NCBI GenBank assembly: GCA_963812135.1 | Contig: CAWETU010000005.1 | Location: 128,001-192,000, forward strand | Source: Vulcanimicrobiota bacterium | GTDB lineage: Bacteria > Vulcanimicrobiota > Vulcanimicrobiia > Eremiobacterales > Eremiobacteraceae | Direction: 5' to 3' | DNA: 64,000 nt | Shown here: positions 1 to 64,000 of the stretch, piece by piece | Position numbering within the stretch: position 1 is the stretch's first letter | Layout: each line of letters starts with the position of its first letter | Notes under the pieces: model-generated | Seen by the model: the letters and a program-made list of their open reading frames with translations, nothing else | What the model was told of the DNA's origin: nothing | Databases searched by the model: none | Translations under genes and position numbers: made by a program

Positions 1-1
1 G

Positions 2-223
2 CTGATGAACGACGAAGCGATCGCGAACGCGCTGGGGTCCGAACCCAGCGACGTGGCTGGGGCCTATCGGGCGAGCGTCGCCGCGTCGCTCGGCGCAGAG
101 CGCCGCAAGGCTGCGGCACTGCTGCAACAGCGCGGCATCGCGGTGATCGACGTGCCGGCGGCCGAGCTCACGGTGTCGCTCATCAACGCGTACGTCGACG
201 TGAAAGCCCGCAACCTGCTATAA
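2..223 (+). CDS. DUF58-family protein, C-terminal fragment (truncated by window start)
   Basis: The C-terminus ...LLQQRGIAVIDVPAAELTVSLINAYVDVKARNLL is typical of DUF58 proteins; it lies next to SpoIIM-like and RDD genes, as in MoxR/DUF58 loci. Confidence 0.7.
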   Translation: MMNDEAIANALGSEPSDVAGAYRASVAASLGAERRKAAALLQQRGIAVIDVPAAELTVSLINAYVDVKARNLL

Positions 224-1255
224 GATCGGGCTCGATGATGGGGCACCCGAGCGCAGCTCTGGTGTCGCATCGAGCGGCCGCTCGATGCCCTCATCCTTCT
301 CACGCCCCACGAAGCCGAAGTAGTACACCAGCACCAACGCGGTGATCGCGCCGAAGCCGAGGCGCAGTTCAGGCGAGAAACGCTGCGGCGACACGAACCC
401 TTCGATCAGCGCGGCGCAGCCGAGCATGACGATGACGCCGATCATCAACACGAGCGAGCGCCTCGCATTGCGCACGAGCGCGTCGACGCGACGCAGCCGT
501 CCTGGATTTAGGACGGCCGCGGCGAGCAGCAGGCCGGCGGCGGCGGCGATCTGGATCGCGGTCAGCTCGATAACGCCGTGGGGTGCGATCGTCGCCCAGA
601 AATCGTAACCGAATCCGGCATTCGTGTACATCGCGCCTAGCCCGCCGAGCATGAGGCCGTTGAAAAAGACGAGATAGATCGTGAGCAAACCGAGCGTCAC
701 GATGCCGGCGCCGAATGCGAGGATCGCAACTCTGATATTGTTGGTCATGATCGCGGCCGACATGGTCGACGAGAAATTGCGGTCGAAGCCAAAATTGGTG
801 TCGTGGATCTTCTCGTGAATCGGCCGGATCATCTCGTCGGGTAAGATGACATAGGCGTTCGTCGGCGAGGCCATGACCAGCGAATACGCCGCCACCGCAG
901 CGACCACGGTCAGCGCGGCGCACGCCAAGATGTACCAGCGCGAGCGGCGCACCTCGCGCGGGAAGTCGTGCGCGAAGAAACGGCCGATGCGCTTCCAGCC
1001 GCCTTCGACGTTGCCCGCGTAGACGTAGGCATGCGAGCGCGCCGTCAAGCGATGGAGGTACGCGCGCAGATTGACGTCGTACATGCGGCCTTCCGCAAAC
1101 GCCAGATCAGAGGTCACCCAGCGGTACAGCCGCCCGAGCTCTTCGATCTCCTCGGCCGGCAGAGCGCGCAAGCCGCGGCGCTCAGCCGTGTCGAGCAGCA
1201 GCTCCAAACGCTGCCAGCCTGATCGGCGCCGCTCCACGAAAACCGCTTGCCGCAT
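218..1255 (-). CDS. Stage II sporulation protein M-like (DUF95) membrane protein
   Basis: IMTNNIRVA, NGLMLG, PHGVIEL and AALIEGFVSP motifs; multiple TM helices; start moved to the ATG at 1255. Confidence 0.85.
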   Translation of the reverse strand: MRQAVFVERRRSGWQRLELLLDTAERRGLRALPAEEIEELGRLYRWVTSDLAFAEGRMYDVNLRAYLHRLTARSHAYVYAGNVEGGWKRIGRFFAHDFPREVRRSRWYILACAALTVVAAVAAYSLVMASPTNAYVILPDEMIRPIHEKIHDTNFGFDRNFSSTMSAAIMTNNIRVAILAFGAGIVTLGLLTIYLVFFNGLMLGGLGAMYTNAGFGYDFWATIAPHGVIELTAIQIAAAAGLLLAAAVLNPGRLRRVDALVRNARRSLVLMIGVIVMLGCAALIEGFVSPQRFSPELRLGFGAITALVLVYYFGFVGREKDEGIERPLDATPELRSGAPSSSPIL

Positions 1256-1316
1256 GCGGGCGATTTCTCGCGCCGGCGCGAATCCGCCTGTGGTTTGATG
1301 TAACGGAGCGTCACTG

Positions 1317-2081
1317 GTGGAACGAACGGTCACTGTCCGAACGCCGGAGAGCATCGCTTTTCACTACGAGCTGGCAGGCCTCGGCAGCCGCTTTCTCGCC
1401 GTCGCGATCGATTTCGTCATCCAAGTAACGTTCACGATCGCGCTGTTCTTCGTCGTCGGTCTCGGCGTCGACGGCCTCACGAAGGTCGGCGCATCGCTGC
1501 ATCTCAACAGCTCGCAGATCGGCTCGCTGTTCCTCGCGATCGGCATCGTGACGATCTTCTTGATATTTTTCGGCTACTTCATCGTCTTCGAGGCGTTCTG
1601 GAACGGACAAACGCCCGGCAAGCGGCTGTTAGGCATCCGCGTCGTGCGCGACGGCGGCTATCCCATCGATCTCGGCAGCTCGGTGCTGCGCAACCTCGTC
1701 CGCGTCGTCGAAGCCGCGTTCTCCTACGTGCCGGCGGCCGTCAGCGCGTTGATCTCGGCGCAGAACAAACGGCTGGGCGATTTCGCGGCCGGCACGATCG
1801 TCGTGCGCGATCGCGCGTTTGAGATGACCAATCCGCAGACGTGGCTGCAAGGCGACACGCTGCCCGATACGCCGCCGCTCACCGCGGCGACCGCGCTCAC
1901 GCCCGATGAATGGGCGCTCGTCGAGCGCTACGTCGACCGGCGTGCAAGCCTTCCCCCGGCGGTCGCCGCGGCGACGGCCGCGCGCATCGCAGGCATCCTT
2001 CGGCCGAAGCTCGGCGAGGATGCGAGCTCGCTCTCCAGCGACGCCGTCCTCATGCGCTTGTTCGCTTCGCGCCGCTCGTAA
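1317..2081 (+). CDS. RDD family membrane protein
   Basis: TPESI...AGLGSRFLAVAID, GQTPGKR..GIRVV, KRLGDFAAGT. Confidence 0.9.
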   Translation: MERTVTVRTPESIAFHYELAGLGSRFLAVAIDFVIQVTFTIALFFVVGLGVDGLTKVGASLHLNSSQIGSLFLAIGIVTIFLIFFGYFIVFEAFWNGQTPGKRLLGIRVVRDGGYPIDLGSSVLRNLVRVVEAAFSYVPAAVSALISAQNKRLGDFAAGTIVVRDRAFEMTNPQTWLQGDTLPDTPPLTAATALTPDEWALVERYVDRRASLPPAVAAATAARIAGILRPKLGEDASSLSSDAVLMRLFASRRS

Positions 2082-2128
2082 AGGCTGCCCGAGTAGGTCG
2101 CCGCGCCGTGCGCGCCTAAGCCGCCCTC

Positions 2129-3280
2129 ATGCATTCGCTGCTCCTTTTCATTGCGCTCGCGAGCCTTTGGACGCAAGGCGCGCGCGTCGCGGCCGCGACG
2201 CCGACACCGACGCCGAGCTCAGCGCCCGCTGCGCTCGCGCCTGCGCCCGGACCCACCATCAAGCCGCCGCAGTGGCAAGGTATCACACTCGGCGAAAACA
2301 TCGAGGCGGTGCGCGCGCGCATGGGCACGCCTGACTTCAACCGCAAAGTCATCTTAGGTTCGATGTTGGTCGAGTATCCGATCCACGGCGGCGAAGGCTC
2401 CCTCGTCTTGGAGACCACCGAACGCCAAGTCACGTCGATCCGAGTTGAAGCCGCGGCGCCGCACGAGCTGAGCCTGCCGATCGGCGACCCGTTCGGCGTG
2501 AACCTCGGCGACAGCCTGACGCGTTTGCTCACGATCCGCGGCGAGCCGACGCGTAACTACGAAGATCCGCCGGACGAGTCGACATCGATCTACGGCGGAC
2601 CGAACGAAAACCGCTGGATCTACACGTTCCAGGGGTCGACGATCGTGGCCATCACGCTCATCGCACCCAAGCCGCAGCAACCGATCGGACCGCCAGGACA
2701 TCCGGCGCTCGTGTTGCGCGGCACGCCGCCGCCGCGCCGGCCTGTCGTGCTCAAAGGCACGCCGCCGCCGACACGCGTGACGCCCGCGTCACCTGGCGCG
2801 ACGCCGCAACCGATCGCCACCACCTCGCCCACGCCGGTGCCGGGCGTCGCGATCCAGAGCACGCCGGCGCCGAGCCCCGGACCTCCGCGCACAGTAGCGG
2901 CAAGCCACACGCCGACGCCGTCAGTGCCGCTGCCGGCGATGACTTCACCGCCGATGACGCCGCCGCCAAGTTCGCCCATGCCGCAGCTGAGCGCTTCGCC
3001 AGGAGCGCCGACGCCGCAGCCGGCCGATGGGAGTTCGCCCGAGACGGCGATCGTGGTCCGCGCGCCCGACATGGCCTCCGGTTTCGATTACGTCTACAAG
3101 TTCATTGAAAACGTCTCGTGCGCCAATGGCGCCGGACAATATCGGATCACGGGTCAAGACCTGTTCTCCGAGCACCGCCACAATTACGCGAAAGTCACCG
3201 CGCAATGCTCGACGGGCACCGACAAGCGCGCGTTCTACTTCGACGTGACCTACATCTTCACCAAGAGCACCGAGCGCTAG
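2129..3280 (+). CDS. Secreted Pro/Thr-rich hypothetical protein
   Basis: Signal peptide, two small repeated alpha/beta-like units, a long Pro-rich linker and a small C-terminal domain with two Cys. Confidence 0.7.
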   Translation: MHSLLLFIALASLWTQGARVAAATPTPTPSSAPAALAPAPGPTIKPPQWQGITLGENIEAVRARMGTPDFNRKVILGSMLVEYPIHGGEGSLVLETTERQVTSIRVEAAAPHELSLPIGDPFGVNLGDSLTRLLTIRGEPTRNYEDPPDESTSIYGGPNENRWIYTFQGSTIVAITLIAPKPQQPIGPPGHPALVLRGTPPPRRPVVLKGTPPPTRVTPASPGATPQPIATTSPTPVPGVAIQSTPAPSPGPPRTVAASHTPTPSVPLPAMTSPPMTPPPSSPMPQLSASPGAPTPQPADGSSPETAIVVRAPDMASGFDYVYKFIENVSCANGAGQYRITGQDLFSEHRHNYAKVTAQCSTGTDKRAFYFDVTYIFTKSTER

Positions 3281-4266
3281 CCCGCGGCGACGTCGTCGAG
3301 CGCTCTGCGCGCGAAGACGCGCACCATCCGCTTGCGATAAGGGATCGTCGCGCTCGTGTTGTCCAGCGGCTTGCCGGCGTCGAACGCGGCCTCGGCAGCG
3401 GCTTCGAGCGCGCCGCTCTCGAGGCGCGAGCCGATCAAGCACTGCGCGGCGGCCGGCACGTCGACCGGCTTCGACGCGACGGCGTTGAGCACCAGGCGCG
3501 CGTCGACGCAGACGCCGGCGTCGTCGAGCCGCACGAGCGCCGCCACGCCGAGGATCGGGAAATCAAACGAATTGCGCAGCCGCAGCTTGCGATAGGAACT
3601 GCGCGTGCGTTCGCCCGGCGGCGGCACCGAGATGCGCGTCACGATGTCACCCGGCCGCTTCGCCCACGCGCTGATGCCGTCGTTGACGTAGAAATCCGCG
3701 ATCGGGATCTCGCGCTCGCCTTCAGGCCCTGCGAGATGGACGCGCGCGCCGAACGCTTGGAGCACCGGCGCGGTGTCGGACGAATTCACCGCCAAACACT
3801 TGGGGCTGCTCGTCGCGACGCGGCAGATGTCGCCGTCTTTCTTCATGCAGTAACCGAGCGCTTTGCGCCAATCGAGATTCTGATTGTAGTAATTGCAGCG
3901 CGTGTCCACGCAGACGTTGCCGCCGATGGTGCCCATGTTGCGCAATTGCGGCGTTGAGATGGAGGCGGTTGCAGCGGCCAGCGCCGCGTAGTGGCGACGC
4001 ACGACGTCGCTCTCGGCGATCGAGGTGAGCGTCGCGAGCGCGCCGAGCGTCAGGCCGGTGACGTCGTTATAGCGGATGAAGCCGAGATTGCTGATTGGCC
4101 GGAGGCCGACGAGCACTTTGGGCGTGAACAGGCGTTGCTTCATGTTGGCGTAGAGATCCGTGCCGCCGGAGACGGGCAGCGCATCGGAGCCGTAGCGCGC
4201 GAGCAATTCAACGGCTTCATCGGCGGTTCGGGCGGCCACATACGTGAACGGCGGCAGTCGCAGCAT
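3277..4266 (-). CDS. Xanthine-dehydrogenase-family FAD subunit with [4Fe-4S] insert (4-hydroxybenzoyl-CoA reductase beta, HcrB-like)
   Basis: SGGTDL and QLRNMGTIGGN, plus the Cys insert CVDTRCNYYNQ...CMKKDGDIC...KC. Confidence 0.85.
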   Translation of the reverse strand: MLRLPPFTYVAARTADEAVELLARYGSDALPVSGGTDLYANMKQRLFTPKVLVGLRPISNLGFIRYNDVTGLTLGALATLTSIAESDVVRRHYAALAAATASISTPQLRNMGTIGGNVCVDTRCNYYNQNLDWRKALGYCMKKDGDICRVATSSPKCLAVNSSDTAPVLQAFGARVHLAGPEGEREIPIADFYVNDGISAWAKRPGDIVTRISVPPPGERTRSSYRKLRLRNSFDFPILGVAALVRLDDAGVCVDARLVLNAVASKPVDVPAAAQCLIGSRLESGALEAAAEAAFDAGKPLDNTSATIPYRKRMVRVFARRALDDVAAG

Positions 4267-4269
4267 GGG

Positions 4270-5880
4270 CTATTGCTTGGCGTTCGTCCCCGGATTTTCC
4301 GTCAGCGAGAGGTCCTGATAGTTGATCGTGCTGTCCGGCGAGGGCACGAAGCCGCGGACCGACGCGCGGAAGATGATCGGCGACGTCGTGTGTGCGATGG
4401 CCGCCATCGGAGCTTGCTCCCCGACGATCTCCAGCGCTTGGCGATACAGCTGCGCTCGCGCGGCTCGGTCTTCGACGCGTTGCGCCTGCAGGATCAGCGC
4501 GTGGAAGCGATCGTCGGCCCAAAACGTCACGTTCGACGCGGCGGGCGGCACTGCGTTGTCCTTGTCGAGCGGCGCGTAGGTGAAGTTGTCGGGATCGCCG
4601 TTGTCGCCGGTCCAGCCAATGACGCACATGTCGTGCTGCGCGTCCTGTATCTTCTGAATATAGACGCCCCATTCGTAGCCTTGCAAGCGCGCCTCCACTC
4701 CGATCGCCGCCAAGTCCGCTTGGATCGCTTCGGCGACCCGCTGCGGCTCGGGCAAGTACGGTCTAGGTGCGGTCATATACCACAGCGTCGTGCTGAAGCC
4801 GCGCGGATAACCCGCTTGCGCGAGCAACCGTTTCGCTGCTGCCGGGTCGTAGCGATCCGACAGCGGCACGCCCTGCGGCCACACCGCCTCGGGCAGCCAT
4901 TGGCGCGCGATCTGTGCAGTGGGATCGAAGAACTGCCGGACGATCGCCGCGCGATCGATCGCCAAACTCAACGCTGTGCGGACCCGCGCGTCGTCGAACG
5001 GATGACGGCGCGCGTTGAATGCCAGGTACATGACGCTGTTGGGCGGTTGATGGTAGACGTGCAGCTGCGGATCGTTCGCCAGTTGCGCCATGCCGCCCGG
5101 CGTCGGGAATTCCCAGCCGTCGATATCGCCGCGCTGCAAGAGCAGCACGCTCGTCGCCGCGTCGGGGATGTCGCGCAGCACGACTGTCTGGATGTGCGGC
5201 CGTGCGCCCCAGTAGCCGTCATAGCGCGCGAGCGTGATGTGGTCGTCCTTGACCCACTCGACGAGTTGGTACGGACCGGTACCTACGGGCGCCTGGGCGA
5301 AACGCTCGCGCTCGCGTTTGAGCGCGGTTGGTGACGCGATGCCGAACGCCGGCATCGCAAGATCGGCGAGCAGTGGGGCGAGCGGCGATGTCAGATCGAG
5401 CTCGAGCGTATCGGGCGCCAACGCCTTGACCGCCACGATGCGGCCGGGAAATCCGCCGAACTCCGCCGCGTAATACGTGAAATATCCCCACGCGTGATAT
5501 GGATTGTGAGGATCGCGCCAACGATCGAAGTCGAATTTGACTGCTTGCGCGTCGAGCTGGGTCCCGTCTTGAAAGCGCACGCCGTGGCGCAGATGGAAGA
5601 TCCACGTCCTGCCGGCGTCGCGGGTCTGCCAGGACGTCGCGAGCGAAGGCTCGACCTCGAACGATCCCGGCTTGTAGCGCGTAAGGCCCTCGAAGATGGG
5701 GCGGGTGGCGGTGAGCGAGATGCCGTCGAAGGCGACCGCGGGGTCCAGGGTCACCGCGTCCTTGTTGCGGCCGAAGGTCAGCGTGTCGGCAGCGCCGTTG
5801 GTTGCGTGTGTGCCGCACGCCGGAGCGGCCAGCGCCAGGAGCGCGCACGCGGCGAGCAGTAGAGCAGTGCGGGGAGACAT
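4270..5880 (-). CDS. Peptide ABC transporter substrate-binding lipoprotein (DppA/family 5)
   Basis: Lipobox-like APAC; PSLATSW, LRHGVRFQDG, PVGTGPY, GWTGDNGDPDNF. Confidence 0.9.
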   Translation of the reverse strand: MSPRTALLLAACALLALAAPACGTHATNGAADTLTFGRNKDAVTLDPAVAFDGISLTATRPIFEGLTRYKPGSFEVEPSLATSWQTRDAGRTWIFHLRHGVRFQDGTQLDAQAVKFDFDRWRDPHNPYHAWGYFTYYAAEFGGFPGRIVAVKALAPDTLELDLTSPLAPLLADLAMPAFGIASPTALKRERERFAQAPVGTGPYQLVEWVKDDHITLARYDGYWGARPHIQTVVLRDIPDAATSVLLLQRGDIDGWEFPTPGGMAQLANDPQLHVYHQPPNSVMYLAFNARRHPFDDARVRTALSLAIDRAAIVRQFFDPTAQIARQWLPEAVWPQGVPLSDRYDPAAAKRLLAQAGYPRGFSTTLWYMTAPRPYLPEPQRVAEAIQADLAAIGVEARLQGYEWGVYIQKIQDAQHDMCVIGWTGDNGDPDNFTYAPLDKDNAVPPAASNVTFWADDRFHALILQAQRVEDRAARAQLYRQALEIVGEQAPMAAIAHTTSPIIFRASVRGFVPSPDSTINYQDLSLTENPGTNAKQ

Positions 5881-5924
5881 CGCGTGACACTTATACTCGC
5901 CGGCGGTCGACTCATTGATGGCTT

Positions 5925-6368
5925 ATGAGCACAACAGCTGACGGGCGTCGACAGCTCTGGTTGCTCGCCGCTTTGGCGATCGTCGGTGTTGTGTACACCG
6001 CTATCGCTACCCACTTGTGGATCGCCAACTGGGTGTCCCTGGTCCCCATCATGGATCGATCCTTTCTCCTTCGCTTGATGCTTGGGCCATTTTGGGTTGC
6101 CATCGTATTGTTTCCGATCACCATCGTCGCGACGCTGCTGCGCCTCAACATCGCGGCTTTCTTGCTGACGCTCTTGTTCTACGCAATAATCATCAATATT
6201 GAGTACCTTTTTATGGCGCAGCCAAATTCAACCGCAATGATAGCGCAGGCAACGTTCGTTGGATGGAATTTTATCTTGCAGGTGCCGGTGTGGGGCCTTA
6301 CGGTGCTTGCGCTTAAACTGACGCGCCCGAGGCCGGAAAAGACCGGTGCTCAAGGAGCACGTTTGTGA
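5925..6368 (+). CDS. Hypothetical membrane protein (about 4 TM)
   Basis: Four hydrophobic segments; its stop overlaps the start of the next gene. Confidence 0.65.
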   Translation: MSTTADGRRQLWLLAALAIVGVVYTAIATHLWIANWVSLVPIMDRSFLLRLMLGPFWVAIVLFPITIVATLLRLNIAAFLLTLLFYAIIINIEYLFMAQPNSTAMIAQATFVGWNFILQVPVWGLTVLALKLTRPRPEKTGAQGARL

Positions 6369-7591
6369 TGCTTGTATTGGCCGGCGGTCGACTCATTGAC
6401 GGCACCGGCGCCGAACCAATCCCGAAGACATCGCTCGCGATCGAGGGCGACCGGATAAGCGCCATCTCGAACGCTGCGCCCGCGCACGACTCGAAGACGA
6501 TCGATTGCTCTGGGCTGACGCTGCTGCCTGGGTTGATCGACGCCCACGCGCACCTCGGACTCGTATTCGACTTCGACGCCGACCCAGGCGTGATGTCGCC
6601 CGCGGAGATCGCCGCGAAGACGTTCCGCAACTGCGAACTGTGTCTGGATGCCGGCTTCACCACCGTGCGCGATATGTGCGGCGTCGATGGCGGCTTGGTG
6701 CGCGCGATCGAGAGTGGCCTCGTGGCCGGGCCTCGGGTTTTCCCGTCGGGACCGGCGATCGTGCAGACCGGCGGGCACGGACACTTGACCGGTCCGTTCT
6801 GTTGCCACGATAATTCAGTCGCCATCCCGGGGTTGGTGCAGCTGATCGCGATCTGCGACGGAGCCGATGAAGTCCGTCACCAGGCCCGCTTGAACTTCCG
6901 GCGCGGCGCGACACAGCTCAAAGCTTTCATCAGCGGCGGCGTCGTGTCGAAAACGGACCGCCTCGAAGACACGCAGCTCAGCGTCGAGGAACTGCGCGCC
7001 GCGGTGGCGGAGGCGCGCGCCCGCGACACCTACGTCGCGGGTCACGCGCACAACAGTCGCGCCATCATGAACGGACTTCAAGCCGGCATGGAGTGCTTCG
7101 AACACGGCACCATGCTCGACGAAGCGACCGCCGCCGCCATGGCCAAAGCGGGCGCGCGACTCGATCCGACGCTCGCCGTCACGCGCCTCATGTCGCAATT
7201 GTGGAAAGAATGGAAGCTGCCGGAAAGCGTCGTGCCGCGGGTGCAGGGTTGCGAGCGCATGATGGGAGAGGCGATGCTGATCGCGCGCGCGGCAGGGGTG
7301 TTGATCGGTTCGGGCTCCGACCTGCTCGGCGCCGAGCAGAACCGGCGCGGCCTTGAGGTCGCGCTCCAGGCAAAGGTGCTCAGCCCGATGGAGGCGATCG
7401 TGTGCGCGACGCACTCCAATGCGCGCATCATGCACCAAGAAGACCAGCTTGGCTCGCTGTCGCAAGGCAAGCTCGCCGACGTCATCGCGGTCAAGGGCGA
7501 TCCGCTGAACGAGCCCGAGCTGTTCGACGACCCTGCGCGCATCGTGCTCGTCGTCAAGGGCGGACAAGTCGTCAAGGATCTGACGGCCTAG
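6365..7591 (+). CDS. Metal-dependent amidohydrolase (Xaa-Pro dipeptidase-like)
   Basis: PGLIDAHAH, GFTTVRD, SGGVVS, GHAH, EHG, GSD, GKLADVI. Confidence 0.9.
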   Translation: MMLVLAGGRLIDGTGAEPIPKTSLAIEGDRISAISNAAPAHDSKTIDCSGLTLLPGLIDAHAHLGLVFDFDADPGVMSPAEIAAKTFRNCELCLDAGFTTVRDMCGVDGGLVRAIESGLVAGPRVFPSGPAIVQTGGHGHLTGPFCCHDNSVAIPGLVQLIAICDGADEVRHQARLNFRRGATQLKAFISGGVVSKTDRLEDTQLSVEELRAAVAEARARDTYVAGHAHNSRAIMNGLQAGMECFEHGTMLDEATAAAMAKAGARLDPTLAVTRLMSQLWKEWKLPESVVPRVQGCERMMGEAMLIARAAGVLIGSGSDLLGAEQNRRGLEVALQAKVLSPMEAIVCATHSNARIMHQEDQLGSLSQGKLADVIAVKGDPLNEPELFDDPARIVLVVKGGQVVKDLTA

Positions 7592-7687
7592 GGGACGTCC
7601 GCCTCGCTGGTATGAGTCCGTCGGAATGACGCCGAACGCAGCGCCGTTCGTGCATCCATCGCAGATCCGCTCGTAGGAGGATAGTCA

Positions 7688-8062
7688 ATGCGACGTTTTC
7701 TCTTCGCTCTGCTCAGCGTTTCTTTGTCGATCGCACCAAGCGTTTCGCTTGCAGCTACATCCGGCAACCCCGCGCCCGCGATGATGGGACCAAGCCGAAC
7801 GGTCGTAAAAACGTGCCTGCGGGCATATGTCTTGCACGCCGCGTTCGACGCAACTCAGCTGCACACGCTCGGAGCGGCCGGCGCCACGCCAGCGAACGTG
7901 AACGACGTGCCGCTGTCACTCATCGGGTCGTATAAGTATTCCGACCACATCGGCTGCTTCTACAAGAGCGCGAAGGGCGACATCTTCAATCTCGTCTACA
8001 ACTACCCGTGCGTCAACCCGGCGCCGGCCGGGCCTCCAAACGAGTATCGCTGCAAGTCCTGA
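7688..8062 (+). CDS. Secreted hypothetical protein (4 Cys)
   Basis: AGGAGG RBS and signal peptide. Confidence 0.7.
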   Translation: MRRFLFALLSVSLSIAPSVSLAATSGNPAPAMMGPSRTVVKTCLRAYVLHAAFDATQLHTLGAAGATPANVNDVPLSLIGSYKYSDHIGCFYKSAKGDIFNLVYNYPCVNPAPAGPPNEYRCKS

Positions 8063-8075
8063 CGCCTAGCGGGAC

Positions 8076-8243
8076 GTAGCCAGGGAGTTTTCTCGGTACA
8101 GGTGTCCGGGCATGTTCCGTACTTGCCCGGACGACCCACACGAGCTTCCTAGGCTACTCTTGAACCAGAGGTTGACGCGCCATCGAGGACGCCGGCCTCC
8201 CGGTCGAGTCGACACTCGAACCGGCACTGAGGTTCAAGGAGGT
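8076..8243 (+). ncRNA. Candidate structured RNA / 5' leader (no family recognised)
   Basis: Long bulged hairpin 8076-8157; multi-stem domain closed by CTTGAACC(8159-8166)/GGTTCAAG(8231-8238) that overlaps the AAGGAGG RBS. Confidence 0.35.
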
Positions 8244-8250
8244 TCCCGCT

Positions 8251-8694
8251 ATGTCTACGCGCTCGATCCACGCTACGGCCATCCTGGGTGCTGTCGTTCT
8301 GGCAGTGGCCATAGGCCTGGCGACCCCGGCCAGCGCTGCCGGCACCATCACCTTCAGCCAGCTCGTTCCCGCGGCGCCGGCGTACGCGATGGAGCCCGTC
8401 ATCACGACGGGTAAATGCGACATCGCCGATCAGGCCGCACACATCACCCACGCATACCCGCTGGAGTGGCCGGAAGTCCCGGCTGCGCAGGGCGTTGCCA
8501 ACGCGAGCACGACCGTCCTCATCGACCTCGACTCGCGCGGCACCCTCGTCAATTCGGCCGTGGCCAACGCTTCAGGCAACGCGCTGCTCGACGACCAAGC
8601 GCTGCTCGCCGTCCGCAACTCTGGCTACGCGCCCGAGATTCTCAACTGCAACCGCTTCGCGCGGTCCTACTTCATCGACGTGATGTTCCAGTAA
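8251..8694 (+). CDS. Secreted TonB C-terminal domain protein
   Basis: Signal peptide; VLIDLDSRG..V..ASGNALLDDQALLAVRNS.YAP; strong RBS. Confidence 0.8.
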   Translation: MSTRSIHATAILGAVVLAVAIGLATPASAAGTITFSQLVPAAPAYAMEPVITTGKCDIADQAAHITHAYPLEWPEVPAAQGVANASTTVLIDLDSRGTLVNSAVANASGNALLDDQALLAVRNSGYAPEILNCNRFARSYFIDVMFQ

Positions 8695-8760
8695 TCAAGC
8701 GCTCACGGAGATGACGTCACCCATCATCGCCGCCGGCCTGCCACCGGCGGCGATGACCCT

Positions 8761-9163
8761 TCAGCGGTCAGCGAGCCGGTGCACGCTTTTGAGCCCTGAC
8801 CACGTCGCGTCGATGGCGCAGATCTTCACGTCGACTAGGCCGAGCTCGAGCACCAGACCCCGGACTTCATTTTCGCCGACATCTGTCGCGTTGCCCGACG
8901 CGCGCTTGCGCCAACAGATCCACAACGCGCCGTCGCGCGCCAACGATCGTTTCCATCGTGGAAGTCCCCGCACGAGTATGGCCATGCTTGATGCGAACGC
9001 CACGATCATCGGCATCGAGGTCGAGAGCCGCGCGGTCAACGCGCTGCCCTCGGGCAGCTGGCCGAGCGCCTTTGCAAACGCCGCCGGCGCACCGGATGTG
9101 CCGATTCGTTGGCGTGGCTTGATTCCGAGCTTTTCCGTGAGCGAGCGGTGCGAATAGCCGGCA
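8761..9163 (-). CDS. DUF3052-family protein (start uncertain)
   Basis: AGYSHRSLTEKLGIK, GALWICWRK, GLVDVKICAIDATWSGLK; no in-frame start directly before AGYS (possible 1-nt indel). Confidence 0.75.
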
Positions 9164-9179
9164 CGCTCGGTACGGCGCG

Positions 9180-9659
9180 CTACCGTTTTGAAGTGGCGCC
9201 GAAGCGGCGCAATTCTGCGTCGAGGTCGAGCCGCCCGGTCGGCGCTGCTTTCTCGTAGTCGCCCCACTGTTCGCGCGGCACCATCCACATGATCTCGAAC
9301 TCGTGCCCGTCCGGGTCGACGCCGTAGAGCGACTTCGTCGCGCCGTGATCGCTTTCGCCGACAAGCGCCCCCGAGGTCGTAAGCGCCTCGCGCGCCTTGG
9401 CAAGATCTTCGATCGCGGGCACTTCCCATGCGAGATGGAACAAGCCGACCGCGTTGCGCGGCGGCGGCACGGCGTTTGCGCCGAGCGCAAGAAAACCCAA
9501 ATCGTGATGGTTTCGCGATCCGCTCGCCCGCATGAACGCCATCTGGCCGCCGGCGCGCGCGACTTCTTCAAAACCGAACACGTCGCGGTAAAAACTGACC
9601 GAGCGATCGAGATCGCGCACCGTGAGCACCGCGTGGTTCAGTCCTTTGATCGGTATCAT
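9180..9659 (-). CDS. VOC/glyoxalase family protein
   Basis: LNHAVLTV, HHDLG, GLFHLAW, SLYGVDPDGHEFE. Confidence 0.88.
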   Translation of the reverse strand: MIPIKGLNHAVLTVRDLDRSVSFYRDVFGFEEVARAGGQMAFMRASGSRNHHDLGFLALGANAVPPPRNAVGLFHLAWEVPAIEDLAKAREALTTSGALVGESDHGATKSLYGVDPDGHEFEIMWMVPREQWGDYEKAAPTGRLDLDAELRRFGATSKR

Positions 9660-9669
9660 GCCTCAAGCC

Positions 9670-12136
9670 TCATGCCGGAACGGGCGCCGCGGGCGGAGCC
9701 GCAGGCGCCTTCTTCAAGCGCAGCGTCGCGCCGCTCGACGCGTCGAGCGCTCTGAGCACTTTCTCCGCCGTGATCGGCGTGGAGTGCACGCGCGCCTTGA
9801 TCGCGTCCGCGACCGCGTTCGCGATCGCCGGGATGACCGGGTTGAGCGGACCTTGCCCCGCTTCCTTGGCGCCGAACGGGCCCTCGCGATCGTCGGTCTC
9901 GATGATGATGGCTTCGATGGGCGGCGTGTCGAGGCTGGTCAGCGTCTTGTAGTCGAGCAGATTCGGGATCTTGTGCTCGCCGGCGCGGAACGGCCACTCT
10001 TCCATCAGCGCCTCGCCCAAGCCCATGTAGACGCCGCCTTCGATCTGGCCTTCGACGGAGTCAGCGTTGATGCAGCGGCCGACATCGTGGGCGAGCGTGA
10101 TCTTCTCCACCTTGATCTCGCCCGTTTCGAGGTCGATGTCGACCTCGGCGACCGCAACGCTGTACGAATATGCGGGAGATGGTCCGACGCCCGAGCCCTT
10201 GTATCCAGCCGCAAGCTTGGGCGCCCAATAGGAGCCCACGCCGACGATCGTGCCGGACTTCGCCTCGGCGAGCTGCGCCGCGTCGATGAAGGTCAGCTCG
10301 CGCGTCGGGTCATCGAGATCGAACACGCGCCGGTTCGCAAAACCGATGCGTTCGCACTTGACCGCAAGTTTTTCCGCCGCCACCTGCGCGATCAGCGCGC
10401 GGACCTTGCCCGCGGCTTCGCGCGCCGCGTTGCCGGCCATGAAAGTCACGCGGCTCGAATACGACCCGAGGTCGACCGGCGTGAGGTCGGTGTCGCCGTA
10501 CACCACGCGGACATCCATCACGTCGACGCCGAGCGTCTCTGCCGTGATGGCCGCCAGCATGTGCGTCGATCCCTGGCCGCAATCACTGGTGCCGGCGAAG
10601 ATCGTGACGCCGCCGCCGCGATCCACTTTGACGATCGCGCCGGATTGCGGCATGTCGTTCCAATAGATGGGTAACCCAGCGCCGCAGAGGTACGCGCTTG
10701 CTGCTATGCCGATGCCCTTGCCGCGCGCCATCTTGCCGCGTTTTTCTTTGTAGTTCGTACGCAGCGTCGCTGCATCGATGCACTCGCGCAATCCACACGA
10801 CGTGACGCGCAGGCCGTTAACCGTGGTCGAGTTCGGATCGACGGCGATGCGTTTGCGATACTCGGCCGCGTCGATGCCCAACGCGTCCGCGATCTTGTCG
10901 AGCTGATTCTCCAGCGCGAAGCGCGGCTGCGTCGTGCCATGCCCGCGCTTGGGTCCGCACGGCGGCTTATTCGTGAACACGCGGCAACCGTCGAACTTGT
11001 ACGCCGGCACTTTGTAGGTCACGGTCGTGAGCGCGCCCGTGTAGTACGTCGTCGCGACGCCATACGACCCGTACGCGCCGCCATCGAGCCACGACTGCAG
11101 GTGGATCGCGGTGATCGTACCGTCGTTTTTGACGCCGGTCTTCAATTTGAAGCGCACCGGATGGCGGCCGCGGTGTGCGTAGAACACCTCTTGGCGCGTG
11201 AGCGCGATCTTGACCGGCCGTCCGGTGCGGCGAGCGAGGAACGCCGCGGCCAGTTCGTGCGCGAACGGCTCGGTCTTGCCGCCGAAGCCCGCCGCCCACC
11301 GGCGGCGCGATGATGCGTACCTGGCTGCCGGGCATGCCCAGCACTGCGCACGCGATGCGATGCAGATAGTGCGGCGTCTGCGTCGAGCACCAGATCGTGA
11401 GCTTGCCGTCGCCGCCGTACTGCGCCACCACGGCGTGCTGCTCGATCGGCGCGTGCGTGTTGCCCTCGAAGAAATACTCATCTTCAAAGATGCGATCCGC
11501 TTGCGCGAAGCCCGCATCGACCTCGCCGAACTCCAAGTGCGCTTCCTTGTGCACGTTGTTCGTGCGCCGTGGATTCTCGTGGATCTGCGGCAGGTCGTCG
11601 CGCAGCGCTTGGTCGATCGTGCCGATCGTCGGTAGCGGTTCGTACTCGACGTCGATCAGCTCGACCGCCTCTTCTGCCGTCAGCTCGTCGTCGGCCACGA
11701 TGCAGGCGATGGGATCGCCGACGTAGCGGACTTTGTCGAGCGCCATGACCATCTCGTCGGGGCTAGACGGCAAGATGCCGTAGCGCACGAGGATGTCGTT
11801 GCCGGTCGCGACCGCGACGACGCCGGGCAATTCAAGCGCGCGCGTGGCGTCGATGCGTTTGAGGCGCGCGTGCGGTACGGTGCTGCGCAGCATCTTGCCG
11901 TAGAGCATGTTCGGCAAGAAGATGTCATCCGCGAATTTGTCTTCCCCGGTGACGCGCGTGAAGCTGTCGGTCTTGGCCATCGCCTTGCCGACGACGTGAA
12001 AGCCTTCGGGTTTATCAGCCGGTGTCTGCGGCGCTCTAGAGACGACCGACGCTGCGTCGGATACAGGTGTGGGCGGCCGCGCGTCCCCGTCGGGATTTGT
12101 GGCCGTGGAGACCTTCGGAAGCTCTTCTTCTTTCAT
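9670..12136 (-). pseudogene. Xanthine-dehydrogenase-family molybdopterin subunit (HcrA-like) with a 1-nt-insertion frameshift (real or sequencing error)
   Basis: The N-half (to IIAPPVGGG) and C-half (FGGKTEPF...) lie in different frames; extra base in the C-run at 11288-11290; KRGHG, GQGS, YSSRVT and GQIEGG motifs present. Confidence 0.85.
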
Positions 12137-12615
12137 CTCGACCGCGTGGAAGCGAGTTGGATCGCTTCGATGATCTTCGTGTAGCCGGTGCAACGGCAGA
12201 GATTTCCGGCGATCGCCTCGCGGATGTCTTGCTCGGTCAGATCGTGACGCTGCTCGACAAGCGCGGCGCCGGTCATGAGAAAACCAGGCGTGCAGTAGCC
12301 GCATTGCGCCGCACCGCACTCGGCAAACGCCTGCTGGATCGGATGCAGCCGGCCGTCCTTGGCCAGGCCCTCGACCGTGCGGATCGCGTGGTCTTCCATC
12401 TCAACGGCAAGCACGAGACACGAGAGCACCGGCCGTTCGTCCACCAACACGCAGCATGCGCCGCAGTGGCCCATCTCGCAGCCGTGTTTGGTGCCGGTCA
12501 ACCCGAGATCTTCACGCAACACTTCGAGCAGCGTCTTATTCGGGTGGAAGGCGACTTCTATTGGTGCGCCGTTGACGGTGAGCGTGGTCAGCACTTTTGC
12601 TGGTGCGACGGTCAT
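12133..12615 (-). CDS. (2Fe-2S)-binding small subunit (HcrC/CoxS-like)
   Basis: GTKHGCEMGHCGAC, QCGYCTPG, GNLCRCTGY; ATGA overlap with the large-subunit gene. Confidence 0.92.
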   Translation of the reverse strand: MTVAPAKVLTTLTVNGAPIEVAFHPNKTLLEVLREDLGLTGTKHGCEMGHCGACCVLVDERPVLSCLVLAVEMEDHAIRTVEGLAKDGRLHPIQQAFAECGAAQCGYCTPGFLMTGAALVEQRHDLTEQDIREAIAGNLCRCTGYTKIIEAIQLASTRSR

Positions 12616-12952
12616 TGTATCGAGTAGTGCTCCGTTCCGTGGGCCGAACGACCGTTCAGCCTGCAAGCTATACGTTACCTCAAAATCGGGTGCGACGTCA
12701 ACGCGAGAGGCGGTCGAAATGAGGTCTGACCTTCGATCGCGTCGCTCGCATTCGAAGCCCGCACTCAACAAGCAATCGTTCTCGATATCGCGCCGAATGC
12801 GTCGTAAACTCGCTCACGCACCCTTTCTGTGCTGTTTCTGAGGTGCAAAGGGCTTTGCAGAAAAGACGGAGCACATGAGTGTGAGCCATCCATGGCGCCC
12901 GCGCAAATGGCGATCGGCCAACAGGGTGTCGCGACCGTTTTGGAGGACCCGT

Positions 12953-13894
12953 ATGAATCGTATTGAGCTTGTGGCGTATTGTGCTGCAGGTGTCGGAATC
13001 GCTATCTCACTGGCATCGTGCAGTTCCAAAAGCACGTCGCCGGTCACGCCCACGCCGGTTCCCTTGACGCACATGTATCTGAGCTTGGATTCGTCGCCTG
13101 GCGGATCGATCCAGATCTACAGCGCGCCTGTGACCTCCGCGAGCACGCCGACCGGAACGATCACGCCGCTCGCTGGACCAGCCGAATTGTTCGTGGACAA
13201 CGCCGGCCGGTTGTTCGTGCCACTGCAAGGATTAGGCACCGGCACGACCGTCGGCGTATTCGCCTCCCCGATCACCGCATCCAGCGTTCCCGCGTATCTG
13301 CTGACGACATCGCACCCGAATCCCGAAGACACGACAGAGGACTCGGCGGGTAACGTCTATGTCGGCGAAATCCAGACCAATTGCTGCATCGACGTCTACA
13401 CGGGACCCGTGACGGGCGCCGCATCTCCCTCGTACACAATCAACTCGAACGGCGTCGTTACGAACCCGCTCAGCGATCCGTACGGTATGTCGTTCGATGG
13501 GAGCGGCAACTTGTACGTATCCAGCTCGACGTCGATCATCAAGTATACGCCTCCCTTCCCCAGCACGAGCGTGCCGGCCGCCAACGTGACCCCGAACCAG
13601 GACAACTACGGACTGCTCGTCGATGCGAGCAACCGCGTGTTCGTGGCCGATGCGACCGTTGATGGCACGATCGACGTGTTCGTACAGCCCTTCCAGAACG
13701 GCAGCGCGCGCTCGTTCGGCATCAACGTCTCAATCAAGTACATCCAAGGTATGGCCTTCGACGGTTCCGGTAATCTTTGGTGTACTGATGGAAACGGAGC
13801 GATATGGGAGATCGCCGCGCCGATCAGCTCGACGAGCACCGCGACAAAGATCCTCACGGTGGTGGGCGCGTACGGCATCGCGTTCGGCCCGTAA
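12953..13894 (+). CDS. Lipoprotein with NHL/SMP-30-like beta-propeller repeats
   Basis: GGAGG RBS; lipobox LASC; repeats of the type PYGMSFDGSGNLYV and GMAFDGSGNLW. Confidence 0.75.
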   Translation: MNRIELVAYCAAGVGIAISLASCSSKSTSPVTPTPVPLTHMYLSLDSSPGGSIQIYSAPVTSASTPTGTITPLAGPAELFVDNAGRLFVPLQGLGTGTTVGVFASPITASSVPAYLLTTSHPNPEDTTEDSAGNVYVGEIQTNCCIDVYTGPVTGAASPSYTINSNGVVTNPLSDPYGMSFDGSGNLYVSSSTSIIKYTPPFPSTSVPAANVTPNQDNYGLLVDASNRVFVADATVDGTIDVFVQPFQNGSARSFGINVSIKYIQGMAFDGSGNLWCTDGNGAIWEIAAPISSTSTATKILTVVGAYGIAFGP

Positions 13895-13925
13895 CCAGCT
13901 AACACCACACCTGCTACAAGGCGAA

Positions 13926-13954
13926 GGGGCGCACGCGAATATCGTGTGCGCTCC
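13926..13954. terminator. Hairpin between convergent genes
   Basis: GGGGCGCACGCGA-ATA-TCGTGTGCGCTCC stem-loop; no clear U-tract. Confidence 0.4.
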
Positions 13955-13996
13955 TGGTCTATGCGGCAAACATCCGAGCCACAAGAGATAGGTACG

Positions 13997-14362
13997 CTAA
14001 TGCGGCGTTTCTCTTCGGCTACTGAGCGCCCGCGCCACGACCACGCTCTCCAGAGCGACGCCGGCGCCGAGGATGATGATCGCTATTTCCAAGATTTTTG
14101 AGATCGGCCCGTGGCGATACTCGGGACCCGCGAGCAGCAGATCGTGCCCGTGGACGAACACGGCGCCGATGCACCATACCGCGCCGGTGATGCCGAGCAA
14201 CACCGGTCCGGCTTGGTGCCCGCGCATCACCAGCGCGATGCCCGCGATCTGAAGCGCGTACGCTGCCAGGAGAAGCACGACCGCTAGTGCTTGCGGCGCG
14301 CCGAACCCCAGCAAGTCGCCATAATGGAAATCCTCAAGCACGTGCGGCATGCTGACGATCAT
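13997..14362 (-). CDS. Hypothetical membrane protein
   Basis: Three to four TM segments; HVLEDF motif; start uncertain. Confidence 0.6.
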   Translation of the reverse strand: MIVSMPHVLEDFHYGDLLGFGAPQALAVVLLLAAYALQIAGIALVMRGHQAGPVLLGITGAVWCIGAVFVHGHDLLLAGPEYRHGPISKILEIAIIILGAGVALESVVVARALSSRRETPH

Positions 14363-14387
14363 CAGCGCCGCGGTCAGCGCTATGAGT

Positions 14388-14672
14388 CTAGTTGACGTAG
14401 CGGTCGATGAAGAAGTCCGCGTAATAGTCTTCCCAGCGAGCGCCCGGCGCGTACGTCTGCAGCTCTTTGTCCGCCGTCACGAGCAGATAGATGAGATCGC
14501 TCTTGAGGATCGAGGCGTTCAGCATCTTGTCGAAACCTTGCTCGAGCAGCCGTCCAGCGTACCAGATCGACCAGTCGGGGTCGACGCCGTCGGTCGCCTT
14601 GTAGGCGACGTGGTGGTCTTCTGACGTTTGATGGAAGAGCGTGGCGAGCTTCGCCGCTAGATCGTCGCTCAT
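14388..14672 (-). CDS. Hypothetical protein
   Basis: [24 protein letters not shown]-coupled to msrB. Confidence 0.7.
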
Positions 14673-15157
14673 GACTTGGGCACGAACTTCAAGGCGACGC
14701 CATTCATGCAGTAGCGCAGTCCGGTCGGCTTGGGTCCGTCATCGAAGACGTGGCCGAGATGGCCGCCGCAACGCCGGCAATGCACCTCGGTGCGAACCTC
14801 GAAGAACGACGTGTCGCGCGTGGTGCCGATCGCGTTGGCGAGCGGCGCCCAAAAACTCGGCCAGCCGGTGCCGCTGTCGAACTTCGTCGTCGACGAGAAC
14901 AGCGGCAGCGCGCAGCCGGCACAGTCGTAGATCCCCGTTCGTGTTTCGTGGTCGAGTGGACTTGAAAAGGCGATTTCAGTGCCTTCTTCTCGTAATACAT
15001 AATATTGCTCGGGCGTCAGGCGCTGCTTCCACTCTTCCGGTGTGTACGAGACCTCAAACTGCTGTTGGGTCGCAGCCGACGCGCGCCGCCCCCAGACGCC
15101 CGCCACGCCTGCCGCGAAAAGACCGAGCGCACCCGCCAAAAGACCTCGCCGCGTCAT
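14669..15157 (-). CDS. msrB: Peptide-methionine (R)-S-oxide reductase with a Tat signal
   Basis: [27 protein letters not shown], two CxxC; N-terminal [14 protein letters not shown]. Confidence 0.95.
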
Positions 15158-15275
15158 TTTATGCTCCTTATCACACGGTTCCTGATGGAGAATACGTTGT
15201 CCCGGCACATATCGGATGCACACCCTGTCCCAACACTAGGGGTAGCCACCTAACCATACTAGAACACTTACGTTC

Positions 15276-16130
15276 ATGCACTTCAAGCGTTTCAGCTGGG
15301 GCGTCGCGTTAGGGCTCCTGCTCATCCACCTAATCGCCGCAGCGGCGTTCCTTCCGATCTTCTTCTCCTGGAGCGGCGTGGCGGTTGCGCTTGTTTTGTG
15401 GTGGATGACCGGTGCCTTCGGCATCGCGTTGTGCTTCCACCGGACGCTCACGCATCGCAGCCTCACCATGCCGCGCTGGCTTGAGTACACATCGGCGTTC
15501 TTCGGCACGCTTTCGCTGCAGGGCGGTCCCATCGAGTGGGTCGCCACACATCGCCTGCATCACGCACACGCTGATGACGAGGGCGACCCGCACGACGCGC
15601 ACCGCGGTTTGATCTGGACGCACATCGATTGGCTGTACAAGCCTAACGATGCACGGCCCAACGTCGACGAGCAGCAACGGTACGCCGCCGACCTGGTCGC
15701 GCAGCCGTACTATCGATTCTTGCAGAAATACCAGCTGCTGCTGCAGATCGCCCTCGGGTTGGCCTTGTTCGCGGTGGGCGGTCTCTCGTGGGTCGTCTGG
15801 GGGATCTTCTTCCGCCTGGTGTTCGTCTACCACATCACGTGGTTCGTCAACAGCGCCGCACACAAGTACGGGTACCGCACGTTCAAGACCGACGACCTCT
15901 CGACGAATTGCTGGTGGGTCGCGATCATGACGTGGGGAGAAGGGTGGCACAACAACCATCACGCATTCCCGTTCTCAGCTCGCCATGGCCTACGCTGGTT
16001 TGAATTCGATCCGACCTGGATACAGATCAGAGTGCTCAAGGCGCTGCGGCTTGTCCGAGACATCAAGCTGCCGACGCCGGCCATGGTGGAACGGCTGACT
16101 GCGCAGCCGAGGCCGCTCCAAAACAGCTAA
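15276..16130 (+). CDS. Delta-9-type fatty acid (acyl-lipid/CoA) desaturase
   Basis: His boxes HRTLTH, HRLHH, GEGWHNNHH. Confidence 0.92.
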   Translation: MHFKRFSWGVALGLLLIHLIAAAAFLPIFFSWSGVAVALVLWWMTGAFGIALCFHRTLTHRSLTMPRWLEYTSAFFGTLSLQGGPIEWVATHRLHHAHADDEGDPHDAHRGLIWTHIDWLYKPNDARPNVDEQQRYAADLVAQPYYRFLQKYQLLLQIALGLALFAVGGLSWVVWGIFFRLVFVYHITWFVNSAAHKYGYRTFKTDDLSTNCWWVAIMTWGEGWHNNHHAFPFSARHGLRWFEFDPTWIQIRVLKALRLVRDIKLPTPAMVERLTAQPRPLQNS

Positions 16131-16162
16131 CACCTCCATCGGCGGCGCGGAGCGTCTGATCC

Positions 16163-17506
16163 GTGGCCCGCAACGATCTACGACCGCAAGCGGCAGCGCC
16201 GCCGCCCGACGCGCTGCCCGGCACTTTCGCTGCACGCGCTATCATGGAACGGCTGTTCGCCGGCGTGCGCGCGCCGATCGCAGTACGCCTTGCCGACGGC
16301 ACCTCACTGCACGCCCCCGCCGGCCCCGCTGACACCACCGTCGTCATCCGCCACCCGGGCGTCATCCGCTCGCTCTTGACGCGCACGTCCGATCTCGCAG
16401 CGGGCGAGTCTGTGGCGCGCGGAGAGATCGATGTCCTCGGTGACGCCGAAGGCGCGTTCGCCGCCTTTGACGAGGTCGCGCGCGTGCGCAGCGCCGCCGA
16501 CTGGGCTTCGATTCTCCCCGCCGCTGCCAGGTTGCCCGCACCGCCGGCGTCTGCGGCGCCGGAGCGCTCGCGCGGACCCGCTCGGCTCCGCGGCCGGCTG
16601 CATTCGCTCGACCGTGACCGCGCCGCGATCGCCTATCATTATGATGTGTCGAACGAGTTCTATGCGTTGTGGCTCGATGGCGACCTGACGTATTCATGCG
16701 CGTATTTCCGCGACGCGTCCGAGACGCTCGATGAGGCGCAACGCAACAAATACGAGCATATCTGCCGCAAGTTGCGTTTGTCGCCGGGGGAACGCCTACT
16801 CGACATCGGCTGCGGCTGGGGCGGCCTCGTGCGCTACGCGGCTCGCGAGCGCGGCGCGATCGCGGTCGGCATCACGCTGAGCCCGAAGCAGGCGGAGTAC
16901 GCGCGCGCGCGTATCGCCGCCGAAGGCGTGGCAGAACGATGCCGCATCGAGCTCGTCGACTACCGCGAGATGGCGCCGCTCGGCGCGTTTGACAAAGCGG
17001 TGAGCGTCGGGATGGTTGAACACGTCGGTGACGCGCTCTTGCCCCTCTACTTCGATGCGGTCGCAAGTACCCTCAAGCCGGGCGGTCTGTTCCTCAATCA
17101 TGGCATCGTGACGCAAAAGCCGAAGCGGCGCGGTCTCGGCGCCCGCTTCTTCCCGCACGGCTCGAAGTTCATCGAGAGATACGTCTTCCCTGACGGCGAG
17201 TTGCCTCACTTGTCGGCGATGAGCGAAGCCGCATTGGAAAGCGGCTTCGAAGTACGCGACGTCGAGAATCTGCGCGAGCATTACGCGTTGACGCTGCGCT
17301 GCTGGGTCGGCGGTCTTGAGTCGAACGAAGCGCGCGCTCGCGAGCTGGTCGGTGATGAGACCTACAACGTCTGGCGTTTCTACATGGCAGGGTCCGCGCA
17401 CGGCTTCGCCACCGGCCGCCAGGGCCTGGTCCAAATGTTGCTCGCCAAACCGATGCTGGACGGACGCGCGGCGGTGCCGCTCACGCGCGCCGACCTGTAC
17501 GCGTAG
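16163..17506 (+). CDS. cfa: Cyclopropane-fatty-acyl-phospholipid synthase family methyltransferase
   Basis: IAYHYDVSNEFY, YSCAYF, LDIGCGWG, SVGMVEHVG, YVFPDG, HYALTL. Confidence 0.88.
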   Translation: MARNDLRPQAAAPPPDALPGTFAARAIMERLFAGVRAPIAVRLADGTSLHAPAGPADTTVVIRHPGVIRSLLTRTSDLAAGESVARGEIDVLGDAEGAFAAFDEVARVRSAADWASILPAAARLPAPPASAAPERSRGPARLRGRLHSLDRDRAAIAYHYDVSNEFYALWLDGDLTYSCAYFRDASETLDEAQRNKYEHICRKLRLSPGERLLDIGCGWGGLVRYAARERGAIAVGITLSPKQAEYARARIAAEGVAERCRIELVDYREMAPLGAFDKAVSVGMVEHVGDALLPLYFDAVASTLKPGGLFLNHGIVTQKPKRRGLGARFFPHGSKFIERYVFPDGELPHLSAMSEAALESGFEVRDVENLREHYALTLRCWVGGLESNEARARELVGDETYNVWRFYMAGSAHGFATGRQGLVQMLLAKPMLDGRAAVPLTRADLYA

Positions 17507-17541
17507 GAGCGGCGGCGCGTTCGTTTGAATGCGCCCCGCAT

Positions 17542-17988
17542 ATGGTCATCGAGCGATCCTTTCACATCGCGGCACCGCCCGACGCGGTGTGGGCGTTGCT
17601 CAAAGACGTGCCGCGCCTGTTGCCGCACATCCCCGGCGCGCAGTTGATCGAAAGCATGAGCAACGGCGCGCACACCGCCGGCGTCACGCTGCATCGCGGT
17701 CCGCTGCAGGGCACCTACGATCTCGGCGTCACTGTCCAATCACTCGACGATCAGGCACGCACTGTGGTCGTGCGCATCACGGCGGCAGACGTCGCGGGTC
17801 GCGGCAGCGTTGACGCGACGGTCACGGTCGGCGTCCAGCCCGCTCCGGCGGGCTGCGAGATCTCGTTGCGCGCGGATCTCCAAGGCAGCGGTGTCACTGC
17901 GGACTTGGGCAATGGTCTTGCGAACGCGGCCGCGCCGGACTCGGCGAATGCCTTCGTCGCGAATCTCGAGCGGACGCTAGGCCGCTAG
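17542..17988 (+). CDS. SRPBCC/CoxG-like protein
   Basis: IAAPPDAVWALLKD....IPGA N-terminal motif. Confidence 0.75.
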   Translation: MVIERSFHIAAPPDAVWALLKDVPRLLPHIPGAQLIESMSNGAHTAGVTLHRGPLQGTYDLGVTVQSLDDQARTVVVRITAADVAGRGSVDATVTVGVQPAPAGCEISLRADLQGSGVTADLGNGLANAAAPDSANAFVANLERTLGR

Positions 17989-20795
17989 ACCTTCAGCTTT
18001 GCGATAAGCTCGGCGCGCGACGCCGCGCCCATCTTCGTCAGCACCGATGACACGTGCGTCTCGACGGTGCGCTCGCTCAGGACGAGCTGGTCGGCGATCG
18101 CTTTGTTCGTCTTGCCTTGTGCGAGCAGGTCGCAGATCTCGCGTTCGCGCGCGGTCAGCTCTCCCTTTGCGCGCCCGCGCTTGTTCACCGGGTTCACGAT
18201 CGCAGACGTGCGGCGCGCGTCGCGGTTCGCGCCGATCCGTTTGTAGAGCTCTAACGCTTGTTCGTGTTCACCGGCGATCTCGAGCGCGCGTGCCTCGTGG
18301 TGCGGCCACGACATCGCGTGGAACAGCGTGACGGCTTCGGCCGCGTGCGCGGCGGCGGCGGACGCATCGCCTGCTCGACTTGCTGCGAGCGCATCGAACA
18401 ACGCTAGGTTGGCCAGCGTCGAGCGCGGCGATTGGCCGGCACGCAGCGCGCCAGCGAGGAGCTTGCGAGCACGCGCCGCATCCTCGACCGCGCCGTGTGC
18501 GGCGACGGCGATGCACAGCTCGTCGGCATCGCCAAAACCTGGCGGGGCGCCGATGCGCTCGAGCGCCTCGATCGCGCTGTGCAGCAGCGAGGCGGCTTCC
18601 GCCGGTTTCCCACGCGCCAGATAGTGCTCCGCGAAAGCCGCGGTCGAGCCGATCATGATCGACGACCCCGACGCCAGGGCGAAGTCGAGCAGTTCGGGGC
18701 GCGCGCAGCGAGCGACCAACTCGTCATCTTCCATCAGTAGTCCGACGCGGATGCCGGCGTTGACCATGAACATCTGAAAACCGGGCGTTTCGACATTCGC
18801 GGCGAGCGCCTGCTTCACGAGATCGCGGGCCTGCGCGAGCTCACCAGTCACGCGCTTGGCGTGCGCCATCGCCACGAGGATCCACACCGCGGTCAGGCCG
18901 CCGATGCCCTTGTCGCGGATGATCTCACGCGCTCGCTCGAAGACTTGCGCGGCGAGATCGCTTTCGCCGGCTTGCACCATAGAGATGCCGAAACTGCCCC
19001 AACACCGCATCGCGTTGCGGAAGTCCCCGCCCTCGATCGCGAGATCGGCGGCGGCTTGCGTGTCCTCGAACGCCCGCGCGGGATTACCGAGACCTGCGTG
19101 GCTGCCGGCGCGCATGACGAGAAAGTTGATCCGCGTCTCGGTCGCGCGTGGACCGGTTGCCTGATCGGCGAGCGCCATGTGCCTCGACAGCTGCTGCGGA
19201 TCCCAGCGGAATTCAGTATAGAGCCGCATCATCTGCACGTGGGCGTCGAAGTAAACCGGATGCGCCGGATCGTCGTCGACGAGGTCAAGCGCACGCTGGG
19301 TGAAGGCGAACGCGTCTGCCGTGTGGCCGTACGCGCCGTGCATCCATGCCAGATCCAAACATGTCCTGGCTGCGCGTTCGCGGTCGCCGGCAGCTTCGTA
19401 GTATGCGAGCGCAGCGTCGGCCGCTCGCTTGGCCGGCTCTTCCAAGCCGCTCTGGTGGAACGCGCTCGCGAGCTTGAGGTTGAGCGCGGCGCGGTGAGCG
19501 TCGTCGCCGACGGTCGATGCGATAGCCCGCTCGAGGTTAGCAGCGGCGTCGCGGTACGCGAACACTTTTAGCGCGGCGTCGGCTGCCAGCTCATTGTAGC
19601 GCGCGGCACGCTCGCGCTCGTGAGCCTGCCACCAATGGTAGGCTAGCTCGGGGGTATGATCGCCTTCCGTGTGCGCTTCGAGCGCAGTGGCGATCTTCAT
19701 GTGGAGTTGACGCGCTTCGCTCGCGAGCAGTTCTTGATAGATCGCTTGGCGCGTGAGCTCGTGCTTGAATGCGAATTGCACGGAGCCATTGCTCTCTTCG
19801 ACGATCAGCGACAGTTCGATGGCGTGCTTGAGCGCCTGCGTGACCTCTTCCAAAGGAAGTCCGGCGATTTCGGCGAGGAAACCCGCCTCAAAGCGGCGCC
19901 CGATAATAGCCGCGTGCGAGATGGCGCGCCGTTCCGGCGGGTCGAGTGCCGCGAAGTGTTCGAGCACCGCTTCGCTGAGCGTCGTCGGCAAACTGCGCGG
20001 TTCGTCGTCGCCGCTCTCGATCACGGTCTTCAGCAACTCCTCGGCGAACAGCGGGTTGCCTTCCGCGCGCGCGCAGATCGCACCGATCGTCGTCTCCGAA
20101 AGTCGCGCTCGATCGGCCAGCGCGTGGAATACGAGCTCGTGCATCTCCGCGTCGCTAAGCGCCGGCAGTTCGATGCGCCGGACGCCGGCTTGGCGCGTCA
20201 GCTTGGCCGCGATCGAACGCAGCGTTTTCGCGCGCTTGAGCATATCGTTGCGATACGTCGCGATGACCAGCAGCCGAGCGCCGGCGAGGTTGGCCGCGAG
20301 ATGCTGGATGAGCTCGAGCGTCGCGCTATCAGCCCAGTGGATGTCTTCGATGACGACGACCGTCGGTTGCGCCGAGCCAAAACCGCGCAGCGCTTCGACC
20401 AGCGCGTTGAACTGCCGAAGCTTGTCGGTGACCGGCGCGGTGGCAGACGCACCAGGCGCATCGAGTTCGGGGATCAGATTGGCAAGGATCGCGCGAACCG
20501 ACGGTGCGGCTTTGAGTACCGCTGGGTCGACCTGCGCCAGCGACGAGAGCGCGGCGAGAAACGGCGCGAACGGCGATTGGACGTATTCGAGGCATTGGCC
20601 GACCGCGTAACGCGCTTCGGCTGACGGCAAATTCCCGCAGAACTCGAACGCCAGGCGGCTCTTGCCGGCTCCCGCGTCGCCGTGTAGGAGTATCAGGCTC
20701 CCCGATCCGGCCTTCGCGGCGTCATACGAGCGCTCGAGCAGCTCCAGCTGCGGCGCCCTCCCGACCAGCCTGTGCGCTTGCACGGAGTCTGCCAT
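17985..20795 (-). CDS. AAA-ATPase / helical-repeat / LuxR-HTH transcriptional regulator
   Basis: LVGR, Walker A GDAGAGKS, Walker B VIEDIHWAD, EGNPLF, C-terminal LTAREREI...GKTNKAIA...SERTVETHVSSVLTK. Confidence 0.92.
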   Translation of the reverse strand: MADSVQAHRLVGRAPQLELLERSYDAAKAGSGSLILLHGDAGAGKSRLAFEFCGNLPSAEARYAVGQCLEYVQSPFAPFLAALSSLAQVDPAVLKAAPSVRAILANLIPELDAPGASATAPVTDKLRQFNALVEALRGFGSAQPTVVVIEDIHWADSATLELIQHLAANLAGARLLVIATYRNDMLKRAKTLRSIAAKLTRQAGVRRIELPALSDAEMHELVFHALADRARLSETTIGAICARAEGNPLFAEELLKTVIESGDDEPRSLPTTLSEAVLEHFAALDPPERRAISHAAIIGRRFEAGFLAEIAGLPLEEVTQALKHAIELSLIVEESNGSVQFAFKHELTRQAIYQELLASEARQLHMKIATALEAHTEGDHTPELAYHWWQAHERERAARYNELAADAALKVFAYRDAAANLERAIASTVGDDAHRAALNLKLASAFHQSGLEEPAKRAADAALAYYEAAGDRERAARTCLDLAWMHGAYGHTADAFAFTQRALDLVDDDPAHPVYFDAHVQMMRLYTEFRWDPQQLSRHMALADQATGPRATETRINFLVMRAGSHAGLGNPARAFEDTQAAADLAIEGGDFRNAMRCWGSFGISMVQAGESDLAAQVFERAREIIRDKGIGGLTAVWILVAMAHAKRVTGELAQARDLVKQALAANVETPGFQMFMVNAGIRVGLLMEDDELVARCARPELLDFALASGSSIMIGSTAAFAEHYLARGKPAEAASLLHSAIEALERIGAPPGFGDADELCIAVAAHGAVEDAARARKLLAGALRAGQSPRSTLANLALFDALAASRAGDASAAAAHAAEAVTLFHAMSWPHHEARALEIAGEHEQALELYKRIGANRDARRTSAIVNPVNKRGRAKGELTAREREICDLLAQGKTNKAIADQLVLSERTVETHVSSVLTKMGAASRAELIAKLKV

Positions 20796-20824
20796 CCATC
20801 GCCCCCGTGTGCGCGGTTCGCTCT

Positions 20825-21622
20825 CTACGACACCTCTTCCCCGACTGCCGGCTCGGGTTTGGGAGGGATGAACAGCGTCGAGCCGGTGGTGATATCGGCC
20901 TGCTCGAGCGCCGACAGCGTCGTGCGTTCGACGGTCGGAGCGAAGCCCGAGTATTGCGACGCCTCGTAGACGATCGCCGGATGCCCCGCGCCGTAGCGCG
21001 CGCTCAAGTGCTTCGCGAGACGCGCGACGCCTTCTCGGCCGTACTCCATCTTGAAACTTGGATCGCCGGTGACCGCGACTTGCAGCAGCACGAGCGGCGC
21101 CGTCGTGCTGAATGCCCGATCGTTGAGCAGCAGATCGGATGCGTCGAAGATCTGCAGTCCGTCAGTGGCCGGATCGATGTCAAGATCAGCGAGCAGACAG
21201 TCGATCGACGACACTGCCGGCAAGAGCGCGGCGGAATACCCCTCCGCGCGCGCGCGGTCGAGCGCCGTGTGCATCGGATATGCGAAGATCCCAGGATGAC
21301 CGTAGGCGACGACGCACACCTTGGCGCCGCCGCGGACGTATGTCAAGATGCGCGCGACCATCGCTTCGTACGTGTCGATCCGGGGCTTCGCGACGTCGTA
21401 AAGCTCGCCAAGCGATTCGCTGTTCGGATTCAACTCGACGACGCTTCGCGCCGCAACAGCGTCGCCCACCAAGAACAGCACTTTGTCGGCGCACTCTATG
21501 TGCCAGCGCGCAGCAGGCGTGAGATCGCGTCCGACGTCGATGCCTGCGCCGACGATCGTAAGATCCGGCAGAGGCGGCGTGGACCAGGCTATTAGCTCGT
21601 CCCGCCGGTGCCCGGTGGCCAC
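20825..21622 (-). CDS. Borosin-type peptide alpha-N-methyltransferase (OphMA/SonM family, TP_methylase fold); start uncertain
   Basis: LTIVGAGI, ADKVLFLVGD, LY..AKPRIDTYEAM, YGHPGIF, LPAVSSIDCLLADLDIDP, LLQV; no fused core peptide. Confidence 0.88.
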   Translation of the reverse strand: MATGHRRDELIAWSTPPLPDLTIVGAGIDVGRDLTPAARWHIECADKVLFLVGDAVAARSVVELNPNSESLGELYDVAKPRIDTYEAMVARILTYVRGGAKVCVVAYGHPGIFAYPMHTALDRARAEGYSAALLPAVSSIDCLLADLDIDPATDGLQIFDASDLLLNDRAFSTTAPLVLLQVAVTGDPSFKMEYGREGVARLAKHLSARYGAGHPAIVYEASQYSGFAPTVERTTLSALEQADITTGSTLFIPPKPEPAVGEEVS

Positions 21623-21852
21623 GGCCGCGGCGGACCGTACGTGAACGGATGCATTTCGGGTGTCTTAGATTCGTGATGTTCCTTTTTGACGTGCTCTTCG
21701 ATATCTTTGACCGATCCCCACAGGAAGGCTCTGATCTGCAATTCGCTGAGCCCGTACCCCTCGAACAGTTCGAGCACTTCTCTATAGAGGCGCTCCGAGA
21801 ACTCTTTGTGTTTGGTCTTGTTGAGAAAGTCGGTGAAAGGTGTTTTGCTCAC
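21592..21852 (-). CDS. Putative split-borosin precursor peptide (86 aa; binding domain plus C-terminal core)
   Basis: AAAGGAG RBS (21860-21866) then GTG at 21852; FTDFL...YGLSELQIRAFLWG helical pattern resembles SonA; tail HHESKTPEMHPFTYGPPRPWPPGTGGTS. Confidence 0.8.
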   Translation of the reverse strand: MSKTPFTDFLNKTKHKEFSERLYREVLELFEGYGLSELQIRAFLWGSVKDIEEHVKKEHHESKTPEMHPFTYGPPRPWPPGTGGTS

Positions 21853-21991
21853 CGGAGAACTCCTTTGCCGAAAAAGCAAAATCGACGACGCTTGAGAGCT
21901 CTGCGTTGGATTAGGTGCCCGGCGTTCCCCGATTTTTTGAAATGCCCTCCAAGGGCAAGAGTGGCCTTTCCGCTCAGCGAAACCGCGCCGG

Positions 21992-24025
21992 GTGAAGACG
22001 TCGGATTTCGTTATTGTCCTCGTCGCGACGCTTGTGTTGACTGCGCATCCGCGAGCCGCAACAAGCGCGGGCGCTCCGCTCGACCTTTCCACCCTGCGCA
22101 CCTACGTGGAAATTCCAAGCCTCGCGATCTCGCCGGGCGGCAGCCGCGTCGCCGCCGTCATCCAGCGTCAGAATTTCGCGACGAACAAATATGACGAGCG
22201 CATCGAGGTCATCGATTGCGTGACCCGCTCGCGCGTGACCGTAACGCCGACGAGCCACGCCATGTCCTCGCCGGCGTGGTCCCCCGACGGCACCTCTATC
22301 GCGTACATCGCCGATGCGACGGACGGCACCTCGCAAGTATTCGCGGTCCCCGCCGGCGGCGGTACGCCGCGCCGGCTGACGCACGCTCCGCGCGGCGTTG
22401 ACTCGTTCGCGTGGCGGCCGGACGGCATGGCGATCGCATTCGTCACAACCGACGCAGCGCCGAACGCGAAAGCGATCGCATCCGGCCTCGACGCATTCGA
22501 AGCCGGCGATCAAGATTACATGAGCAGCGCGAAGCCCACACCCGCGCATCTGTGGCTGCAAACCATCGCCGGGGGCTCACCGAAGCGGCTTACGGCCGGG
22601 CAGCACAGCCTGCCGATCGGTGAGCTGATCTTTCCGTTGCCAGAGGTCGCTCCGATGCCGTTCTTCGCCTGGGCACCGGACGGCAAGTCGATCGTCTTCG
22701 CGCGCATGGACAACGCATATAACTCTGACGCGGTCGGCACTGTGACGATGGTGCTCGACGTGGCGACGGGCGCCATGCGCAAGCTCACGAGCCACACGCG
22801 GCTCGAAGCAGGCGGCCTCTATTCGCCCGACGGCATGCGCATCGCGTACGCGTACGCACGCGGCGACGATCCGATGGCACAAGTGGTCATGATGATCGCG
22901 CCTGCGAGCGGCGGCGACGGCATCGCCGCCACGCAATCGCTGGACGTCGACGCGCTCGGCGCTCGCTGGTTGAGCGGCCACCGGTTGCTGGTCAACGCGT
23001 TCCAAGGTGCGCGCTCGCGGCTATTCATCGCGGGCGAGCATGGCGACACGTCGCGCGTCGACACGGGGGCGGTCGATCCTGTGCCCGGCACACTCGACGC
23101 GACGGGGTCGGGCCACATCGCGTTCGTCGGTTCGGAACCAGAGCGCGCGACCGAAGTCTACACGATGTCGTCGCCGTTCTCGGCGCCCGTCCGCCTCACC
23201 GACTACAACGCGCCGATCAATGCCCGCGCGCGCAGCAAAGTGCAAGCCATCACGTGGAAAGGCCCGAACGGTTTCTCAGAGAGCGGCGCGCTTTTCTACC
23301 CGCCCGATTTCGATTCGGCCAAGAAGTACCCGCTTGTGCTGCAGATCCACGGCGGTCCGACCGAGTCGACGATCGCCAGCTGGCGTGACACCGACTGGCC
23401 CGGCCTGCCGCAGTACATCGCCGCGCACGGCTATCTCGTGTTCTCGCCCAACTATCGCGGGAGCGACGGCCAAGGCAACGCTTATCAGATCGCGATCTTC
23501 AACGACGCAGGCGACGGCCCCGGACGCGACGTCATGGCGGGCATCGACGCAGTGAAGCGCCTCGGCAATGTGGACGAGACGCGCATGGCGGTGACCGGTT
23601 GGTCGTATGGCGGTTATATGACCGAGTGGATGATCACGCATTACGATGTCTGGAAAGCGGCGATGGCAGGCGCTGCACCCGCCGACGCGTTTGTCGACTA
23701 CTCGACGTCGGACTACAATGTGCTCGGGCGGCTGTATTTCGGCGGCGCGCCGTACGACTCGCCGGCGTTACTGCAAGCGTATCGCGATCAATCGCCGCTG
23801 TCGTACGTCGGCCAGGTCAAGGCGGCGACGCTGCTCATGCACGACTCGGGCGACGTGCGCGTGCCGGTCGTGCATTCGTACGAGTTCTATCAGGGACTCA
23901 AGGCACATCACGTCACGGCATCCTTTGTGGTCTATCCGGTCAGCGGGCATTACCCGGCAGACCCACTGCGCTCGGAGGATATTTACCGACGATGGGTCGC
24001 CTGGCTCGATCGATACTTGAAGTGA
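21992..24025 (+). CDS. Secreted S9-family peptidase (acylaminoacyl/dipeptidyl aminopeptidase-like) with PD40 beta-propeller
   Basis: Signal peptide; WSPDG repeats; IHGGP, PNYRGS, GWSYGG, GDVRV, GH catalytic triad. Confidence 0.92.
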   Translation: MKTSDFVIVLVATLVLTAHPRAATSAGAPLDLSTLRTYVEIPSLAISPGGSRVAAVIQRQNFATNKYDERIEVIDCVTRSRVTVTPTSHAMSSPAWSPDGTSIAYIADATDGTSQVFAVPAGGGTPRRLTHAPRGVDSFAWRPDGMAIAFVTTDAAPNAKAIASGLDAFEAGDQDYMSSAKPTPAHLWLQTIAGGSPKRLTAGQHSLPIGELIFPLPEVAPMPFFAWAPDGKSIVFARMDNAYNSDAVGTVTMVLDVATGAMRKLTSHTRLEAGGLYSPDGMRIAYAYARGDDPMAQVVMMIAPASGGDGIAATQSLDVDALGARWLSGHRLLVNAFQGARSRLFIAGEHGDTSRVDTGAVDPVPGTLDATGSGHIAFVGSEPERATEVYTMSSPFSAPVRLTDYNAPINARARSKVQAITWKGPNGFSESGALFYPPDFDSAKKYPLVLQIHGGPTESTIASWRDTDWPGLPQYIAAHGYLVFSPNYRGSDGQGNAYQIAIFNDAGDGPGRDVMAGIDAVKRLGNVDETRMAVTGWSYGGYMTEWMITHYDVWKAAMAGAAPADAFVDYSTSDYNVLGRLYFGGAPYDSPALLQAYRDQSPLSYVGQVKAATLLMHDSGDVRVPVVHSYEFYQGLKAHHVTASFVVYPVSGHYPADPLRSEDIYRRWVAWLDRYLK

Positions 24026-24032
24026 GCGCACG

Positions 24033-24596
24033 ATGGCACTGACAACGCTCGATCCGAAGACCGCGCTCATCGTCATCGATCTGCAAAAAGGCGTCGTCGC
24101 TCTTCCCACAGAGCAGCCGACCGCTGAGGTGATCAAACGCACGAGCCGGCTGGCCGAAGCGTTCCGCCGCCATCGCCTTCCGGTCGTGCTCGTCCATGTC
24201 GTCGGCGGTGCACCGGGCCGCGCAGATCAGACCCGCAGCATCACCGACCGGCCGTCAGACTGGGCGGACATCGTTCCGGAGCTGAACCAACAACCCTCAG
24301 ATCATGTGGTGACGAAGCGGACGTGGGGCGCGTTCACGGATACAGACCTTGAAGCATATCTAATGAGACTTGGCGTGACGCAAGTGGTCCTCGCCGGCAT
24401 CTCCACCAGCGCCGGCGTCGAGTCGACGGCGCGCAACGCGCACGAGTTGGGGTTCAACGTCACGTTCGCAGTCGACGCGATGACCGACACGAATCCCGAC
24501 GCTCACGCCAATAGCGTCACGCGGATCTTCCCGAGGATCGGCGAAACCGGCACGACCCAGGAGATCATCGATCTCCTCGGCCGCACGCACGGTTGA
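24033..24596 (+). CDS. Isochorismatase-family hydrolase
   Basis: ALIVIDLQKG, KRTWGAF, GISTSAGVESTAR. Confidence 0.9.
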   Translation: MALTTLDPKTALIVIDLQKGVVALPTEQPTAEVIKRTSRLAEAFRRHRLPVVLVHVVGGAPGRADQTRSITDRPSDWADIVPELNQQPSDHVVTKRTWGAFTDTDLEAYLMRLGVTQVVLAGISTSAGVESTARNAHELGFNVTFAVDAMTDTNPDAHANSVTRIFPRIGETGTTQEIIDLLGRTHG

Positions 24597-24611
24597 GGCC
24601 AGGCTCTCGCG

Positions 24612-27600
24612 CTAGTACTTCATGCTGATGAAGAACGTGAATTGGCGCGGCGGTCCGAACGCCTCGTTCTCATACGGGTGTGGGCCGTAGTTGTTCTGGA
24701 ATGGCTCGCACGCGAACGCGTTGACCACACCGGGTGGGCAGGCATTGGTGTTGACGCCTGAGCTTGGACCGTAGCCGCCAAGACCGTTCGGCACGTAGTA
24801 CGGGTTGCTACCCCCCGACGAAAGCCCCGATCCGAGGGTCGGCGGCGCTGTATAGTTACCCGTCAGGTTGAACACGCGGACGCCCACGGTGAAATTATTA
24901 GGCCCGTGACCAAGGTCTTGCGACACGCTCATGTTCACGAGCAGCACCGGCGGGCTGCGCAGCGATCCCGGGTCGTCGCCTTCGGGCGTGCCGCGCGACG
25001 CGACGATGTTGGGCGCGAGCATCGTGCCCGGGTTCGCGGGGTCTGTGAAATAGTATGCCTGTTGTGAGGTGGTCGCGGCGAGGTCCGTGTTCAGCACCTG
25101 ATATGGGATCGTCGCGGTCGGGTCGCCAGTGCAGGTCGGCACCTGGCCGCACGTGACGAAGACGAACGTCTTCTTGCCGACGCCATACGGGTAACCGTCG
25201 TTGAACGGCATGTCGACCGACGCGTGGAATCCCTGGCGCGAATCATAGGCGAGGATCAGATTCGCGGTGAGCGGCGACACGTACGACACATGGAAGAGAT
25301 GCCCCGCGGCCAGCGCCGCGTTGTTGACGCTTGGGAAGAAGTCGCTGTTGTAATTTGCAAGCGTGTTGTCGTACGTCGCGTTGAAGAAGCCCGAGAAACC
25401 GAACGTGGCCTGTTTTTGGATCGCGAACTCGACGCCCGTGTTCGAGTTGATGCCCGCGTTGATCGACCGCAACGGCCCGAACACCGGCGTACCGCTCGGG
25501 AGATTGAACAAGAAGTTGGAGTTGGTCACGACGTAGTTCGTGCCGCGCCGGTAATAGGGTGTGATCTTCAGGTCGAGGCCACGCCCGAAGTCATGTTCGT
25601 ACGAGAAATCGTAGTTGATCGCGTGCTGCGGGGTCACAGGAGTGAACGATTGAAAATTGTTCGTGTTGAGGTCTGCGAGCACTTGTTGGTAGAGGTTTGA
25701 GAAACTGTTGCAGTTGGCGTTCGCGTTCGCCGGATCGACGCCGTTCACGCAGGTCGGGCTGTACCCCGGCAGGGGGACGAAACAGCCGCTCGCAATCGTG
25801 CAGTTCTTCAGCGATGGATCGAGGCGGTATGAGTCTTGCACCGCCGAGAGCGGCACGAACTCGATGTTCGTGCCATACGACGCGCGCACGACGTCGCGCG
25901 CGGTGAGCTGGAACGCCACGGCGATGCGCGGGCTCAGCTGCGACGGCCGCGTCACGTCCGAACCGAGCGCTTGCCCAGGCAGCTCTACGATGTTTCCCGC
26001 GTCATCGGTGAAATAGCTGACGTTCTGCGCCACCGCATCTGCCGGCAGGCCGATGACCTCCAGGTCGTAGCGCAAACCGTACGTCACCGTCAGTTTGTCG
26101 TTGGGCTGCCAACGATCTTTCACGTAGACGTCGTAACGATGGATCGGCGAATCCGAGTACGATGTACTATCGGGGTAGGTGTTGAGCGGCGCGTTGGGGC
26201 CGCTCGTGGGCAGCGTCGTGCCGAGCAGGTTGTTCAGCTGCGCGTTGAGCGGGCCGATGTAACAGCCACCCACGCCGGATCCGGGATTGGACGTGGCCAG
26301 CAGTTGCGGGCAGCCGATGCCTTCGAGCGGCTCGACGATCGAGGCGAAGCTCGGAAACGCGGCCTTGAACAGACTTGAATAATACGTGTCGGTCGCGCCG
26401 AATCCGATTTCGTGGTGACTGCTGATCTGATTGTCGTAGTCGAACTGCACCCCTAGCCCGACCGTGTTCAGGTCTTGATACGTGTCGGTGAAGGATCCGA
26501 AATCGTACGGGTACGACGAGATCAGATTCTCGCTCGTGCGGAAGAGCGTCAGATCGCCGAAGCTCGACGGGCTGAACTGGCGCTTGTAGTTGAGTTTGTC
26601 GATCGTCGAGTTGAAGGTCTGTGTGTCGACGGAATTGATGAACTGGTTGACACTCGCTTGACCCGGAAACAGCGGATCGAACGTGCTCAGGGAGAGGCAC
26701 GGCGTCGGATCGCACGGGAAGCCAAGATCGTTCGTCCCAGCCTGGACATTCCCGTTGAGCGATGCATAGGGAGCCTGTGCCGGATTGATGAGCGTCTCAA
26801 ATCCCAACGTCGAGCCGCTGAGGTTGCTCAAGACCTGAATCTCGTTGCGGTTGTCGCTGCCCCAGCGATAAAAGAAATTGCCGATGATGTCGTTGAGCGT
26901 CGCGTTGTTCTGGAATCCGAGCGTGAGCGGCAACAACGTATTGGTGTCGCCATAATCAGTCGCGCCCCGTTGGCCGCCAAACGACAGATAGTAGCTGAAG
27001 CGGTTGTCGGGAGTTCCGCTGCCGTAGTCCATCGAGATCTCGTGGTCGTACTGGTGCCAGCCGAGGCGGAAGGTGGCCTGCCCTGCGCCCGGATACGAGC
27101 CGCGCTTGACGACTTCGTTGATGACGCCCGAGTTGGTGTTGCCGGTCGCGACGTCATAGCCACCGGTCGCCAACTGCACGCTGCGCGCACCGTTGAGGGT
27201 GGCAGCGTTGAGGAATTGGCCGGTGACCGGATCGGTGTTGTCGATGCCGTCGAGCTGATAGCCAAGATCGTTCTCCGCGCCCGCGCGGATCACCGGATAG
27301 CCGGCGTAGTCGGTCGTCACGCCCGGCAGCGAATTGAAGGCCTGGAACCCGTTGAGATCCTGCGGAGTACCGTTGATATCTTGCAGCGTCCGCTGGTTCA
27401 CCGTATAGCTGCTGGCTGTCGTCGCGGGTTGGACCAGCGACTGCGCGCTGCGTACGGTCACGGTGCCGAGCGATCTCGGCCCTGTCTGCAGCACGACATC
27501 GATGCGTCGCGGCTGATCTTGGGTCACGGTGACGCCCGGAACCGAGTTGGTCTGGTAACCCGCCTTGGTGAACGTTATGATGTAGGTGTCGAGCGGCAGG

Positions 27601-27818
27601 CCGATGAGCGCGTAGAATCCGTTGCCCCCGCTCACCGTCTTGGCGGTGCCGGAGGGCGCGGACGCCGAAACCTGAACACCGGCAAGCGGATGGCCCTGGG
27701 CATCGCTCGCGACGCCGTTGATGGCGCCCGTCGTGCCCGCAGTCGCGGGCGCGACGAGTGCGACGGCAGCGATGCAAAACACAAAAGCGACGAAACATAT
27801 GCGGATCTGCTGACGCAT
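24612..27818 (-). CDS. TonB-dependent receptor with N-terminal carboxypeptidase-regulatory-like domain
   Basis: Signal peptide, GTTGAING, SLPGV plug, YGLRYD, SPR, C-terminal aromatic beta-signal (FFISMKY). Confidence 0.88.
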   Translation of the reverse strand: MRQQIRICFVAFVFCIAAVALVAPATAGTTGAINGVASDAQGHPLAGVQVSASAPSGTAKTVSGGNGFYALIGLPLDTYIITFTKAGYQTNSVPGVTVTQDQPRRIDVVLQTGPRSLGTVTVRSAQSLVQPATTASSYTVNQRTLQDINGTPQDLNGFQAFNSLPGVTTDYAGYPVIRAGAENDLGYQLDGIDNTDPVTGQFLNAATLNGARSVQLATGGYDVATGNTNSGVINEVVKRGSYPGAGQATFRLGWHQYDHEISMDYGSGTPDNRFSYYLSFGGQRGATDYGDTNTLLPLTLGFQNNATLNDIIGNFFYRWGSDNRNEIQVLSNLSGSTLGFETLINPAQAPYASLNGNVQAGTNDLGFPCDPTPCLSLSTFDPLFPGQASVNQFINSVDTQTFNSTIDKLNYKRQFSPSSFGDLTLFRTSENLISSYPYDFGSFTDTYQDLNTVGLGVQFDYDNQISSHHEIGFGATDTYYSSLFKAAFPSFASIVEPLEGIGCPQLLATSNPGSGVGGCYIGPLNAQLNNLLGTTLPTSGPNAPLNTYPDSTSYSDSPIHRYDVYVKDRWQPNDKLTVTYGLRYDLEVIGLPADAVAQNVSYFTDDAGNIVELPGQALGSDVTRPSQLSPRIAVAFQLTARDVVRASYGTNIEFVPLSAVQDSYRLDPSLKNCTIASGCFVPLPGYSPTCVNGVDPANANANCNSFSNLYQQVLADLNTNNFQSFTPVTPQHAINYDFSYEHDFGRGLDLKITPYYRRGTNYVVTNSNFLFNLPSGTPVFGPLRSINAGINSNTGVEFAIQKQATFGFSGFFNATYDNTLANYNSDFFPSVNNAALAAGHLFHVSYVSPLTANLILAYDSRQGFHASVDMPFNDGYPYGVGKKTFVFVTCGQVPTCTGDPTATIPYQVLNTDLAATTSQQAYYFTDPANPGTMLAPNIVASRGTPEGDDPGSLRSPPVLLVNMSVSQDLGHGPNNFTVGVRVFNLTGNYTAPPTLGSGLSSGGSNPYYVPNGLGGYGPSSGVNTNACPPGVVNAFACEPFQNNYGPHPYENEAFGPPRQFTFFISMKY

Positions 27819-28048
27819 GCTGCGGCTCCCCCTACGAACAGGCGTGTGCCGCCAAGTTGACCACGCTGTCATGCGCTTCCTTGGCACGCGCGCGGCGTCG
27901 ACGCGATGCCGTAACATCGCTCTCATATTTCGATGATGGATTTTATCCATTCGGCGAGTCGCTGTTCCAGAGCCACCCGCTCCGAATGTTATGCGTTGAC
28001 CCCTGGCCTCGCCATCGAGGCGAACCGCCGCGTCGAGACTAACCTTCG

Positions 28049-28711
28049 GTGGTGAGCGATACACGTGCGCCCTTGAAACACGCGGATCCCGATCATACGG
28101 TCCGGCGCCTTGAGGCGTTCAGCGACATCGTCATCGCGTTCACACTCTCGGAGCTCGCGTTCACCTTGCAGATCCCGCACAGCACGCGCGATCTATTCGC
28201 ACACCCCGCCCATGTCTTGGTGTTTCTAGGGAGTTTCGTTTTCGTCTGCTCGTTCTGGTGGCTGCACCATCAGGTGTTCGCGCGCTTCTTCTATCCCGAC
28301 ACGCCTGGCATTCTGCTCAACTTCGCGTTTCTCGCCGCGGTGGTATTCGTCGCATATTCGATGCTGCTCGTGACGAAGGTCGGCGATCTGCAGGCGCTTG
28401 GGGTCTACGCGCTGAGTCTTGGAAGCGCGTATGTCCTCATCTCCATCCTTTTTGTGAAGGGAGCGCGCGATCCGCGCCTGGTTATCGATGAGGAGGCGCG
28501 CAGGTCGGGGATGGAGCGGGCGTTGCGGCTCGGCGTCGGGGGCACCGTGATGCTGGCCTCGTTCGCGCTCGTGTTGCTTGGCCGAACACAGGAGGAAGTC
28601 ACTGGCCTGTGGCTGCTCTCTGTCGCGCTGATCATCTTCTTAGCCGCGCGAGACCGAATCGCTCGTCGCCGGCGCGAGCGAGCGATGGTCCAACCGACGA
28701 CCGGTGCGTAG
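28049..28711 (+). CDS. TMEM175-family (DUF1211) potassium channel
   Basis: RLEAFSDIVIAF and WWLHH; about 6 TM. Confidence 0.85.
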   Translation: MVSDTRAPLKHADPDHTVRRLEAFSDIVIAFTLSELAFTLQIPHSTRDLFAHPAHVLVFLGSFVFVCSFWWLHHQVFARFFYPDTPGILLNFAFLAAVVFVAYSMLLVTKVGDLQALGVYALSLGSAYVLISILFVKGARDPRLVIDEEARRSGMERALRLGVGGTVMLASFALVLLGRTQEEVTGLWLLSVALIIFLAARDRIARRRRERAMVQPTTGA

Positions 28712-28714
28712 GCT

Positions 28715-29224
28715 CTAGGCGCTCGCGGTTTTGGGCGCCCGGCGCACGATCAGTGTGAGCAGTGCACCCGCGACAACCACCGCGAAAACGATCCATGCGA
28801 CGTTCGCCTCTGAAAGAACCGCCAGCGGTGCGATCGCGTCGAGCGAATACGCGCCGTAACCGGCAGCCGCAATCGCCAACGAGGCCGAGATGTTCGCGAG
28901 GTTGTACTCGTAGCCGCCGTTGGTCATCCAGAAGCCCTTGCTGATATGGACCGTGAAGATCGCGACGATCATCACAGCCACGATCAGGGCCGGGCCGACC
29001 GGGTTGAGCCAGCCGAGCAACACCAGCGCCCCGCCGCCGAACTCACCCAGGCCTGAGACGAACGCCCAAAAGACTCCCGGTTTCATCCCAAGGCCTTCGT
29101 AAAAGCCTCCGGTGCCTTTGAGTCCGTATCCGCCAAACCAACCGAAGAGTTTCTGTGCGCCGTGCGCGATGAAAATCCAGCCGAGCAGCACGCGCGCGAT
29201 CAAGAGAACGATGCTTGTAATCAT
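28715..29224 (-). CDS. DoxX family membrane protein
   Basis: HGAQKLFGWFGG, GEFGGG, GGYEY, GAYSLD. Confidence 0.92.
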   Translation of the reverse strand: MITSIVLLIARVLLGWIFIAHGAQKLFGWFGGYGLKGTGGFYEGLGMKPGVFWAFVSGLGEFGGGALVLLGWLNPVGPALIVAVMIVAIFTVHISKGFWMTNGGYEYNLANISASLAIAAAGYGAYSLDAIAPLAVLSEANVAWIVFAVVVAGALLTLIVRRAPKTASA

Positions 29225-29231
29225 GGCTTCG

Positions 29232-29314
29232 ATTATAGTAAGCCATGAGCTAAATTGGAAGTACTAACTTTTCTGTCATCCACTAGCATTTGTGAAACTT
29301 ACTTAAAGGTAACC
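29232..29314 (-). promoter_or_regulatory. Putative leaderless promoter and operator of the DoxX gene
   Basis: TATAAT (29237-29232) 7 nt before the ATG; dyad TTAC-N6-GTAA at 29299-29312 in an AT-rich tract. Confidence 0.45.
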
Positions 29315-29330
29315 ACCTTAGCTGCCGCTC

Positions 29331-30242
29331 TCAGCGAGCGCCGCGCCCGTGGCACTGGCTGCTCCCGTGGTCCGAAAACGAGTAGCCCGTGATGGGAATG
29401 AACTCCCAGTCATAACCATGCTTGTGCAAGGTCAAGAACATCACGCCGAACGTGCCCGACGCGCGCGCCTCGCTGTTCTTGTCAACCCGAAGGAAGAATG
29501 TGTGGCTACGCCCACCAGTGCCGACGACGAACTCTCGGACGCCCAATCGCGGGTCGGCATCGCCCATCGGCGTCTGCAACGCGTACCGTTCGTAATCATG
29601 ATCGTGACCGCCGAGCACGATGTCGGCATGCGCGGCGTACAGATCGTTCCAGAACGGCACGTAACCGCGATCGTCATGATGGAAGCCAGACGAAAAACGC
29701 GGTTGGTGCCAATACGCGAGCGTGCACCCCTGATGATCGGCTGCGAGATCGGAACGGAGCCACGTCTCCTGCCGCGATCCTGCACCGCAGCCGCCGACGA
29801 AATCGCAGTTGCCGTTGAGAGAGATCATGTGCCAGCCGGCAAGATCGAAGCTGTAGTATCCTCTTGATGGGTCGCCGGCGACCGCTCCGAAGTAGGTGAA
29901 ATAACCGTCCGCGTGCGGCCCCGAATAATATTCGTGGTTGCCGGGCGTGGGGCGCGTGATCGCTTTGAGGTGACCCCACGTTTTCGCGTAGCCTTGCTGG
30001 AACGCGACGAGCGCGCCATCTTCATACTGCTCGTCGCCGAGCGTGAGCACGGCGGCCAGTTTGCGATGCGCGACCAGCGCGTAGGTCTGGCTCGCCGAGC
30101 AGCCGCCAAGGATGTCCTCGATGTCGTGGACGCGCGTCGGCCGGGGATCGCACACGAGGTCGCCGACGGTCGCGATCACCGGATCTGGCGGCGGCGATGG
30201 CTTGGCCGTCGCGATGGCAAGCGACACCACGAGAGCGAGCAT
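29331..30242 (-). CDS. Secreted calcineurin-like metallophosphoesterase
   Basis: GD, GDEQY, GNHEY, HQP, GHDH motifs. Confidence 0.9.
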   Translation of the reverse strand: MLALVVSLAIATAKPSPPPDPVIATVGDLVCDPRPTRVHDIEDILGGCSASQTYALVAHRKLAAVLTLGDEQYEDGALVAFQQGYAKTWGHLKAITRPTPGNHEYYSGPHADGYFTYFGAVAGDPSRGYYSFDLAGWHMISLNGNCDFVGGCGAGSRQETWLRSDLAADHQGCTLAYWHQPRFSSGFHHDDRGYVPFWNDLYAAHADIVLGGHDHDYERYALQTPMGDADPRLGVREFVVGTGGRSHTFFLRVDKNSEARASGTFGVMFLTLHKHGYDWEFIPITGYSFSDHGSSQCHGRGAR

Positions 30243-30275
30243 GCGCTGGGGTTCAGCGCCGCCCTCGCGCGGTCC

Positions 30276-31577
30276 CTACCGTTTACGCAACCGATTGGCG
30301 AGGAAGAGCGCGACCAGCGTGACGCCGAGCCAGTACGGCGCGAACGCGACGAGGACGAGCAGCACCGACACCACGCCGAGCGTGTAGTTTCTGACCTTCT
30401 GCAGCGCGGCTTTCCAGGCGTCGTTGATCTGCGTGCCCATGCTGGGCTCAGCGGTCGCGACCGGCTGTTCGTCTTCGATGCCGATCGTGATGGTGGAATA
30501 CGCCACGCGATGCTCGAGCGATTGCAATTGGCCGTCGAGTTGCTCGATCTGCTCGCGCACCTGCGCGATCTGCTGCGTCACTTCAAGCACGTCGGGGATC
30601 TTGCCGGCGCGATCGAGGATGCGCAGCATGTCGGTTTCGGTGCGGCGCAGATTGCGCAGCCGTGCGCGGGCGTCGACGATCTGATCGGAGACGTTCTCAG
30701 CGCCGATCGTGCGTGACTGCACCGCGCCGAGCTTGCCGAGCGCTTCCATCGTTTGCTCAAAGCGGTCGGCCGGGACGGCGAGCTGCACGTCCGCCGTATG
30801 CCGGACGCCGGGCTGCGACGGAGTCTCGTCGTTGAGCGAGATCACGTCGCCGAATTGCACCTGCGCCAGCGCGTTGAGCTGCGCGAGCGCGCGCTCGACG
30901 TCTGGCACGATCAGATCGATGGTGCCGGTGCGGATGAGCTGCGGCCGCTGTCCGGCGGGCTGCACCGGCGTCGAGTTGAGTTTGAGGAGAGGAGCGGTTT
31001 GGCTCATTTCTCGAGCCATCGGAGCGGGGGCGGGAGCGGGACCACCGGCAGCGGCCGGCGCCGCGTTCTCAACGACACTGGTCGCCGAGCGCGTGGTCAC
31101 CGTGCCGAACGTCTTCGTCGGCTGGTTCACCGTGTAGGTGTCGGCCGTCGTACCGGGCGTGATCTCGGTCTGCGCTTGAGGTTTGACCTCATTGACCGCA
31201 GCGATCCGCCCTCCGACGCCGCCGAACGTCAAACGGACTGCGACGAACACGAGCGCGATCGCCAGCGCGGCCGGGACCAGTGCGGCGATCTTGCCGGGCG
31301 CCGACAGCTGCTGCCACCATTGGCGCAGCGAGAACGCCTGCTTAGATGTAGGAACTGATTCGAGGCGCGCGAGCGTCCGGCTCATCAACGACTCGGATGG
31401 GCCGGGCGCGTCCTGGTCGATCTCGTGCATCGCGGCATGGATGCGCTGCAGCTCGGCGAGGTCTGCGGCGCACAGCGGGCAGGACGCGAGCTCGGCCTCG
31501 ACCGCGGCGCGCTCGTGCGGCGGCAACGTGCCGTTGACGTACCACGGGAGCAATTCGGCGATAGTTTCGTGATTCAT
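30276..31577 (-). CDS. Anti-sigma factor (zf-HC2-like) fused to a DUF4349 domain
   Basis: ELLPWYVNGTL...ELASCPLC, TM helix, ENVSDQIVDARARL, IEQLDGQLQSL..RVAYSTITI, C-terminal TM. Confidence 0.85.
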   Translation of the reverse strand: MNHETIAELLPWYVNGTLPPHERAAVEAELASCPLCAADLAELQRIHAAMHEIDQDAPGPSESLMSRTLARLESVPTSKQAFSLRQWWQQLSAPGKIAALVPAALAIALVFVAVRLTFGGVGGRIAAVNEVKPQAQTEITPGTTADTYTVNQPTKTFGTVTTRSATSVVENAAPAAAGGPAPAPAPMAREMSQTAPLLKLNSTPVQPAGQRPQLIRTGTIDLIVPDVERALAQLNALAQVQFGDVISLNDETPSQPGVRHTADVQLAVPADRFEQTMEALGKLGAVQSRTIGAENVSDQIVDARARLRNLRRTETDMLRILDRAGKIPDVLEVTQQIAQVREQIEQLDGQLQSLEHRVAYSTITIGIEDEQPVATAEPSMGTQINDAWKAALQKVRNYTLGVVSVLLVLVAFAPYWLGVTLVALFLANRLRKR

Positions 31578-32152
31578 GACATCTCTCTCCGAACGCCCCT
31601 GCGCTCGAAGATCCGGCGCAGCTGTTGTTTCGCATAGAACACTCTGGTCTTCACGGTGTTGACGGGGCAGCCGACGATCGCCGCGATCTCCGCCTGCGAG
31701 CATCCGTTGGTGAATGTGAGTTCGAGGACCGCGCGGTGTTCGGGCGTCAATTCGCCGAGCGCGTCTGCGAGGCCGCGGCGGAAACTATCCGCGAGCGCGA
31801 CCGCTTCGGGGCCGGGGCTCGCGTCTTCCACGCCGGCGAGCTCGCGCAACTCGATGTGCTCGGGTGTGCGCCGGCGCAATGCGTCGATCGCTTTGTGGTG
31901 GGCGATCCCGAAGATCCATGTCGAGACTTTCGACTGCCCGCGAAAACGGGAGGCGCCCTTCCAGACGTCGAGCATCGTGTCGCCGGTCAGCTCCTCGGCG
32001 GTCTGCGGATCGCGGACCAGTCCGAGTAAAAAGCGATACAGACGGTGTTCGTAGGCCCGAAACAGCCGTTCGAACGCCGCGCGATCTCCGTTTGCCGTTT
32101 GCCGCAGCCACTCGGTCTCGAGTCGGACCTCGGCGTCCTGCGCTGATTGCAT
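31574..32152 (-). CDS. ECF RNA polymerase sigma-70 factor
   Basis: GDRAAFERL, AEEL..D, STWIFGIA, EIA.IVGCPVNTVKTR. Confidence 0.92.
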   Translation of the reverse strand: MQSAQDAEVRLETEWLRQTANGDRAAFERLFRAYEHRLYRFLLGLVRDPQTAEELTGDTMLDVWKGASRFRGQSKVSTWIFGIAHHKAIDALRRRTPEHIELRELAGVEDASPGPEAVALADSFRRGLADALGELTPEHRAVLELTFTNGCSQAEIAAIVGCPVNTVKTRVFYAKQQLRRIFERRGVRREMS

Positions 32153-32317
32153 CGTCCTCGCCTGTCGCGAGCTTCGCCCGGGTATTACGAATGAGTGGCG
32201 CAGCGGGCGGGCAGCGGACCACGCCACTCTGCACGATACGTCGCAATGGGGTCTCTACAAGGTTCATCGGCTCAAGGGCTTGCATGGTTAAATGATAGGT
32301 ACGAAAGAGGCGATTCC

Positions 32318-32809
32318 ATGAGCGTTCGCGCTGGCAGTTGGCTCTACCGATTCGATGAGACCGCGATCGGCTTCGTACGCGAACACGGAATCCTCGCCTT
32401 GCGGATCGCGCTCGCCGTGGTGTTCATCTGGTTCGGTGCGCTCAAGCTGTTCGGCGTCAGTCCGGTGGCGGATCTGGTCGCGCGGACGCTGCCGTTCCTC
32501 GCGCCCGATGTCGCCGTCAAAGGCATGGGCGCGCTTGAGCTGCTCATCGGCGCCGGCTTGCTCAGCGGCTGGGCGATCCGCGTGACGATGCTGATCTTCT
32601 TCTTGCAGATGCTCGGCACGTTCTTGGTGCTGATCCTCGAGCCCGAGCAATCGTTCCAGCACGGCAACCCACTGTTGCTCAGCGTGCAAGGGGAATTCGT
32701 CGTCAAGAATCTCGTGCTGATCGCCGCAGGCATCGTCATCGCAAGCGCCATCACGCCCGCGCGACCCCGCGAACCCGTCGCGCAGATGCTCACCGAAAAG
32801 CTCGACTAA
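32318..32809 (+). CDS. DoxX/DUF417-like membrane protein
   Basis: LRIALAVVFIWFGALK, SP, GEFVVKN. Confidence 0.8.
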   Translation: MSVRAGSWLYRFDETAIGFVREHGILALRIALAVVFIWFGALKLFGVSPVADLVARTLPFLAPDVAVKGMGALELLIGAGLLSGWAIRVTMLIFFLQMLGTFLVLILEPEQSFQHGNPLLLSVQGEFVVKNLVLIAAGIVIASAITPARPREPVAQMLTEKLD

Positions 32810-32899
32810 AGTCGCCCGAACGCAGGTGCGATGCAAGGGCGGGCCGCGACCCGGAGGGAACGCACAACGCCTGCAGACGATGATAGGGGTGAGAAAACC

Positions 32900-34588
32900 G
32901 TGATTGTCGACCACGACGTCCTGGTGCTCGGCGCCGGTCTCGCTGGTATGCGCGCAGCGCTCGAAGCCGGGCGCAATGGTGCAAATGTAGCCATCGTCAG
33001 CAAAGTCCACCCGGTCCGCAGCCACTCGGGCGCCGCACAAGGCGGCATCAACGCCGCCATCGGCGAGGGCGATTCGTGGGAAATCCACGCGCTCGACACC
33101 ATCAAAGGCTCGGACTACCTCGCGGATCAAGATGCCGTCGAGGTCATGTGCAGCGAAGCGCCCGGTGACATCATCGAGCTCGAGCACATGGGCGTCACCT
33201 TCTATCGCGGTCCGGACGGCAAGCTCGGCACGCGCGCCTTCGGCGGCGCCTCCAAGGCACGCACGTATTTCGTCGGCGACATCACCGGACAAGCGCTGCT
33301 CTACACGCTCTACGACCAGCTGCTCAAAGCCGGCGTCAAAGTGTACGAAGAGTGGTTCGCGACCTCGCTCTATATGGTAGACGGGCAATGTCGCGGCCTC
33401 GTCGCGCTCGACATGATGAATGGCGACCTCTCGCTGCTGCGCGCGAAGGCGGTCATCATCGCCAGCGGCGGCATGGGCCGCGTGTACGAGCCGAGCACCA
33501 ACGCGCTGATCTGCACCGGCGACGGCATCGCGCTCGCCTATCGCGCGGGCGCGCCGGTCATGGACATGGAGATGGTGCAGTACCATCCGACAACGCTCGC
33601 CGGATCCGGCTTCCTGATGACCGAAGCGGCGCGCGGCGAAGGCGCATATCTGCTCAATGCGAACAACGAGCGCTTCATGGAGAGATACGCGCCCAAGATG
33701 AAGGAGCTCGCGTCGCGCGACGTCGTGTCGCGCGCCGAGTGGCACGAGATCCATGAGGGGCGCGGCATCGACGGCAACGTGTTGCTCGACCTGCGCCATC
33801 TCGGACCGGACGTCATCCTGAAGAAACTGCCGCAGATCCACGAGATGGCGCTCGATTTTCTCAATATCGACATGCTCACAACGCCGGTGCCGGTGCGCCC
33901 GGGCATGCATTACATCATGGGTGGCGTGAAAACGGATGCCGGCGCGCGCGTGCCGCTGCCCGGCATGTACGCGGCCGGCGAGTGCGCGTGCGTCAGCGTG
34001 CACGGCGGCAATCGTCTCGGCGCGAACTCGTTGCTCGACACGCTCGTCTTTGGGCGCCACGCGGGCCGCAACTCGGTCGAATACGTCAAAACCGTTTCTG
34101 CGATGCCGTCTGACGCGGTGGGCGAGCAATTCTTGGCCGCCGAGCAAAAGCGCGTGCAAGCCTTGTTGGATCGTCCGACCACCGGTGAGACGCACGCCAA
34201 ACTGCGCTTGGAGCTTGGCACGCTGATGGACGAGAAGGTCGGCGTCTTCCGCGATGAGGCCGGGTTACGCGAGGCGCTCGCAGGCGTGCGCGATCTGCAG
34301 AAACGTTACCAGACGGTCGCGGTGCGCGACAAGGGCCGCATCTACAATCAAGCGCTCACGTTCGCGCTTGAACTTGGCTTCATGCTCGATTGCGCGGAGA
34401 CCACGATCGTCGGCGCGATGGATCGCAAAGAGAGCCGCGGCGCGCATTCGCGGACCGACTATCCGGAGCGCGACGATGCCAATTGGCTCAAGCATATCCT
34501 CATCACGCGGCGCGAAGGCCAAGACCCGGCGCTGAGTTATCTGCCCGTCACCATCACCAAATGGCCGCCGCAGGAGCGTAAATACTGA
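32900..34588 (+). CDS. sdhA: Succinate dehydrogenase/fumarate reductase flavoprotein
   Basis: GAGLAG, RSHSGAAQGG, QYHPT, ELASRD, HYIMGG, HGGNRLGANS, ESRGAH. Confidence 0.95.
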   Translation: MIVDHDVLVLGAGLAGMRAALEAGRNGANVAIVSKVHPVRSHSGAAQGGINAAIGEGDSWEIHALDTIKGSDYLADQDAVEVMCSEAPGDIIELEHMGVTFYRGPDGKLGTRAFGGASKARTYFVGDITGQALLYTLYDQLLKAGVKVYEEWFATSLYMVDGQCRGLVALDMMNGDLSLLRAKAVIIASGGMGRVYEPSTNALICTGDGIALAYRAGAPVMDMEMVQYHPTTLAGSGFLMTEAARGEGAYLLNANNERFMERYAPKMKELASRDVVSRAEWHEIHEGRGIDGNVLLDLRHLGPDVILKKLPQIHEMALDFLNIDMLTTPVPVRPGMHYIMGGVKTDAGARVPLPGMYAAGECACVSVHGGNRLGANSLLDTLVFGRHAGRNSVEYVKTVSAMPSDAVGEQFLAAEQKRVQALLDRPTTGETHAKLRLELGTLMDEKVGVFRDEAGLREALAGVRDLQKRYQTVAVRDKGRIYNQALTFALELGFMLDCAETTIVGAMDRKESRGAHSRTDYPERDDANWLKHILITRREGQDPALSYLPVTITKWPPQERKY

Positions 34589-35595
34589 TGCAATGGACCG
34601 TCGTCGTCGGCCGGTACAGCCCGCCCGGCGAACCGCAGCCCAAAGGGGAGCCCGGCGGCAAATTCCCGGCGCCGTATCAGAACGCGCCGCCGAAGACCTA
34701 CCAGACGTTCAAGGTGGACTTGCCGGATCACGCGATGGTGCTCGATGCGCTGATCGCGATCCGCGAGTATCAGGACGAGAGCTTGGGCGTGCGCTGCGCC
34801 TGCCGCAGCGCGATCTGCGGTTCGTGCGCGATGTGGGTCAATGGCCACGCGCGCTTGGTCTGCACCAGCAAACTGAGCGAACATTCTCCGGGCGGCAAGG
34901 TCACCGTCGAAGCGCCCCCGTCGATGCCGATCATCAAAGACCTCGTGTGCGACATGTCGGTGTTCTGGAAGAAGAATCGCTCCGTCAAGCCGTTCCTTGA
35001 GAACAAGCTTCCGATACCAGCCGGTGAGGAGTATCGCGTCCCCAACGAGTCGATGGAGAATCTCATCCAAGAGGTGGGCTGCATCTCGTGCGGCGCGTGT
35101 CTCATGGATTGCGAGTCGTTTGCCGTCAACCAAGACTTCACCGGCCCGGCGGCGCTCGCCAAGGCCTACCGCTATACGGCCGACCCGCGCGATGCAGAGA
35201 CGAACGCGCGCTTGGGCCAGTACAGCGAAGCCAACGGCGTGTGGGACTGCACGCACTGCTACGAGTGCGTGCAAGTATGTCCGAAAGGCGTCGCACCGCT
35301 CGACCAGATCCTCAAACTCCGAAAGATGGCTGTGGACGCCGGGTTCACCAACAACACAGGCACGCGCCACGCCGACGCGTTCGCCGAGTCGGTGCGCGAC
35401 AGCGGCCGGCTCAACGAGTTGACCCTCGTGCCCAAATCGCTCGGCTTGTTCAACATCCCGGCGCAGTTCGGGTCGCTGCCCGCGGCGTTCAACCTGTTGC
35501 GCGCCGGCAAGTTGCCCCCCATCATCCATCACAAGATCCCGCATCTCGAGCGGATCAAGAACATCTTCAAGAAGATCGGCGGAAGATTCAAATGA
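34588..35595 (+). CDS. sdhB: Succinate dehydrogenase/fumarate reductase iron-sulfur subunit
   Basis: CRSAICGSC, CISCGACLMDC, CTHCYECVQVCP. Confidence 0.93.
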   Translation: MQWTVVVGRYSPPGEPQPKGEPGGKFPAPYQNAPPKTYQTFKVDLPDHAMVLDALIAIREYQDESLGVRCACRSAICGSCAMWVNGHARLVCTSKLSEHSPGGKVTVEAPPSMPIIKDLVCDMSVFWKKNRSVKPFLENKLPIPAGEEYRVPNESMENLIQEVGCISCGACLMDCESFAVNQDFTGPAALAKAYRYTADPRDAETNARLGQYSEANGVWDCTHCYECVQVCPKGVAPLDQILKLRKMAVDAGFTNNTGTRHADAFAESVRDSGRLNELTLVPKSLGLFNIPAQFGSLPAAFNLLRAGKLPPIIHHKIPHLERIKNIFKKIGGRFK

Positions 35596-36476
35596 AAGTC
35601 GCGTTCTGGCCAGGCTGCGTCTCCAAAGGCGCGTGCCCCGAACTCTACGTCTCCACCCGCAAGGTGGCTGAGGCGCTCGGCATCGAGCTCGTCGAGCTGT
35701 ACGAAGCGGCCTGCACGGGCGCCGGCGTGCTCAGCGAGCAGAACCCGGCGCTTGCCGATTCGCTCAACGGGCTGACGCTCGCGATGGCCGAGAAAGTCGG
35801 CGCCGACTTGATGACCATCTGCTCGACGTGTCAAGGCGTGCTCAGCAATCACAACTATCATCTGAAGCGCGACCCGCAGCGCCTCCAAGCCGCAAATCTG
35901 GCGATGGCCGACAGCGGGTACGAGTATCACGGCACGACCGAAGTAAAGCATTTGCTGTGGCTGCTCGTCGAAGACGTCGGCCTCGACAAGATCCGATCGC
36001 TCGTCAAGGTCAAGCTCACCGGGCTGAAGATCGCGCCGTTTTACGGCTGCTACATCTTGCGGCCTTCGGAATACCTTGGCTTGAAAGAGCGGCCGGAACG
36101 CTCGACATACCTCGAGCAGCTGATCGAGATCGTCGGCGGCACGCCGGTCGAGTACATGGGCAAAACCAAATGCTGCGGCTTCCCGATGATCATGATGAAC
36201 AAGGACAAGTCGCTGGCGATGGGCGCCAACCACATCCTCGAGGCAAAAGACAAGGGCGCCGATCTCTTGGTGACGCCGTGCCCGCTATGCCATCTGAATC
36301 TGGATGCGCAGCAGCCCGATGCCGCGCGTGTCGTGAAAAAAGTGATCGACACGCCCATCTTCCATTTGCCGCAGCTGCTCGGGCTGGCGTTCGGCTACAC
36401 GCCCGAAGAGCTGCGTTTGAATCATCACGTCGTGCCGACCACGCGAGCGCTCGAAAAGGTCGAGCTCAAAGTCTAG
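35592..36476 (+). CDS. CCG-domain (HdrB-like/SdhE-type) anchor subunit
   Basis: FWPGC, CTG, CSTC, FYGC, CCG, PCPLCHLNLD; ATGA-coupled to sdhB. Confidence 0.88.
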   Translation: MKVAFWPGCVSKGACPELYVSTRKVAEALGIELVELYEAACTGAGVLSEQNPALADSLNGLTLAMAEKVGADLMTICSTCQGVLSNHNYHLKRDPQRLQAANLAMADSGYEYHGTTEVKHLLWLLVEDVGLDKIRSLVKVKLTGLKIAPFYGCYILRPSEYLGLKERPERSTYLEQLIEIVGGTPVEYMGKTKCCGFPMIMMNKDKSLAMGANHILEAKDKGADLLVTPCPLCHLNLDAQQPDAARVVKKVIDTPIFHLPQLLGLAFGYTPEELRLNHHVVPTTRALEKVELKV

Positions 36477-36478
36477 AC

Positions 36479-36502
36479 GTAGCGGTCGAATTTATTCGAC
36501 CG
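36479..36502 (+). repeat. GTAG-type REP-like palindrome, copy 1
   Basis: GTAGCGGTCGAATTTATTCGACCG; 23/24 identical to the reverse complement of 53516-53539. Confidence 0.65.
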
Positions 36503-36556
36503 AGCTTGACGCCTTGACCTAAGGTCATTCGCACGTGATATAATCCGCGTGCCAGC

Positions 36557-37096
36557 ATGCCACGCGAAATCACGTTGCCGGAGGCAAAACCGGCGCTCGA
36601 ATGGGTCAACGGTCGGGTTCTTCAAAAGATGAGCCCGAAGCGCAGGCACGCGGTCGCGCAAGGTCGCTTTTATGCCGCGCTCGACGCATGGGCACAGAAG
36701 GGCCGGCTCGGCATCGTAGGCACCGAATGGCGCTTTCGTGTTCAGCCGCCCGGCGAGGAACGCCGCCCGCTCGTACCCGATGTCGCATTCCTTTCGTACG
36801 CACGCCTGCCATATGAGATCCAGATAGTCACCGACGAACCGAAGGTTGCTCCGGATGCGGTCGTTGAGGTTCTTTCACCCGGCGATCGACGCGCCGACGT
36901 TGAGGAGAAGGTACGCGTCTACCTAGCCGCAGGCACGAGCGTGATCTTTATCGTCGACACCGCGAAAAGAATCGTACGCATCCGCGACATCGATGGCGAG
37001 CGGCTCATCACAGAGGGCGGAGTGATCGAGCACGACGCGCTTCCAGGATTCAGCCTTAGAGCGCGGCGGCTCTTTTCAGTACCCAAACCAAGCTAG
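36557..37096 (+). CDS. Uma2-family (DUF820) PD-(D/E)XK-like protein
   Basis: EWVNG, MSP...H, PDVAF, APDAVVEVLSP, K...YL.AG; extended -10 TGATATAAT upstream. Confidence 0.88.
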   Translation: MPREITLPEAKPALEWVNGRVLQKMSPKRRHAVAQGRFYAALDAWAQKGRLGIVGTEWRFRVQPPGEERRPLVPDVAFLSYARLPYEIQIVTDEPKVAPDAVVEVLSPGDRRADVEEKVRVYLAAGTSVIFIVDTAKRIVRIRDIDGERLITEGGVIEHDALPGFSLRARRLFSVPKPS

Positions 37097-38310
37097 GGCG
37101 CAGCATCAAGCGCTGCGTCCTTTTGGAAGCAATGGTGACCCGCCGGGTGCGACCACATCGAGTCGGTGGTCGCGCTATCGCGGCCCTGAATGTCGCACAG
37201 ACCTGATACTTCGAGCCGCCGTCCGGATAATATTCGAACTTCTGACCTGTGTCGAGATCGGAAATCGTCGCTCCATCTGGCAGAGCGCCGAGCGTGCGGG
37301 GCAGCGTGTGACCTTTTTGTTGCCAGTACGCAGCGATTGACCCTGAAAGCAAGGACAGCCGGTTTACACGGCTCTCATCCAGCGTGAGGTCGCGTTGGCG
37401 AGACGGCGTGCTCGCAGTTGTGAAACTGAGCGGCGAGCGCGTAAAAAGTACTTTGCCAGTACGCAGCGATTGACCCTGAAAGCAAGGACAGCCGGTTTAC
37501 ACGGCTCTCATCCAGCGTGAGGTCGCGTTGGCGAGACGGCGTGCCCGCAGCAGTGAAACCGAGCACGAGCGCTACGACCACCATGGCGGTCGCCGCCCAT
37601 GCGTACGCGCGATCGCGCCATGGCGCGGTTGACTCTGCGCGGACGATACCCAAGTAGTACGAGAACACGCCGGCCGCGACGACGAAGAGTACGAACGCCT
37701 TCCACGCGAAACGCACCGTCAGGTCGCCGGTCAGGAACGTCGTCAAGAACCATACGGCGTCGCCGAGCAGCGTGCACGCTGTGATCACGAGCGCGATGTA
37801 GGTCAACCACTTGCGCACGCCAGATTCCAAAGCTTCCGGCCGCCGGGCGACCTCGCGAGCGATCACGCAGCTGACGAACAGAAACAACGGAAATGCGACA
37901 ATAAGCGAGGCGAGTTGACCTGCGACCGCCGAGCGGAAATACGAGGCGTTTTCCGCGCCATGAGGCGGTATCCGGAAACACGTGATCGACGAACTGATCG
38001 GCAGAACAGCACGAGCGCGACCGTCCAAAATCCCAACGTGATGAACGCCAGCAGATAGAAGAACGCGTCAGCGCAGCTCTCGACGCGCGTGCCGCGCTCC
38101 GGAATCGGCACGGCGAAAGGCGTGCGAGTGCGAGATACACGATGGCGAGCCCAGCTCTCCTTCATAGTAAGCGCGGTCGAGAAGCGCGTCGTATATGCGC
38201 CGCTCGGACCATCCGTTCTGCTTGAGAAGCGCAGACGATCTCGTCGTCGGCGACGCCCTTGCTCAGCGCGCGCAGCGCCGGCAGCGTCGCGAACTCCACG
38301 AAGAAAAGCG
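37093..38310 (-). pseudogene. Fragmented DUF5671-like membrane protein gene
   Basis: Pieces in different frames: LLKQNGWSERRIYDAL, DAFFYLLAFITL, SGVRKWLTY..GD, FEYYP..YQVCATF; internal duplication. Confidence 0.65.
37320..37564. repeat. Tandem duplication of about 112 bp, period 133 bp
   Basis: 37320-37411 is identical to 37453-37544, then matches imperfectly to 37431/37564. Confidence 0.9.
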
Positions 38311-38329
38311 CGGCGAATCCAGGGTGGCC

Positions 38330-39198
38330 GGGAGTTCGGACGGTTCGTAGAACCACTCGTACGAAATCGAGCAGCTTGATCAATGAGAACAGAGACGTGA
38401 GCGGTAAGCTGCGCCAACCGCGCGCCTGCGCTACCCAGAGCAAGCCGGCGTTGAGCAGCGACAGATAGCCGAACAGCTGGACCTATCCGTTCGTGACGCA
38501 TGCGCACGCGCCGTGGAGTAGAAGAAGCGAACACCAGCGCGAGGACGCGAGCGCTGCGAACCAGCGCTAAGCAAGAACGAGCAGCACCGCGACGAAGGCG
38601 CCCAGACGGCGGAAGACACGAGCTTCGGGACAAGGGGAAGACGTTCCACGCCGGATACGACGATAGGGACAAGACGCCGGATCCGAGCCCTGCGACTCCC
38701 TCCGCGAAATAGACATACGTTTTCTTGAAGAGCACTTGACTGTAGGCGATAAGCGCAGTTCCTGCGAGCATTCCGATCGTGACGCGACCAATCGGGCTGA
38801 TCCAGTTGATATCGAATCGCGTACTTCAAGAAGAATGCTGTGCCGACGAGCAGGGCGGCGATGCCGATCCAATTGAGCCACTTGCCGCCGATGAGGCGTT
38901 CTATGTCCGTTCCGCTGTCTGCCGATTTTGTGACTGGCTGACGCGTCGGCGGCTGTGAAACTGTTGCCGGATGCGCCTGCGCCGAGGGCGCGACAACGGG
39001 CTGCGGCTGCGGCGCTACAGCAGCGGGGGCAGGCTGGGCCTCCCACGGTGGCGCTTGCCCGGTCGTCGGGGCTACGCCGGTCACTGAGAGCCGTGACACG
39101 TGCTGTTCAATCGCATCGAGTTTCCTGCGCAGCGACGACGTCGACACGAGCGCGAAGAACGATAAGACGATAGGCAACAGCACGATGGCGAAAATCAA
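38330..39198 (-). pseudogene. Truncated, frameshifted DUF2339-like membrane protein gene
   Basis: IERLIGGKWLNWIG...FFLKYA, then a frame change near 38817 to NWISPIGRV...FAEGVAGLG. Confidence 0.65.
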
Positions 39199-39325
39199 CA
39201 GAACGAAGAGAGATTCGATAAATCGGGGCTCCCTTTGTCAACAAACGTTGCGGAGGCGTCTTCCGTAGTCCTACAGACACGCGCCCTCAGCACCTGGAGC
39301 GCGCCGTCGAAGCGGTGACGCGCAC

Positions 39326-40282
39326 TTGCGCCGTGAACCGAATGCGCCTGAAGCGGAGCGGTTTTCTCAACCTGCTCGCAACGACGCCGCTGCTTCGACC
39401 GCGGTCGGGCAGCACGCTTATGGTTTCGAGACGTCTCTTGCACTTATACGTCAGATCCAGGCACGCGACGACGCCAGCATCTTGCCGGTCTCGCGAACGG
39501 CGCTGTACGATCACGGTCGCGCGACGGACCTCGCGGTCGTCCTCTTTCATGGGTTCACAAACTCGCCGGCGCAATACGCGCTCTTCGCCAAACAGTTGCA
39601 TGCGCTCGGCTGCAACGTGCTCATCCCGCGCTTGCCCGAACACGGCGACATCGACCGGATGACGACGCGTTTAGAGGGGTTAACCGCGGAGCGACTGATG
39701 ATGGCGGCGTCTGAAGCGGTCGATGCCGCGCAGGGACTCGGGCGCCGGATCGTTTTGTCGGGGATCTCGCTTGGCGGCGTGTTGTGCACGTGGCTCGCCA
39801 CGCAGCGCGCCGACATCGATCGAGCCGTTGTCCTCGCGCCTGCGTTCGGGATCGGCCACGTGTTGTATCCGTTGAGCGTCTACGCGGCGGGCGTCATGCG
39901 TGCGATGCCGGCGTCGCGGTACGTCTGGTGGGATCCGGTGTTGAAGGAGAAAATAACGCCCAGTCACGCGTATCCGCGGTATCCGCTTCGCGCGCTCGGC
40001 GAATGCTACAAGATCGGTGAGGAGACGATCGGCGCGCAGCCGCCGTTCCCAGGCAGCCTCCGCACGAACGTGATCTTCGCTCTCAACCCCAACGATCCGG
40101 CGGTCAACAACGACGTCGTCGTGGAGTTGTCCGACCGCTGGCGCGCGACGGGCGAGCTCTCGAGCTCCGTCATGTGGCTGCGCGATGTGCCGGCCATGCA
40201 TGACATCATCGAGCCCGAAAGCCCGCACGAATGCGTCGCCCGATGCTACCCGCCGCTCATCAAGACTATTTTATCGGCGTGA
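39326..40282 (+). CDS. Alpha/beta hydrolase (carboxylesterase-like); 5' end uncertain
   Basis: HGFTNSP, PRLPEHG, GISLGG nucleophile, D and H. Confidence 0.85.
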   Translation: MRREPNAPEAERFSQPARNDAAASTAVGQHAYGFETSLALIRQIQARDDASILPVSRTALYDHGRATDLAVVLFHGFTNSPAQYALFAKQLHALGCNVLIPRLPEHGDIDRMTTRLEGLTAERLMMAASEAVDAAQGLGRRIVLSGISLGGVLCTWLATQRADIDRAVVLAPAFGIGHVLYPLSVYAAGVMRAMPASRYVWWDPVLKEKITPSHAYPRYPLRALGECYKIGEETIGAQPPFPGSLRTNVIFALNPNDPAVNNDVVVELSDRWRATGELSSSVMWLRDVPAMHDIIEPESPHECVARCYPPLIKTILSA

Positions 40283-41408
40283 AGTCGGCGGGCGGCGAGA
40301 ACATCGCCGCGTCGTCGGGCCCTAGCGCCTTGATGTTCGAGCGGACGGACAACTTGTACATCACGTTTGAAGGACCGCTTCTGCCCGGCATCGCCGGCAT
40401 GCCAGGCATGTTCGCGAACATCGACTGAGGTCCAGGCATGAGCGCGGTTGCGTTTGCCGCCACAGCGCTGCCGCCCTCGACGCGAATCACTCGGTAGACG
40501 TAGAAACGGCCATTGGGATCATCGCCTGCGCTTCTGTGCGAGATGCTCGCGTTGCAACCGGCCCACAGCGCGAGCTTTTCGAGTCCGTTCGGCGGCAAGG
40601 GTAGCGGCTCGGGTCCGTCAGTCACATACTCGATCGCGCTTGCGCGGATCATGCCGTCCTGGCAGGCTCCGTTGCCTTGGCTGACCACTAAGAGATCGGC
40701 GCCTTCGTAGTGGCTCGTCGCCATGTCCTCGATCGTGAGCTGGTCTTTCAAATTCCACGCGGCAGTCGAGAGCAGTTGTCCCGATCCGCCGTCGGTCGCG
40801 ACCGGCGCCGGAGTTTGGGTCGCCGAATCGTCGGAGACTATCGTATATGTCTTGTTCTGGAGATCCAATACGATCGTTTCATGCAGATCGGGTCGCGTGA
40901 TCGTCGCATATTGACCCGGTATTTCGACGCGCGACCAACCATTGTAGAACGCGTATCGCGTCAACACGCCGGGTTGCTGCGGGTGCATCGACTCCTGTAA
41001 CCGCTGCTGCGCCTGTTGTCGCTGCCTTTTCATCTGCGCACTGACGAAGATGCTGCCGACGATTGGGATCTGACTGAGCGCCATATTTTCAAGTGTGGTG
41101 CCGATCGACTGACTCGCGCCCGGCATGCTCGGGCCGTTTTGCCCGGAGGCGGCGTGCTGGATGCGCGCAAGCTCGGAGGCAAACGAACCCGGAGGCGGCG
41201 GCGTGGCATCGCCAGTGAGCGTCCGGTCGATCTGATCAAACATCACACCAGGCACTGCGGCCGGCGCGGCCGGCGTCTGCGATGCGGGCACCGCAGACGC
41301 GGCCGGGGTCGGACTCGGTGCTGCTGCCGCTCTCGCGCTTTGCGCGGCGAGCACGGCGACCGCGACAAGAGCGGCGCAGTACGAGAGGCTATGAAGCAAG
41401 CGGTTCAT
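40266..41408 (-). CDS. Secreted hypothetical protein
   Basis: Signal peptide, Pro/Ala linker, C-terminal FSPPADF. Confidence 0.7.
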   Translation of the reverse strand: MNRLLHSLSYCAALVAVAVLAAQSARAAAAPSPTPAASAVPASQTPAAPAAVPGVMFDQIDRTLTGDATPPPPGSFASELARIQHAASGQNGPSMPGASQSIGTTLENMALSQIPIVGSIFVSAQMKRQRQQAQQRLQESMHPQQPGVLTRYAFYNGWSRVEIPGQYATITRPDLHETIVLDLQNKTYTIVSDDSATQTPAPVATDGGSGQLLSTAAWNLKDQLTIEDMATSHYEGADLLVVSQGNGACQDGMIRASAIEYVTDGPEPLPLPPNGLEKLALWAGCNASISHRSAGDDPNGRFYVYRVIRVEGGSAVAANATALMPGPQSMFANMPGMPAMPGRSGPSNVMYKLSVRSNIKALGPDDAAMFSPPADFTPIK

Positions 41409-41418
41409 CGAGAGCTCC

Positions 41419-41793
41419 TCAGGAGAAGGTGACGGGGACGTTGAGGCTTCCGCCGCTGCCGTCCGAGATCGTGATGTTGCATGTGCCGGCCTTGCCGGTC
41501 GCCGTCACATGGAACACGTTGGTCGATGCCGGATCGGCCGTGACCGTTGCAATTGTGGCATCGGTGGTCGTCGCCGTGAAGAACGTGTTGCCGTTGGTTT
41601 CGGAGGCGGTGAGGGTCGCGGGGCCCTTGTTGCCGGCATTGAACGAGAAACTCGTCGGCGCCGCGGCGATGACCGGCGACGGCGTTGGCGTCGGAATGTT
41701 GTAGAGCTTGTTGAAGAGACCGCTGCCGGTGCAGCCCGCAAGCAGCACAGCGAATGCTGCGGCGACCATGAAGACGTAAGCGGGGCTACGCAT
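41419..41793 (-). CDS. Lipoprotein with an Ig-like domain
   Basis: Lipobox LAGC, PTPTP linker, beta-rich domain; GAAAGGA RBS. Confidence 0.75.
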   Translation of the reverse strand: MRSPAYVFMVAAAFAVLLAGCTGSGLFNKLYNIPTPTPSPVIAAAPTSFSFNAGNKGPATLTASETNGNTFFTATTTDATIATVTADPASTNVFHVTATGKAGTCNITISDGSGGSLNVPVTFS

Positions 41794-41983
41794 TTTCTGA
41801 ATCAATCCTTTCTGGGACTTGCCCAGACGTTTGCAATTGAAGGAGCAGGTCGCGCAATTCGTCAGGCTCCGCGATGAGCCACGAACGCATGCATCGCACA
41901 TCGGTCACGCGGCACTTGAGGCTGCCGCCGTTGACGTGGAAGAAGCGCAAGACGAACGCGCTTTCGCCGCCGGTGGTATCGAT
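41786..41983 (-). CDS. Small hypothetical protein (65 aa, ATC start; absent from the ORF track)
   Basis: GGAGAGGAG RBS; (M)DTTGGESAFVLRFFHVNGGSLKCRVTDVRCMRSWLIAEPDELRDLLLQ...; stop overlaps the lipoprotein start by 8 nt. Confidence 0.55.
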   Translation of the reverse strand: MDTTGGESAFVLRFFHVNGGSLKCRVTDVRCMRSWLIAEPDELRDLLLQLQTSGQVPERIDSENA

Positions 41984-42094
41984 GTCGGACTCCTCTCCTA
42001 GGCAAGCGGCATGGCCCTACGGTATCGGGGGGCCGTAAACGGAACGTGAAATCGGCCAAAGTCGAACTCCACGCCGGCGTCGAACCACCGTGTC

Positions 42095-45000
42095 ATGCCC
42101 GCATGTTCGCTCGAGACGCTCGGCACGTTTGCCTTACGAGTGGACGGCCGGCTCGCACCGGCTCCGTCGACCCAAAAAGCGCGCGCGTTGCTCGTTTATC
42201 TGGTGATGCATCGAGGCAGCGACGTCGCGCGCGAGCGGCTCATGGAACTGCTCTGGCCCGACGCCGACCCCGAGCGCGGCCGCGAGAGCTTACGCACCGC
42301 GCTACATTCGATACGGCGCAGTTTGCGCGGCGCCGACGCCGACGCCGACGCGCTGCTGACCGCTAACAAATCCGTGGTGCGTTGGACGCCCGAGACGAAG
42401 CTCGACATCGATCGCTTCGCCGAGCTGGCCGACCACAGTGATCCGGCGTCGCTTTCGGAGGCCCTCGCCGTATATCGCGGTGATTTTCTTGAAGGCGATT
42501 ACGAGAATTGGACGGTTATCGAGCGCGAGCGGCTCTCTGCGCGGTACGAGCGACTCCTTGCCCGTGCGCTCAAGTCGGCGAACGATCCGGAGATCGCGCG
42601 CCGCCTGATCGAGCGAAATCCTTACGAAGAGGAACCATACATCGCGCTGATCGATGCCGAGCTGGCAGCAGGTCGCCGTGCTGTCGCGCAACGCCTGATC
42701 GCGCAATGTCGCGGCGCGCTGGCCGAACTCGGCGAACGCCCCTCGGCGGAGTTTGAGCGCCGGTATGCCGATCTCGAGCGCGCGGTCGCCAAACCAGCCG
42801 ACTCGTTCCGCCTCCCATTCGTGGGCCGCGAGCATGAGTTGGCAGACATCCAACGGCATCTCGACGACGCGGCTCAAGCTCGCGGATCGCTCACCATCGT
42901 CAGCGGCGAACCGGGGATCGGCAAGTCGACGCTGCTTGCGCACGCGGTCGAGTCTGCCATCCGCCGCGGTGTGCGAGTTATCAGCGTCCAGTGCCTGACC
43001 GGCGATCCTCGACCGTTCGGTCCATGGCAAGGCGTCTTCGAAGGCTTGACGAGCCGAAGCTTGCCGGAGTTCGTCAAGCTGGCCGGACGCGATGTCGCCA
43101 GCGAGGTCGCGGATTCGATCGTCGGCGCATTGGACAAGCCTGCAATGCTTGTCATCGACGACGTGCAATATGCGCGCGACGCGGCGCTCGAAGTCACGAT
43201 CCACGTCATGCGACTCGCGAGCGCGACACACGCAGTCGTTGCTGCGACCCGGCCGGAAGGCATCGCGCGTCTCAATGCGGCGCTCGGCGAATTGCGCCGC
43301 ACCGAGTTGGCGGTCGGCGCACTGACCCGGGACGATCTCGTAGCGGGCTTGCAGCGCCTCGCCATCGCCGACGACGACCCACTCCTCGATGCGCTGTATG
43401 GCCGCACAGATGGCAACCCGCTGTACGTGATCAGCTTTCTCGACGAACTCGTGAAGTCGGGAACGCTGCGACGGCACGGTCATCGTTGGGAGATCGACCT
43501 CAAGCGGCCGCTCGAATTGCAACTGCCCAAGTCGCTCACTCGCTCAATCGAAAACCGGTTGCGTTCCCGTGGCGACGTCGCTGCGGGAGTCGCCTGTGCG
43601 CTCGCCCTCGATGCGGACGCCGACATCGACGACGTGGGCAACGCGCTCGGACTCGACGAGACTTCCCGCCTTGATGCGCTTGACGATTTGCTCGCGCTCG
43701 GAGTCGTCGTCGAGCAATCTTCAGGACCGCAGCTGAGCTTCATACACGACGTCGTGCGCGACGTGGCCGCCCTGCTCCTGAGCGCGGCTCGACGAACCCG
43801 TGTGCATCGGGCGTTCGCAGACAGTCTCGCGCGATCGCCGGCACGCAACGCCGCTCTACGGCAAGCCCGTCATCTCGAGGCCGCAGGAGACTTTATGGGG
43901 GCAGCAGGCCTTTATAAGGACGCTGCGATCGAGGCGATGGAGTTGCGAGCAGTTTCCGACGCTAGTGCGCGATGCGACGATGGGTTGCGAATGCTCGCCA
44001 AGGCGGACCGCAGCGAGCCGGTCGAACTCGTGGCAGCCGAGCTGCACCGCGTCAAGGCCGAGAATCTCGTCCGTAACGGCCGTTACAAAGATGCGCTCGC
44101 CCCGGTCGTCGAGTCGGTGCGCATGGCGCGCGCTGCGGGCGATGAACGGGCGCTCATCAAGTCGCTCAATCTACGCTCGACGATCAACATGGAGCTGCCG
44201 CAAATCGATGACATGCTGCGCGATGCGGACGAGGTCGCCACGATCGCCGATCGGGTCGGCGATCACGCTTCCGCGGTCAATGCTGCCGTCAAGCGTTCGT
44301 GGGCTTTCGTGATGCTCGAAGACGGCGATCAGGCGATAGCTCAAGGCGAGAAAGCGCTTGCGTTGGCGGACCGCATCGGCAGCGATCGCGATCGAATGGT
44401 CGCCGCCGATAATCTGATCCGAGCCGCTTCGCTCTGGTGGCATTTCAAAACGGCTGCAGCGGCTTCGACGGTTGCCATCCAGATCGGGCCGCGCGTCGGC
44501 TGGAACGCGGAGGTCGCGAACCTGAGCGCCGCGGCCCGGCTGTGGCTGCTCGTCGGCCGGCTTGAAGTTGCTCGCGGGATGCTCGAGCAGGCGCGCAGTC
44601 ACCCGCAGAGCAGGCTCCGATCCGGTGACGTGCTGCTCTCGATGCCGTTGCACGAGCTACGGGTCGATTTTGTTCTCGCGACGGTGCTGACCGAGCTCGG
44701 ACGCCTCGATGAAGCCCTCGAGGTGGCGGAGCGCTGTGCGAGGCACCCCCTGACCGCCAGCGAGCCGGACATCGACAACACGCTACGCATGGCGCTTCTC
44801 GACATTCTGTGGCGGCGCAACCAGGCCGCCGACCGCAAACGACTACCCGATCTGCTGCGAATCCTTACCGACGTTCGCACGACGACGGGCGTGCTCTTCG
44901 GGGGCAACAGCCCGGAGATCATCCGTGGTATCGTGTCGGTGCGTCTCGGTGTTGCGCAAGCGCCAGAGCTTCTGTCAAAGGCGATCGACCACTCCGAGTC

Positions 45001-45169
45001 TGCCTCTGCCCGCAAGCCCTTTGATTGCGTTCGTGGTTTTGCCAAGCTGGCGGCAGCGGCAGGTGAGGCCGGACTACCCGAGCTTCACGCCCGAAGTGAA
45101 CGTCTCCGTGAGATCTATGCCCGCCGCCACGCGAGCGCCGTTGCAGAACTAGATAAGGTGCTCGCGTGA
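42095..45169 (+). CDS. SARP/BTAD plus AAA-ATPase transcriptional regulator
   Basis: KARALLVYL, RERLMELLWP, YRGDFL, PYEE, FVGR, GEPGIGKS, IDD, GNPLY. Confidence 0.9.
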   Translation: MPACSLETLGTFALRVDGRLAPAPSTQKARALLVYLVMHRGSDVARERLMELLWPDADPERGRESLRTALHSIRRSLRGADADADALLTANKSVVRWTPETKLDIDRFAELADHSDPASLSEALAVYRGDFLEGDYENWTVIERERLSARYERLLARALKSANDPEIARRLIERNPYEEEPYIALIDAELAAGRRAVAQRLIAQCRGALAELGERPSAEFERRYADLERAVAKPADSFRLPFVGREHELADIQRHLDDAAQARGSLTIVSGEPGIGKSTLLAHAVESAIRRGVRVISVQCLTGDPRPFGPWQGVFEGLTSRSLPEFVKLAGRDVASEVADSIVGALDKPAMLVIDDVQYARDAALEVTIHVMRLASATHAVVAATRPEGIARLNAALGELRRTELAVGALTRDDLVAGLQRLAIADDDPLLDALYGRTDGNPLYVISFLDELVKSGTLRRHGHRWEIDLKRPLELQLPKSLTRSIENRLRSRGDVAAGVACALALDADADIDDVGNALGLDETSRLDALDDLLALGVVVEQSSGPQLSFIHDVVRDVAALLLSAARRTRVHRAFADSLARSPARNAALRQARHLEAAGDFMGAAGLYKDAAIEAMELRAVSDASARCDDGLRMLAKADRSEPVELVAAELHRVKAENLVRNGRYKDALAPVVESVRMARAAGDERALIKSLNLRSTINMELPQIDDMLRDADEVATIADRVGDHASAVNAAVKRSWAFVMLEDGDQAIAQGEKALALADRIGSDRDRMVAADNLIRAASLWWHFKTAAAASTVAIQIGPRVGWNAEVANLSAAARLWLLVGRLEVARGMLEQARSHPQSRLRSGDVLLSMPLHELRVDFVLATVLTELGRLDEALEVAERCARHPLTASEPDIDNTLRMALLDILWRRNQAADRKRLPDLLRILTDVRTTTGVLFGGNSPEIIRGIVSVRLGVAQAPELLSKAIDHSESASARKPFDCVRGFAKLAAAAGEAGLPELHARSERLREIYARRHASAVAELDKVLA

Positions 45170-45173
45170 ACAG

Positions 45174-45545
45174 ATGAACAAGTCAACTCCTGAAGGTTGG
45201 CACAGCATTACGCCTCGCCTCGTCGTTGACGATCCGGCCAAGTTGGTCCAGTTCCTTAAGCGCGCTTTCGGTGCGACTGGAGAGCTCGCGACCGAAACGC
45301 CATCCCAGGTGCGGATCGGCGATTCGATCGTCATGGTGAGCGGTACCGGTCCGCGCGATCCGATGCGCGCCTTCCTGTATCTGTACGTCGATGACGTCGA
45401 TGCAACATATCGGCGGGCAGTGGACGCCGGCGCCGCGTCGCTCGAGCCACCAGAGGACCTGCCGTACGGAGACCGCCGCGCGATGATTGAGGACCCCTGT
45501 GGCAACCGCTGGCAAATTGCAACCTATAAGGGAGTATCTCGTTAG
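45174..45545 (+). CDS. VOC/PhnB-like protein
   Basis: ITPRL, RIGDS, LYVDDVDA, YGDR, DPCGNRW. Confidence 0.88.
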   Translation: MNKSTPEGWHSITPRLVVDDPAKLVQFLKRAFGATGELATETPSQVRIGDSIVMVSGTGPRDPMRAFLYLYVDDVDATYRRAVDAGAASLEPPEDLPYGDRRAMIEDPCGNRWQIATYKGVSR

Positions 45546-45576
45546 GGCGACCTGCTCTGTAGCACAAGTTGTCGCA

Positions 45577-46680
45577 ATGGCCGCGTTGGTCGCATTGCTC
45601 ACCGGTGCGCAGACCGCCGCGCTGGCTGATGCCAAAGCGCAGTGCGGCCCGCCGGTTTCGGTCGCTCCATTTCTCGCGAATGGCTATATGGTTGCGTGGA
45701 GCCATCGGACTGATCGCATCGTGTACGCGAGCCGAAATGCGTCCGGTCTGTACGAATTGCACGTCATCAACCCGGACGGTTCCAACGACGTGCGACTCGG
45801 CGCGAACAACCCAGATATGCCGCGGGGTCACACCGGTTCGCCGAGCTGGGATCCGGACGGGAGCTGGATCGCGTTTTCCGCTGAAAAGCCGAAACATGCG
45901 GGAAGTCATGCCGACGCGATCCCAGGTTTTGGCGGATACTCCGACGTCTGGGTCATCACGCCCGACGGCGCGCACGTCTACCCGCTAACGAACGAGCCGA
46001 ACGACGACAACCATGGCGCGATGATCCCGCGCTTCTCTCCCGACGGCCGCAAACTTGCGTGGACCGCTCGCGTCGCAGCGCCGAGCATCCTGAGCGCGAA
46101 GCGAGCGTTCGGATACTGGGTGCTACGAGTCGCGGATTTCGTCGTCGGCCACGACGGCATCCCATCGCTGCACAATGTCCACGACTATCGTGCAAGCGGA
46201 GACGCATTTTATGAGATGGGCGGTTTTTCGCCGGACGGCCGCACGCTCGTCTTCACAAGCGACTACGCCACCGGCAAATGGTGGGAAAGTCAGATCTATT
46301 CGATCGACCTGGCGACGTCGCGCGTCGCAGCGCTGACGTCATCGAACTACAACGAACATCCCTCCTACACTCCCGACGGTCGCGTGATCTGGATGAGCGA
46401 TACTGACATCCGTCCGCTCGGTGGATTCCTGATGCCGGGCACGGATTGGTGGCTAATGAACGCAGACGGCTCTCATAAGGTACGCTTGTCGTACCTCAAT
46501 GGGCGCGGTCACCCCGAGTTCACCGGCAAGCCCATGTGGGCCGGCACCGTGGCGTGGAGCAGCGATGGCCGCCGCTTTATCGGCGATGTACAGACAAATC
46601 TGTTGACGCAAGCCGGCAAGGCGATTTGGGTCGATCTCTCGTGCCCGTCCGCGGCTCGACCGCTATCGAAGCGCGTGTGA
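45577..46680 (+). CDS. TolB-like PD40 beta-propeller secreted protein (start uncertain)
   Basis: Repeated PSWDPDG, FSPDG, YTPDG and WSSDG. Confidence 0.75.
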   Translation: MAALVALLTGAQTAALADAKAQCGPPVSVAPFLANGYMVAWSHRTDRIVYASRNASGLYELHVINPDGSNDVRLGANNPDMPRGHTGSPSWDPDGSWIAFSAEKPKHAGSHADAIPGFGGYSDVWVITPDGAHVYPLTNEPNDDNHGAMIPRFSPDGRKLAWTARVAAPSILSAKRAFGYWVLRVADFVVGHDGIPSLHNVHDYRASGDAFYEMGGFSPDGRTLVFTSDYATGKWWESQIYSIDLATSRVAALTSSNYNEHPSYTPDGRVIWMSDTDIRPLGGFLMPGTDWWLMNADGSHKVRLSYLNGRGHPEFTGKPMWAGTVAWSSDGRRFIGDVQTNLLTQAGKAIWVDLSCPSAARPLSKRV

Positions 46681-46684
46681 GCTC

Positions 46685-47803
46685 TCAGGATGTCGTGCGC
46701 GCGAAGCGGATGCTCGACACGAGGATCAATGCCAAGCCAAGCGCGCTCATCGCCAATACTTGGGGCCACAGCGCATCGAGCCCCGCGCCGCGTAGAATGA
46801 TCCCGCGCAAAATCTCCAAGAAGTAGGTCATCGGGATGAATAACCCGATCCATTGCATGACCGTCGGCATGAGTTCGCGCTCGAAGAAAAATCCTGAGAG
46901 CAGAATAGACGGTCCGGTGAGCGCAAACGTCATCAAGATGGCTTGCAGTTGGGTCTGCGCGATCGTCGAGACGAGCAGGCCGAGGCCGAGCGCGGACATC
47001 AGAAAGCACACGCCCAGTGCGAGCAGCAACAGGACGCTCCCCGCGATCGGCACTTTGAAGATGAACACCATCGCCAACAGCACCAGCAAGAAGTCGATGA
47101 ACCCGATCGCCACGTACGGCACGATTTTTCCGAGCATGAGGCCGGTCGACCCGATCGGCGTCACGAGCAGCTGATCGAGCGTGCCGCGTTCGCGTTCGCC
47201 CACGATCGAAAGCGCCATCAAGAAGATCGTGATGAGCTGCATGATCAGCCCGATGAGCCCAGGCACGAGGAAGTTCGCGCTGCGCAGATCCGGGTTGAAG
47301 AGCATGCGCGGGCGGACGTCGATGATCGTCGCGCTCGCCTGTGGATGCAGTTCGAGCGACAACGCCTGCCCGATGAGCCCTGAGGCGCCGTACGCTTGCT
47401 GTGCGATCGATGAATCCGAGCCATCGATAAGCACTTGGATCTGCCCCTGCCGGCCGGCGAGCACGTCGGCTGTGAAATTCGGAGGAATGTCCACCGCAAC
47501 GTGGATCTTGCCCGCCACGATCAGCTTCTCGAGTTCTTGCCGCGACGAAGCACGACGTACGAGATCGAACTGCTGCGATGTGCGCAGCGAATCGAGGGCT
47601 CGAATCGCGAGCGCCCCGCGATCCTCGTCGTAGTACGCAGTTGGAATGTGCTCGACGCGCGTGTTGATCGCATACCCGAAAAGCAGCAGCTGCAAGATCG
47701 GAAGAAACAACGCCAAAGCGAGCGTTGCCCGGTCGCGTACGACGTGCAACACTTCTTTGTAGAGCACAGCGGAGAAGCCGCGTGTATCGAATGGCTGCCT
47801 CAT
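46685..47803 (-). CDS. ABC-2 type transporter permease (YbhS/R-like)
   Basis: KEVLHVVRD, FNP.L, VPGLIG, ERERGTLDQLLVTP, LSGF. Confidence 0.92.
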   Translation of the reverse strand: MRQPFDTRGFSAVLYKEVLHVVRDRATLALALFLPILQLLLFGYAINTRVEHIPTAYYDEDRGALAIRALDSLRTSQQFDLVRRASSRQELEKLIVAGKIHVAVDIPPNFTADVLAGRQGQIQVLIDGSDSSIAQQAYGASGLIGQALSLELHPQASATIIDVRPRMLFNPDLRSANFLVPGLIGLIMQLITIFLMALSIVGERERGTLDQLLVTPIGSTGLMLGKIVPYVAIGFIDFLLVLLAMVFIFKVPIAGSVLLLLALGVCFLMSALGLGLLVSTIAQTQLQAILMTFALTGPSILLSGFFFERELMPTVMQWIGLFIPMTYFLEILRGIILRGAGLDALWPQVLAMSALGLALILVSSIRFARTTS

Positions 47804-48753
47804 GCCGCATTCACCCGTGAGCGCGTGAGCGCGACGAACACGTCTTCCAGCGATGGTTCGATGCGCTCGATCCCCTCGACGCCGGCGTGCGCGCCGCTCA
47901 GATCGGCTTGCAGCCGTTCGGGCGTGCAGTCCGCGGCCACGACGAGATGCAGGTCACGCCCGAAGATCGTCACGTCCTTGACGTATTCGAGGTGTTGCGC
48001 TGCAGAAAACGCCGGCATCACGTCCACGGTATGGACGGCGTAACGGACCGTGCCTGGCGCTTGCACGCCCGGCAGGCGACGCAACTCGTCGAGCGTGCCG
48101 AGCGCGATGAGCTCGCCGCCGAAGATGTAGCCGACCCGCGAGCAGCGTTCGGCTTCATCCATATAATGGGTCGTCACGAACAACGTGACGCCTGTCTCAG
48201 CGAGCTTGAACAGCAAGTCCCAAAGGTCGCGACGCGCGACCGGGTCGATGCCCGCCGTGGGCTCGTCCAAGAACATGACTTTTGGTTCGTGCAAGAATGC
48301 CGTCGCCAGCGCGAGGCGCTGCTTCCAACCGCCGGAGAGCTGGTCCGCCAGCTTATTGCTGTATTGTCCGATGCCGGCGAGCTCGGTGACTTCGCGCTTG
48401 CGCCGCTCGCGCCGCTCTGGATCCAGATTATATGCGCGCGCGTAGAACTCGAGGTTTTCGTTCACCGTCAGGTCGCCGTACAGCGAGAACTGCTGCGACA
48501 TGTAGCCGATCGCTTCGCGGACTTGGTCTCCTTGGCGCTCGATGTCAAAGCCGTCAACGCTGCCCGTGCCGGCGGTCGGACGCACCAAGCCGCACAGCAT
48601 CTTGATCGTGGTGGACTTGCCGCTGCCGTTCGGACCTAAGAACCCGAAGATCGTGCCGCGCGGGACCTCGAAGCTCAGATCACGCACGACGGTCTGGTCG
48701 CCGTAGCGCTTGGTCAGTCCGCGCGCCACAATCGCGGCTCCGGGGTCGCTCAC
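47800..48753 (-). CDS. ABC transporter ATP-binding protein (YbhF-like)
   Basis: GPNGSGKST, LSGG, LDEPT, TTHYMDEAE. Confidence 0.93.
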   Translation of the reverse strand: MSDPGAAIVARGLTKRYGDQTVVRDLSFEVPRGTIFGFLGPNGSGKSTTIKMLCGLVRPTAGTGSVDGFDIERQGDQVREAIGYMSQQFSLYGDLTVNENLEFYARAYNLDPERRERRKREVTELAGIGQYSNKLADQLSGGWKQRLALATAFLHEPKVMFLDEPTAGIDPVARRDLWDLLFKLAETGVTLFVTTHYMDEAERCSRVGYIFGGELIALGTLDELRRLPGVQAPGTVRYAVHTVDVMPAFSAAQHLEYVKDVTIFGRDLHLVVAADCTPERLQADLSGAHAGVEGIERIEPSLEDVFVALTRSRVNAA

Positions 48754-49865
48754 AAGCTGACGCTGACCGTGGTGCCCCCGCGCAGCACGCGATCCGGGTC
48801 GTGCACGCGCACTTTGACGCCGAACACGAGATTGGCCCGGTCTTCTGCGGTCTGGACGTCGCGTGGCGTGAACTGCGCTTGCGAGTCGATCGATTCGATG
48901 TGGCCATCGAACGGACGCGTGGGCAGCGCGTCGGAGCGCACGGTCACGTGCTGACCGATATTCGATGCGCCGAGCAGCGACTGCGGCACGTAAATGCGCA
49001 CAAATGGATCGATGAACTCGTCTACGCTGGCCACCGAGGCGCCCGGGGGAACGAGATCCCCAGCACGCAAGTCCAGACTGTTGACGATGCCGTCTGCGGG
49101 CGCGACGACGGCCATCTCTGCGAGTCGCGCCTTCGCCGCCGCAACGCCGGCTTGCGCGCTTGCGACGGCGTCGCGCGCTTGCTGGATCTGGTCGGGGCGT
49201 GCTCCGGCTGCGACGAGCGCGGCGTTTGCCGCCGCCGCTTGGTACGCCTGACGAGCTGCGACGACGCTTTGCGGCACGGAGCCGGTTTGAGCCGCAGCCA
49301 GTTGCGCTTGCGCGGACACGAGCCGTGCGTGCGCCTGGCGATCGGCCGATGCAGCGGCGTCGTATGCTTGCGCCGAGATCGCGCCGCCGCTATAGAGCTG
49401 GCGCGCGCGATTTGCGTCACGCCGCGCTTGGAGCGCGGCAGCGCGCGCCTGATTGGCGTTGGCCGCAGATTCCGTGATCTGATGCGGCGCCGTGATGTAC
49501 GCTTGTTCGTACGCGGCTTGCGCTTGCGCGGCCTGGGCGTCAGCTTTCTCGATATCTTGCTGGCGCGGGCCGGCGAGCAAGTCGTTCAGAGCCGCCTGCG
49601 CCTGCGCGAGCTGGCCTTGCGCTTGGGCCAGCGCCGCTCGCTGATCTTTGGGATCGAAGCGGACGATGGTCTGGCCTTTTCGGACCGTCTGGCCGTCGCT
49701 TGCCAGCACAGCGGTGACCCGACCGCCGACCGTGCTCCCAACGTTTGCCGATTCGGCCTGCAGCGTACCGCTGTACGTCGCCGCGCCGCGGCCGCACGCA
49801 GCAATCGCAGCGCATGCGATCGCGGCAATGATAGTGCGCGCGGCCGTCGATCGTCGCGCGCTCAT
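48750..49865 (-). CDS. HlyD-family membrane fusion protein (YbhG-like)
   Basis: Lipobox-like IAAC, lipoyl half-motifs, coiled coil, AQFTPRDVQT. Confidence 0.9.
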   Translation of the reverse strand: MSARRSTAARTIIAAIACAAIAACGRGAATYSGTLQAESANVGSTVGGRVTAVLASDGQTVRKGQTIVRFDPKDQRAALAQAQGQLAQAQAALNDLLAGPRQQDIEKADAQAAQAQAAYEQAYITAPHQITESAANANQARAAALQARRDANRARQLYSGGAISAQAYDAAASADRQAHARLVSAQAQLAAAQTGSVPQSVVAARQAYQAAAANAALVAAGARPDQIQQARDAVASAQAGVAAAKARLAEMAVVAPADGIVNSLDLRAGDLVPPGASVASVDEFIDPFVRIYVPQSLLGASNIGQHVTVRSDALPTRPFDGHIESIDSQAQFTPRDVQTAEDRANLVFGVKVRVHDPDRVLRGGTTVSVSL

Positions 49866-50542
49866 CGTTGGGACCGCACGCTGTGCAGATAGGCGAGTGA
49901 GAAGTCGGTGACATGCGTGGCGATCTGGCGAATGCGCTCGCGCGTCATCTTCAACTGCGGCCATAGCCGAGCAAGCACGGGCCCCGCGTGCGGATAGAAC
50001 ATGATCTGACCGATGATGCTCTGCGCGCACAGGCGCGTCGTATCATGATCCGGCGGAAGGCCGGCGATCGCGCCGACCGTCGCGCGCAAGCGATCGTAGT
50101 TCGGGCGAATCACCTCGTCGACCACTTGCGTCAGCGCCGGCGTCGCCTCCACGAGTTCGTGGCGCATCAGGCGAAACGGCAGCGCAGGCCGGTCGTGGCT
50201 ATACACTCCTTGGAAGATCGCGAGGATCACGGCACGCAGTTGCTCCTCCGGCGGCGCATCGCGCTTGAATATCTCTCGGACCACGGTATGGCCGGCCGCA
50301 CTCGCGACTTGTCGGAGCACTTCGGTGTACAGACCCAGCTTGTCTCGAAAATGATAGTTGACCGACGCGATGTTCACGCCGGCGCGCACGCAGATCTCTC
50401 GCACGGTCGCCGCATGATATCCGCGCTCAGCGAAGATCTCCATCGCCGCCTCGACGAGCTTGGCGCGAGTGGGATCAGTCGGGGAGCGTTCGCCGATCTC
50501 GCGACGCGGCGCGCGCTTTGGGGCGGCAGTGCCGGTGCTCAT
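49862..50542 (-). CDS. TetR-family regulator with DUF1956-like C-terminus (CecR/YbiH-like)
   Basis: FAERGY.ATVREI...AGVNIASVNYHFRDK; heads a ybhGFSR-like operon. Confidence 0.88.
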   Translation of the reverse strand: MSTGTAAPKRAPRREIGERSPTDPTRAKLVEAAMEIFAERGYHAATVREICVRAGVNIASVNYHFRDKLGLYTEVLRQVASAAGHTVVREIFKRDAPPEEQLRAVILAIFQGVYSHDRPALPFRLMRHELVEATPALTQVVDEVIRPNYDRLRATVGAIAGLPPDHDTTRLCAQSIIGQIMFYPHAGPVLARLWPQLKMTRERIRQIATHVTDFSLAYLHSVRSQR

Positions 50543-50553
50543 CTCTAACACGC

Positions 50554-50582
50554 ATTTTAAACACCTGTTTGAGGGGTGTCAA
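50554..50582 (-). promoter_or_regulatory. Sigma-70 promoter with an operator dyad in the spacer
   Basis: TTGACA(50582-50577)-17 nt-TAAAAT(50559-50554); dyad AAACA-GG-TGTTT. Confidence 0.75.
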
Positions 50583-51265
50583 GCGATGGCTTGTTCGACG
50601 CTCGTCAAGAACCGTTCCCATGGGGCCTCTCCGACCGCCGCGCCGTCGCGTTGTCCCCACCGGCCGACGACTGCTTGCAGCTCGTGGCTCGGCATGTCGC
50701 GTTCGAGCACGGACAGGCGCTCGTAGCGATCGAGCAGATAGCCGTAGTAGTCATTGGGCGTTCGCATCTCAGCCCGCGGTGTGCGAGCCGTCTGCGCATT
50801 CCAATGGTGCACGATGGTCGCATATACGCCCCACTCCATGTGGCTGCGCAGCAGCAGCAATCGCCACGCTGATAGGTCGTTGCCCGCGACGTTCCACGCA
50901 CCCTTCGGGCACACGATCCCATCGCGAAACTCAACGGCACCGTGGCGCAGTTGGGCTGGGAACACCCGGCATGCGGACGGCCGCGACGGATAGATCCCGC
51001 AGCGGCCGATGCCTCCAAGCTCCATGAGGAAATTGCATTGCTGCCTGCCGTCGGATCCGGGATGCTTCGCCAACACGAGCGAGAACGTGGTCTTGGTGGC
51101 GTCCAGTTTGAATCCGATGCCGGTCGCCTCTTGCTCCTGCGCGATCGTGATGAATTGTTCGGGCGCAAGGCGCATCTGCGTTGCGATGGTCCACACATCG
51201 TGTCCGCTCAGGCTCACGAAGTATTGCCTGCAGCACTCGCCGACGCAGCCTTCACACGGTCGCAT
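50579..51265 (-). CDS. YkgJ-family (CxxCxxCC) cysteine-cluster protein
   Basis: CEGCVGECC...D...CNFL...CGIY..RP.ACRVFP. Confidence 0.85.
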   Translation of the reverse strand: MRPCEGCVGECCRQYFVSLSGHDVWTIATQMRLAPEQFITIAQEQEATGIGFKLDATKTTFSLVLAKHPGSDGRQQCNFLMELGGIGRCGIYPSRPSACRVFPAQLRHGAVEFRDGIVCPKGAWNVAGNDLSAWRLLLLRSHMEWGVYATIVHHWNAQTARTPRAEMRTPNDYYGYLLDRYERLSVLERDMPSHELQAVVGRWGQRDGAAVGEAPWERFLTSVEQAIA

Positions 51266-51836
51266 GCGCCACTTGTGCGTACGCGTCTAGTAGATAGCGG
51301 CAGAAATCGGGATACCCGTACGGGCCTTCGTCGGCAGCGCGTGCGACAAACGCGTTCCATGATCCGACGACGCCCTGATACGTCTCGCGTTCGCGCGCTT
51401 GCGCGAGCAAGAGCTCGCGTTCGCGCTCGGCGTCGACGTCGTCGACCGTCCAGTTGCGGCACGAACACACGCCATGCATCACCCTTACCTCGCCCTGATC
51501 CAAATACGAGGGGAAGCTATGGCATGGACCCGGACGCAACGCGCCCAGGCCGCAGCGCGCCGCGTCGTCCATCGCAAAGATCAGAAACGTGCATGCGTGA
51601 GTCGAGTCTGATTTGGCAAGGGCCGCGCGATAACGCGCGCCGGTGCGATCGAGGGAAAAGCTATCTTCGGCCTTGTCGGGTGCGGGTAGCGCGATGGTGA
51701 AGTCCCAGGGCGGCACGAGCAACGTCGTAGAGATCCGATAGATATCGGCGCCGGATGGATAGACGATGGTGTCGCGACAACAGCTCTTGCGCGCGCAACC
51801 CAGCCAACGTTCTTCTTTTGTCTGCATCTGTCTCAT
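51252..51836 (-). CDS. YkgJ-family cysteine-cluster protein, degenerate paralogue
   Basis: WLGCARKSCC...D...CTFL...CGLG..RPGPCHSFP. Confidence 0.75.
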   Translation of the reverse strand: MRQMQTKEERWLGCARKSCCRDTIVYPSGADIYRISTTLLVPPWDFTIALPAPDKAEDSFSLDRTGARYRAALAKSDSTHACTFLIFAMDDAARCGLGALRPGPCHSFPSYLDQGEVRVMHGVCSCRNWTVDDVDAERERELLLAQARERETYQGVVGSWNAFVARAADEGPYGYPDFCRYLLDAYAQVAHATV

Positions 51837-51865
51837 GTCGCGCGTGCCCGAAACACGCCTACGCG

Positions 51866-52510
51866 CTACTTCGGGGACGCGTTGATCTGCGGAGCGGGAA
51901 GTTGTGGCTGGTACAACCCGATCGTCGTCTTGACGGTGTATTTTGCGCCGGCGGCGACGGTGATGTCTTCGTACTTCACGCCGCCGATGTGCTTGTGAAC
52001 GACATTATCCGGGCCTACTTTCTCGGTGACGACGAGCGGGTTGGCCTTGTCGCCAGCCACCGTTTCGACCCAGCCCCCAGCATGACTGAAGTCAGCGTTC
52101 AACGTCAGCGGCGTGCCCGCCGGCACTTTCATGGATGCGACGCACTCCGTGCCGACCACGGACGGGTTGGCGGTCGCAACCACGCCCGTGGGCAGCGACG
52201 CGGTCAGGAGAACGTCGGCACATATCCATTTGTCTTTAAGCCCGGACGATGCGTTGGAGCTTATCTTCATCTTCGCGGCGTCTTTGGAACCCGCGTCGAG
52301 CGCCGGCATGCTGACATTTTGTATCTTGGGGACGGCGCCGATGTCGACATACAACATACCGCCGGGATACTTGCTCGGCCACTGCCTGAAAAGCGACGCG
52401 TTGGGCGCGACGTTCTGCGGTGCCGGCGGCTGCGAACTCTTCGCGATGCGCGGGAATGCCAGCAGCACCAAAACGAGGATTGCCGCGACGAGAATCAGGA
52501 CGAACTGCAT
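51866..52510 (-). CDS. Membrane-anchored or secreted hypothetical protein
   Basis: AAGGAG RBS; N-terminal hydrophobic helix. Confidence 0.65.
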   Translation of the reverse strand: MQFVLILVAAILVLVLLAFPRIAKSSQPPAPQNVAPNASLFRQWPSKYPGGMLYVDIGAVPKIQNVSMPALDAGSKDAAKMKISSNASSGLKDKWICADVLLTASLPTGVVATANPSVVGTECVASMKVPAGTPLTLNADFSHAGGWVETVAGDKANPLVVTEKVGPDNVVHKHIGGVKYEDITVAAGAKYTVKTTIGLYQPQLPAPQINASPK

Positions 52511-52592
52511 TGCGTTCTCCTTCGCTCCGGGAGTGATGCGACGTTCGACAGTGGAGGGAGCCGACCTCGCGTTTCGGAAGCCTAGGGCCCTT

Positions 52593-53273
52593 ATGCGTAA
52601 TTTGAGATTTGGCCTCATCTTCGCGGCATGCGCTTGCTTCCTCGCACCGGCTCTCGCACTATCCGATTCGACGCCCCCGACGCCGGCTCCGACGCCAACG
52701 CTTCCGGAATTGGCGTCGGAGAACAGGTTCGTGAATGCGGTGACCATTGATTTGCAGTCCCGTTTCGCGACTACCGCGCAAGCCGCCGGAGCCGGCTACT
52801 TCCGCTACACGAATGAGGACAAAACGGGCGCGATCAGTTGGGTCAACACGTCTTATTGGACCAGCGATCCAAAACACCCGGGCCAACTCTGGTACGATGT
52901 GAACGGGCACTTGATCGGCGCAGATTTCACCGTGCTGAAGACCGACACTCCGCCCACGTTGTGGGGTGTGTCCTCATTGCGTTGGCTGACGCAAGAGCAA
53001 CACGTGCACTTCGGCGTGAAGCAGCCGGATGGAAGCATCAAGTTCGGTGGTTTCGGGGAGAGCGGCGCCGCTAGGATCGGTGCGGACTTGGCCAAGCCGA
53101 CTCCGGACGACGTGGTGAAGCTGGGCAGGGCACAAACCGCTAGCCAGGTCGCGTTCGTGTTCCCGTTCCCGGCGATCTGGGATCTGCAGGTGTGGCTCGT
53201 ACCCAATCCGAGCGGGCCGTTCGCGGAGTACAACCCGAACGTCAAGCCGAGCGGCGGCACCAAGGGCATGTAG
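52593..53273 (+). CDS. Secreted hypothetical protein
   Basis: Signal peptide; AGY, P.QLWYD..G.LIG, DLQVW...NPSGPFAEYNPNV. Confidence 0.75.
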   Translation: MRNLRFGLIFAACACFLAPALALSDSTPPTPAPTPTLPELASENRFVNAVTIDLQSRFATTAQAAGAGYFRYTNEDKTGAISWVNTSYWTSDPKHPGQLWYDVNGHLIGADFTVLKTDTPPTLWGVSSLRWLTQEQHVHFGVKQPDGSIKFGGFGESGAARIGADLAKPTPDDVVKLGRAQTASQVAFVFPFPAIWDLQVWLVPNPSGPFAEYNPNVKPSGGTKGM

Positions 53274-53293
53274 GACCCGAGCGAAGCTCGGGT
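53270..53293 (+). repeat. GTAG-headed REP-like hairpin (different stem)
   Basis: GTAGG-ACCCGAGC-GAA-GCTCGGGT; the GTAG includes the upstream gene's stop codon. Confidence 0.45.
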
Positions 53294-53320
53294 GTCAGCT
53301 CGAGCGAATGCTCGAGCACA

Positions 53321-53359
53321 AACAAAGAAGCGCGCCGGATGGCGCGCTTCTTCTTTATT
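53321..53359. terminator. Bidirectional intrinsic terminator
   Basis: A-tract, AGAAGCGCGCC-GGAT-GGCGCGCTTCT stem-loop, T-tract. Confidence 0.8.
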
Positions 53360-53441
53360 CGGTGGCGGTGCGTCGCTTGCCCGACGCCAGCCAACCGGCG
53401 AGGAGCAAGGCAAATGCCCCGAACGAGGCGACTAATTCCAT
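53355..53441 (-). CDS. Putative 28-aa single-TM small protein
   Basis: MELVASFGAFALLLAGWLASGKRRTATE*; TAGAAT 6 nt upstream; terminator directly downstream. Confidence 0.5.
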   Translation of the reverse strand: MELVASFGAFALLLAGWLASGKRRTATE

Positions 53442-53515
53442 GAGCCTATTCTAATCGCTACGCGGCCGCCGGCCTATGTGCACGTGTCGAGCGCCCGAAG
53501 CGGCGCGTTGTCCGA

Positions 53516-53539
53516 CGGTCGAATGAATTCGACCGCTAC
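53516..53539 (-). repeat. GTAG-type REP-like palindrome, copy 2
   Basis: GTAGCGGTCGAATTCATTCGACCG; its TAG is the amtB stop codon. Confidence 0.65.
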
Positions 53540-54786
53540 ATCTGATAGGCGACTTCAGCGTGCTGCGAGACATCCAGCCCGCGCTCTTCTTCTCCCTGCG
53601 AGACGCGCAATGGCACGAAGCGCTCGATCGCTTTGAGGATCAAAAACGTCATCCCACCTGCGTACACCCAGGAAACCGCCACCGCGATCGCCTGCACGGC
53701 CAGCTGACGCGGATTGCCCGCGAACAGCCCGTTGGCGCCGGCGGCGTTGACGGCGACCGTCGCGAACAGCCCGGTCGCCAGTGCGCCCCACGTGCCGCCG
53801 ATCCCGTGGACCGCCCACACATCGAGCGAATCGTCCACGCGGTGCATGCGCTCGCGCCACTGGATAGCCACGTAGCACACGACACCCGCGCCGAAACCGA
53901 TCAGGATCGCGCCAAGCGGCGTCACGAAGCCGCACGCCGGCGTCACCGCCACCAGGCCGGCCACCGCGCCTGCCGCGGCCCCGAGCACGCTGGGATTGCC
54001 CTTGCGCCACCAATGCAGCGTCATCCAGGTGAGCGCGCCCATGGCCGCGGCCAGATTGGTGCCGACGAACGCGCTCGCCGCAAGGCCGTTGGCCGCGAGC
54101 GCAGAGCCCGCGTTGAATCCGAACCAGCCAAACCAGACCAGCGCCGCGCCGAGCACCACGTACGGGATGTTGTGCGGTTCGGTGTTGCGGTCGGGCGCGA
54201 CGCCGATGCGCCGCCCGAGCACGAACGCCGCGACCAAGGCGGACACGCCCGATGTGATGTGCACGACGGTGCCGCCGGCGAAATCGAGCGTCCCAAGGTT
54301 GTTGAGCCAGCCGCCTTGGCCCCAGACCCAGTGGGCGATCGGGTCGTAGACAAACGTGGCCCAGAGCAGCGTGAACAAGACGAACGCCTTGAAGTGCTTG
54401 CGCTCGGCGAAACCGCCGGAGATCAGCGCCGGTGTGATCACCGCGAACATCATCTGGAACACGCAAAAGGCGAGGGCGGGGATCGTCGGCGCGTACGTAT
54501 TTGGCGTCTGGCCGACGCCTTGTAGTCCGAGCCACTGCAGACCGCCGATGATGCCGTGGAAGTAGCCGAGGAAATTAGCGTCCGGACCGAAGGCCAGCGT
54601 GTAGCCCCACAGCGCCCACTGCACGCTCACCAGACAGAGGATGAAGAAACTGTGCATGAGCGTGGCGAGCACGTTCTTGCGGCGCACGAGCCCGCCGTAG
54701 AAAAAACCGACCGCCGGCGTCATGAGCATGACCAAGGCGGCGGAGGCGAGCACCCAAGCGGTGTCGCCGGCGCTGATCGAGTGCAT
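53536..54786 (-). CDS. amtB: Ammonium transporter
   Basis: GDTAW, FQMMFAVIT, DFAGGTVVH, WFGWFGFNAGS, DDSLDVWAVHG. Confidence 0.96.
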   Translation of the reverse strand: MHSISAGDTAWVLASAALVMLMTPAVGFFYGGLVRRKNVLATLMHSFFILCLVSVQWALWGYTLAFGPDANFLGYFHGIIGGLQWLGLQGVGQTPNTYAPTIPALAFCVFQMMFAVITPALISGGFAERKHFKAFVLFTLLWATFVYDPIAHWVWGQGGWLNNLGTLDFAGGTVVHITSGVSALVAAFVLGRRIGVAPDRNTEPHNIPYVVLGAALVWFGWFGFNAGSALAANGLAASAFVGTNLAAAMGALTWMTLHWWRKGNPSVLGAAAGAVAGLVAVTPACGFVTPLGAILIGFGAGVVCYVAIQWRERMHRVDDSLDVWAVHGIGGTWGALATGLFATVAVNAAGANGLFAGNPRQLAVQAIAVAVSWVYAGGMTFLILKAIERFVPLRVSQGEEERGLDVSQHAEVAYQM

Positions 54787-54889
54787 CGGCGCAGGCCCTC
54801 CTTGGGATTACAGTATAGGACCGTCGCGCGCGAATTGCTTTCGACGTTTGTCGAAGAGTGAAGCGCGTATCTTCGACGAACGCCAGCGC

Positions 54890-56473
54890 ATGTCCAACCG
54901 GCAACCCACTGTGCTGGTCGCCGAACCGCTTGCCGCCGAGGGCGTCGCGGTGTTGCGCGATGGCGGCGTCGAGGTGCGCGAGGCCTTCGATCAGACCGCC
55001 GCCGCACTGCGGTCGCAGCTGCGCGACGTCGACGCGCTCATCGTGCGCAGCAAGACGAAGGTCGACGCCGAGATGCTCGCGGGTGCGCCGGCGCTACGCG
55101 TGGTAGGCCGGGCAGGCGTCGGCGTGGACGCGATCGATGTCGCGGCGGCGACCCGCCACGGCATCGTCGTCCTCAACACGCCGGACGCGAGCACGCTGGC
55201 GACGGCCGAGCATACGATGGCGGTTATGCTGGCGCTTTGCAGGCACCTGAGCGCGGGTCACGCCCGCATCCAAGATGGTAATTGGAGCGCAAAGGGACTG
55301 CTTGGCACTGAGCTCGCCGGCAAGACGCTGGGCGTCGTCGGGCTGGGCCGGATCGGCGCTGCGGTGGCAGCCCGCGCCCGTGCCTTCGGGATGACCGTCA
55401 TCGCGCACGACGCGTTCGTCAGCGAGGCGCGCGCCGAAGCGCTGGGGGCCAAGCTCGTCTCGCTCGACGATCTCTTGACGCGTTCGGATTTTGTCACGCT
55501 GCACGCGCCGCTGACCGCGCAGACGCAGGGCATGATCGGCGAACGGGAGATCGCGCTGATGAAGTCGGGCGCGCGGCTCGTCAACTGCGCGCGCGGCGAC
55601 CTGCTCGTTGAGAGCGCGTTGTTGGCTGCACTCGACTCCGGCCATCTGGCCGGCGCGGCGCTCGACGTGGTCCGAGACGAACCGCCGGCTGGCGATGCCC
55701 CGGTCTGGCGGCTGCTGCACCATCCAAAGGTGTTCGCCACTCCTCACCTGGCGGGCTCGACGCGCGAGGCGCAAGCGCGCATCGCTGCAGATCTGTGCCG
55801 CGACGTGCTCGCGGTCTTGCACGGTCAACCGGTGTCGGGCTCGGTCAACGCACCGATCGCGCCGTCGGCCGCGATGCAGCCATTCGTCGAGCTCGCGAAC
55901 GTGCTTGGCCGCGCGTACGCGCAAGTGTCGCGCGAACCGGCGCTGCCCGGATTCTCGCTGACGTTCGAGGGCGAGCTGTCCGATCTCGATCCACGGCCGT
56001 TCGTGGCTGCGTTCTTGGTCGGCTTGCTGCGCGACGTCACCGACCGCCGCGTCTCCGTGGTGAACTCGAGCCAGGTCGCGATCGAATTGGGCATCTCGAT
56101 CGAAACGCTGGCGGCGCCGTGCGAGCGCGGCTTCGCGCGGGCGCTCTCCGTACGCGGCGGCAAAACGTCGCTGGCCGGCACGGTGGTACACGGAGAACAG
56201 TTGCGGCTCGTCGAGATCGACGGCTTTGAGATCGACTTGGTGCCAAAAGGTCATGTCATCGTCACGCGCCACGCCGATGTGCCCGGCATCGTTGGCAAAA
56301 CGGGCACGATCCTTGGCGAGTCCGCGTTGAACATCTCCACGATGAACGTCGCGCGGCGCGATGACGGCGAGGCGCTCATGGTGCTGGGCGTCGATCGCGC
56401 GCCCGGACCGGACGTGCTTGAACTCGTGCGCGGCATCGACGGACTCCACGACGCGCGCAGCATCGAATTGTGA
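54890..56473 (+). CDS. serA: D-3-phosphoglycerate dehydrogenase (long form with ASB/ACT domains)
   Basis: GRAGVGVD, TAEHT, GLGRIG, NCARG, TPHLAGST, C-terminal ACT H.DVPG. Confidence 0.93.
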   Translation: MSNRQPTVLVAEPLAAEGVAVLRDGGVEVREAFDQTAAALRSQLRDVDALIVRSKTKVDAEMLAGAPALRVVGRAGVGVDAIDVAAATRHGIVVLNTPDASTLATAEHTMAVMLALCRHLSAGHARIQDGNWSAKGLLGTELAGKTLGVVGLGRIGAAVAARARAFGMTVIAHDAFVSEARAEALGAKLVSLDDLLTRSDFVTLHAPLTAQTQGMIGEREIALMKSGARLVNCARGDLLVESALLAALDSGHLAGAALDVVRDEPPAGDAPVWRLLHHPKVFATPHLAGSTREAQARIAADLCRDVLAVLHGQPVSGSVNAPIAPSAAMQPFVELANVLGRAYAQVSREPALPGFSLTFEGELSDLDPRPFVAAFLVGLLRDVTDRRVSVVNSSQVAIELGISIETLAAPCERGFARALSVRGGKTSLAGTVVHGEQLRLVEIDGFEIDLVPKGHVIVTRHADVPGIVGKTGTILGESALNISTMNVARRDDGEALMVLGVDRAPGPDVLELVRGIDGLHDARSIEL

Positions 56474-57102
56474 CGCTGCTCTTCGTGCGCCACGGCGAAT
56501 CGACGTGGAATGTCGAGGGCCGTTTTCAAGGGCGTCAAGATCCGCCGCTCTCCGAACTCGGCGAGCGCCAAGCGCGCGCGGTCGCGCGACGGCTGGCTGT
56601 GCACGAGCATCCGGCCGCGATCGTCGCCAGTCCGCTCACGCGCGCGCGCAGGACGGCCGAGATCATCGGCGAGGCATGCGGCGTGCCGGTGGCGCTCGAC
56701 GAGCGGCTCGTTGAGATCTCGCACGGGGAATGGGAAGGTCTGCTGCGCTCGGAGATCGCGCGACGCTGGCCGGCAGAACTTGCGCTCTGGCAAACAGCTC
56801 CATGGACGGTCGAATTCCCGCACGGGGAGTCAGTGGCTCGTGTGCGCGCCCGTTTCGAATCGTTCATGCGCGACGCGGCGAGGCATCCTTCCCCCTTGGT
56901 CGTCTGCACGCATGACGTGATCATCCGTCTGGCCCGGTTGTGGGCGGCAGGCGAAGCCGACGACCGATTCGCCTCCCTCAAGGGCGAGAACGCTGCGGTC
57001 ATGGAGATCGAGGTGGGGCCGAGCGGCCCGGCACTCGTGCGTGCGAACGATACTTCCCACCTCGAAGGACTACGCAGCGATTTGGCCCGCCAAGCGCTGT
57101 AG
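56470..57102 (+). CDS. Histidine phosphatase, probable metal-independent phosphoserine phosphatase (iPSP/PspA type)
   Basis: RHGES, RFQG, EISHG, GES, H, NDTSHL...QAL; GTGA-coupled to serA. Confidence 0.75.
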   Translation: MTLLFVRHGESTWNVEGRFQGRQDPPLSELGERQARAVARRLAVHEHPAAIVASPLTRARRTAEIIGEACGVPVALDERLVEISHGEWEGLLRSEIARRWPAELALWQTAPWTVEFPHGESVARVRARFESFMRDAARHPSPLVVCTHDVIIRLARLWAAGEADDRFASLKGENAAVMEIEVGPSGPALVRANDTSHLEGLRSDLARQAL

Positions 57103-57139
57103 AGCCGTCCCCGTTGGGTGGCCGGCATTTTTCGGTCAT

Positions 57140-57209
57140 CTATTAATTATTTAATTGACAAGGCATCGGCGGCCGTAGTAAAGTAATCGGCAGCTACTAA
57201 TTCCTTAAT
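57140..57209 (+). promoter_or_regulatory. Promoter with two repeated operator-like boxes upstream of the blaI-like gene
   Basis: TTGACA 57155-57160 and TAAAGT 57179-57184; boxes CTATTAATTATTTAAT (57140) and CTACTAATTCCTTAAT (57194), 13/16 identical. Confidence 0.6.
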
Positions 57210-57226
57210 ATGTCGGGAGGTCGCGC

Positions 57227-57613
57227 TTGGCCCGCAAGAAATCCCCGACCCTTACCGAGGCGGAGTTGCGCCTCATGGAAGTGCTTTGGGATAAGCGCTC
57301 TGCGACCGTCGGCGAAGTGCTCGCCGGACTGCCCGAAGAAACCGCGCTCGCGTATAGCACCGTGCTCACCACATTACGCATTCTCGAGACCAAGGGCTAC
57401 GTCGCGCACGCAGAATCGGGGCGCGCCTTTGTCTATCGCCCGCTCGTCGGCCGCGACGAAGCGCGGCGCAGCGCGACGCAGCAACTAGTCCGACGCTTCT
57501 TTGACAATTCACCCGAACTGTTGGCACTCAGCCTGCTCGAGCAAGAGAACATCGACGACCAAGAGCTTCAACGCCTCAAGCGGTTGATCGAACGCAGCAA
57601 GGAGAACTCGTGA
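57227..57613 (+). CDS. BlaI/MecI/CopY-family repressor
   Basis: LTEAELRLMEVLW, AYSTVLT.L..LETKG, GRAFVY. Confidence 0.93.
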   Translation: MARKKSPTLTEAELRLMEVLWDKRSATVGEVLAGLPEETALAYSTVLTTLRILETKGYVAHAESGRAFVYRPLVGRDEARRSATQQLVRRFFDNSPELLALSLLEQENIDDQELQRLKRLIERSKENS

Positions 57614-59892
57614 TGCAGGTGTGGCTGCAACTCGGGGAGACATTCGCGCGCGTCAGCGTCGGCGCGATCCTGAACAGCCTGTGGGAAGCGATCGCGCTCG
57701 CGCTCATCGCGTGGCTCGTGCTGCGCGCCGTGCCGCGTGCCAACGCCTCATTGCGTTATGGCCTGTGGTGCGTCGCGCTTCTTGCCGTGCTCGTCCTGCC
57801 GGTGATCGCCTTGTATGCCGGCTCCGCTCCGCCTGCGGCGGCGGCGCCTAGTGCCGATCCGGCCGTCTTAGTCCCGCAGCGCTTCGCCCAATTCTTGTTC
57901 GCGCTCTGGTATGTGGTGGCCACGATCCTCGTGCTGCGCCTCATCGTGAGCTACGTCCGCCTCCAACAGCTCAAAGCAAGCGCGCAGCCAGTGCCGCCGC
58001 TGTACCAGCATCGCGTGCGACGCTGGCTCGCGGCGACGGGCGGAAAACGCGAGTGCCGGCTGTGCATGTCGGACAAAGTCCCGATGCCGGTCGCGATCGG
58101 CCTGCTCGATCCCGTCATCATCTTGCCGGAGCGTCTGCTCGAGCAGTTATCCGATGACGAGCTCGACCAAGTGGGCCTGCACGAGCTGTCGCACTTGCAG
58201 CGCTGGGACGATTACACCAACGTCTTCCAGAAGATCGCCGAGGCGCTGCTGTTCTTCAACCCAGCCGTCTATCTCATCGGGCGCCAGCTCACGCTCGAAC
58301 GCGAGATCGCGTGCGATGACCGCGTCATCGCGGCGACCGGCAAACCGCTGACCTATGCAGCGTGCCTCACGCGCCTCGTCGAAGCCACCGCGCTGACTCG
58401 CCAAGCGCTGCCGGCGCTCGCCGCACTGTCCACGCGCCGCCAGTTCGCCATCCGCATCGAGCGGCTGCTCGACAAGCACCGCAATGTGTTCCCGCTCGCC
58501 TCGGGCCTCGCCGCGATCGCGGCCTGCTTGGCGATGGCCGGCGCGCTTGCCGTCGCTTCGCGGTTGAGCCCGCTCGTCGCGGTGATTCCGGCCCCCCAGA
58601 GCTTTGGCCCCATGACCGCCACAGCCGCGGCACCCATGGCCCGAGCACCTCGAACGATCGCTGAAATTTTAGTCCTGTCGCGGCACGCGGCGGCTGATGC
58701 CGCCGCCACGGCTGCGGTCCGTCCGGCGATCCTCGTTCGCCGCATCGTCACCGCTGTGCCGCGCGTCGTAAGTGTTGCGCGTTCCAACGCCGTGGGAACG
58801 CGCAACTTCACCATTGTGAGTCACGAGACGATCGAAGTCATCGGGGTTCATGCGTCGCACGTCAAGCAGATCGCGCTTGAGGATATGACAAAGCACTTGC
58901 CTGCGCTTGCGACCTTCAATCTGCGCTTCAAGTCGCTGACGAACGAAGTGTACAAGCTCAAGGTCTTCGTCGATCCCGCGCACATCCACGTGATGCGAGC
59001 ACCCGCGGGCGGCCACGTGCCAGCGCACGATCTGGCTGCCGTCACCGCGGCCTACGCCGCAGACTCCGCGAGGTTTGGGACGGACTCAGTCGCGTACGCG
59101 CATACCTCGGCGCAATACGCGAAAGACGCTGACAAATACGCCAAGGATAGCCAGCCGGTGACGGCCGCTGCCCCGCAGGCCCCGTCGGCCAGCATTTCGG
59201 AGACGGACAACGTCCCCGTCCTTGCTGCCTCGTTGCACGCGCTCCCACCCAACTCGCGCGTGGACGTCATCGAGCAGCTCGCCGCGCATCTCGAAGACGT
59301 GCAAGCGCGCGAAGCGCTCATCGATGCAATGTTGCACGACGCATCCGTCACGGTCAAGTTGCGGGCGGTCGAAGCGCTCGGTGCGGAGGTTCAACAGGTC
59401 GAGGAACAAGCGGCCCTGATCCGCGGACTGCGCGCGTCGGACTCCGTCAGGGTGAAGATCGCGATCATCGGCGCGCTCGAGAGCGCGACGTGCGACCAAG
59501 CCGTGCTGCAAGGCCTCGTGTTCGCCTTCGGCAACGGCCAGCCGCAAGCGGTGCAACTCGCCGCGGTGGACGCTCTCACGAGCGTCGCCGACAATCCGGA
59601 TGGCCAGGCCGCGCTGGTCGCAGCGTTCAACAGCGCGAGCAGCCCGCGCGTGAAGACCAGCATCATCAAAGCGCTCATGGACAACGTGCGTGAGCCGGTC
59701 GTGCGTCGCGCGCTTGCGGCCGCATTGCGTTCCGATCAGCCGATATCGGTGCAGCTGGCCGCCGTGGAGGCGCTGGCGCCGGCGATCGACGACCCTGAAG
59801 TTCGCGCGGTACTCGAAGAGGCGGGCGGATCGGGCAGCGACATCGTGCGCTCGACCATCAAGCGGGCGCTCGCGGAATTCGCGTCACCGTAG
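57610..59892 (+). CDS. M56 (BlaR1-type) metallopeptidase with C-terminal HEAT-like repeats
   Basis: HELSH zinc motif, FFNP, EREIACD; repeated V(K/Q)L.AV.AL helices. Confidence 0.85.
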   Translation: MMQVWLQLGETFARVSVGAILNSLWEAIALALIAWLVLRAVPRANASLRYGLWCVALLAVLVLPVIALYAGSAPPAAAAPSADPAVLVPQRFAQFLFALWYVVATILVLRLIVSYVRLQQLKASAQPVPPLYQHRVRRWLAATGGKRECRLCMSDKVPMPVAIGLLDPVIILPERLLEQLSDDELDQVGLHELSHLQRWDDYTNVFQKIAEALLFFNPAVYLIGRQLTLEREIACDDRVIAATGKPLTYAACLTRLVEATALTRQALPALAALSTRRQFAIRIERLLDKHRNVFPLASGLAAIAACLAMAGALAVASRLSPLVAVIPAPQSFGPMTATAAAPMARAPRTIAEILVLSRHAAADAAATAAVRPAILVRRIVTAVPRVVSVARSNAVGTRNFTIVSHETIEVIGVHASHVKQIALEDMTKHLPALATFNLRFKSLTNEVYKLKVFVDPAHIHVMRAPAGGHVPAHDLAAVTAAYAADSARFGTDSVAYAHTSAQYAKDADKYAKDSQPVTAAAPQAPSASISETDNVPVLAASLHALPPNSRVDVIEQLAAHLEDVQAREALIDAMLHDASVTVKLRAVEALGAEVQQVEEQAALIRGLRASDSVRVKIAIIGALESATCDQAVLQGLVFAFGNGQPQAVQLAAVDALTSVADNPDGQAALVAAFNSASSPRVKTSIIKALMDNVREPVVRRALAAALRSDQPISVQLAAVEALAPAIDDPEVRAVLEEAGGSGSDIVRSTIKRALAEFASP

Positions 59893-59905
59893 CGCTCTGC
59901 GCACA

Positions 59906-61486
59906 TCACGGGAAGTATTCGACGCTGAGCGTCGGCAATGCGTAGTGCACCTGGTAGAGCGAGCCGACCAATGACTTGCAGCCAAGTTGGGATTGGAGGG
60001 TTTGTTCACCCTCATGCGAGGAGCGGAAGACAAATCCATAGTTGGGTGTGGTGCCTTGCAGCCACTGGCGCACTGGCGCGGTGACGTCGAAGTTGCCGCT
60101 GAATCCTGAGCCTTCAGCGCGCGTATCAAACGTATTGAGGGCGAGCCATGGATCGCCTTGCCACCAGGCGCTCGTGCCCGTGCCGATCTCGGTAATGCAC
60201 GAATAGCCCGCCGCTTCGCTTATCCAGGTTTCCGGCATCCCGTTCGTACCCTTGGCAAGCCACCCGTCGCTGATTGACGGAAGATAGAGCGTGGCTTTCC
60301 AGAGTTTTTTCCCTTTGAGTTTGGAAAGATCGAAAACGACAGCGGCGCGCCACCACTGGCTGTCGTGGTACGCGCAGTTTCCATTATCGTGGCCGTCGTA
60401 CGCATACCCGACGATCATGTCATCATGATCGTCGAAGGAGTTGGTTTCCTTTCCCCCCAGGCAGACGAACCCCGGGTGATCGTGCACGAGAGTTGTGCTC
60501 GTATTGATGTGTTGTGCACTAAGGATTACGGTAGTCGTGCCGACGGTCGTCGACACGCACTTCTGCGTGCTTTCCGGCGATTCGGTAGAGCCCTTGTACG
60601 CGGTGACGACGTAGCATTTCCCCTGCCAAGTGCCGTCGCTTGGTTTGTCCACGCCGTACACGGTGACGTTGGTACCCTGAGCCTGAGTTGCGATCAACGC
60701 ATGCTGGCCGGCGTCGACCCGATAGACCTTGTAGCCGTCGACAGCCGTCGGACAGCCGTTGCAATTGCGCGGCGACCAATCCCAAACCAACGTGAGGAGG
60801 CTCTTGACCGATGCGGCGCACGCCAGCGGGCCGGCCAGCGGCACAGGGAAATGCTGCGAGCAAACGGCGGAATCGCTCGTGTAGTCCAAATTCCTCGGTG
60901 CTGGGATGGCAGGCCCACCTGCGTAGTTGTTGGGCTGCACGAGCGAATATGGCGATGGGGTATGCTGCGGCGGCGCCGTCGCCCGCAAGCCGGTCGCTAC
61001 CGACACCGGCGGAGTGCAAAACGCGGGCGGAAAATCGACGGGAATCGCAAGCGTATTGCCTCCGTACATTTTGAAGGTCGCGTTGAAGACGTGGTGTCCT
61101 TGCATATCGTTCGAATTCTTCAGACCCACGAGGGGCACGTCGACGGCGACGCCGTTGTTCACTGGGATGGCGGGCAGACTCGCGCCGCCAGCCCATGCCG
61201 GGTTCGCGCTATCTTGCACATGAAGGGCGTTGAAGTCGCTGATCGCGGGGCTGGCACCGGTGCCGAAGTTCCGGACTGTCAGGCGAAACGTGATCGCTAC
61301 CTCGCCCCACGCGCACGGGCTCGCGAGGACGTACGGCGGCGTGTAGTGTTCGCTGACCACCAAGTTGGGCACGCCGACCATATACTGCGGCGCGGTGACT
61401 GGAACCGGCTCAGCCAGCGCGGCAGCGGCACTGAGCGAAACAAGCAGCGCGAACATGACGAATTTGACAGACCCAGTCAAAGGCAT
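59906..61486 (-). CDS. Secreted multi-domain protein (CARDB/Ig-like, FN3-like, DNRLRE-like)
   Basis: Signal peptide; VRNFGTG, DGYKVYR..YVVTAY, FDLS..ATL, FDVTAPVRQW..TPNYG. Confidence 0.65.
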   Translation of the reverse strand: MPLTGSVKFVMFALLVSLSAAAALAEPVPVTAPQYMVGVPNLVVSEHYTPPYVLASPCAWGEVAITFRLTVRNFGTGASPAISDFNALHVQDSANPAWAGGASLPAIPVNNGVAVDVPLVGLKNSNDMQGHHVFNATFKMYGGNTLAIPVDFPPAFCTPPVSVATGLRATAPPQHTPSPYSLVQPNNYAGGPAIPAPRNLDYTSDSAVCSQHFPVPLAGPLACAASVKSLLTLVWDWSPRNCNGCPTAVDGYKVYRVDAGQHALIATQAQGTNVTVYGVDKPSDGTWQGKCYVVTAYKGSTESPESTQKCVSTTVGTTTVILSAQHINTSTTLVHDHPGFVCLGGKETNSFDDHDDMIVGYAYDGHDNGNCAYHDSQWWRAAVVFDLSKLKGKKLWKATLYLPSISDGWLAKGTNGMPETWISEAAGYSCITEIGTGTSAWWQGDPWLALNTFDTRAEGSGFSGNFDVTAPVRQWLQGTTPNYGFVFRSSHEGEQTLQSQLGCKSLVGSLYQVHYALPTLSVEYFP

Positions 61487-61554
61487 AGCCCGACCTCTTC
61501 TCAACCCATTTCCCGATGAACGTACGCGAGGCGTCGAAAGTGCCCTTTGCCGGA

Positions 61555-62049
61555 CTACGTCTTGAGGGGCTCGATCCGAACGCGGTCCATCTTGTCACCG
61601 ACCTTGATCTTCTGGACTTTATCAAAGCCCTCGGTGACCTGACCGAAGACCGTGTATTGCCCGTCCAAGAACGGCGCGGGATCCAAACAGATGTAGAACT
61701 GCGAGCCGGCCGAGTTCGGCGACTGCGCGCGCGCCATCGCCACGGTGCCCTGCAAGTGCTTCTGCTTGTTGAACTCCTCGCGCAGATTGTAACCGGGACC
61801 GCCGCGGCCGGTGCCTTCGGGGCAACCGCCTTGCACCACGAAGCCAGGCTCGACGCGATGAAACGTCAGGCCATCATAAAAGCCGGCACGGGCGAGCTTG
61901 ATGAACGCAGCGACGGTTGTCGGCGCATCCTCTGCATAGAACTTGAAGACGATATCGCCGTGCTTTGTGGTGACGCGCGCTTGCAGCGTTTTGGCGTCGC
62001 GCGAAAGCGTCGTCGCCTCATCGGCGGTCGGTGGAACGTGAACTGCCAC
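61555..62049 (-). CDS. Cyclophilin-type peptidyl-prolyl isomerase
   Basis: FYDGLTFHRV, QGG, AMAR, SAGSQFYI, LDGQYTVFGQV. Confidence 0.95.
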   Translation of the reverse strand: MAVHVPPTADEATTLSRDAKTLQARVTTKHGDIVFKFYAEDAPTTVAAFIKLARAGFYDGLTFHRVEPGFVVQGGCPEGTGRGGPGYNLREEFNKQKHLQGTVAMARAQSPNSAGSQFYICLDPAPFLDGQYTVFGQVTEGFDKVQKIKVGDKMDRVRIEPLKT

Positions 62050-62106
62050 TGGTAACGCCTCCCTCTATTAAAGGGAATCGGCAGGCGCCGCGCCGCAAAT
62101 GAGGTC

Positions 62107-63936
62107 ATGCTCGGCGGATCGACCCCGTTCCACATGATGTACGCGATGGGAGCGCCCCCGGACGGCCAGGCGAAGCCGCCCAAGGTCGAACTGCGCCGCA
62201 TCCTGCGCTATTTCGCCCCGTACTGGCGCCAGGAAGCCCTGGTGCTTGCCTGCATCCTGATCACGACCAGCCTCGGCCAGTTGCCGCCGCTGTACACCAA
62301 ATGGATCATCGACGACTCGATCGCCAAACGCGACCTCCATTCGTTGTGGGTCTATGTCGGCGCGATGATCGGCGTCTCGCTGCTCGCGGCGGCGATCGGC
62401 GTGTGGCAAGGCTACCTCAACGCCGCGGTCGGCGAGGGCATCATGCGAGACATGCGCGATGCGCTCGTCCAGCATCTGCATCGCATGCCATTGTCGTTCT
62501 TCACCTCGACCAAGACCGGCGAGATCATGAACCGCGTGTCGAGCGACGTCGACGCCATCGACAACGTCGTCACCGGCACGCTCGTCACGATCGTCACCAA
62601 CGTGTTGATGATCGTCACAACGCTGATCGCGATCTTTCTCCTCGATTGGCGGCTCGCGTTGCTCTCGCTCATCGTCGTGCCGCTCATGGTGATCCCGCTC
62701 GGGCCGGTCGGCCGCACGATGTACGCCGTGCGCAAGAAGACGCGCGAACAGCGCGACAAGATCGAGAGCCTCATCCAAGAGACGCTCTCGCTCTCCGGCA
62801 TCACGCTTGTGAAGTCGTTTGTGCGCGAACGCCAGGAGGCGCAGCGCTTCCACGAAGCCGGCACCGACCTGATGAACATGGAGATCCGCTTAGCGCTCGT
62901 GGGCCGATGGTTCATCGCGCTGGTCGGCGCGCTCGTCGTCATCGGTCCGGCGATCATCTGGCTCGGCGGCGGCTGGCTGGCGATCGAGCGCGGCCTGCAA
63001 GTCGGCACGATCGTCGCGTTCGTCGCGTATCTCGCCCGATTGTACGGCCCGGCTGCGTCGCTCGTCTCCGTCCAGGTCCAGGTCGTGAGCGCGGCTGCCG
63101 TGTTCGAACGCATCTTCAATTATTTGGACATGGCGCCCGAGGCCCCGCAACGACCCGACGCGATCTCGCTCACCGATGTGCGCGGCGAGGTCGCGTTCGA
63201 CCACGTCCGCTTCCGCTACATCGAAGATCGCTGGGCGCTCGACGACGTCTCATTCCTCGCCAAGCCCGGTCAGCTGGTCGCGTTTGTCGGACCGAGCGGC
63301 GCCGGCAAAACGACGATCATGAACCTCGTACCGCGCTTTTACGATCCGCAAGAGGGCCGCGTCCTGCTCGACGGGCATGACGTGCGCGATCTCACGCTGG
63401 AATCGCTGCGCGGGAGCATCGGTATCGTCGCCCAAGAAACCTATCTGTTCCACACGACGGTTCGGGAAAATCTACTGTACGGCAACCCGAATGCGAGCGA
63501 AGCAGACCTGATCGCGGCGTGCAAGGCGGCGAACATCTACGACCTCATCGCCTCGCTGCCCGGCGGGTTCGACACGGTCGTCGGCGAACGCGGCCTCAAG
63601 CTCTCGGGCGGCGAACGCCAGCGGGTTGCGATCGCACGCGTGCTGCTCAAGAACCCGCGCGTGCTCATCTTGGACGAAGCGACCAGCTCCCTGGACTCGA
63701 CTTCAGAACAGCTGATCCAAGCGGCGCTCGAGCCGCTCATGCGCGGGCGCACCAGCTTGGTGATCGCGCACCGGCTCTCGACCGTCGTGCGGGCAGACGT
63801 GCTCCACGTCGTCAACGCCGGGCGAATCGTCGAGTCCGGCACGCATCATGATCTTCTCGCGCGCGGCGGCCTCTATGCGGAGCTCTATCGCGCGCAGTTC
63901 AAGGACGGCGCGTTGGAAGGACAGACGATCTCGTGA
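62107..63936 (+). CDS. ABC exporter, fused permease/ATP-binding
   Basis: TM domain, GPSGAGKTT, LSGGERQR, LDEATS, IAHRLS. Confidence 0.95.
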   Translation: MLGGSTPFHMMYAMGAPPDGQAKPPKVELRRILRYFAPYWRQEALVLACILITTSLGQLPPLYTKWIIDDSIAKRDLHSLWVYVGAMIGVSLLAAAIGVWQGYLNAAVGEGIMRDMRDALVQHLHRMPLSFFTSTKTGEIMNRVSSDVDAIDNVVTGTLVTIVTNVLMIVTTLIAIFLLDWRLALLSLIVVPLMVIPLGPVGRTMYAVRKKTREQRDKIESLIQETLSLSGITLVKSFVRERQEAQRFHEAGTDLMNMEIRLALVGRWFIALVGALVVIGPAIIWLGGGWLAIERGLQVGTIVAFVAYLARLYGPAASLVSVQVQVVSAAAVFERIFNYLDMAPEAPQRPDAISLTDVRGEVAFDHVRFRYIEDRWALDDVSFLAKPGQLVAFVGPSGAGKTTIMNLVPRFYDPQEGRVLLDGHDVRDLTLESLRGSIGIVAQETYLFHTTVRENLLYGNPNASEADLIAACKAANIYDLIASLPGGFDTVVGERGLKLSGGERQRVAIARVLLKNPRVLILDEATSSLDSTSEQLIQAALEPLMRGRTSLVIAHRLSTVVRADVLHVVNAGRIVESGTHHDLLARGGLYAELYRAQFKDGALEGQTIS

Positions 63937-64000
63937 CGCCACAGCAACTCACTCCGATCATCTTCGTCGTGGCCATCCTGCTGGTCATCGGCATTCGTAT
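63933..64000 (+). CDS. Membrane protein, N-terminal fragment (truncated by window end)
   Basis: GTGA overlap; MTPQQLTPIIFVVAILLVIGIR. Confidence 0.5.
   Translation, partial: MTPQQLTPIIFVVAILLVIGIR

Follow-up and report, generated by a model that had tools for sequence, protein, structure and literature searches.

A probable split borosin locus with an adjoining AAA_16-LuxR regulator gene in an uncultured Eremiobacterota-like soil lineage

The window, a 64,000-nucleotide stretch of contig CAWETU010000005.1, contains at positions 17985-24025 a short putative precursor gene, a gene for a stand-alone methyltransferase and a gene for a LuxR-type regulator, all in the same orientation, together with a divergently transcribed peptidase gene. 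The features of this region are as follows.

21595-21852, minus strand: precursor gene of 86 codons with a GTG start at 21852 and its stop codon at 21592-21594, called as an open reading frame
21860-21866, minus strand: Shine-Dalgarno sequence AAAGGAG, 7 nt ahead of the precursor start codon, read from the sequence
21667-21852, minus strand: leader (residues 1-62), a helical, SonA-like borosin binding domain (BBD) predicted from the family profile and an AF2 model
21595-21666, minus strand: putative core (residues 63-86), KTPEMHPFTYGPPRPWPPGTGGTS, predicted to be disordered and rich in Pro, Trp and Gly, from AF2 pLDDT and alignment
20825-21622, minus strand: stand-alone borosin-type alpha-N-methyltransferase of 265 aa with a GTG start at 21622, assigned from Pfam and PDB sequence matches
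17985-20795, minus strand: AAA_16 and GerE/LuxR (STAND) regulator of 936 aa, assigned from Pfam domains
21992-24025, plus strand: S9 peptidase with a PD40 propeller, 677 aa, divergent and of doubtful role, assigned from Pfam domains
21548-21746, strand not applicable: match, with one mismatch, to a contig of 199 nt from a soil metatranscriptome library (run X9)

The end of the precursor reading frame overlaps the start of the methyltransferase gene by 31 nt, the methyltransferase and regulator genes are separated by 29 nt, and a divergent intergenic region of 139 bp lies between the precursor and S9 peptidase genes. The Shine-Dalgarno block is kept in all four congeners aligned. No terminator-like sites were found in the interval 17700-22300, and a promoter scan of the same interval found none with a sigma-70 consensus, which may not apply in this phylum. 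When the intergenic region was aligned in five congeners, no inverted repeat was conserved as a possible binding box for a regulator; the GCCCT..AGGGC palindrome of the window's intergenic region is absent from the other congeners aligned. The metatranscriptome contig, the only one on the locus, bridges the 3' part of the precursor gene and the start of the methyltransferase gene, and marks the presence of this segment in an RNA library, with DNA carry-over possible. These runs consist of contigs from which strand and expression level are unreadable, and the uncovered rest of the 6-kb stretch carries no information on transcription.

All of the motifs on which the original prediction was based are present in the 265-aa translation (VGAGI, ADKV, LYDVAKPRIDTYEAM, YGHPGIF and LPAVSSIDCLLADLDIDP). 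In a PDB sequence search the best matches are SonM (7ltc) and OphMA (5n0o), both with E 1.4e-42 and 149 bits, the SonM alignment spanning residues 20-255, and all 25 PDB sequences at E ≤ 0.01 are borosin N-methyltransferases (OphMA, dbOphMA, SonM and MroMA). Residues Y75, R81, Y85 and Y107 align with SonM Y58, R67, Y71 and Y93, and are retained in 27, 26, 30 and 30 of 30 homologues, respectively. The available text of PMC8429565 reports from mutagenesis that these four SonM residues are functionally important, as an active-site Tyr/Arg/Tyr set and a cofactor Tyr. The YGHPG segment is at residues 107-111 and DCLLAD at 141-146, and the Y, G, H and P of the former and the D, C and final D of the latter are invariant in 30/30 homologues; the antiSMASH borosin rule relies on the corresponding YGHP and DCLFAD blocks (Imani preprint). 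The protein lacks a fused binding domain or core and its size fits the ~250-300 aa of Type IV enzymes. Among six candidates in its own genome there is one methyltransferase match, and a second copy was not found.

The sole Pfam match is TP_methylase (residues 21-221, E 2.4e-18, 67 bits), and public pipelines name relatives of the enzyme as precorrin methylase, siroheme synthase or YabN-like, as would be expected if it were a tetrapyrrole (CobA/CbiL-type) or rRNA (RsmI-type) methylase preceded by a spurious reading frame. However, no such methylase is among the 25 PDB matches, the NCBIfam scores of YabN and precorrin-3B methylase reach only 36 and 16.6 bits, the residues and motif blocks specific to borosin enzymes are present, and the upstream reading frame is conserved and has a ribosome-binding site, so that an ordinary methylase seems exceedingly improbable. 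With SonM and OphMA at 149 bits, far above these two families, the comparison supports a borosin-type N-methyltransferase over a tetrapyrrole or rRNA methylase, in agreement with the original prediction.

The 86-aa precursor is recognisable through its family. A search with the single sequence matched nothing in Pfam, NCBIfam or the PDB, and close homologues number only three among 5.8 billion proteins, although a profile search recovers 17 relatives at E ≤ 0.001 among 1.84 billion representatives. A small open reading frame with the same N-terminal pattern is directly upstream of the methyltransferase gene in 17 of 20 relatives' loci (16/18 without unpublished genomes); of the remaining loci, one is truncated at the end of its contig and in another the reading frame is downstream. 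A profile built from 19 of these upstream reading frames (A2) matches the SonA chains with E 1.7e-8 over profile positions 7-54, and three of the 19 family members match Pfam LigA, the name given to SonA in the PDB. TALE repeat proteins outrank SonA in the A2 search but are rejected because no single stretch passes by itself; they are summed weak matches to a short 'GLTPEQV.A' motif. In 64 of 80 loci drawn from many phyla, the same profile picks out a reading frame next to the methyltransferase homologue (67 matches among 7,624 open frames), and there it is specific to neighbours of the methyltransferase. A narrower profile from the eight closest reading frames (A3) matches SonA marginally (E 0.025-0.035), and the first seven of its ten matches are SonA. 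The proposal that the reading frame preceding and overlapping the enzyme gene encodes its precursor is supported by the match of its family profile to the SonA borosin binding domain.

Across the family the leader is conserved and the tail is variable. An AF2 model of the precursor has helices at residues 5-12, 16-33, 37-45 and 48-62, with pLDDT of about 85 in the leader, 41-68 in the tail (residues 63-86) and a mean of 77 overall. SonA chains account for 13 of the 17 Foldseek matches listed, all with E ≥ 1.8 and thus not significant, and a VIA fold comparison gives a best Z of 2.2, with 6 of 23 chains at Z ≥ 2 (2.0-2.2), also not significant. The model has four helices, whereas the available text of PMC8429565 gives SonA as a bundle of five. 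When the methyltransferase (30-row alignment) and the precursor (8-row alignment) were folded together, the scores were 0.00 and 0.01, the mark being 0.32, an outcome that, without controls, speaks neither for nor against binding.

The putative core carries a conserved "PRP..WP.G" tail that is particular to this locus. Y72, G73, P74, P77, W78 and G84 are invariant across the eight subfamily members, and across the wider family the tails vary but stay rich in Trp, Pro and Gly. A Pro-rich protein of 1681 aa (P0050) with 20 matches to the tail was dropped as low complexity. There are seven prolines in the last 24 residues, so methylation of the residues between them would leave very few backbone NH groups. 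It could also be that the small reading frame encodes an accessory subunit consisting of the binding domain only, the true substrate being encoded elsewhere: the RODEO preprint of 2024 (section 6) lists 733 methyltransferases for which no precursor is identifiable and considers that precursors may be encoded distally, and in the relative G004 another BBD gene lies at a distance of 2 kb. We regard this as very unlikely for the window, where 24 residues with subfamily-invariant positions extend beyond the helical domain and no further BBD reading frame is seen beside the enzyme gene, and Type IV systems combine BBD and core in one peptide.

Because the enzyme matches SonM and OphMA and the precursor-family profile matches SonA, this is probably a Type IV split borosin locus, with the precursor, methyltransferase and regulator genes co-oriented. 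The helical borosin binding domain at the N-terminus of the precursor would dock onto the stand-alone methyltransferase, with the disordered C-terminal tail (approximately residues 63-86) threaded into the active site of the enzyme. At least one backbone amide nitrogen of the tail, and perhaps several, would then be methylated with SAM. By analogy with SonM, stabilising the deprotonated amide would fall to Y75 and Y85 together with R81, and holding the cofactor to Y107. Several observations weigh against this assignment: the Pro-rich tail offers few methylatable amides and resembles none of the characterised borosin cores consulted, no protease or exporter is conserved alongside the pair, the lone precursor sequence has no Pfam, NCBIfam or PDB match and its subfamily profile only a marginal one to SonA (E 0.025), and the model's helix count departs from that of SonA, with no significant fold comparison.

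The divergent S9 peptidase is a candidate for the maturation protease that would cut the Pro-rich tail and release the peptide, in the manner of the prolyl oligopeptidase OphP in omphalotin maturation. It shares the 139-bp intergenic region with the precursor gene and adjoins the cassette in five of six congeners, S9 enzymes include prolyl-specific peptidases, and its second-best NCBIfam match is the lasso-peptide isopeptidase Atxe2 (141.6 bits, cut-off 400), the best being Dpp5 (197 bits, cut-off 900). Nonetheless, such a role seems unlikely. The adjacency is confined to the genus, since the peptidase is not adjacent in the eight published family loci outside it, and homologues are on other contigs in G007 and G008. 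Its Pfam matches are to Peptidase_S9 and a PD40/DPPIV_N-type propeller, with the S9A N-terminal domain unmatched, and it has neither the architecture of an S9A prolyl oligopeptidase (OphP-type) nor a conserved co-occurrence with the methyltransferase. By eye its N-terminus resembles a signal peptide, and the precursor is without one. The peptidase is also better conserved than the cassette and occurs paired with a TonB-type receptor, both of which suggest a separate function in peptide uptake.

Within the genus the cassette diverges faster than its flanks. In four of six congeners the identities are 21-34% for the precursor, 46-52% for the enzyme and 48-50% for the regulator, as compared with 72-84% for the flanking S9 peptidase, TonB-type receptor and desaturase. 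In the methyltransferase tree five of seven congeners form one clade (95/92), G004 joins it at 80/84, and the position of G001 is without support. Exchange of the cassette between genera was considered but we claim no horizontal transfer, because G004 joins the congener clade at 80/84 and G001 is left unplaced.

The regulator contains an AAA_16 domain at residues 9-178 (E 4.3e-27) and a GerE helix-turn-helix at 880-932 (E 1.8e-19), with a weak TPR_12 match between them (562-627, E 8.3e-5, 23.1 bits, under the 30.1 cut-off). GerE-domain structures in the PDB match residues 872-934, and the search found no match beyond the helix-turn-helix. We take it to belong to the Large ATP-binding LuxR (LAL) or MalT-type STAND family, whose members have an N-terminal AAA_16 P-loop, a long helical-repeat middle and a C-terminal GerE/LuxR helix-turn-helix; both end domains are present here, and the long middle may be of the repeat kind. 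Gene order held in a synteny search of relatives, with a regulator orthologue directly after the methyltransferase in all 15 family loci (13/13 without unpublished genomes), and the methyltransferase and regulator trees have three well-supported shallow groups in common. The AAA_16-TPR-LuxR protein is thus inherited with the pair and in all likelihood either regulates the system or answers to it. Regulator-like genes with 38-41% identity are also present in G020 and G021 with no methyltransferase or BBD reading frame nearby, which counts against the split borosin reading of the locus, regulator included, as well as against a role of the regulator as peptide sensor.

We have considered whether the system is a real borosin whose methylated tail, either cleaved or still attached, is the ligand of the repeat domain of the STAND regulator, such that the three genes form a self-contained peptide-sensing switch rather than a source of some secreted, antibiotic-like metabolite. 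The constant position of the regulator gene, the shared tree groups, and the far greater divergence of all three proteins than of the flanks in four of six congeners are consistent with this. An AAA_16 protein is encoded within 4 kb in 13 of the 80 methyltransferase loci, in other phyla, with many of these loci being kin and the count not corrected for background, and the outputs of these neighbours vary among cyclase, protein kinase, LuxR and none. GGDEF genes are present in 56% of split borosin clusters (Imani preprint), and antibiotic activity was not found for shewanellamide A according to the available text of PMC10549244. On the other hand, the TPR match is weak and below the Pfam cut-off, AAA_16 genes are common (16 matches in this 2.79-Mb genome), and regulators adjoining biosynthetic genes usually merely control them. 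Direct sensing of the peptide by the regulator therefore seems rather unlikely at this locus. Its extension to borosin pairs as the ligand-making arm of STAND signalling switches, in which the repeat domain of a neighbouring AAA_16 protein would sense the methylated tail, is doubtful. The output domain of that AAA_16 protein is a DNA-binding LuxR one in this lineage and a cyclase or kinase in actinobacterial and cyanobacterial loci. If the extension is true, the rapid divergence in concert of the three genes of the cassette, at one fixed site in the chromosome and within a single genus, would represent diversifying signal and receptor specificities, for which pherotypes provide a parallel.

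Returning to the locus as a probable split borosin system, its interest lies in part in the chemistry. Backbone N-methylation makes peptides protease-resistant and able to cross membranes. The locus adds a compact and readily tested pair from an uncultured soil phylum, and its putative Pro/Trp-rich core, unlike the characterised cores consulted, would probe the substrate rules of the enzyme. In the available text of PMC10549244 shewanellamide A, of unknown function, is the only bacterial borosin product identified, and the role of bacterial borosins is posed as an open question in the conclusions of the Imani preprint as available. The strict linkage to a STAND-type LuxR protein, together with the cyclase- and kinase-fused AAA_16 neighbours elsewhere, raises the hypothesis that bacterial borosins serve signalling.

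The locus belongs to a known class of system. Type IV split borosins are already known in thousands, the RODEO preprint of 2024 (section 6) cataloguing 2,699 of their methyltransferases, and only the tail sequence and the regulator partner are unusual here. The closest characterised counterpart is SonM/SonA of Shewanella oneidensis MR-1 (PDB 7LTC and 7LTE among others, product shewanellamide A), which shares with the window a stand-alone methyltransferase of ~260 aa with the four functional residues in common, a short precursor encoded separately, its helical binding domain at the N-terminus and its core at the C-terminus (both predicted in the window), and adjacent precursor and enzyme genes with no protease in the cluster as described. 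In contrast to SonA, the window precursor is not recognisable by single-sequence search, and its tail is Pro/Trp/Gly-rich where the SonA tail, as given in the available text, is DSSYQSYLVISHGNGD. The son cluster comprises SonM, SonA, a GGDEF protein and an efflux pump in the available text of PMC10549244, whereas the partner here is an AAA_16-TPR-LuxR regulator encoded directly 3' of the methyltransferase; the view that the gene context differs from that of the Son cluster thus stands for the regulator, but not for the S9 peptidase, whose position is not conserved beyond the genus. The hosts also differ, Shewanella in the one case and, going by how the closest homologues are named, an uncultured Eremiobacterota-like soil lineage in the other. 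OphMA, the omphalotin precursor (Type I, fused; PDB 5N0O among others), has a methyltransferase domain that is equally similar to the window enzyme (E 1.4e-42) with the same catalytic motif set, but it carries enzyme, binding domain and core in one self-methylating polypeptide rather than in two genes. A literature search pairing borosin with LuxR found no report of a LAL-type regulator tied to a borosin pair, and one pairing borosin with Eremiobacter found a single paper, on a different enzyme family. The cyclase-, kinase- or GGDEF-linked split borosins (Imani preprint) likewise join a Type IV pair to a signal-transduction gene, but the output here is a DNA-binding LuxR helix-turn-helix, encoded in the same operon directly after the enzyme.

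The borosin cassette consists of three co-oriented minus-strand genes encoding a putative precursor, a methyltransferase and a regulator, with an S9 peptidase gene transcribed divergently.

21852 to 21595 (stop codon 21592–21594), minus strand: precursor ORF by translation, 86 aa, GTG start
7 nt 5' of the precursor start, minus strand: Shine-Dalgarno sequence AAAGGAG
21622–20825, minus strand: methyltransferase ORF, 265 aa, its GTG start within the end of the precursor ORF (31 nt overlap)
20795–17985, minus strand: regulator ORF, 936 aa, 29 nt after the enzyme gene
21992–24025, plus strand: S9 peptidase gene, 677 aa, divergent and 139 bp from the precursor ORF

An 86-aa ORF directly preceding and overlapping the enzyme gene is confirmed and has a ribosome binding site, and all of the motifs quoted for the enzyme in the original prediction are present in the 265-aa translation. 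The G+C content of the region (0.635–0.664) does not deviate from the rest of the window. A soil metatranscriptome library contains one 199-nt contig covering 21548–21746 with a single mismatch, spanning the 3' part of the precursor gene and the first codons of the enzyme gene; as a lone contig from an RNA library of a kind in which DNA may occur, and from a run picked by this same stretch, it is a weak hint of transcription.

The sole Pfam match of the enzyme is TP_methylase (residues 21–221, E = 2.4e-18). In a search of all PDB sequences, all 25 distinct sequences at E ≤ 0.01 are borosin N-methyltransferases. The best are SonM, the split enzyme of Shewanella oneidensis (7ltc), and the fused OphMA (5n0o), each at E = 1.4e-42 and 149 bits, with dbOphMA at 1.4e-41 and MroMA at 1.7e-25. 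Against these, NCBIfam offers only YabN (36 bits) and precorrin-3B methylase (16.6 bits), both far under threshold, and the assignment to the borosin enzymes rather than the tetrapyrrole enzymes is upheld. The weak YabN match agrees with the Imani preprint, in which YabN-like domains form the closest outgroup. Both motif blocks used for borosin detection, YGHPG and DCLLAD, are found. In a HMMER alignment Y75, R81, Y85 and Y107 pair with Y58, R67, Y71 and Y93 of SonM, which were probed by mutagenesis (PMC8429565), and these are conserved in 27, 26, 30 and 30 of 30 homologues, respectively. A genome search found no second methyltransferase copy in the same genome.

As a single query the 86-aa ORF has no match in Pfam, NCBIfam or PDB, and only three close homologues (86, 60 and 59% identity) among 5.8 billion proteins, one of them labelled Candidatus Eremiobacteraceae. 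Methyltransferase homologues are present in 21 of 61 related genomes (19 of 59 without two unpublished genomes), and in 17 of 20 relatives' loci (16 of 18 without the unpublished L017 and L020) the enzyme gene is preceded on its own strand by a small ORF whose end abuts it or lies just within it; one further locus stops at a contig end with the C-terminal part of the ORF visible. These ORFs carry a Shine-Dalgarno site and the common N-terminal pattern PF.DFL.KL..D...GL[ST]..Q..AL. The family profile A2, built from 19 of these ORFs, detects chains of the SonA precursor (E = 1.7e-8, positions 7–54); TALE proteins ranked higher and were rejected as sums of weak repeats with no stretch passing. 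With a subfamily profile of the eight closest sequences (A3), SonA variants are the top seven of ten matches (E = 0.025–0.035), and three of the 19 ORFs match Pfam LigA, the label of SonA in the PDB. As a specificity control, A2 was run on 7,624 open frames from 80 methyltransferase loci of many phyla, giving 67 matches in 64 loci: directly upstream on the same strand in 38, within the enzyme's own frame in seven, divergent within 400 nt in six, 0.6–3.5 kb downstream in 11, and in other positions in four. AF2 modelling on the 19-row alignment (mean pLDDT 77) predicts helices 5–12, 16–33, 37–45 and 48–62 and, after them, a disordered tail. Fold comparison gave no significant match: SonA chains make up 13 of the 17 Foldseek matches listed, every one at E ≥ 1.8, and VIA reaches a Z score of 2.2 at best.

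The tail, residues 63–86, is KTPEMHPFTYGPPRPWPPGTGGTS, in which Y72, G73, P74, P77, W78 and G84 are invariant across the eight-member subfamily. A whole-library profile search returned only 17 proteins at E ≤ 0.001 among 1.84 billion representatives; their leaders are near-identical ('MSKTPF[TL]DFL.K') and their tails variable, and most of the tails retain, close to the C-terminus, a Trp with Pro or Gly beside it. In precursor peptides the leader is usually conserved and the core variable, and these relatives fit that pattern. The congener G001 encodes an otherwise very different precursor of ~150 aa that also has 'PRPRLPFPWPPGGG' together with three 'GGHVQH'-like repeats, and may represent a multi-core form within this family; in this locus (L119, 5507–6214, minus strand) the precursor gene follows the enzyme gene rather than preceding it, in the order enzyme, precursor, regulator. 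Congener G004 has two precursor genes with a SonA-like borosin binding domain (6097–6468 and 8604–8966, minus strand of L118), both with strongly basic N-terminal extensions and separated by a 634-aa opposite-strand ORF.

The regulator contains AAA_16 (residues 9–178, E = 4.3e-27), a weak TPR_12 and a GerE/LuxR domain (880–932, E = 1.8e-19), and the only solved structures matching it in a PDB sequence search are of the helix-turn-helix. An orthologue directly follows the enzyme gene in all 15 loci of the window's family (13 of 13 without L017 and L020), with 42–74% identity over the N-terminal half, and in none of five loci of the sister family. The genome has 16 AAA_16 matches in 2.79 Mb and the class many regulator paralogues (29–37% identity), yet the best matches are still those adjoining the enzyme, and the methyltransferase and regulator trees show the same three well-supported shallow groups. 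Regulator-like genes with 38–41% identity occur in G021 (L116, 2420–5200) and G020 (L117, 1031–3807, apparently split in two frames), with no methyltransferase or binding-domain ORF within the 6.5–8 kb fetched. In sister-family loci L022–L025 the place of the LuxR regulator directly after the enzyme gene is taken by an ORF (≥470 aa) with no Pfam domain except one weak PDZ match. Elsewhere the window encodes a second STAND-type regulator (42095–45169, plus strand, 1024 aa) that combines AAA_16 with a Trans_reg_C winged helix at its N-terminus; the gene after it (45487–46680, plus strand) specifies a protein with PD40 repeats.

In other lineages, a regulator-like AAA_16 match lies within 4 kb of the enzyme in a raw count of 13 of 80 loci (the best of at least 587), several of the 13 being kin. 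Pfam scans of 11 AAA_16 proteins from these loci gave the following.

Architectures of AAA_16 proteins near other borosin methyltransferases
Cyclase-AAA_16-TPR: L041, L062, L065, L105
BTAD-cyclase-AAA_16: L115
Protein kinase-AAA_16: L043, L079
AAA_16-TPR alone: L095, archaeal L081
AAA_16-GerE, two genes: L047

The AAA_16-bearing borosin loci belong to actinobacterial, cyanobacterial, archaeal and Vulcanimicrobiota genomes, and the pattern is consistent with the 56% co-occurrence of GGDEF with split borosin clusters (Imani preprint).

The S9 peptidase (Peptidase_S9 and PD40; best NCBIfam match Dpp5, far under cut-off) is a divergent neighbour as predicted, but is not linked to the cluster beyond the genus: it adjoins the cassette only within genus g1, and its homologues in G007 and G008 are on other contigs. 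Beside it lie an isochorismatase gene (24033–24596) and the gene for a 1150-aa CarboxypepD_reg and TonB-dependent beta-barrel protein (24612–28064, minus strand). Throughout the genus the S9 and receptor genes remain syntenic at 72–82% identity, suggesting that the two form a unit for peptide uptake, distinct from the borosin cassette. On the other side, genes for a fatty-acid desaturase, a CMAS-type cyclopropane-fatty-acid synthase and a CoxG/SRPBCC protein (15276–17988, plus strand) lie beyond the 3' end of the regulator gene and run towards it, a position kept in congeners; the Imani preprint records Polyketide_cyc (PF03364) in ~13% of split borosin clusters. The cassette site between the S9/TonB-type receptor and CoxG/CMAS/desaturase genes is constant in the genus. 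Identities to G001–G004 are 46–52% for the enzyme, 48–50% for the regulator, 21–34% for the precursor and 72–84% for the flanks (S9, receptor, desaturase); in G005 and G006 the enzyme and regulator are similar to the flanks.

The unpublished genomes G010 (L020) and G016 (L017) enter the homologue, upstream-ORF and regulator-linkage counts and G013 the regulator-paralogue table; the conclusions are independent of all three. No report linking borosins with LuxR was found in the literature searched, nor any description of borosins in Eremiobacterota; preprint supplements may list the clade. The locus has every sequence-testable feature of a Type IV split borosin, with methylation putative. This class is already well known, with >1,600 pathways (Imani preprint), 2,699 methyltransferases with 3,064 predicted precursors (2024 RODEO preprint), and eleven types, 0 to X, described in PMC11395268, which itself adds Type XI. 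What distinguishes this locus is its Pro/Trp-rich putative core, its strictly co-inherited STAND-LuxR regulator, and a fast-diverging cassette at a fixed locus.

Follow-up and report, generated by a model that had tools for sequence, protein, structure and literature searches.

A type IV split-borosin cassette with a linked STAND-LuxR regulator in an Eremiobacteraceae genome: a candidate peptide-signalling locus

Described split borosins and the locus compared with them

More than 1,600 bacterial split-borosin clusters have been predicted, and two reports state that their biological role is open (bioRxiv 2021.12.24.474128; PMC10549244). Type IV is the commonest borosin type, with 746 of 947 sequences, and since the same 2021 preprint already noted GGDEF domains in 56% of the clusters and many signalling domains besides (bioRxiv 2021.12.24.474128), a link between borosins and signalling is not a new idea. 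The closest described pair is SonA/SonM of Shewanella oneidensis (PDB 7LTC; PMC8429565 and PMC10549244, both in excerpt), in which a separate precursor of 70–90 aa led by a borosin-binding domain (BBD) and a standalone methyltransferase adjoin a signalling gene for a GGDEF protein, with no clustered protease; the SonA leader is a five-helix bundle, catalytic roles are described for SonM Y58, R67, Y71 and Y93 (PMC8429565, in excerpt), and shewanellamide A is reported to have no antibiotic activity (PMC10549244, in excerpt). In SamA1/SamM1/SamP of Shewanella amazonensis (bioRxiv 10.1101/2024.01.09.574750, in excerpt) the precursor is methylated once, at Phe52 of Phe52-Phe53-Pro54, an aromatic residue two before Pro, and a pepsin-like protease reads the mark and an acidic tail is released. 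Variants of SonM and OphMA give the rules for methylation sites: Pro and the residue just before Pro are unmethylated (PMC11751858 section 2.1), Trp is a poor site and shifts the methylation, charged residues are poor sites, Pro at i+2 is tolerated, and where methylation begins is fixed by an aromatic residue at i−1 (sections 2.1 and 2.3 of PMC11751858). Among regulators, MalT of E. coli and IniR of mycobacteria share the order ATPase, helical sensor, LuxR HTH, and their known or proposed inducers are sugars (PMC5760070, in excerpt).

The window analysed here, a 64,000-nt stretch of one Eremiobacteraceae genome (G000), holds a three-gene cassette of precursor, alpha-N-methyltransferase and STAND-LuxR regulator (Table 1). 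In the features that can be read from its letters, the locus is a type IV split borosin. It resembles SonA/SonM in its separate BBD-led precursor, in a standalone methyltransferase with equivalents of the four catalytic residues and in having no clustered protease; it differs from SonA in a Pro-rich core with YGPPRP..WP and in a predicted four-helix leader without the Asn-Pro kink, from SonM in having Leu for W166 and a non-canonical enzyme start, and from both in that the adjoining partner is a cytoplasmic STAND-TPR-LuxR regulator. The spacing of the single SamA1 methyl recurs in Y72-G73-P74, but no pepsin-like protease is linked here, and the candidate inducer of the regulator would be a backbone-modified ribosomal peptide, unlike the sugars of MalT and IniR. 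The regulator's match to the NCBIfam model of IniR is weak (E 2e-9, below the cut-off), and its best NCBIfam match is TIGR03903 (TOMM-system kinase/cyclase fusion; E 2.7e-46, far below the cut-off), which is likewise a STAND-containing protein named for a link to a RiPP system; it differs in its kinase/cyclase output and azole chemistry, and to our knowledge its function is not established.

Cassettes in which a polymorphic peptide, its modifier and its receptor are encoded together are familiar from agr of staphylococci, and in cassettes of the ComQXPA and agr type the output domain is conserved. In the ComQXPA pherotypes of Bacillus subtilis (PMC4408185, in excerpt) peptide, modifying enzyme and receptor are polymorphic as a set; the receptor in these systems is a membrane kinase, whereas the candidate receptor here is a cytoplasmic STAND protein with no linked exporter. 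Measured against them, our locus has co-location in 15 of 15 genomes and unequal divergence (below), and AU tests for allele exchange are non-significant. In the literature searched we found no STAND-LuxR partner, no Pro-rich type IV core and no borosins of this lineage (the tables of the RODEO borosin study may list such loci), nor a backbone-modified ribosomal peptide as inducer of a STAND-TPR-LuxR protein; the excerpts of PMC11395268 and PMC9259500 contain nothing on such a partner, such a core or lineage borosins, and the one paper returned for borosins in Eremiobacterota concerns an unrelated FkbM enzyme.

Table 1. Features of the cassette and its upstream region, in window coordinates
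Feature	Position	Strand	Basis
Type IV split-borosin precursor (very probable), 86 aa, GTG start	21592..21852	-	homologues; synonymous bias
Shine-Dalgarno AAAGGAG	21860..21866	-	kept in relatives
Borosin-binding-domain (LigA/NHLP-clan) leader, residues 1-62, four predicted helices	21667..21852	-	profile match to SonA; model
Unstructured Pro-rich tail, residues 63-86	21595..21666	-	model; homologue alignment
Conserved [FY][TS]YGPPRP(xx)WP motif	about 21645-21616	-	five close sequence types
Predicted methylation stretch F70/T71/Y72	21645-21637	-	site rules of other enzymes
Standalone borosin alpha-N-methyltransferase, about 250 aa, start ATA 21592 or CTG 21571	20825..21592	-	SonM/OphMA matches; PF00590
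STAND-type regulator, 936 aa: AAA_16 ATPase, helical/TPR sensor, C-terminal LuxR HTH	17985..20795	-	Pfam; third cassette gene
Perfect 6-bp inverted repeat, 3-nt spacer, candidate operator	21943..21957	.	upstream of precursor; single genomic copy
Divergent S9 peptidase, signal-peptide-like N-terminus	21992..24025	+	PF00326

Precursor, methyltransferase and predicted methylation sites

The 86-aa reading frame is a genuine gene. A sequence-only reading of the window had placed its start at the GTG at 21852 behind an AAAGGAG, and those coordinates and the translation are borne out: the TAA stop ends at 21592, the spacer between ribosome-binding site and start is 7 nt, and AAAGGAG and GTG are common to 4 of the 4 close relatives compared (L025, G010 and G012 by name), the site having the form AAGGAG in G011 and G008. 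The frame does run on to 169 aa in the ORF track, as that reading said, though the extension is not conserved; it was rejected as coding sequence because the frame is closed 10 codons upstream of the start in G010 and G012. Compared with L025, precursor residues 2–58 have 12 synonymous and 4 non-synonymous codons, residues 59–68, the most variable part, 2 and 6, and residues 69–77 1 and 0. The AT-richness that had been noticed is also real (GC 54.4% vs 63.9% for the window, with 1.3% of 261-nt windows equally low). A 199-nt contig with one difference from a single metatranscriptome (X12) spans 21548–21746, the 3' half of the precursor gene and its junction with the enzyme, and is weak evidence as DNA carry-over is possible; H68 and M67 of the precursor vary in contigs of runs X2 and X3, in a read comparison from which 16 of 20 runs, with small shares, were left out and in which stretches lacking coverage carry no weight. 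Close precursor homologues are labelled Candidatus Eremiobacteraceae or Eremiobacteraeota by their sources. A hairpin over the precursor–enzyme junction folds in 4 of 4 sequences with z-scores of just −0.3 to −2.5, and Rfam has no match for this junction.

The precursor as a single sequence matches nothing in PDB, Pfam or NCBIfam. A profile was built of 23 homologues, picked on similarity and not on neighbourhood from 4 proteins, 5 of the 32 genomes of the order and 13 representatives minus two long repeat proteins (P0007 and P0018): its seven best PDB rows are all chains of SonA, at E 7e-4 to 9e-4 against 0.13 for the row that follows, and its positions 7–54 align ungapped to SonA residues 5–52 (E 7e-4). 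A wider profile that includes enzyme-adjacent precursors of other genera matches SonA at E 6e-7; its TAL-repeat rows, sums of weak repeat matches with no stretch significant alone, were discarded. The parallel to SonA that had been drawn earlier holds by profile, though the single sequence finds nothing, and homology of the leader to the SonA borosin-binding domain is established at the level of sequence profiles. A methyltransferase adjoins 9 of the 10 precursor-profile matches in 401 genomes, so the search for homologues beside borosin methyltransferases that had been proposed comes out positive and supports, from sequence, the earlier description of a BBD leader with a C-terminal core that would be the substrate of the adjacent methyltransferase; G000 itself has one BBD gene and one methyltransferase. 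A match in G203 (E 4e-4) lies inside an unrelated 370-aa frame with no methyltransferase and was dropped. Taken together, we regard the 86-aa protein as very probably a type IV split-borosin precursor.

The AlphaFold model of the precursor (mean pLDDT 80.6; 87–93 over residues 1–60) has helices at 5–12, 16–31, 37–45 and 48–62 followed by a coiled tail, and one long helix is predicted where SonA has its kink between helices 2 and 3. The fold check suggested earlier finds SonA clearly in its sequence part (E 7e-4) and faintly in its structural part, where Foldseek of the monomer model gives SonA just E 5.6 (target TM 0.46, rmsd 7.5, a weak score) and the VIA match to SonA is similarly weak (Z 2.5, rmsd 6.5, 44 aligned). 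An ESM Atlas search returned unnamed viral clusters (best 0.82; a lead only), and complex predictions with two copies of the enzyme, a single precursor and SAH, which the solved SonM-SonA structures would favour to pass, gave 0.32, 0.00 and 0.01 and weigh neither for nor against the pairing.

Residues 67–86 contain 6 Pro and 1 His; the core had been called Pro/His-rich, and the Pro-rich half of that description stands while the His cluster proves to sit in predicted helix 4 and the variable linker. Whether the tail is hypervariable had also been asked, and the YGPPRP..WP motif is instead conserved among close relatives, being present as [FY][TS]YGPPRP(xx)WP in all five close sequence types; in other genera the tails are very different, and across 15 family members they are 11–29% Pro, with Trp in 13 of the 15. 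H68, G73, R76 and W78 each directly precede a Pro and, under the SonM/OphMA rule, are probably unmethylated for that reason, and 10 of the 20 final residues are neither Pro nor pre-Pro. The list of sites offered earlier (M/H/F/T/Y/G/R/W) looks too generous, since pre-Pro residues, Trp and charged residues are poor or unmethylated in SonM and OphMA variants; the rule-based candidates that are left are M67, F70, T71, Y72 and the Gly/Thr end. By rules that are borrowed from other enzymes and may fail, we lean slightly towards one or two backbone N-methyls within F70–Y72.

The methyltransferase matches SonM (E 1.3e-42), OphMA (E 1.4e-42) and PF00590. Its Y65, R71, Y75 and Y97 fall at the positions of SonM Y58, R67, Y71 and Y93, the 'bottom lock' position of SonM W166 is Leu, and 44 homologues all keep the four catalytic residues together with the YGHP and DCL.AD motifs; with these motifs, its length and no fused BBD it has the form of a type IV enzyme. 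Where it begins is less obvious. The ORF-track GTG at 21622 falls inside the precursor tail and has no RBS, and no RBS-linked ATG, GTG or TTG exists for the enzyme in G000. An in-frame TAA in G012 leaves just the ATA or CTG ahead of the first conserved strand, and G010 has TTG at the position of the CTG of G000, G012 and L025. The ATA (or ATC) of G000, L025 and G010 overlaps the stop codon of the precursor, as ATG does in coupled genes, 5 of the 6 varying codons between ATA and CTG vary synonymously (by eye), and in G011 and G008 GTG/TTG enzyme starts overlap the last precursor codons. Coupled, low-level initiation of the enzyme is likely on these comparisons.

Unequal divergence of the linked STAND regulator

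The third gene starts 29 nt after the methyltransferase, and its product carries the Walker A and B motifs of a P-loop ATPase, a helical repeat sensor and a LuxR HTH, the architecture of MalT/LAL proteins (Pfam AAA_16 4e-27, TPR_12 8e-5, GerE 2e-19); a model of it from the single sequence has a pLDDT of 50.7, which is too low for a fold search, but shows a run of helical hairpins at 415–856. The sequence-only reading left out this regulator, which travels with the precursor–enzyme pair and is the part bearing most on function. The enzyme is present in 15 of the 32 genomes of the order, and in 15 of these 15 the best regulator match lies downstream of it on the same strand (13 of 13 when the unpublished G015 and G025 are set aside). 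The enzyme and regulator matches are 33–151 nt apart in 14 genomes and 743 nt apart in G013, where the precursor lies between them, and 12 of 12 published relatives in the family carry a BBD ORF next to the enzyme (G009 has two). Five more distant regulator homologues (in G022, G004, G020, G030 and the unpublished G031) have no borosin genes nearby, and no conserved protease, transporter or second tailoring enzyme is found in the family loci viewed.

The three genes have not diverged equally. In congeners with other cores (G011, G008, G009 and G013) identity to G000 is 44–52% for the methyltransferase and 46–48% for regulator residues 1–800, against 85–88% for the HTH, and their flanking genes are mostly 64–78% identical (coxG 52–57%); in G010 and G012, which have the same core as G000, regulator residues 1–800 are 71–73% identical, and in other genera the regulator body falls to 43–47% and the HTH to 58–65%. 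Conservation of the regulator is lowest at residues 481–600, in the helical sensor region (35–36% mean); as a rule, TPR regions diverge more quickly than HTH domains. In these alignments, which within the genus compare four core types in genomes that are kin, the regulator body and the enzyme diverge with the core while the HTH stays. AU tests do not reject a single origin for the genus (regulator body p 0.094, HTH p 0.46; the enzyme test is likewise non-significant, and in the enzyme tree the genus forms one weakly supported group), and because they keep one origin, allele swapping is not supported.

Of 401 genomes sampled across the phylum, 68 were found to have the enzyme; we examined all 48 loci of the sister family and 3 of the 5 of a more distant family. 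In the sister family a gene for a STAND ATPase or a PDZ-membrane-GAF protein lies within about 3.5 kb in 44 of 48 loci (17 with the STAND-type ATPase alone, 25 with PDZ-membrane-GAF alone, 2 with both and 4 with neither), six of the 44 being matches of queries to the very loci that supplied them, and the genomes being kin and not independent; the same queries match 109 of 2000 random 10-kb windows of G000, the only genome from which the control was drawn. Neither kind of neighbour occurs in the 3 of 3 loci of the distant family. The STAND partners of the sister family carry different outputs (LuxR, cyclase, XRE-HTH), and therefore several different sensors appear to have been recruited; in the cyclase-STAND and PDZ-membrane-GAF partners no DNA-binding domain was detected. 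A further arrangement is seen in G022, where a regulator 40% identical to that of G000 is followed by a 90-aa ORF, a YcaO gene and a TfuA gene, no other TfuA having been found in the 32 genomes; this YcaO-TfuA cassette lies between the same flanking genes as the borosin cassette of G023 and G024, in one case.

Readings of the cassette and their meaning

Since in these bacteria the pair lies nearly always beside a sensor protein, its peptide suggests itself as a signal rather than an antibiotic-like product, and from genomics we give a probability of about 0.5 to the reading that the methylated peptide is the input to the dedicated STAND regulator. By analogy with SonM, OphMA and SamM, the leader would dock on the methyltransferase, which would add one or two N-methyls in F70-T71-Y72 and not across the Pro-rich part, most probably at Y72 (two before Pro, as in SamA1) and F70 (i/i+2 spacing). 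The methylated tail might then be released by a housekeeping protease or kept on the leader, and would bind to the regulator in its helical/TPR sensor region. This would switch the regulator's ATP-dependent oligomerisation and its binding to DNA, in the way that maltotriose acts on MalT; core, enzyme and sensor would co-vary as specificity types, with the DNA-binding output fixed within the genus. We count for this input reading the SonA homology of the leader, the catalytic residues, the single methyltransferase and single BBD gene of G000, the 15/15 linkage, the divergence of the sensor, the partners in the sister family, the G022 cassette, the absence of a conserved protease, transporter or second tailoring enzyme from the family loci viewed, and the lack of antibiotic activity reported for shewanellamide A. 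Counted against it are the poor superposition of the four-helix leader on SonA, the lack of a clear canonical enzyme start, the Leu for W166, the generally quicker divergence of TPR regions, the AU results, the kinship of the genomes with just four core types compared in the genus, the self-matches and single-genome control of the sister-family count, the loci with neither kind of neighbour, and co-location itself, which is equally expected of a cluster-situated activator.

Large ATP-binding LuxR regulators commonly control adjacent biosynthetic genes. The locus could accordingly be an ordinary type IV borosin cluster whose regulator is a cluster-situated activator answering to another signal, with a peptide that has its targets elsewhere; a unique inverted repeat does lie upstream of the precursor, the same regulator clade stands beside a thioamide cassette, as a general RiPP activator would, and a 16-mer is released from SonA with no protease in its cluster. 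What such an activator, the main rival, leaves unexplained is that divergence in core and enzyme is matched by the sensor body and not by the HTH, and that cyclase-STAND and PDZ-membrane-GAF partners have no detected DNA-binding domain, and we judge it unlikely, though deserving of serious weight. An operator motif shared among relatives was sought and rejected, not being significant against genomic windows (42/300; 4/300 against shuffles).

It is improbable that the small protein is instead a regulatory partner, little methylated or unmethylated, whose leader and Pro-rich motif serve to bind enzyme or regulator, beside a weakly expressed or decaying enzyme. The 10 eligible residues among the final 20, the missing RBS-linked start in G000 with only ATA or CTG left by the TAA of G012, and the altered helix pattern of the leader would all fit this, as would the matches of wider-family members to IniB N-terminal (3/22) and NHLP-clan (4/22) models, under the curated membership level, which indicate that the fold is also used outside borosins. 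The enzyme is nonetheless full length and open in close relatives, with TTG at the CTG position in G010, and its catalytic residues and motifs are unbroken in the 44 homologues.

The sequence-only reading had favoured a rigid aromatic product methylated at residues such as M/H/F/T/Y/G/R/W; in a fuller version it would be multiply methylated, and the S9 peptidase might release or cyclise it in the way OphP acts on omphalotin. The Pro-rich tails with their frequent Trp would suit it, as would the S9 gene (prolyl oligopeptidase family), which in 6 of the 7 genomes of the genus lies no more than 4 kb from the methyltransferase, but H68, G73, R76 and W78 all precede Pro and such residues are unmethylated in SonM and OphMA variants. 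The peptidase, moreover, has homologues in 31 of the 32 genomes of the order, lies near the enzyme outside the genus only in the unpublished G025 among the family loci viewed, is split by a frameshift in G012, whose precursor is intact, begins like a signal peptide, and keeps 70–73% identity, tracking the flanking genes, where the cassette drops to about 50%; because it is common, follows its flanks and is split in G012 it is probably not a dedicated part, and we rejected it as a dedicated maturase. A product of this kind is very unlikely. A type 0 borosin, in which BBD, core and enzyme share one frame, made here by frameshifting or read-through at the overlap, is scarcely credible: in G000, G010 and L025 no stop closes the enzyme frame before it reaches the tail of the precursor, and it has no clean start, but stop codons separate the parts, the frame relation is −1 in those three and in frame behind a TAA in G012, which makes a fused chain unlikely, and the GTG/TTG starts of G011 and G008 overlap the precursor's last codons.

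Returning to the peptide as regulator input, we extend it tentatively, and with more doubt than belief, to the class: split borosins may be coded ligands and not end-product metabolites, their N-methylated or (in one genome) thioamidated backbone being read by an NLR-like STAND-TPR or a PDZ-membrane-GAF receptor in pherotype-like specificity groups. Taken without its link to the regulator, the precursor is a modest addition to the commonest type of borosin. If the enzyme acts on a core in which 6 of 20 residues are Pro, the known substrate range of backbone N-methyltransferases would be wider. The locus offers a compact test, with one precursor, one enzyme, one soluble candidate receptor and four natural core types in the genus. 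If the regulator reads the peptide, borosins would gain a function and STAND regulators a ribosomal-peptide inducer; if the class-wide reading held, peptide signalling would gain a new class in which the modified backbone is the mark that is recognised, and bacterial type IV borosins a first biological role.

The precursor–methyltransferase junction and the upstream repeat

No canonical start codon for the methyltransferase was found at any of the four precursor–enzyme junctions of the G000 clade (the genome of the window and its relatives; see the table); the possible starts there are an ATA or ATC at the precursor stop, or a CTG or TTG 21 nt further on, and among close homologues gene callers have assigned several different starts. 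Each of the four junction sequences is predicted to fold into a hairpin in which Gly codons of the precursor would pair with Pro-Pro codons of the enzyme, with z values of −0.3 to −2.5. The perfect inverted repeat lies about 90–105 nt upstream of the precursor start, and four other congener types have half-sites about as far upstream, an occurrence that is not significant.

Features discussed in this part (window coordinates unless a relative's contig, L-, is named)
Feature	Location	Strand	Remark
Precursor–enzyme junction	21555–21625; L025 5230–5300; L012 1490–1560; L011 2235–2310	− (window)	
Perfect inverted repeat	21943–21957		one copy in genome
G013 precursor	L037, between enzyme and regulator		gene order changed
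G009 borosin-binding-domain precursors, two	L036 6094–8966		
Molybdenum-hydroxylase large subunit	9670–12771	−	two frames: ORFs 10967–12319 and 9670–11517
Fatty-acid desaturase and cyclopropane-synthase-like genes	15276–17506	+	
G012 S9 peptidase	L006 6016–7975		frameshifted
G022 cassette: STAND-LuxR regulator, 90-aa basic ORF, YcaO, TfuA	L047 2318–7436		
PDZ, multi-membrane and GAF protein, ~580 aa	L045 7798–9672; L046 4428–6260; L044 8422–10224		
Second STAND regulator (Trans_reg_C, AAA_16, TPR)	42095–45169	+	

Congener precursors and flanking genes

GGHVQ is repeated three times in the precursor of congener G013, which also has a PWPPGGG motif resembling the G000 tail, and the two precursors of G009 lie about 2 kb apart and have different tails. 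The desaturase and cyclopropane-synthase-like genes occupy the same place in G010, G012 and G013; no counterparts were found at the loci of G011, G008 and G009. The molybdenum-hydroxylase large subunit is a single 821-aa ORF in G008 vs two frames in the window, the latter reflecting a frameshift or an assembly error. The S9 peptidase gene of G012 is split near residue 338 by a frameshift, either genuine or an assembly error.

Candidate receptors and regulator-linked modules

The PDZ-membrane-GAF protein is encoded near the enzyme in 27 of the 48 sister-family loci, mostly ≤100 nt away; no output domain was detected in it, and it is a candidate receptor. The G022 gene set, a candidate thioamide RiPP cassette, sits in reversed orientation in the same chromosomal slot as the borosin cassettes of relatives G023 and G024. 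AAA_16 matches number 16 in the G000 genome. The IniB N-terminal model is matched by three of the 22 wider-family precursors run against domain models (best E 3e-6), and the regulator at 17985–20795 weakly matches IniR; small domains of the LigA/NHLP clan adjoining STAND-LuxR regulators may be a module that recurs beyond borosins.
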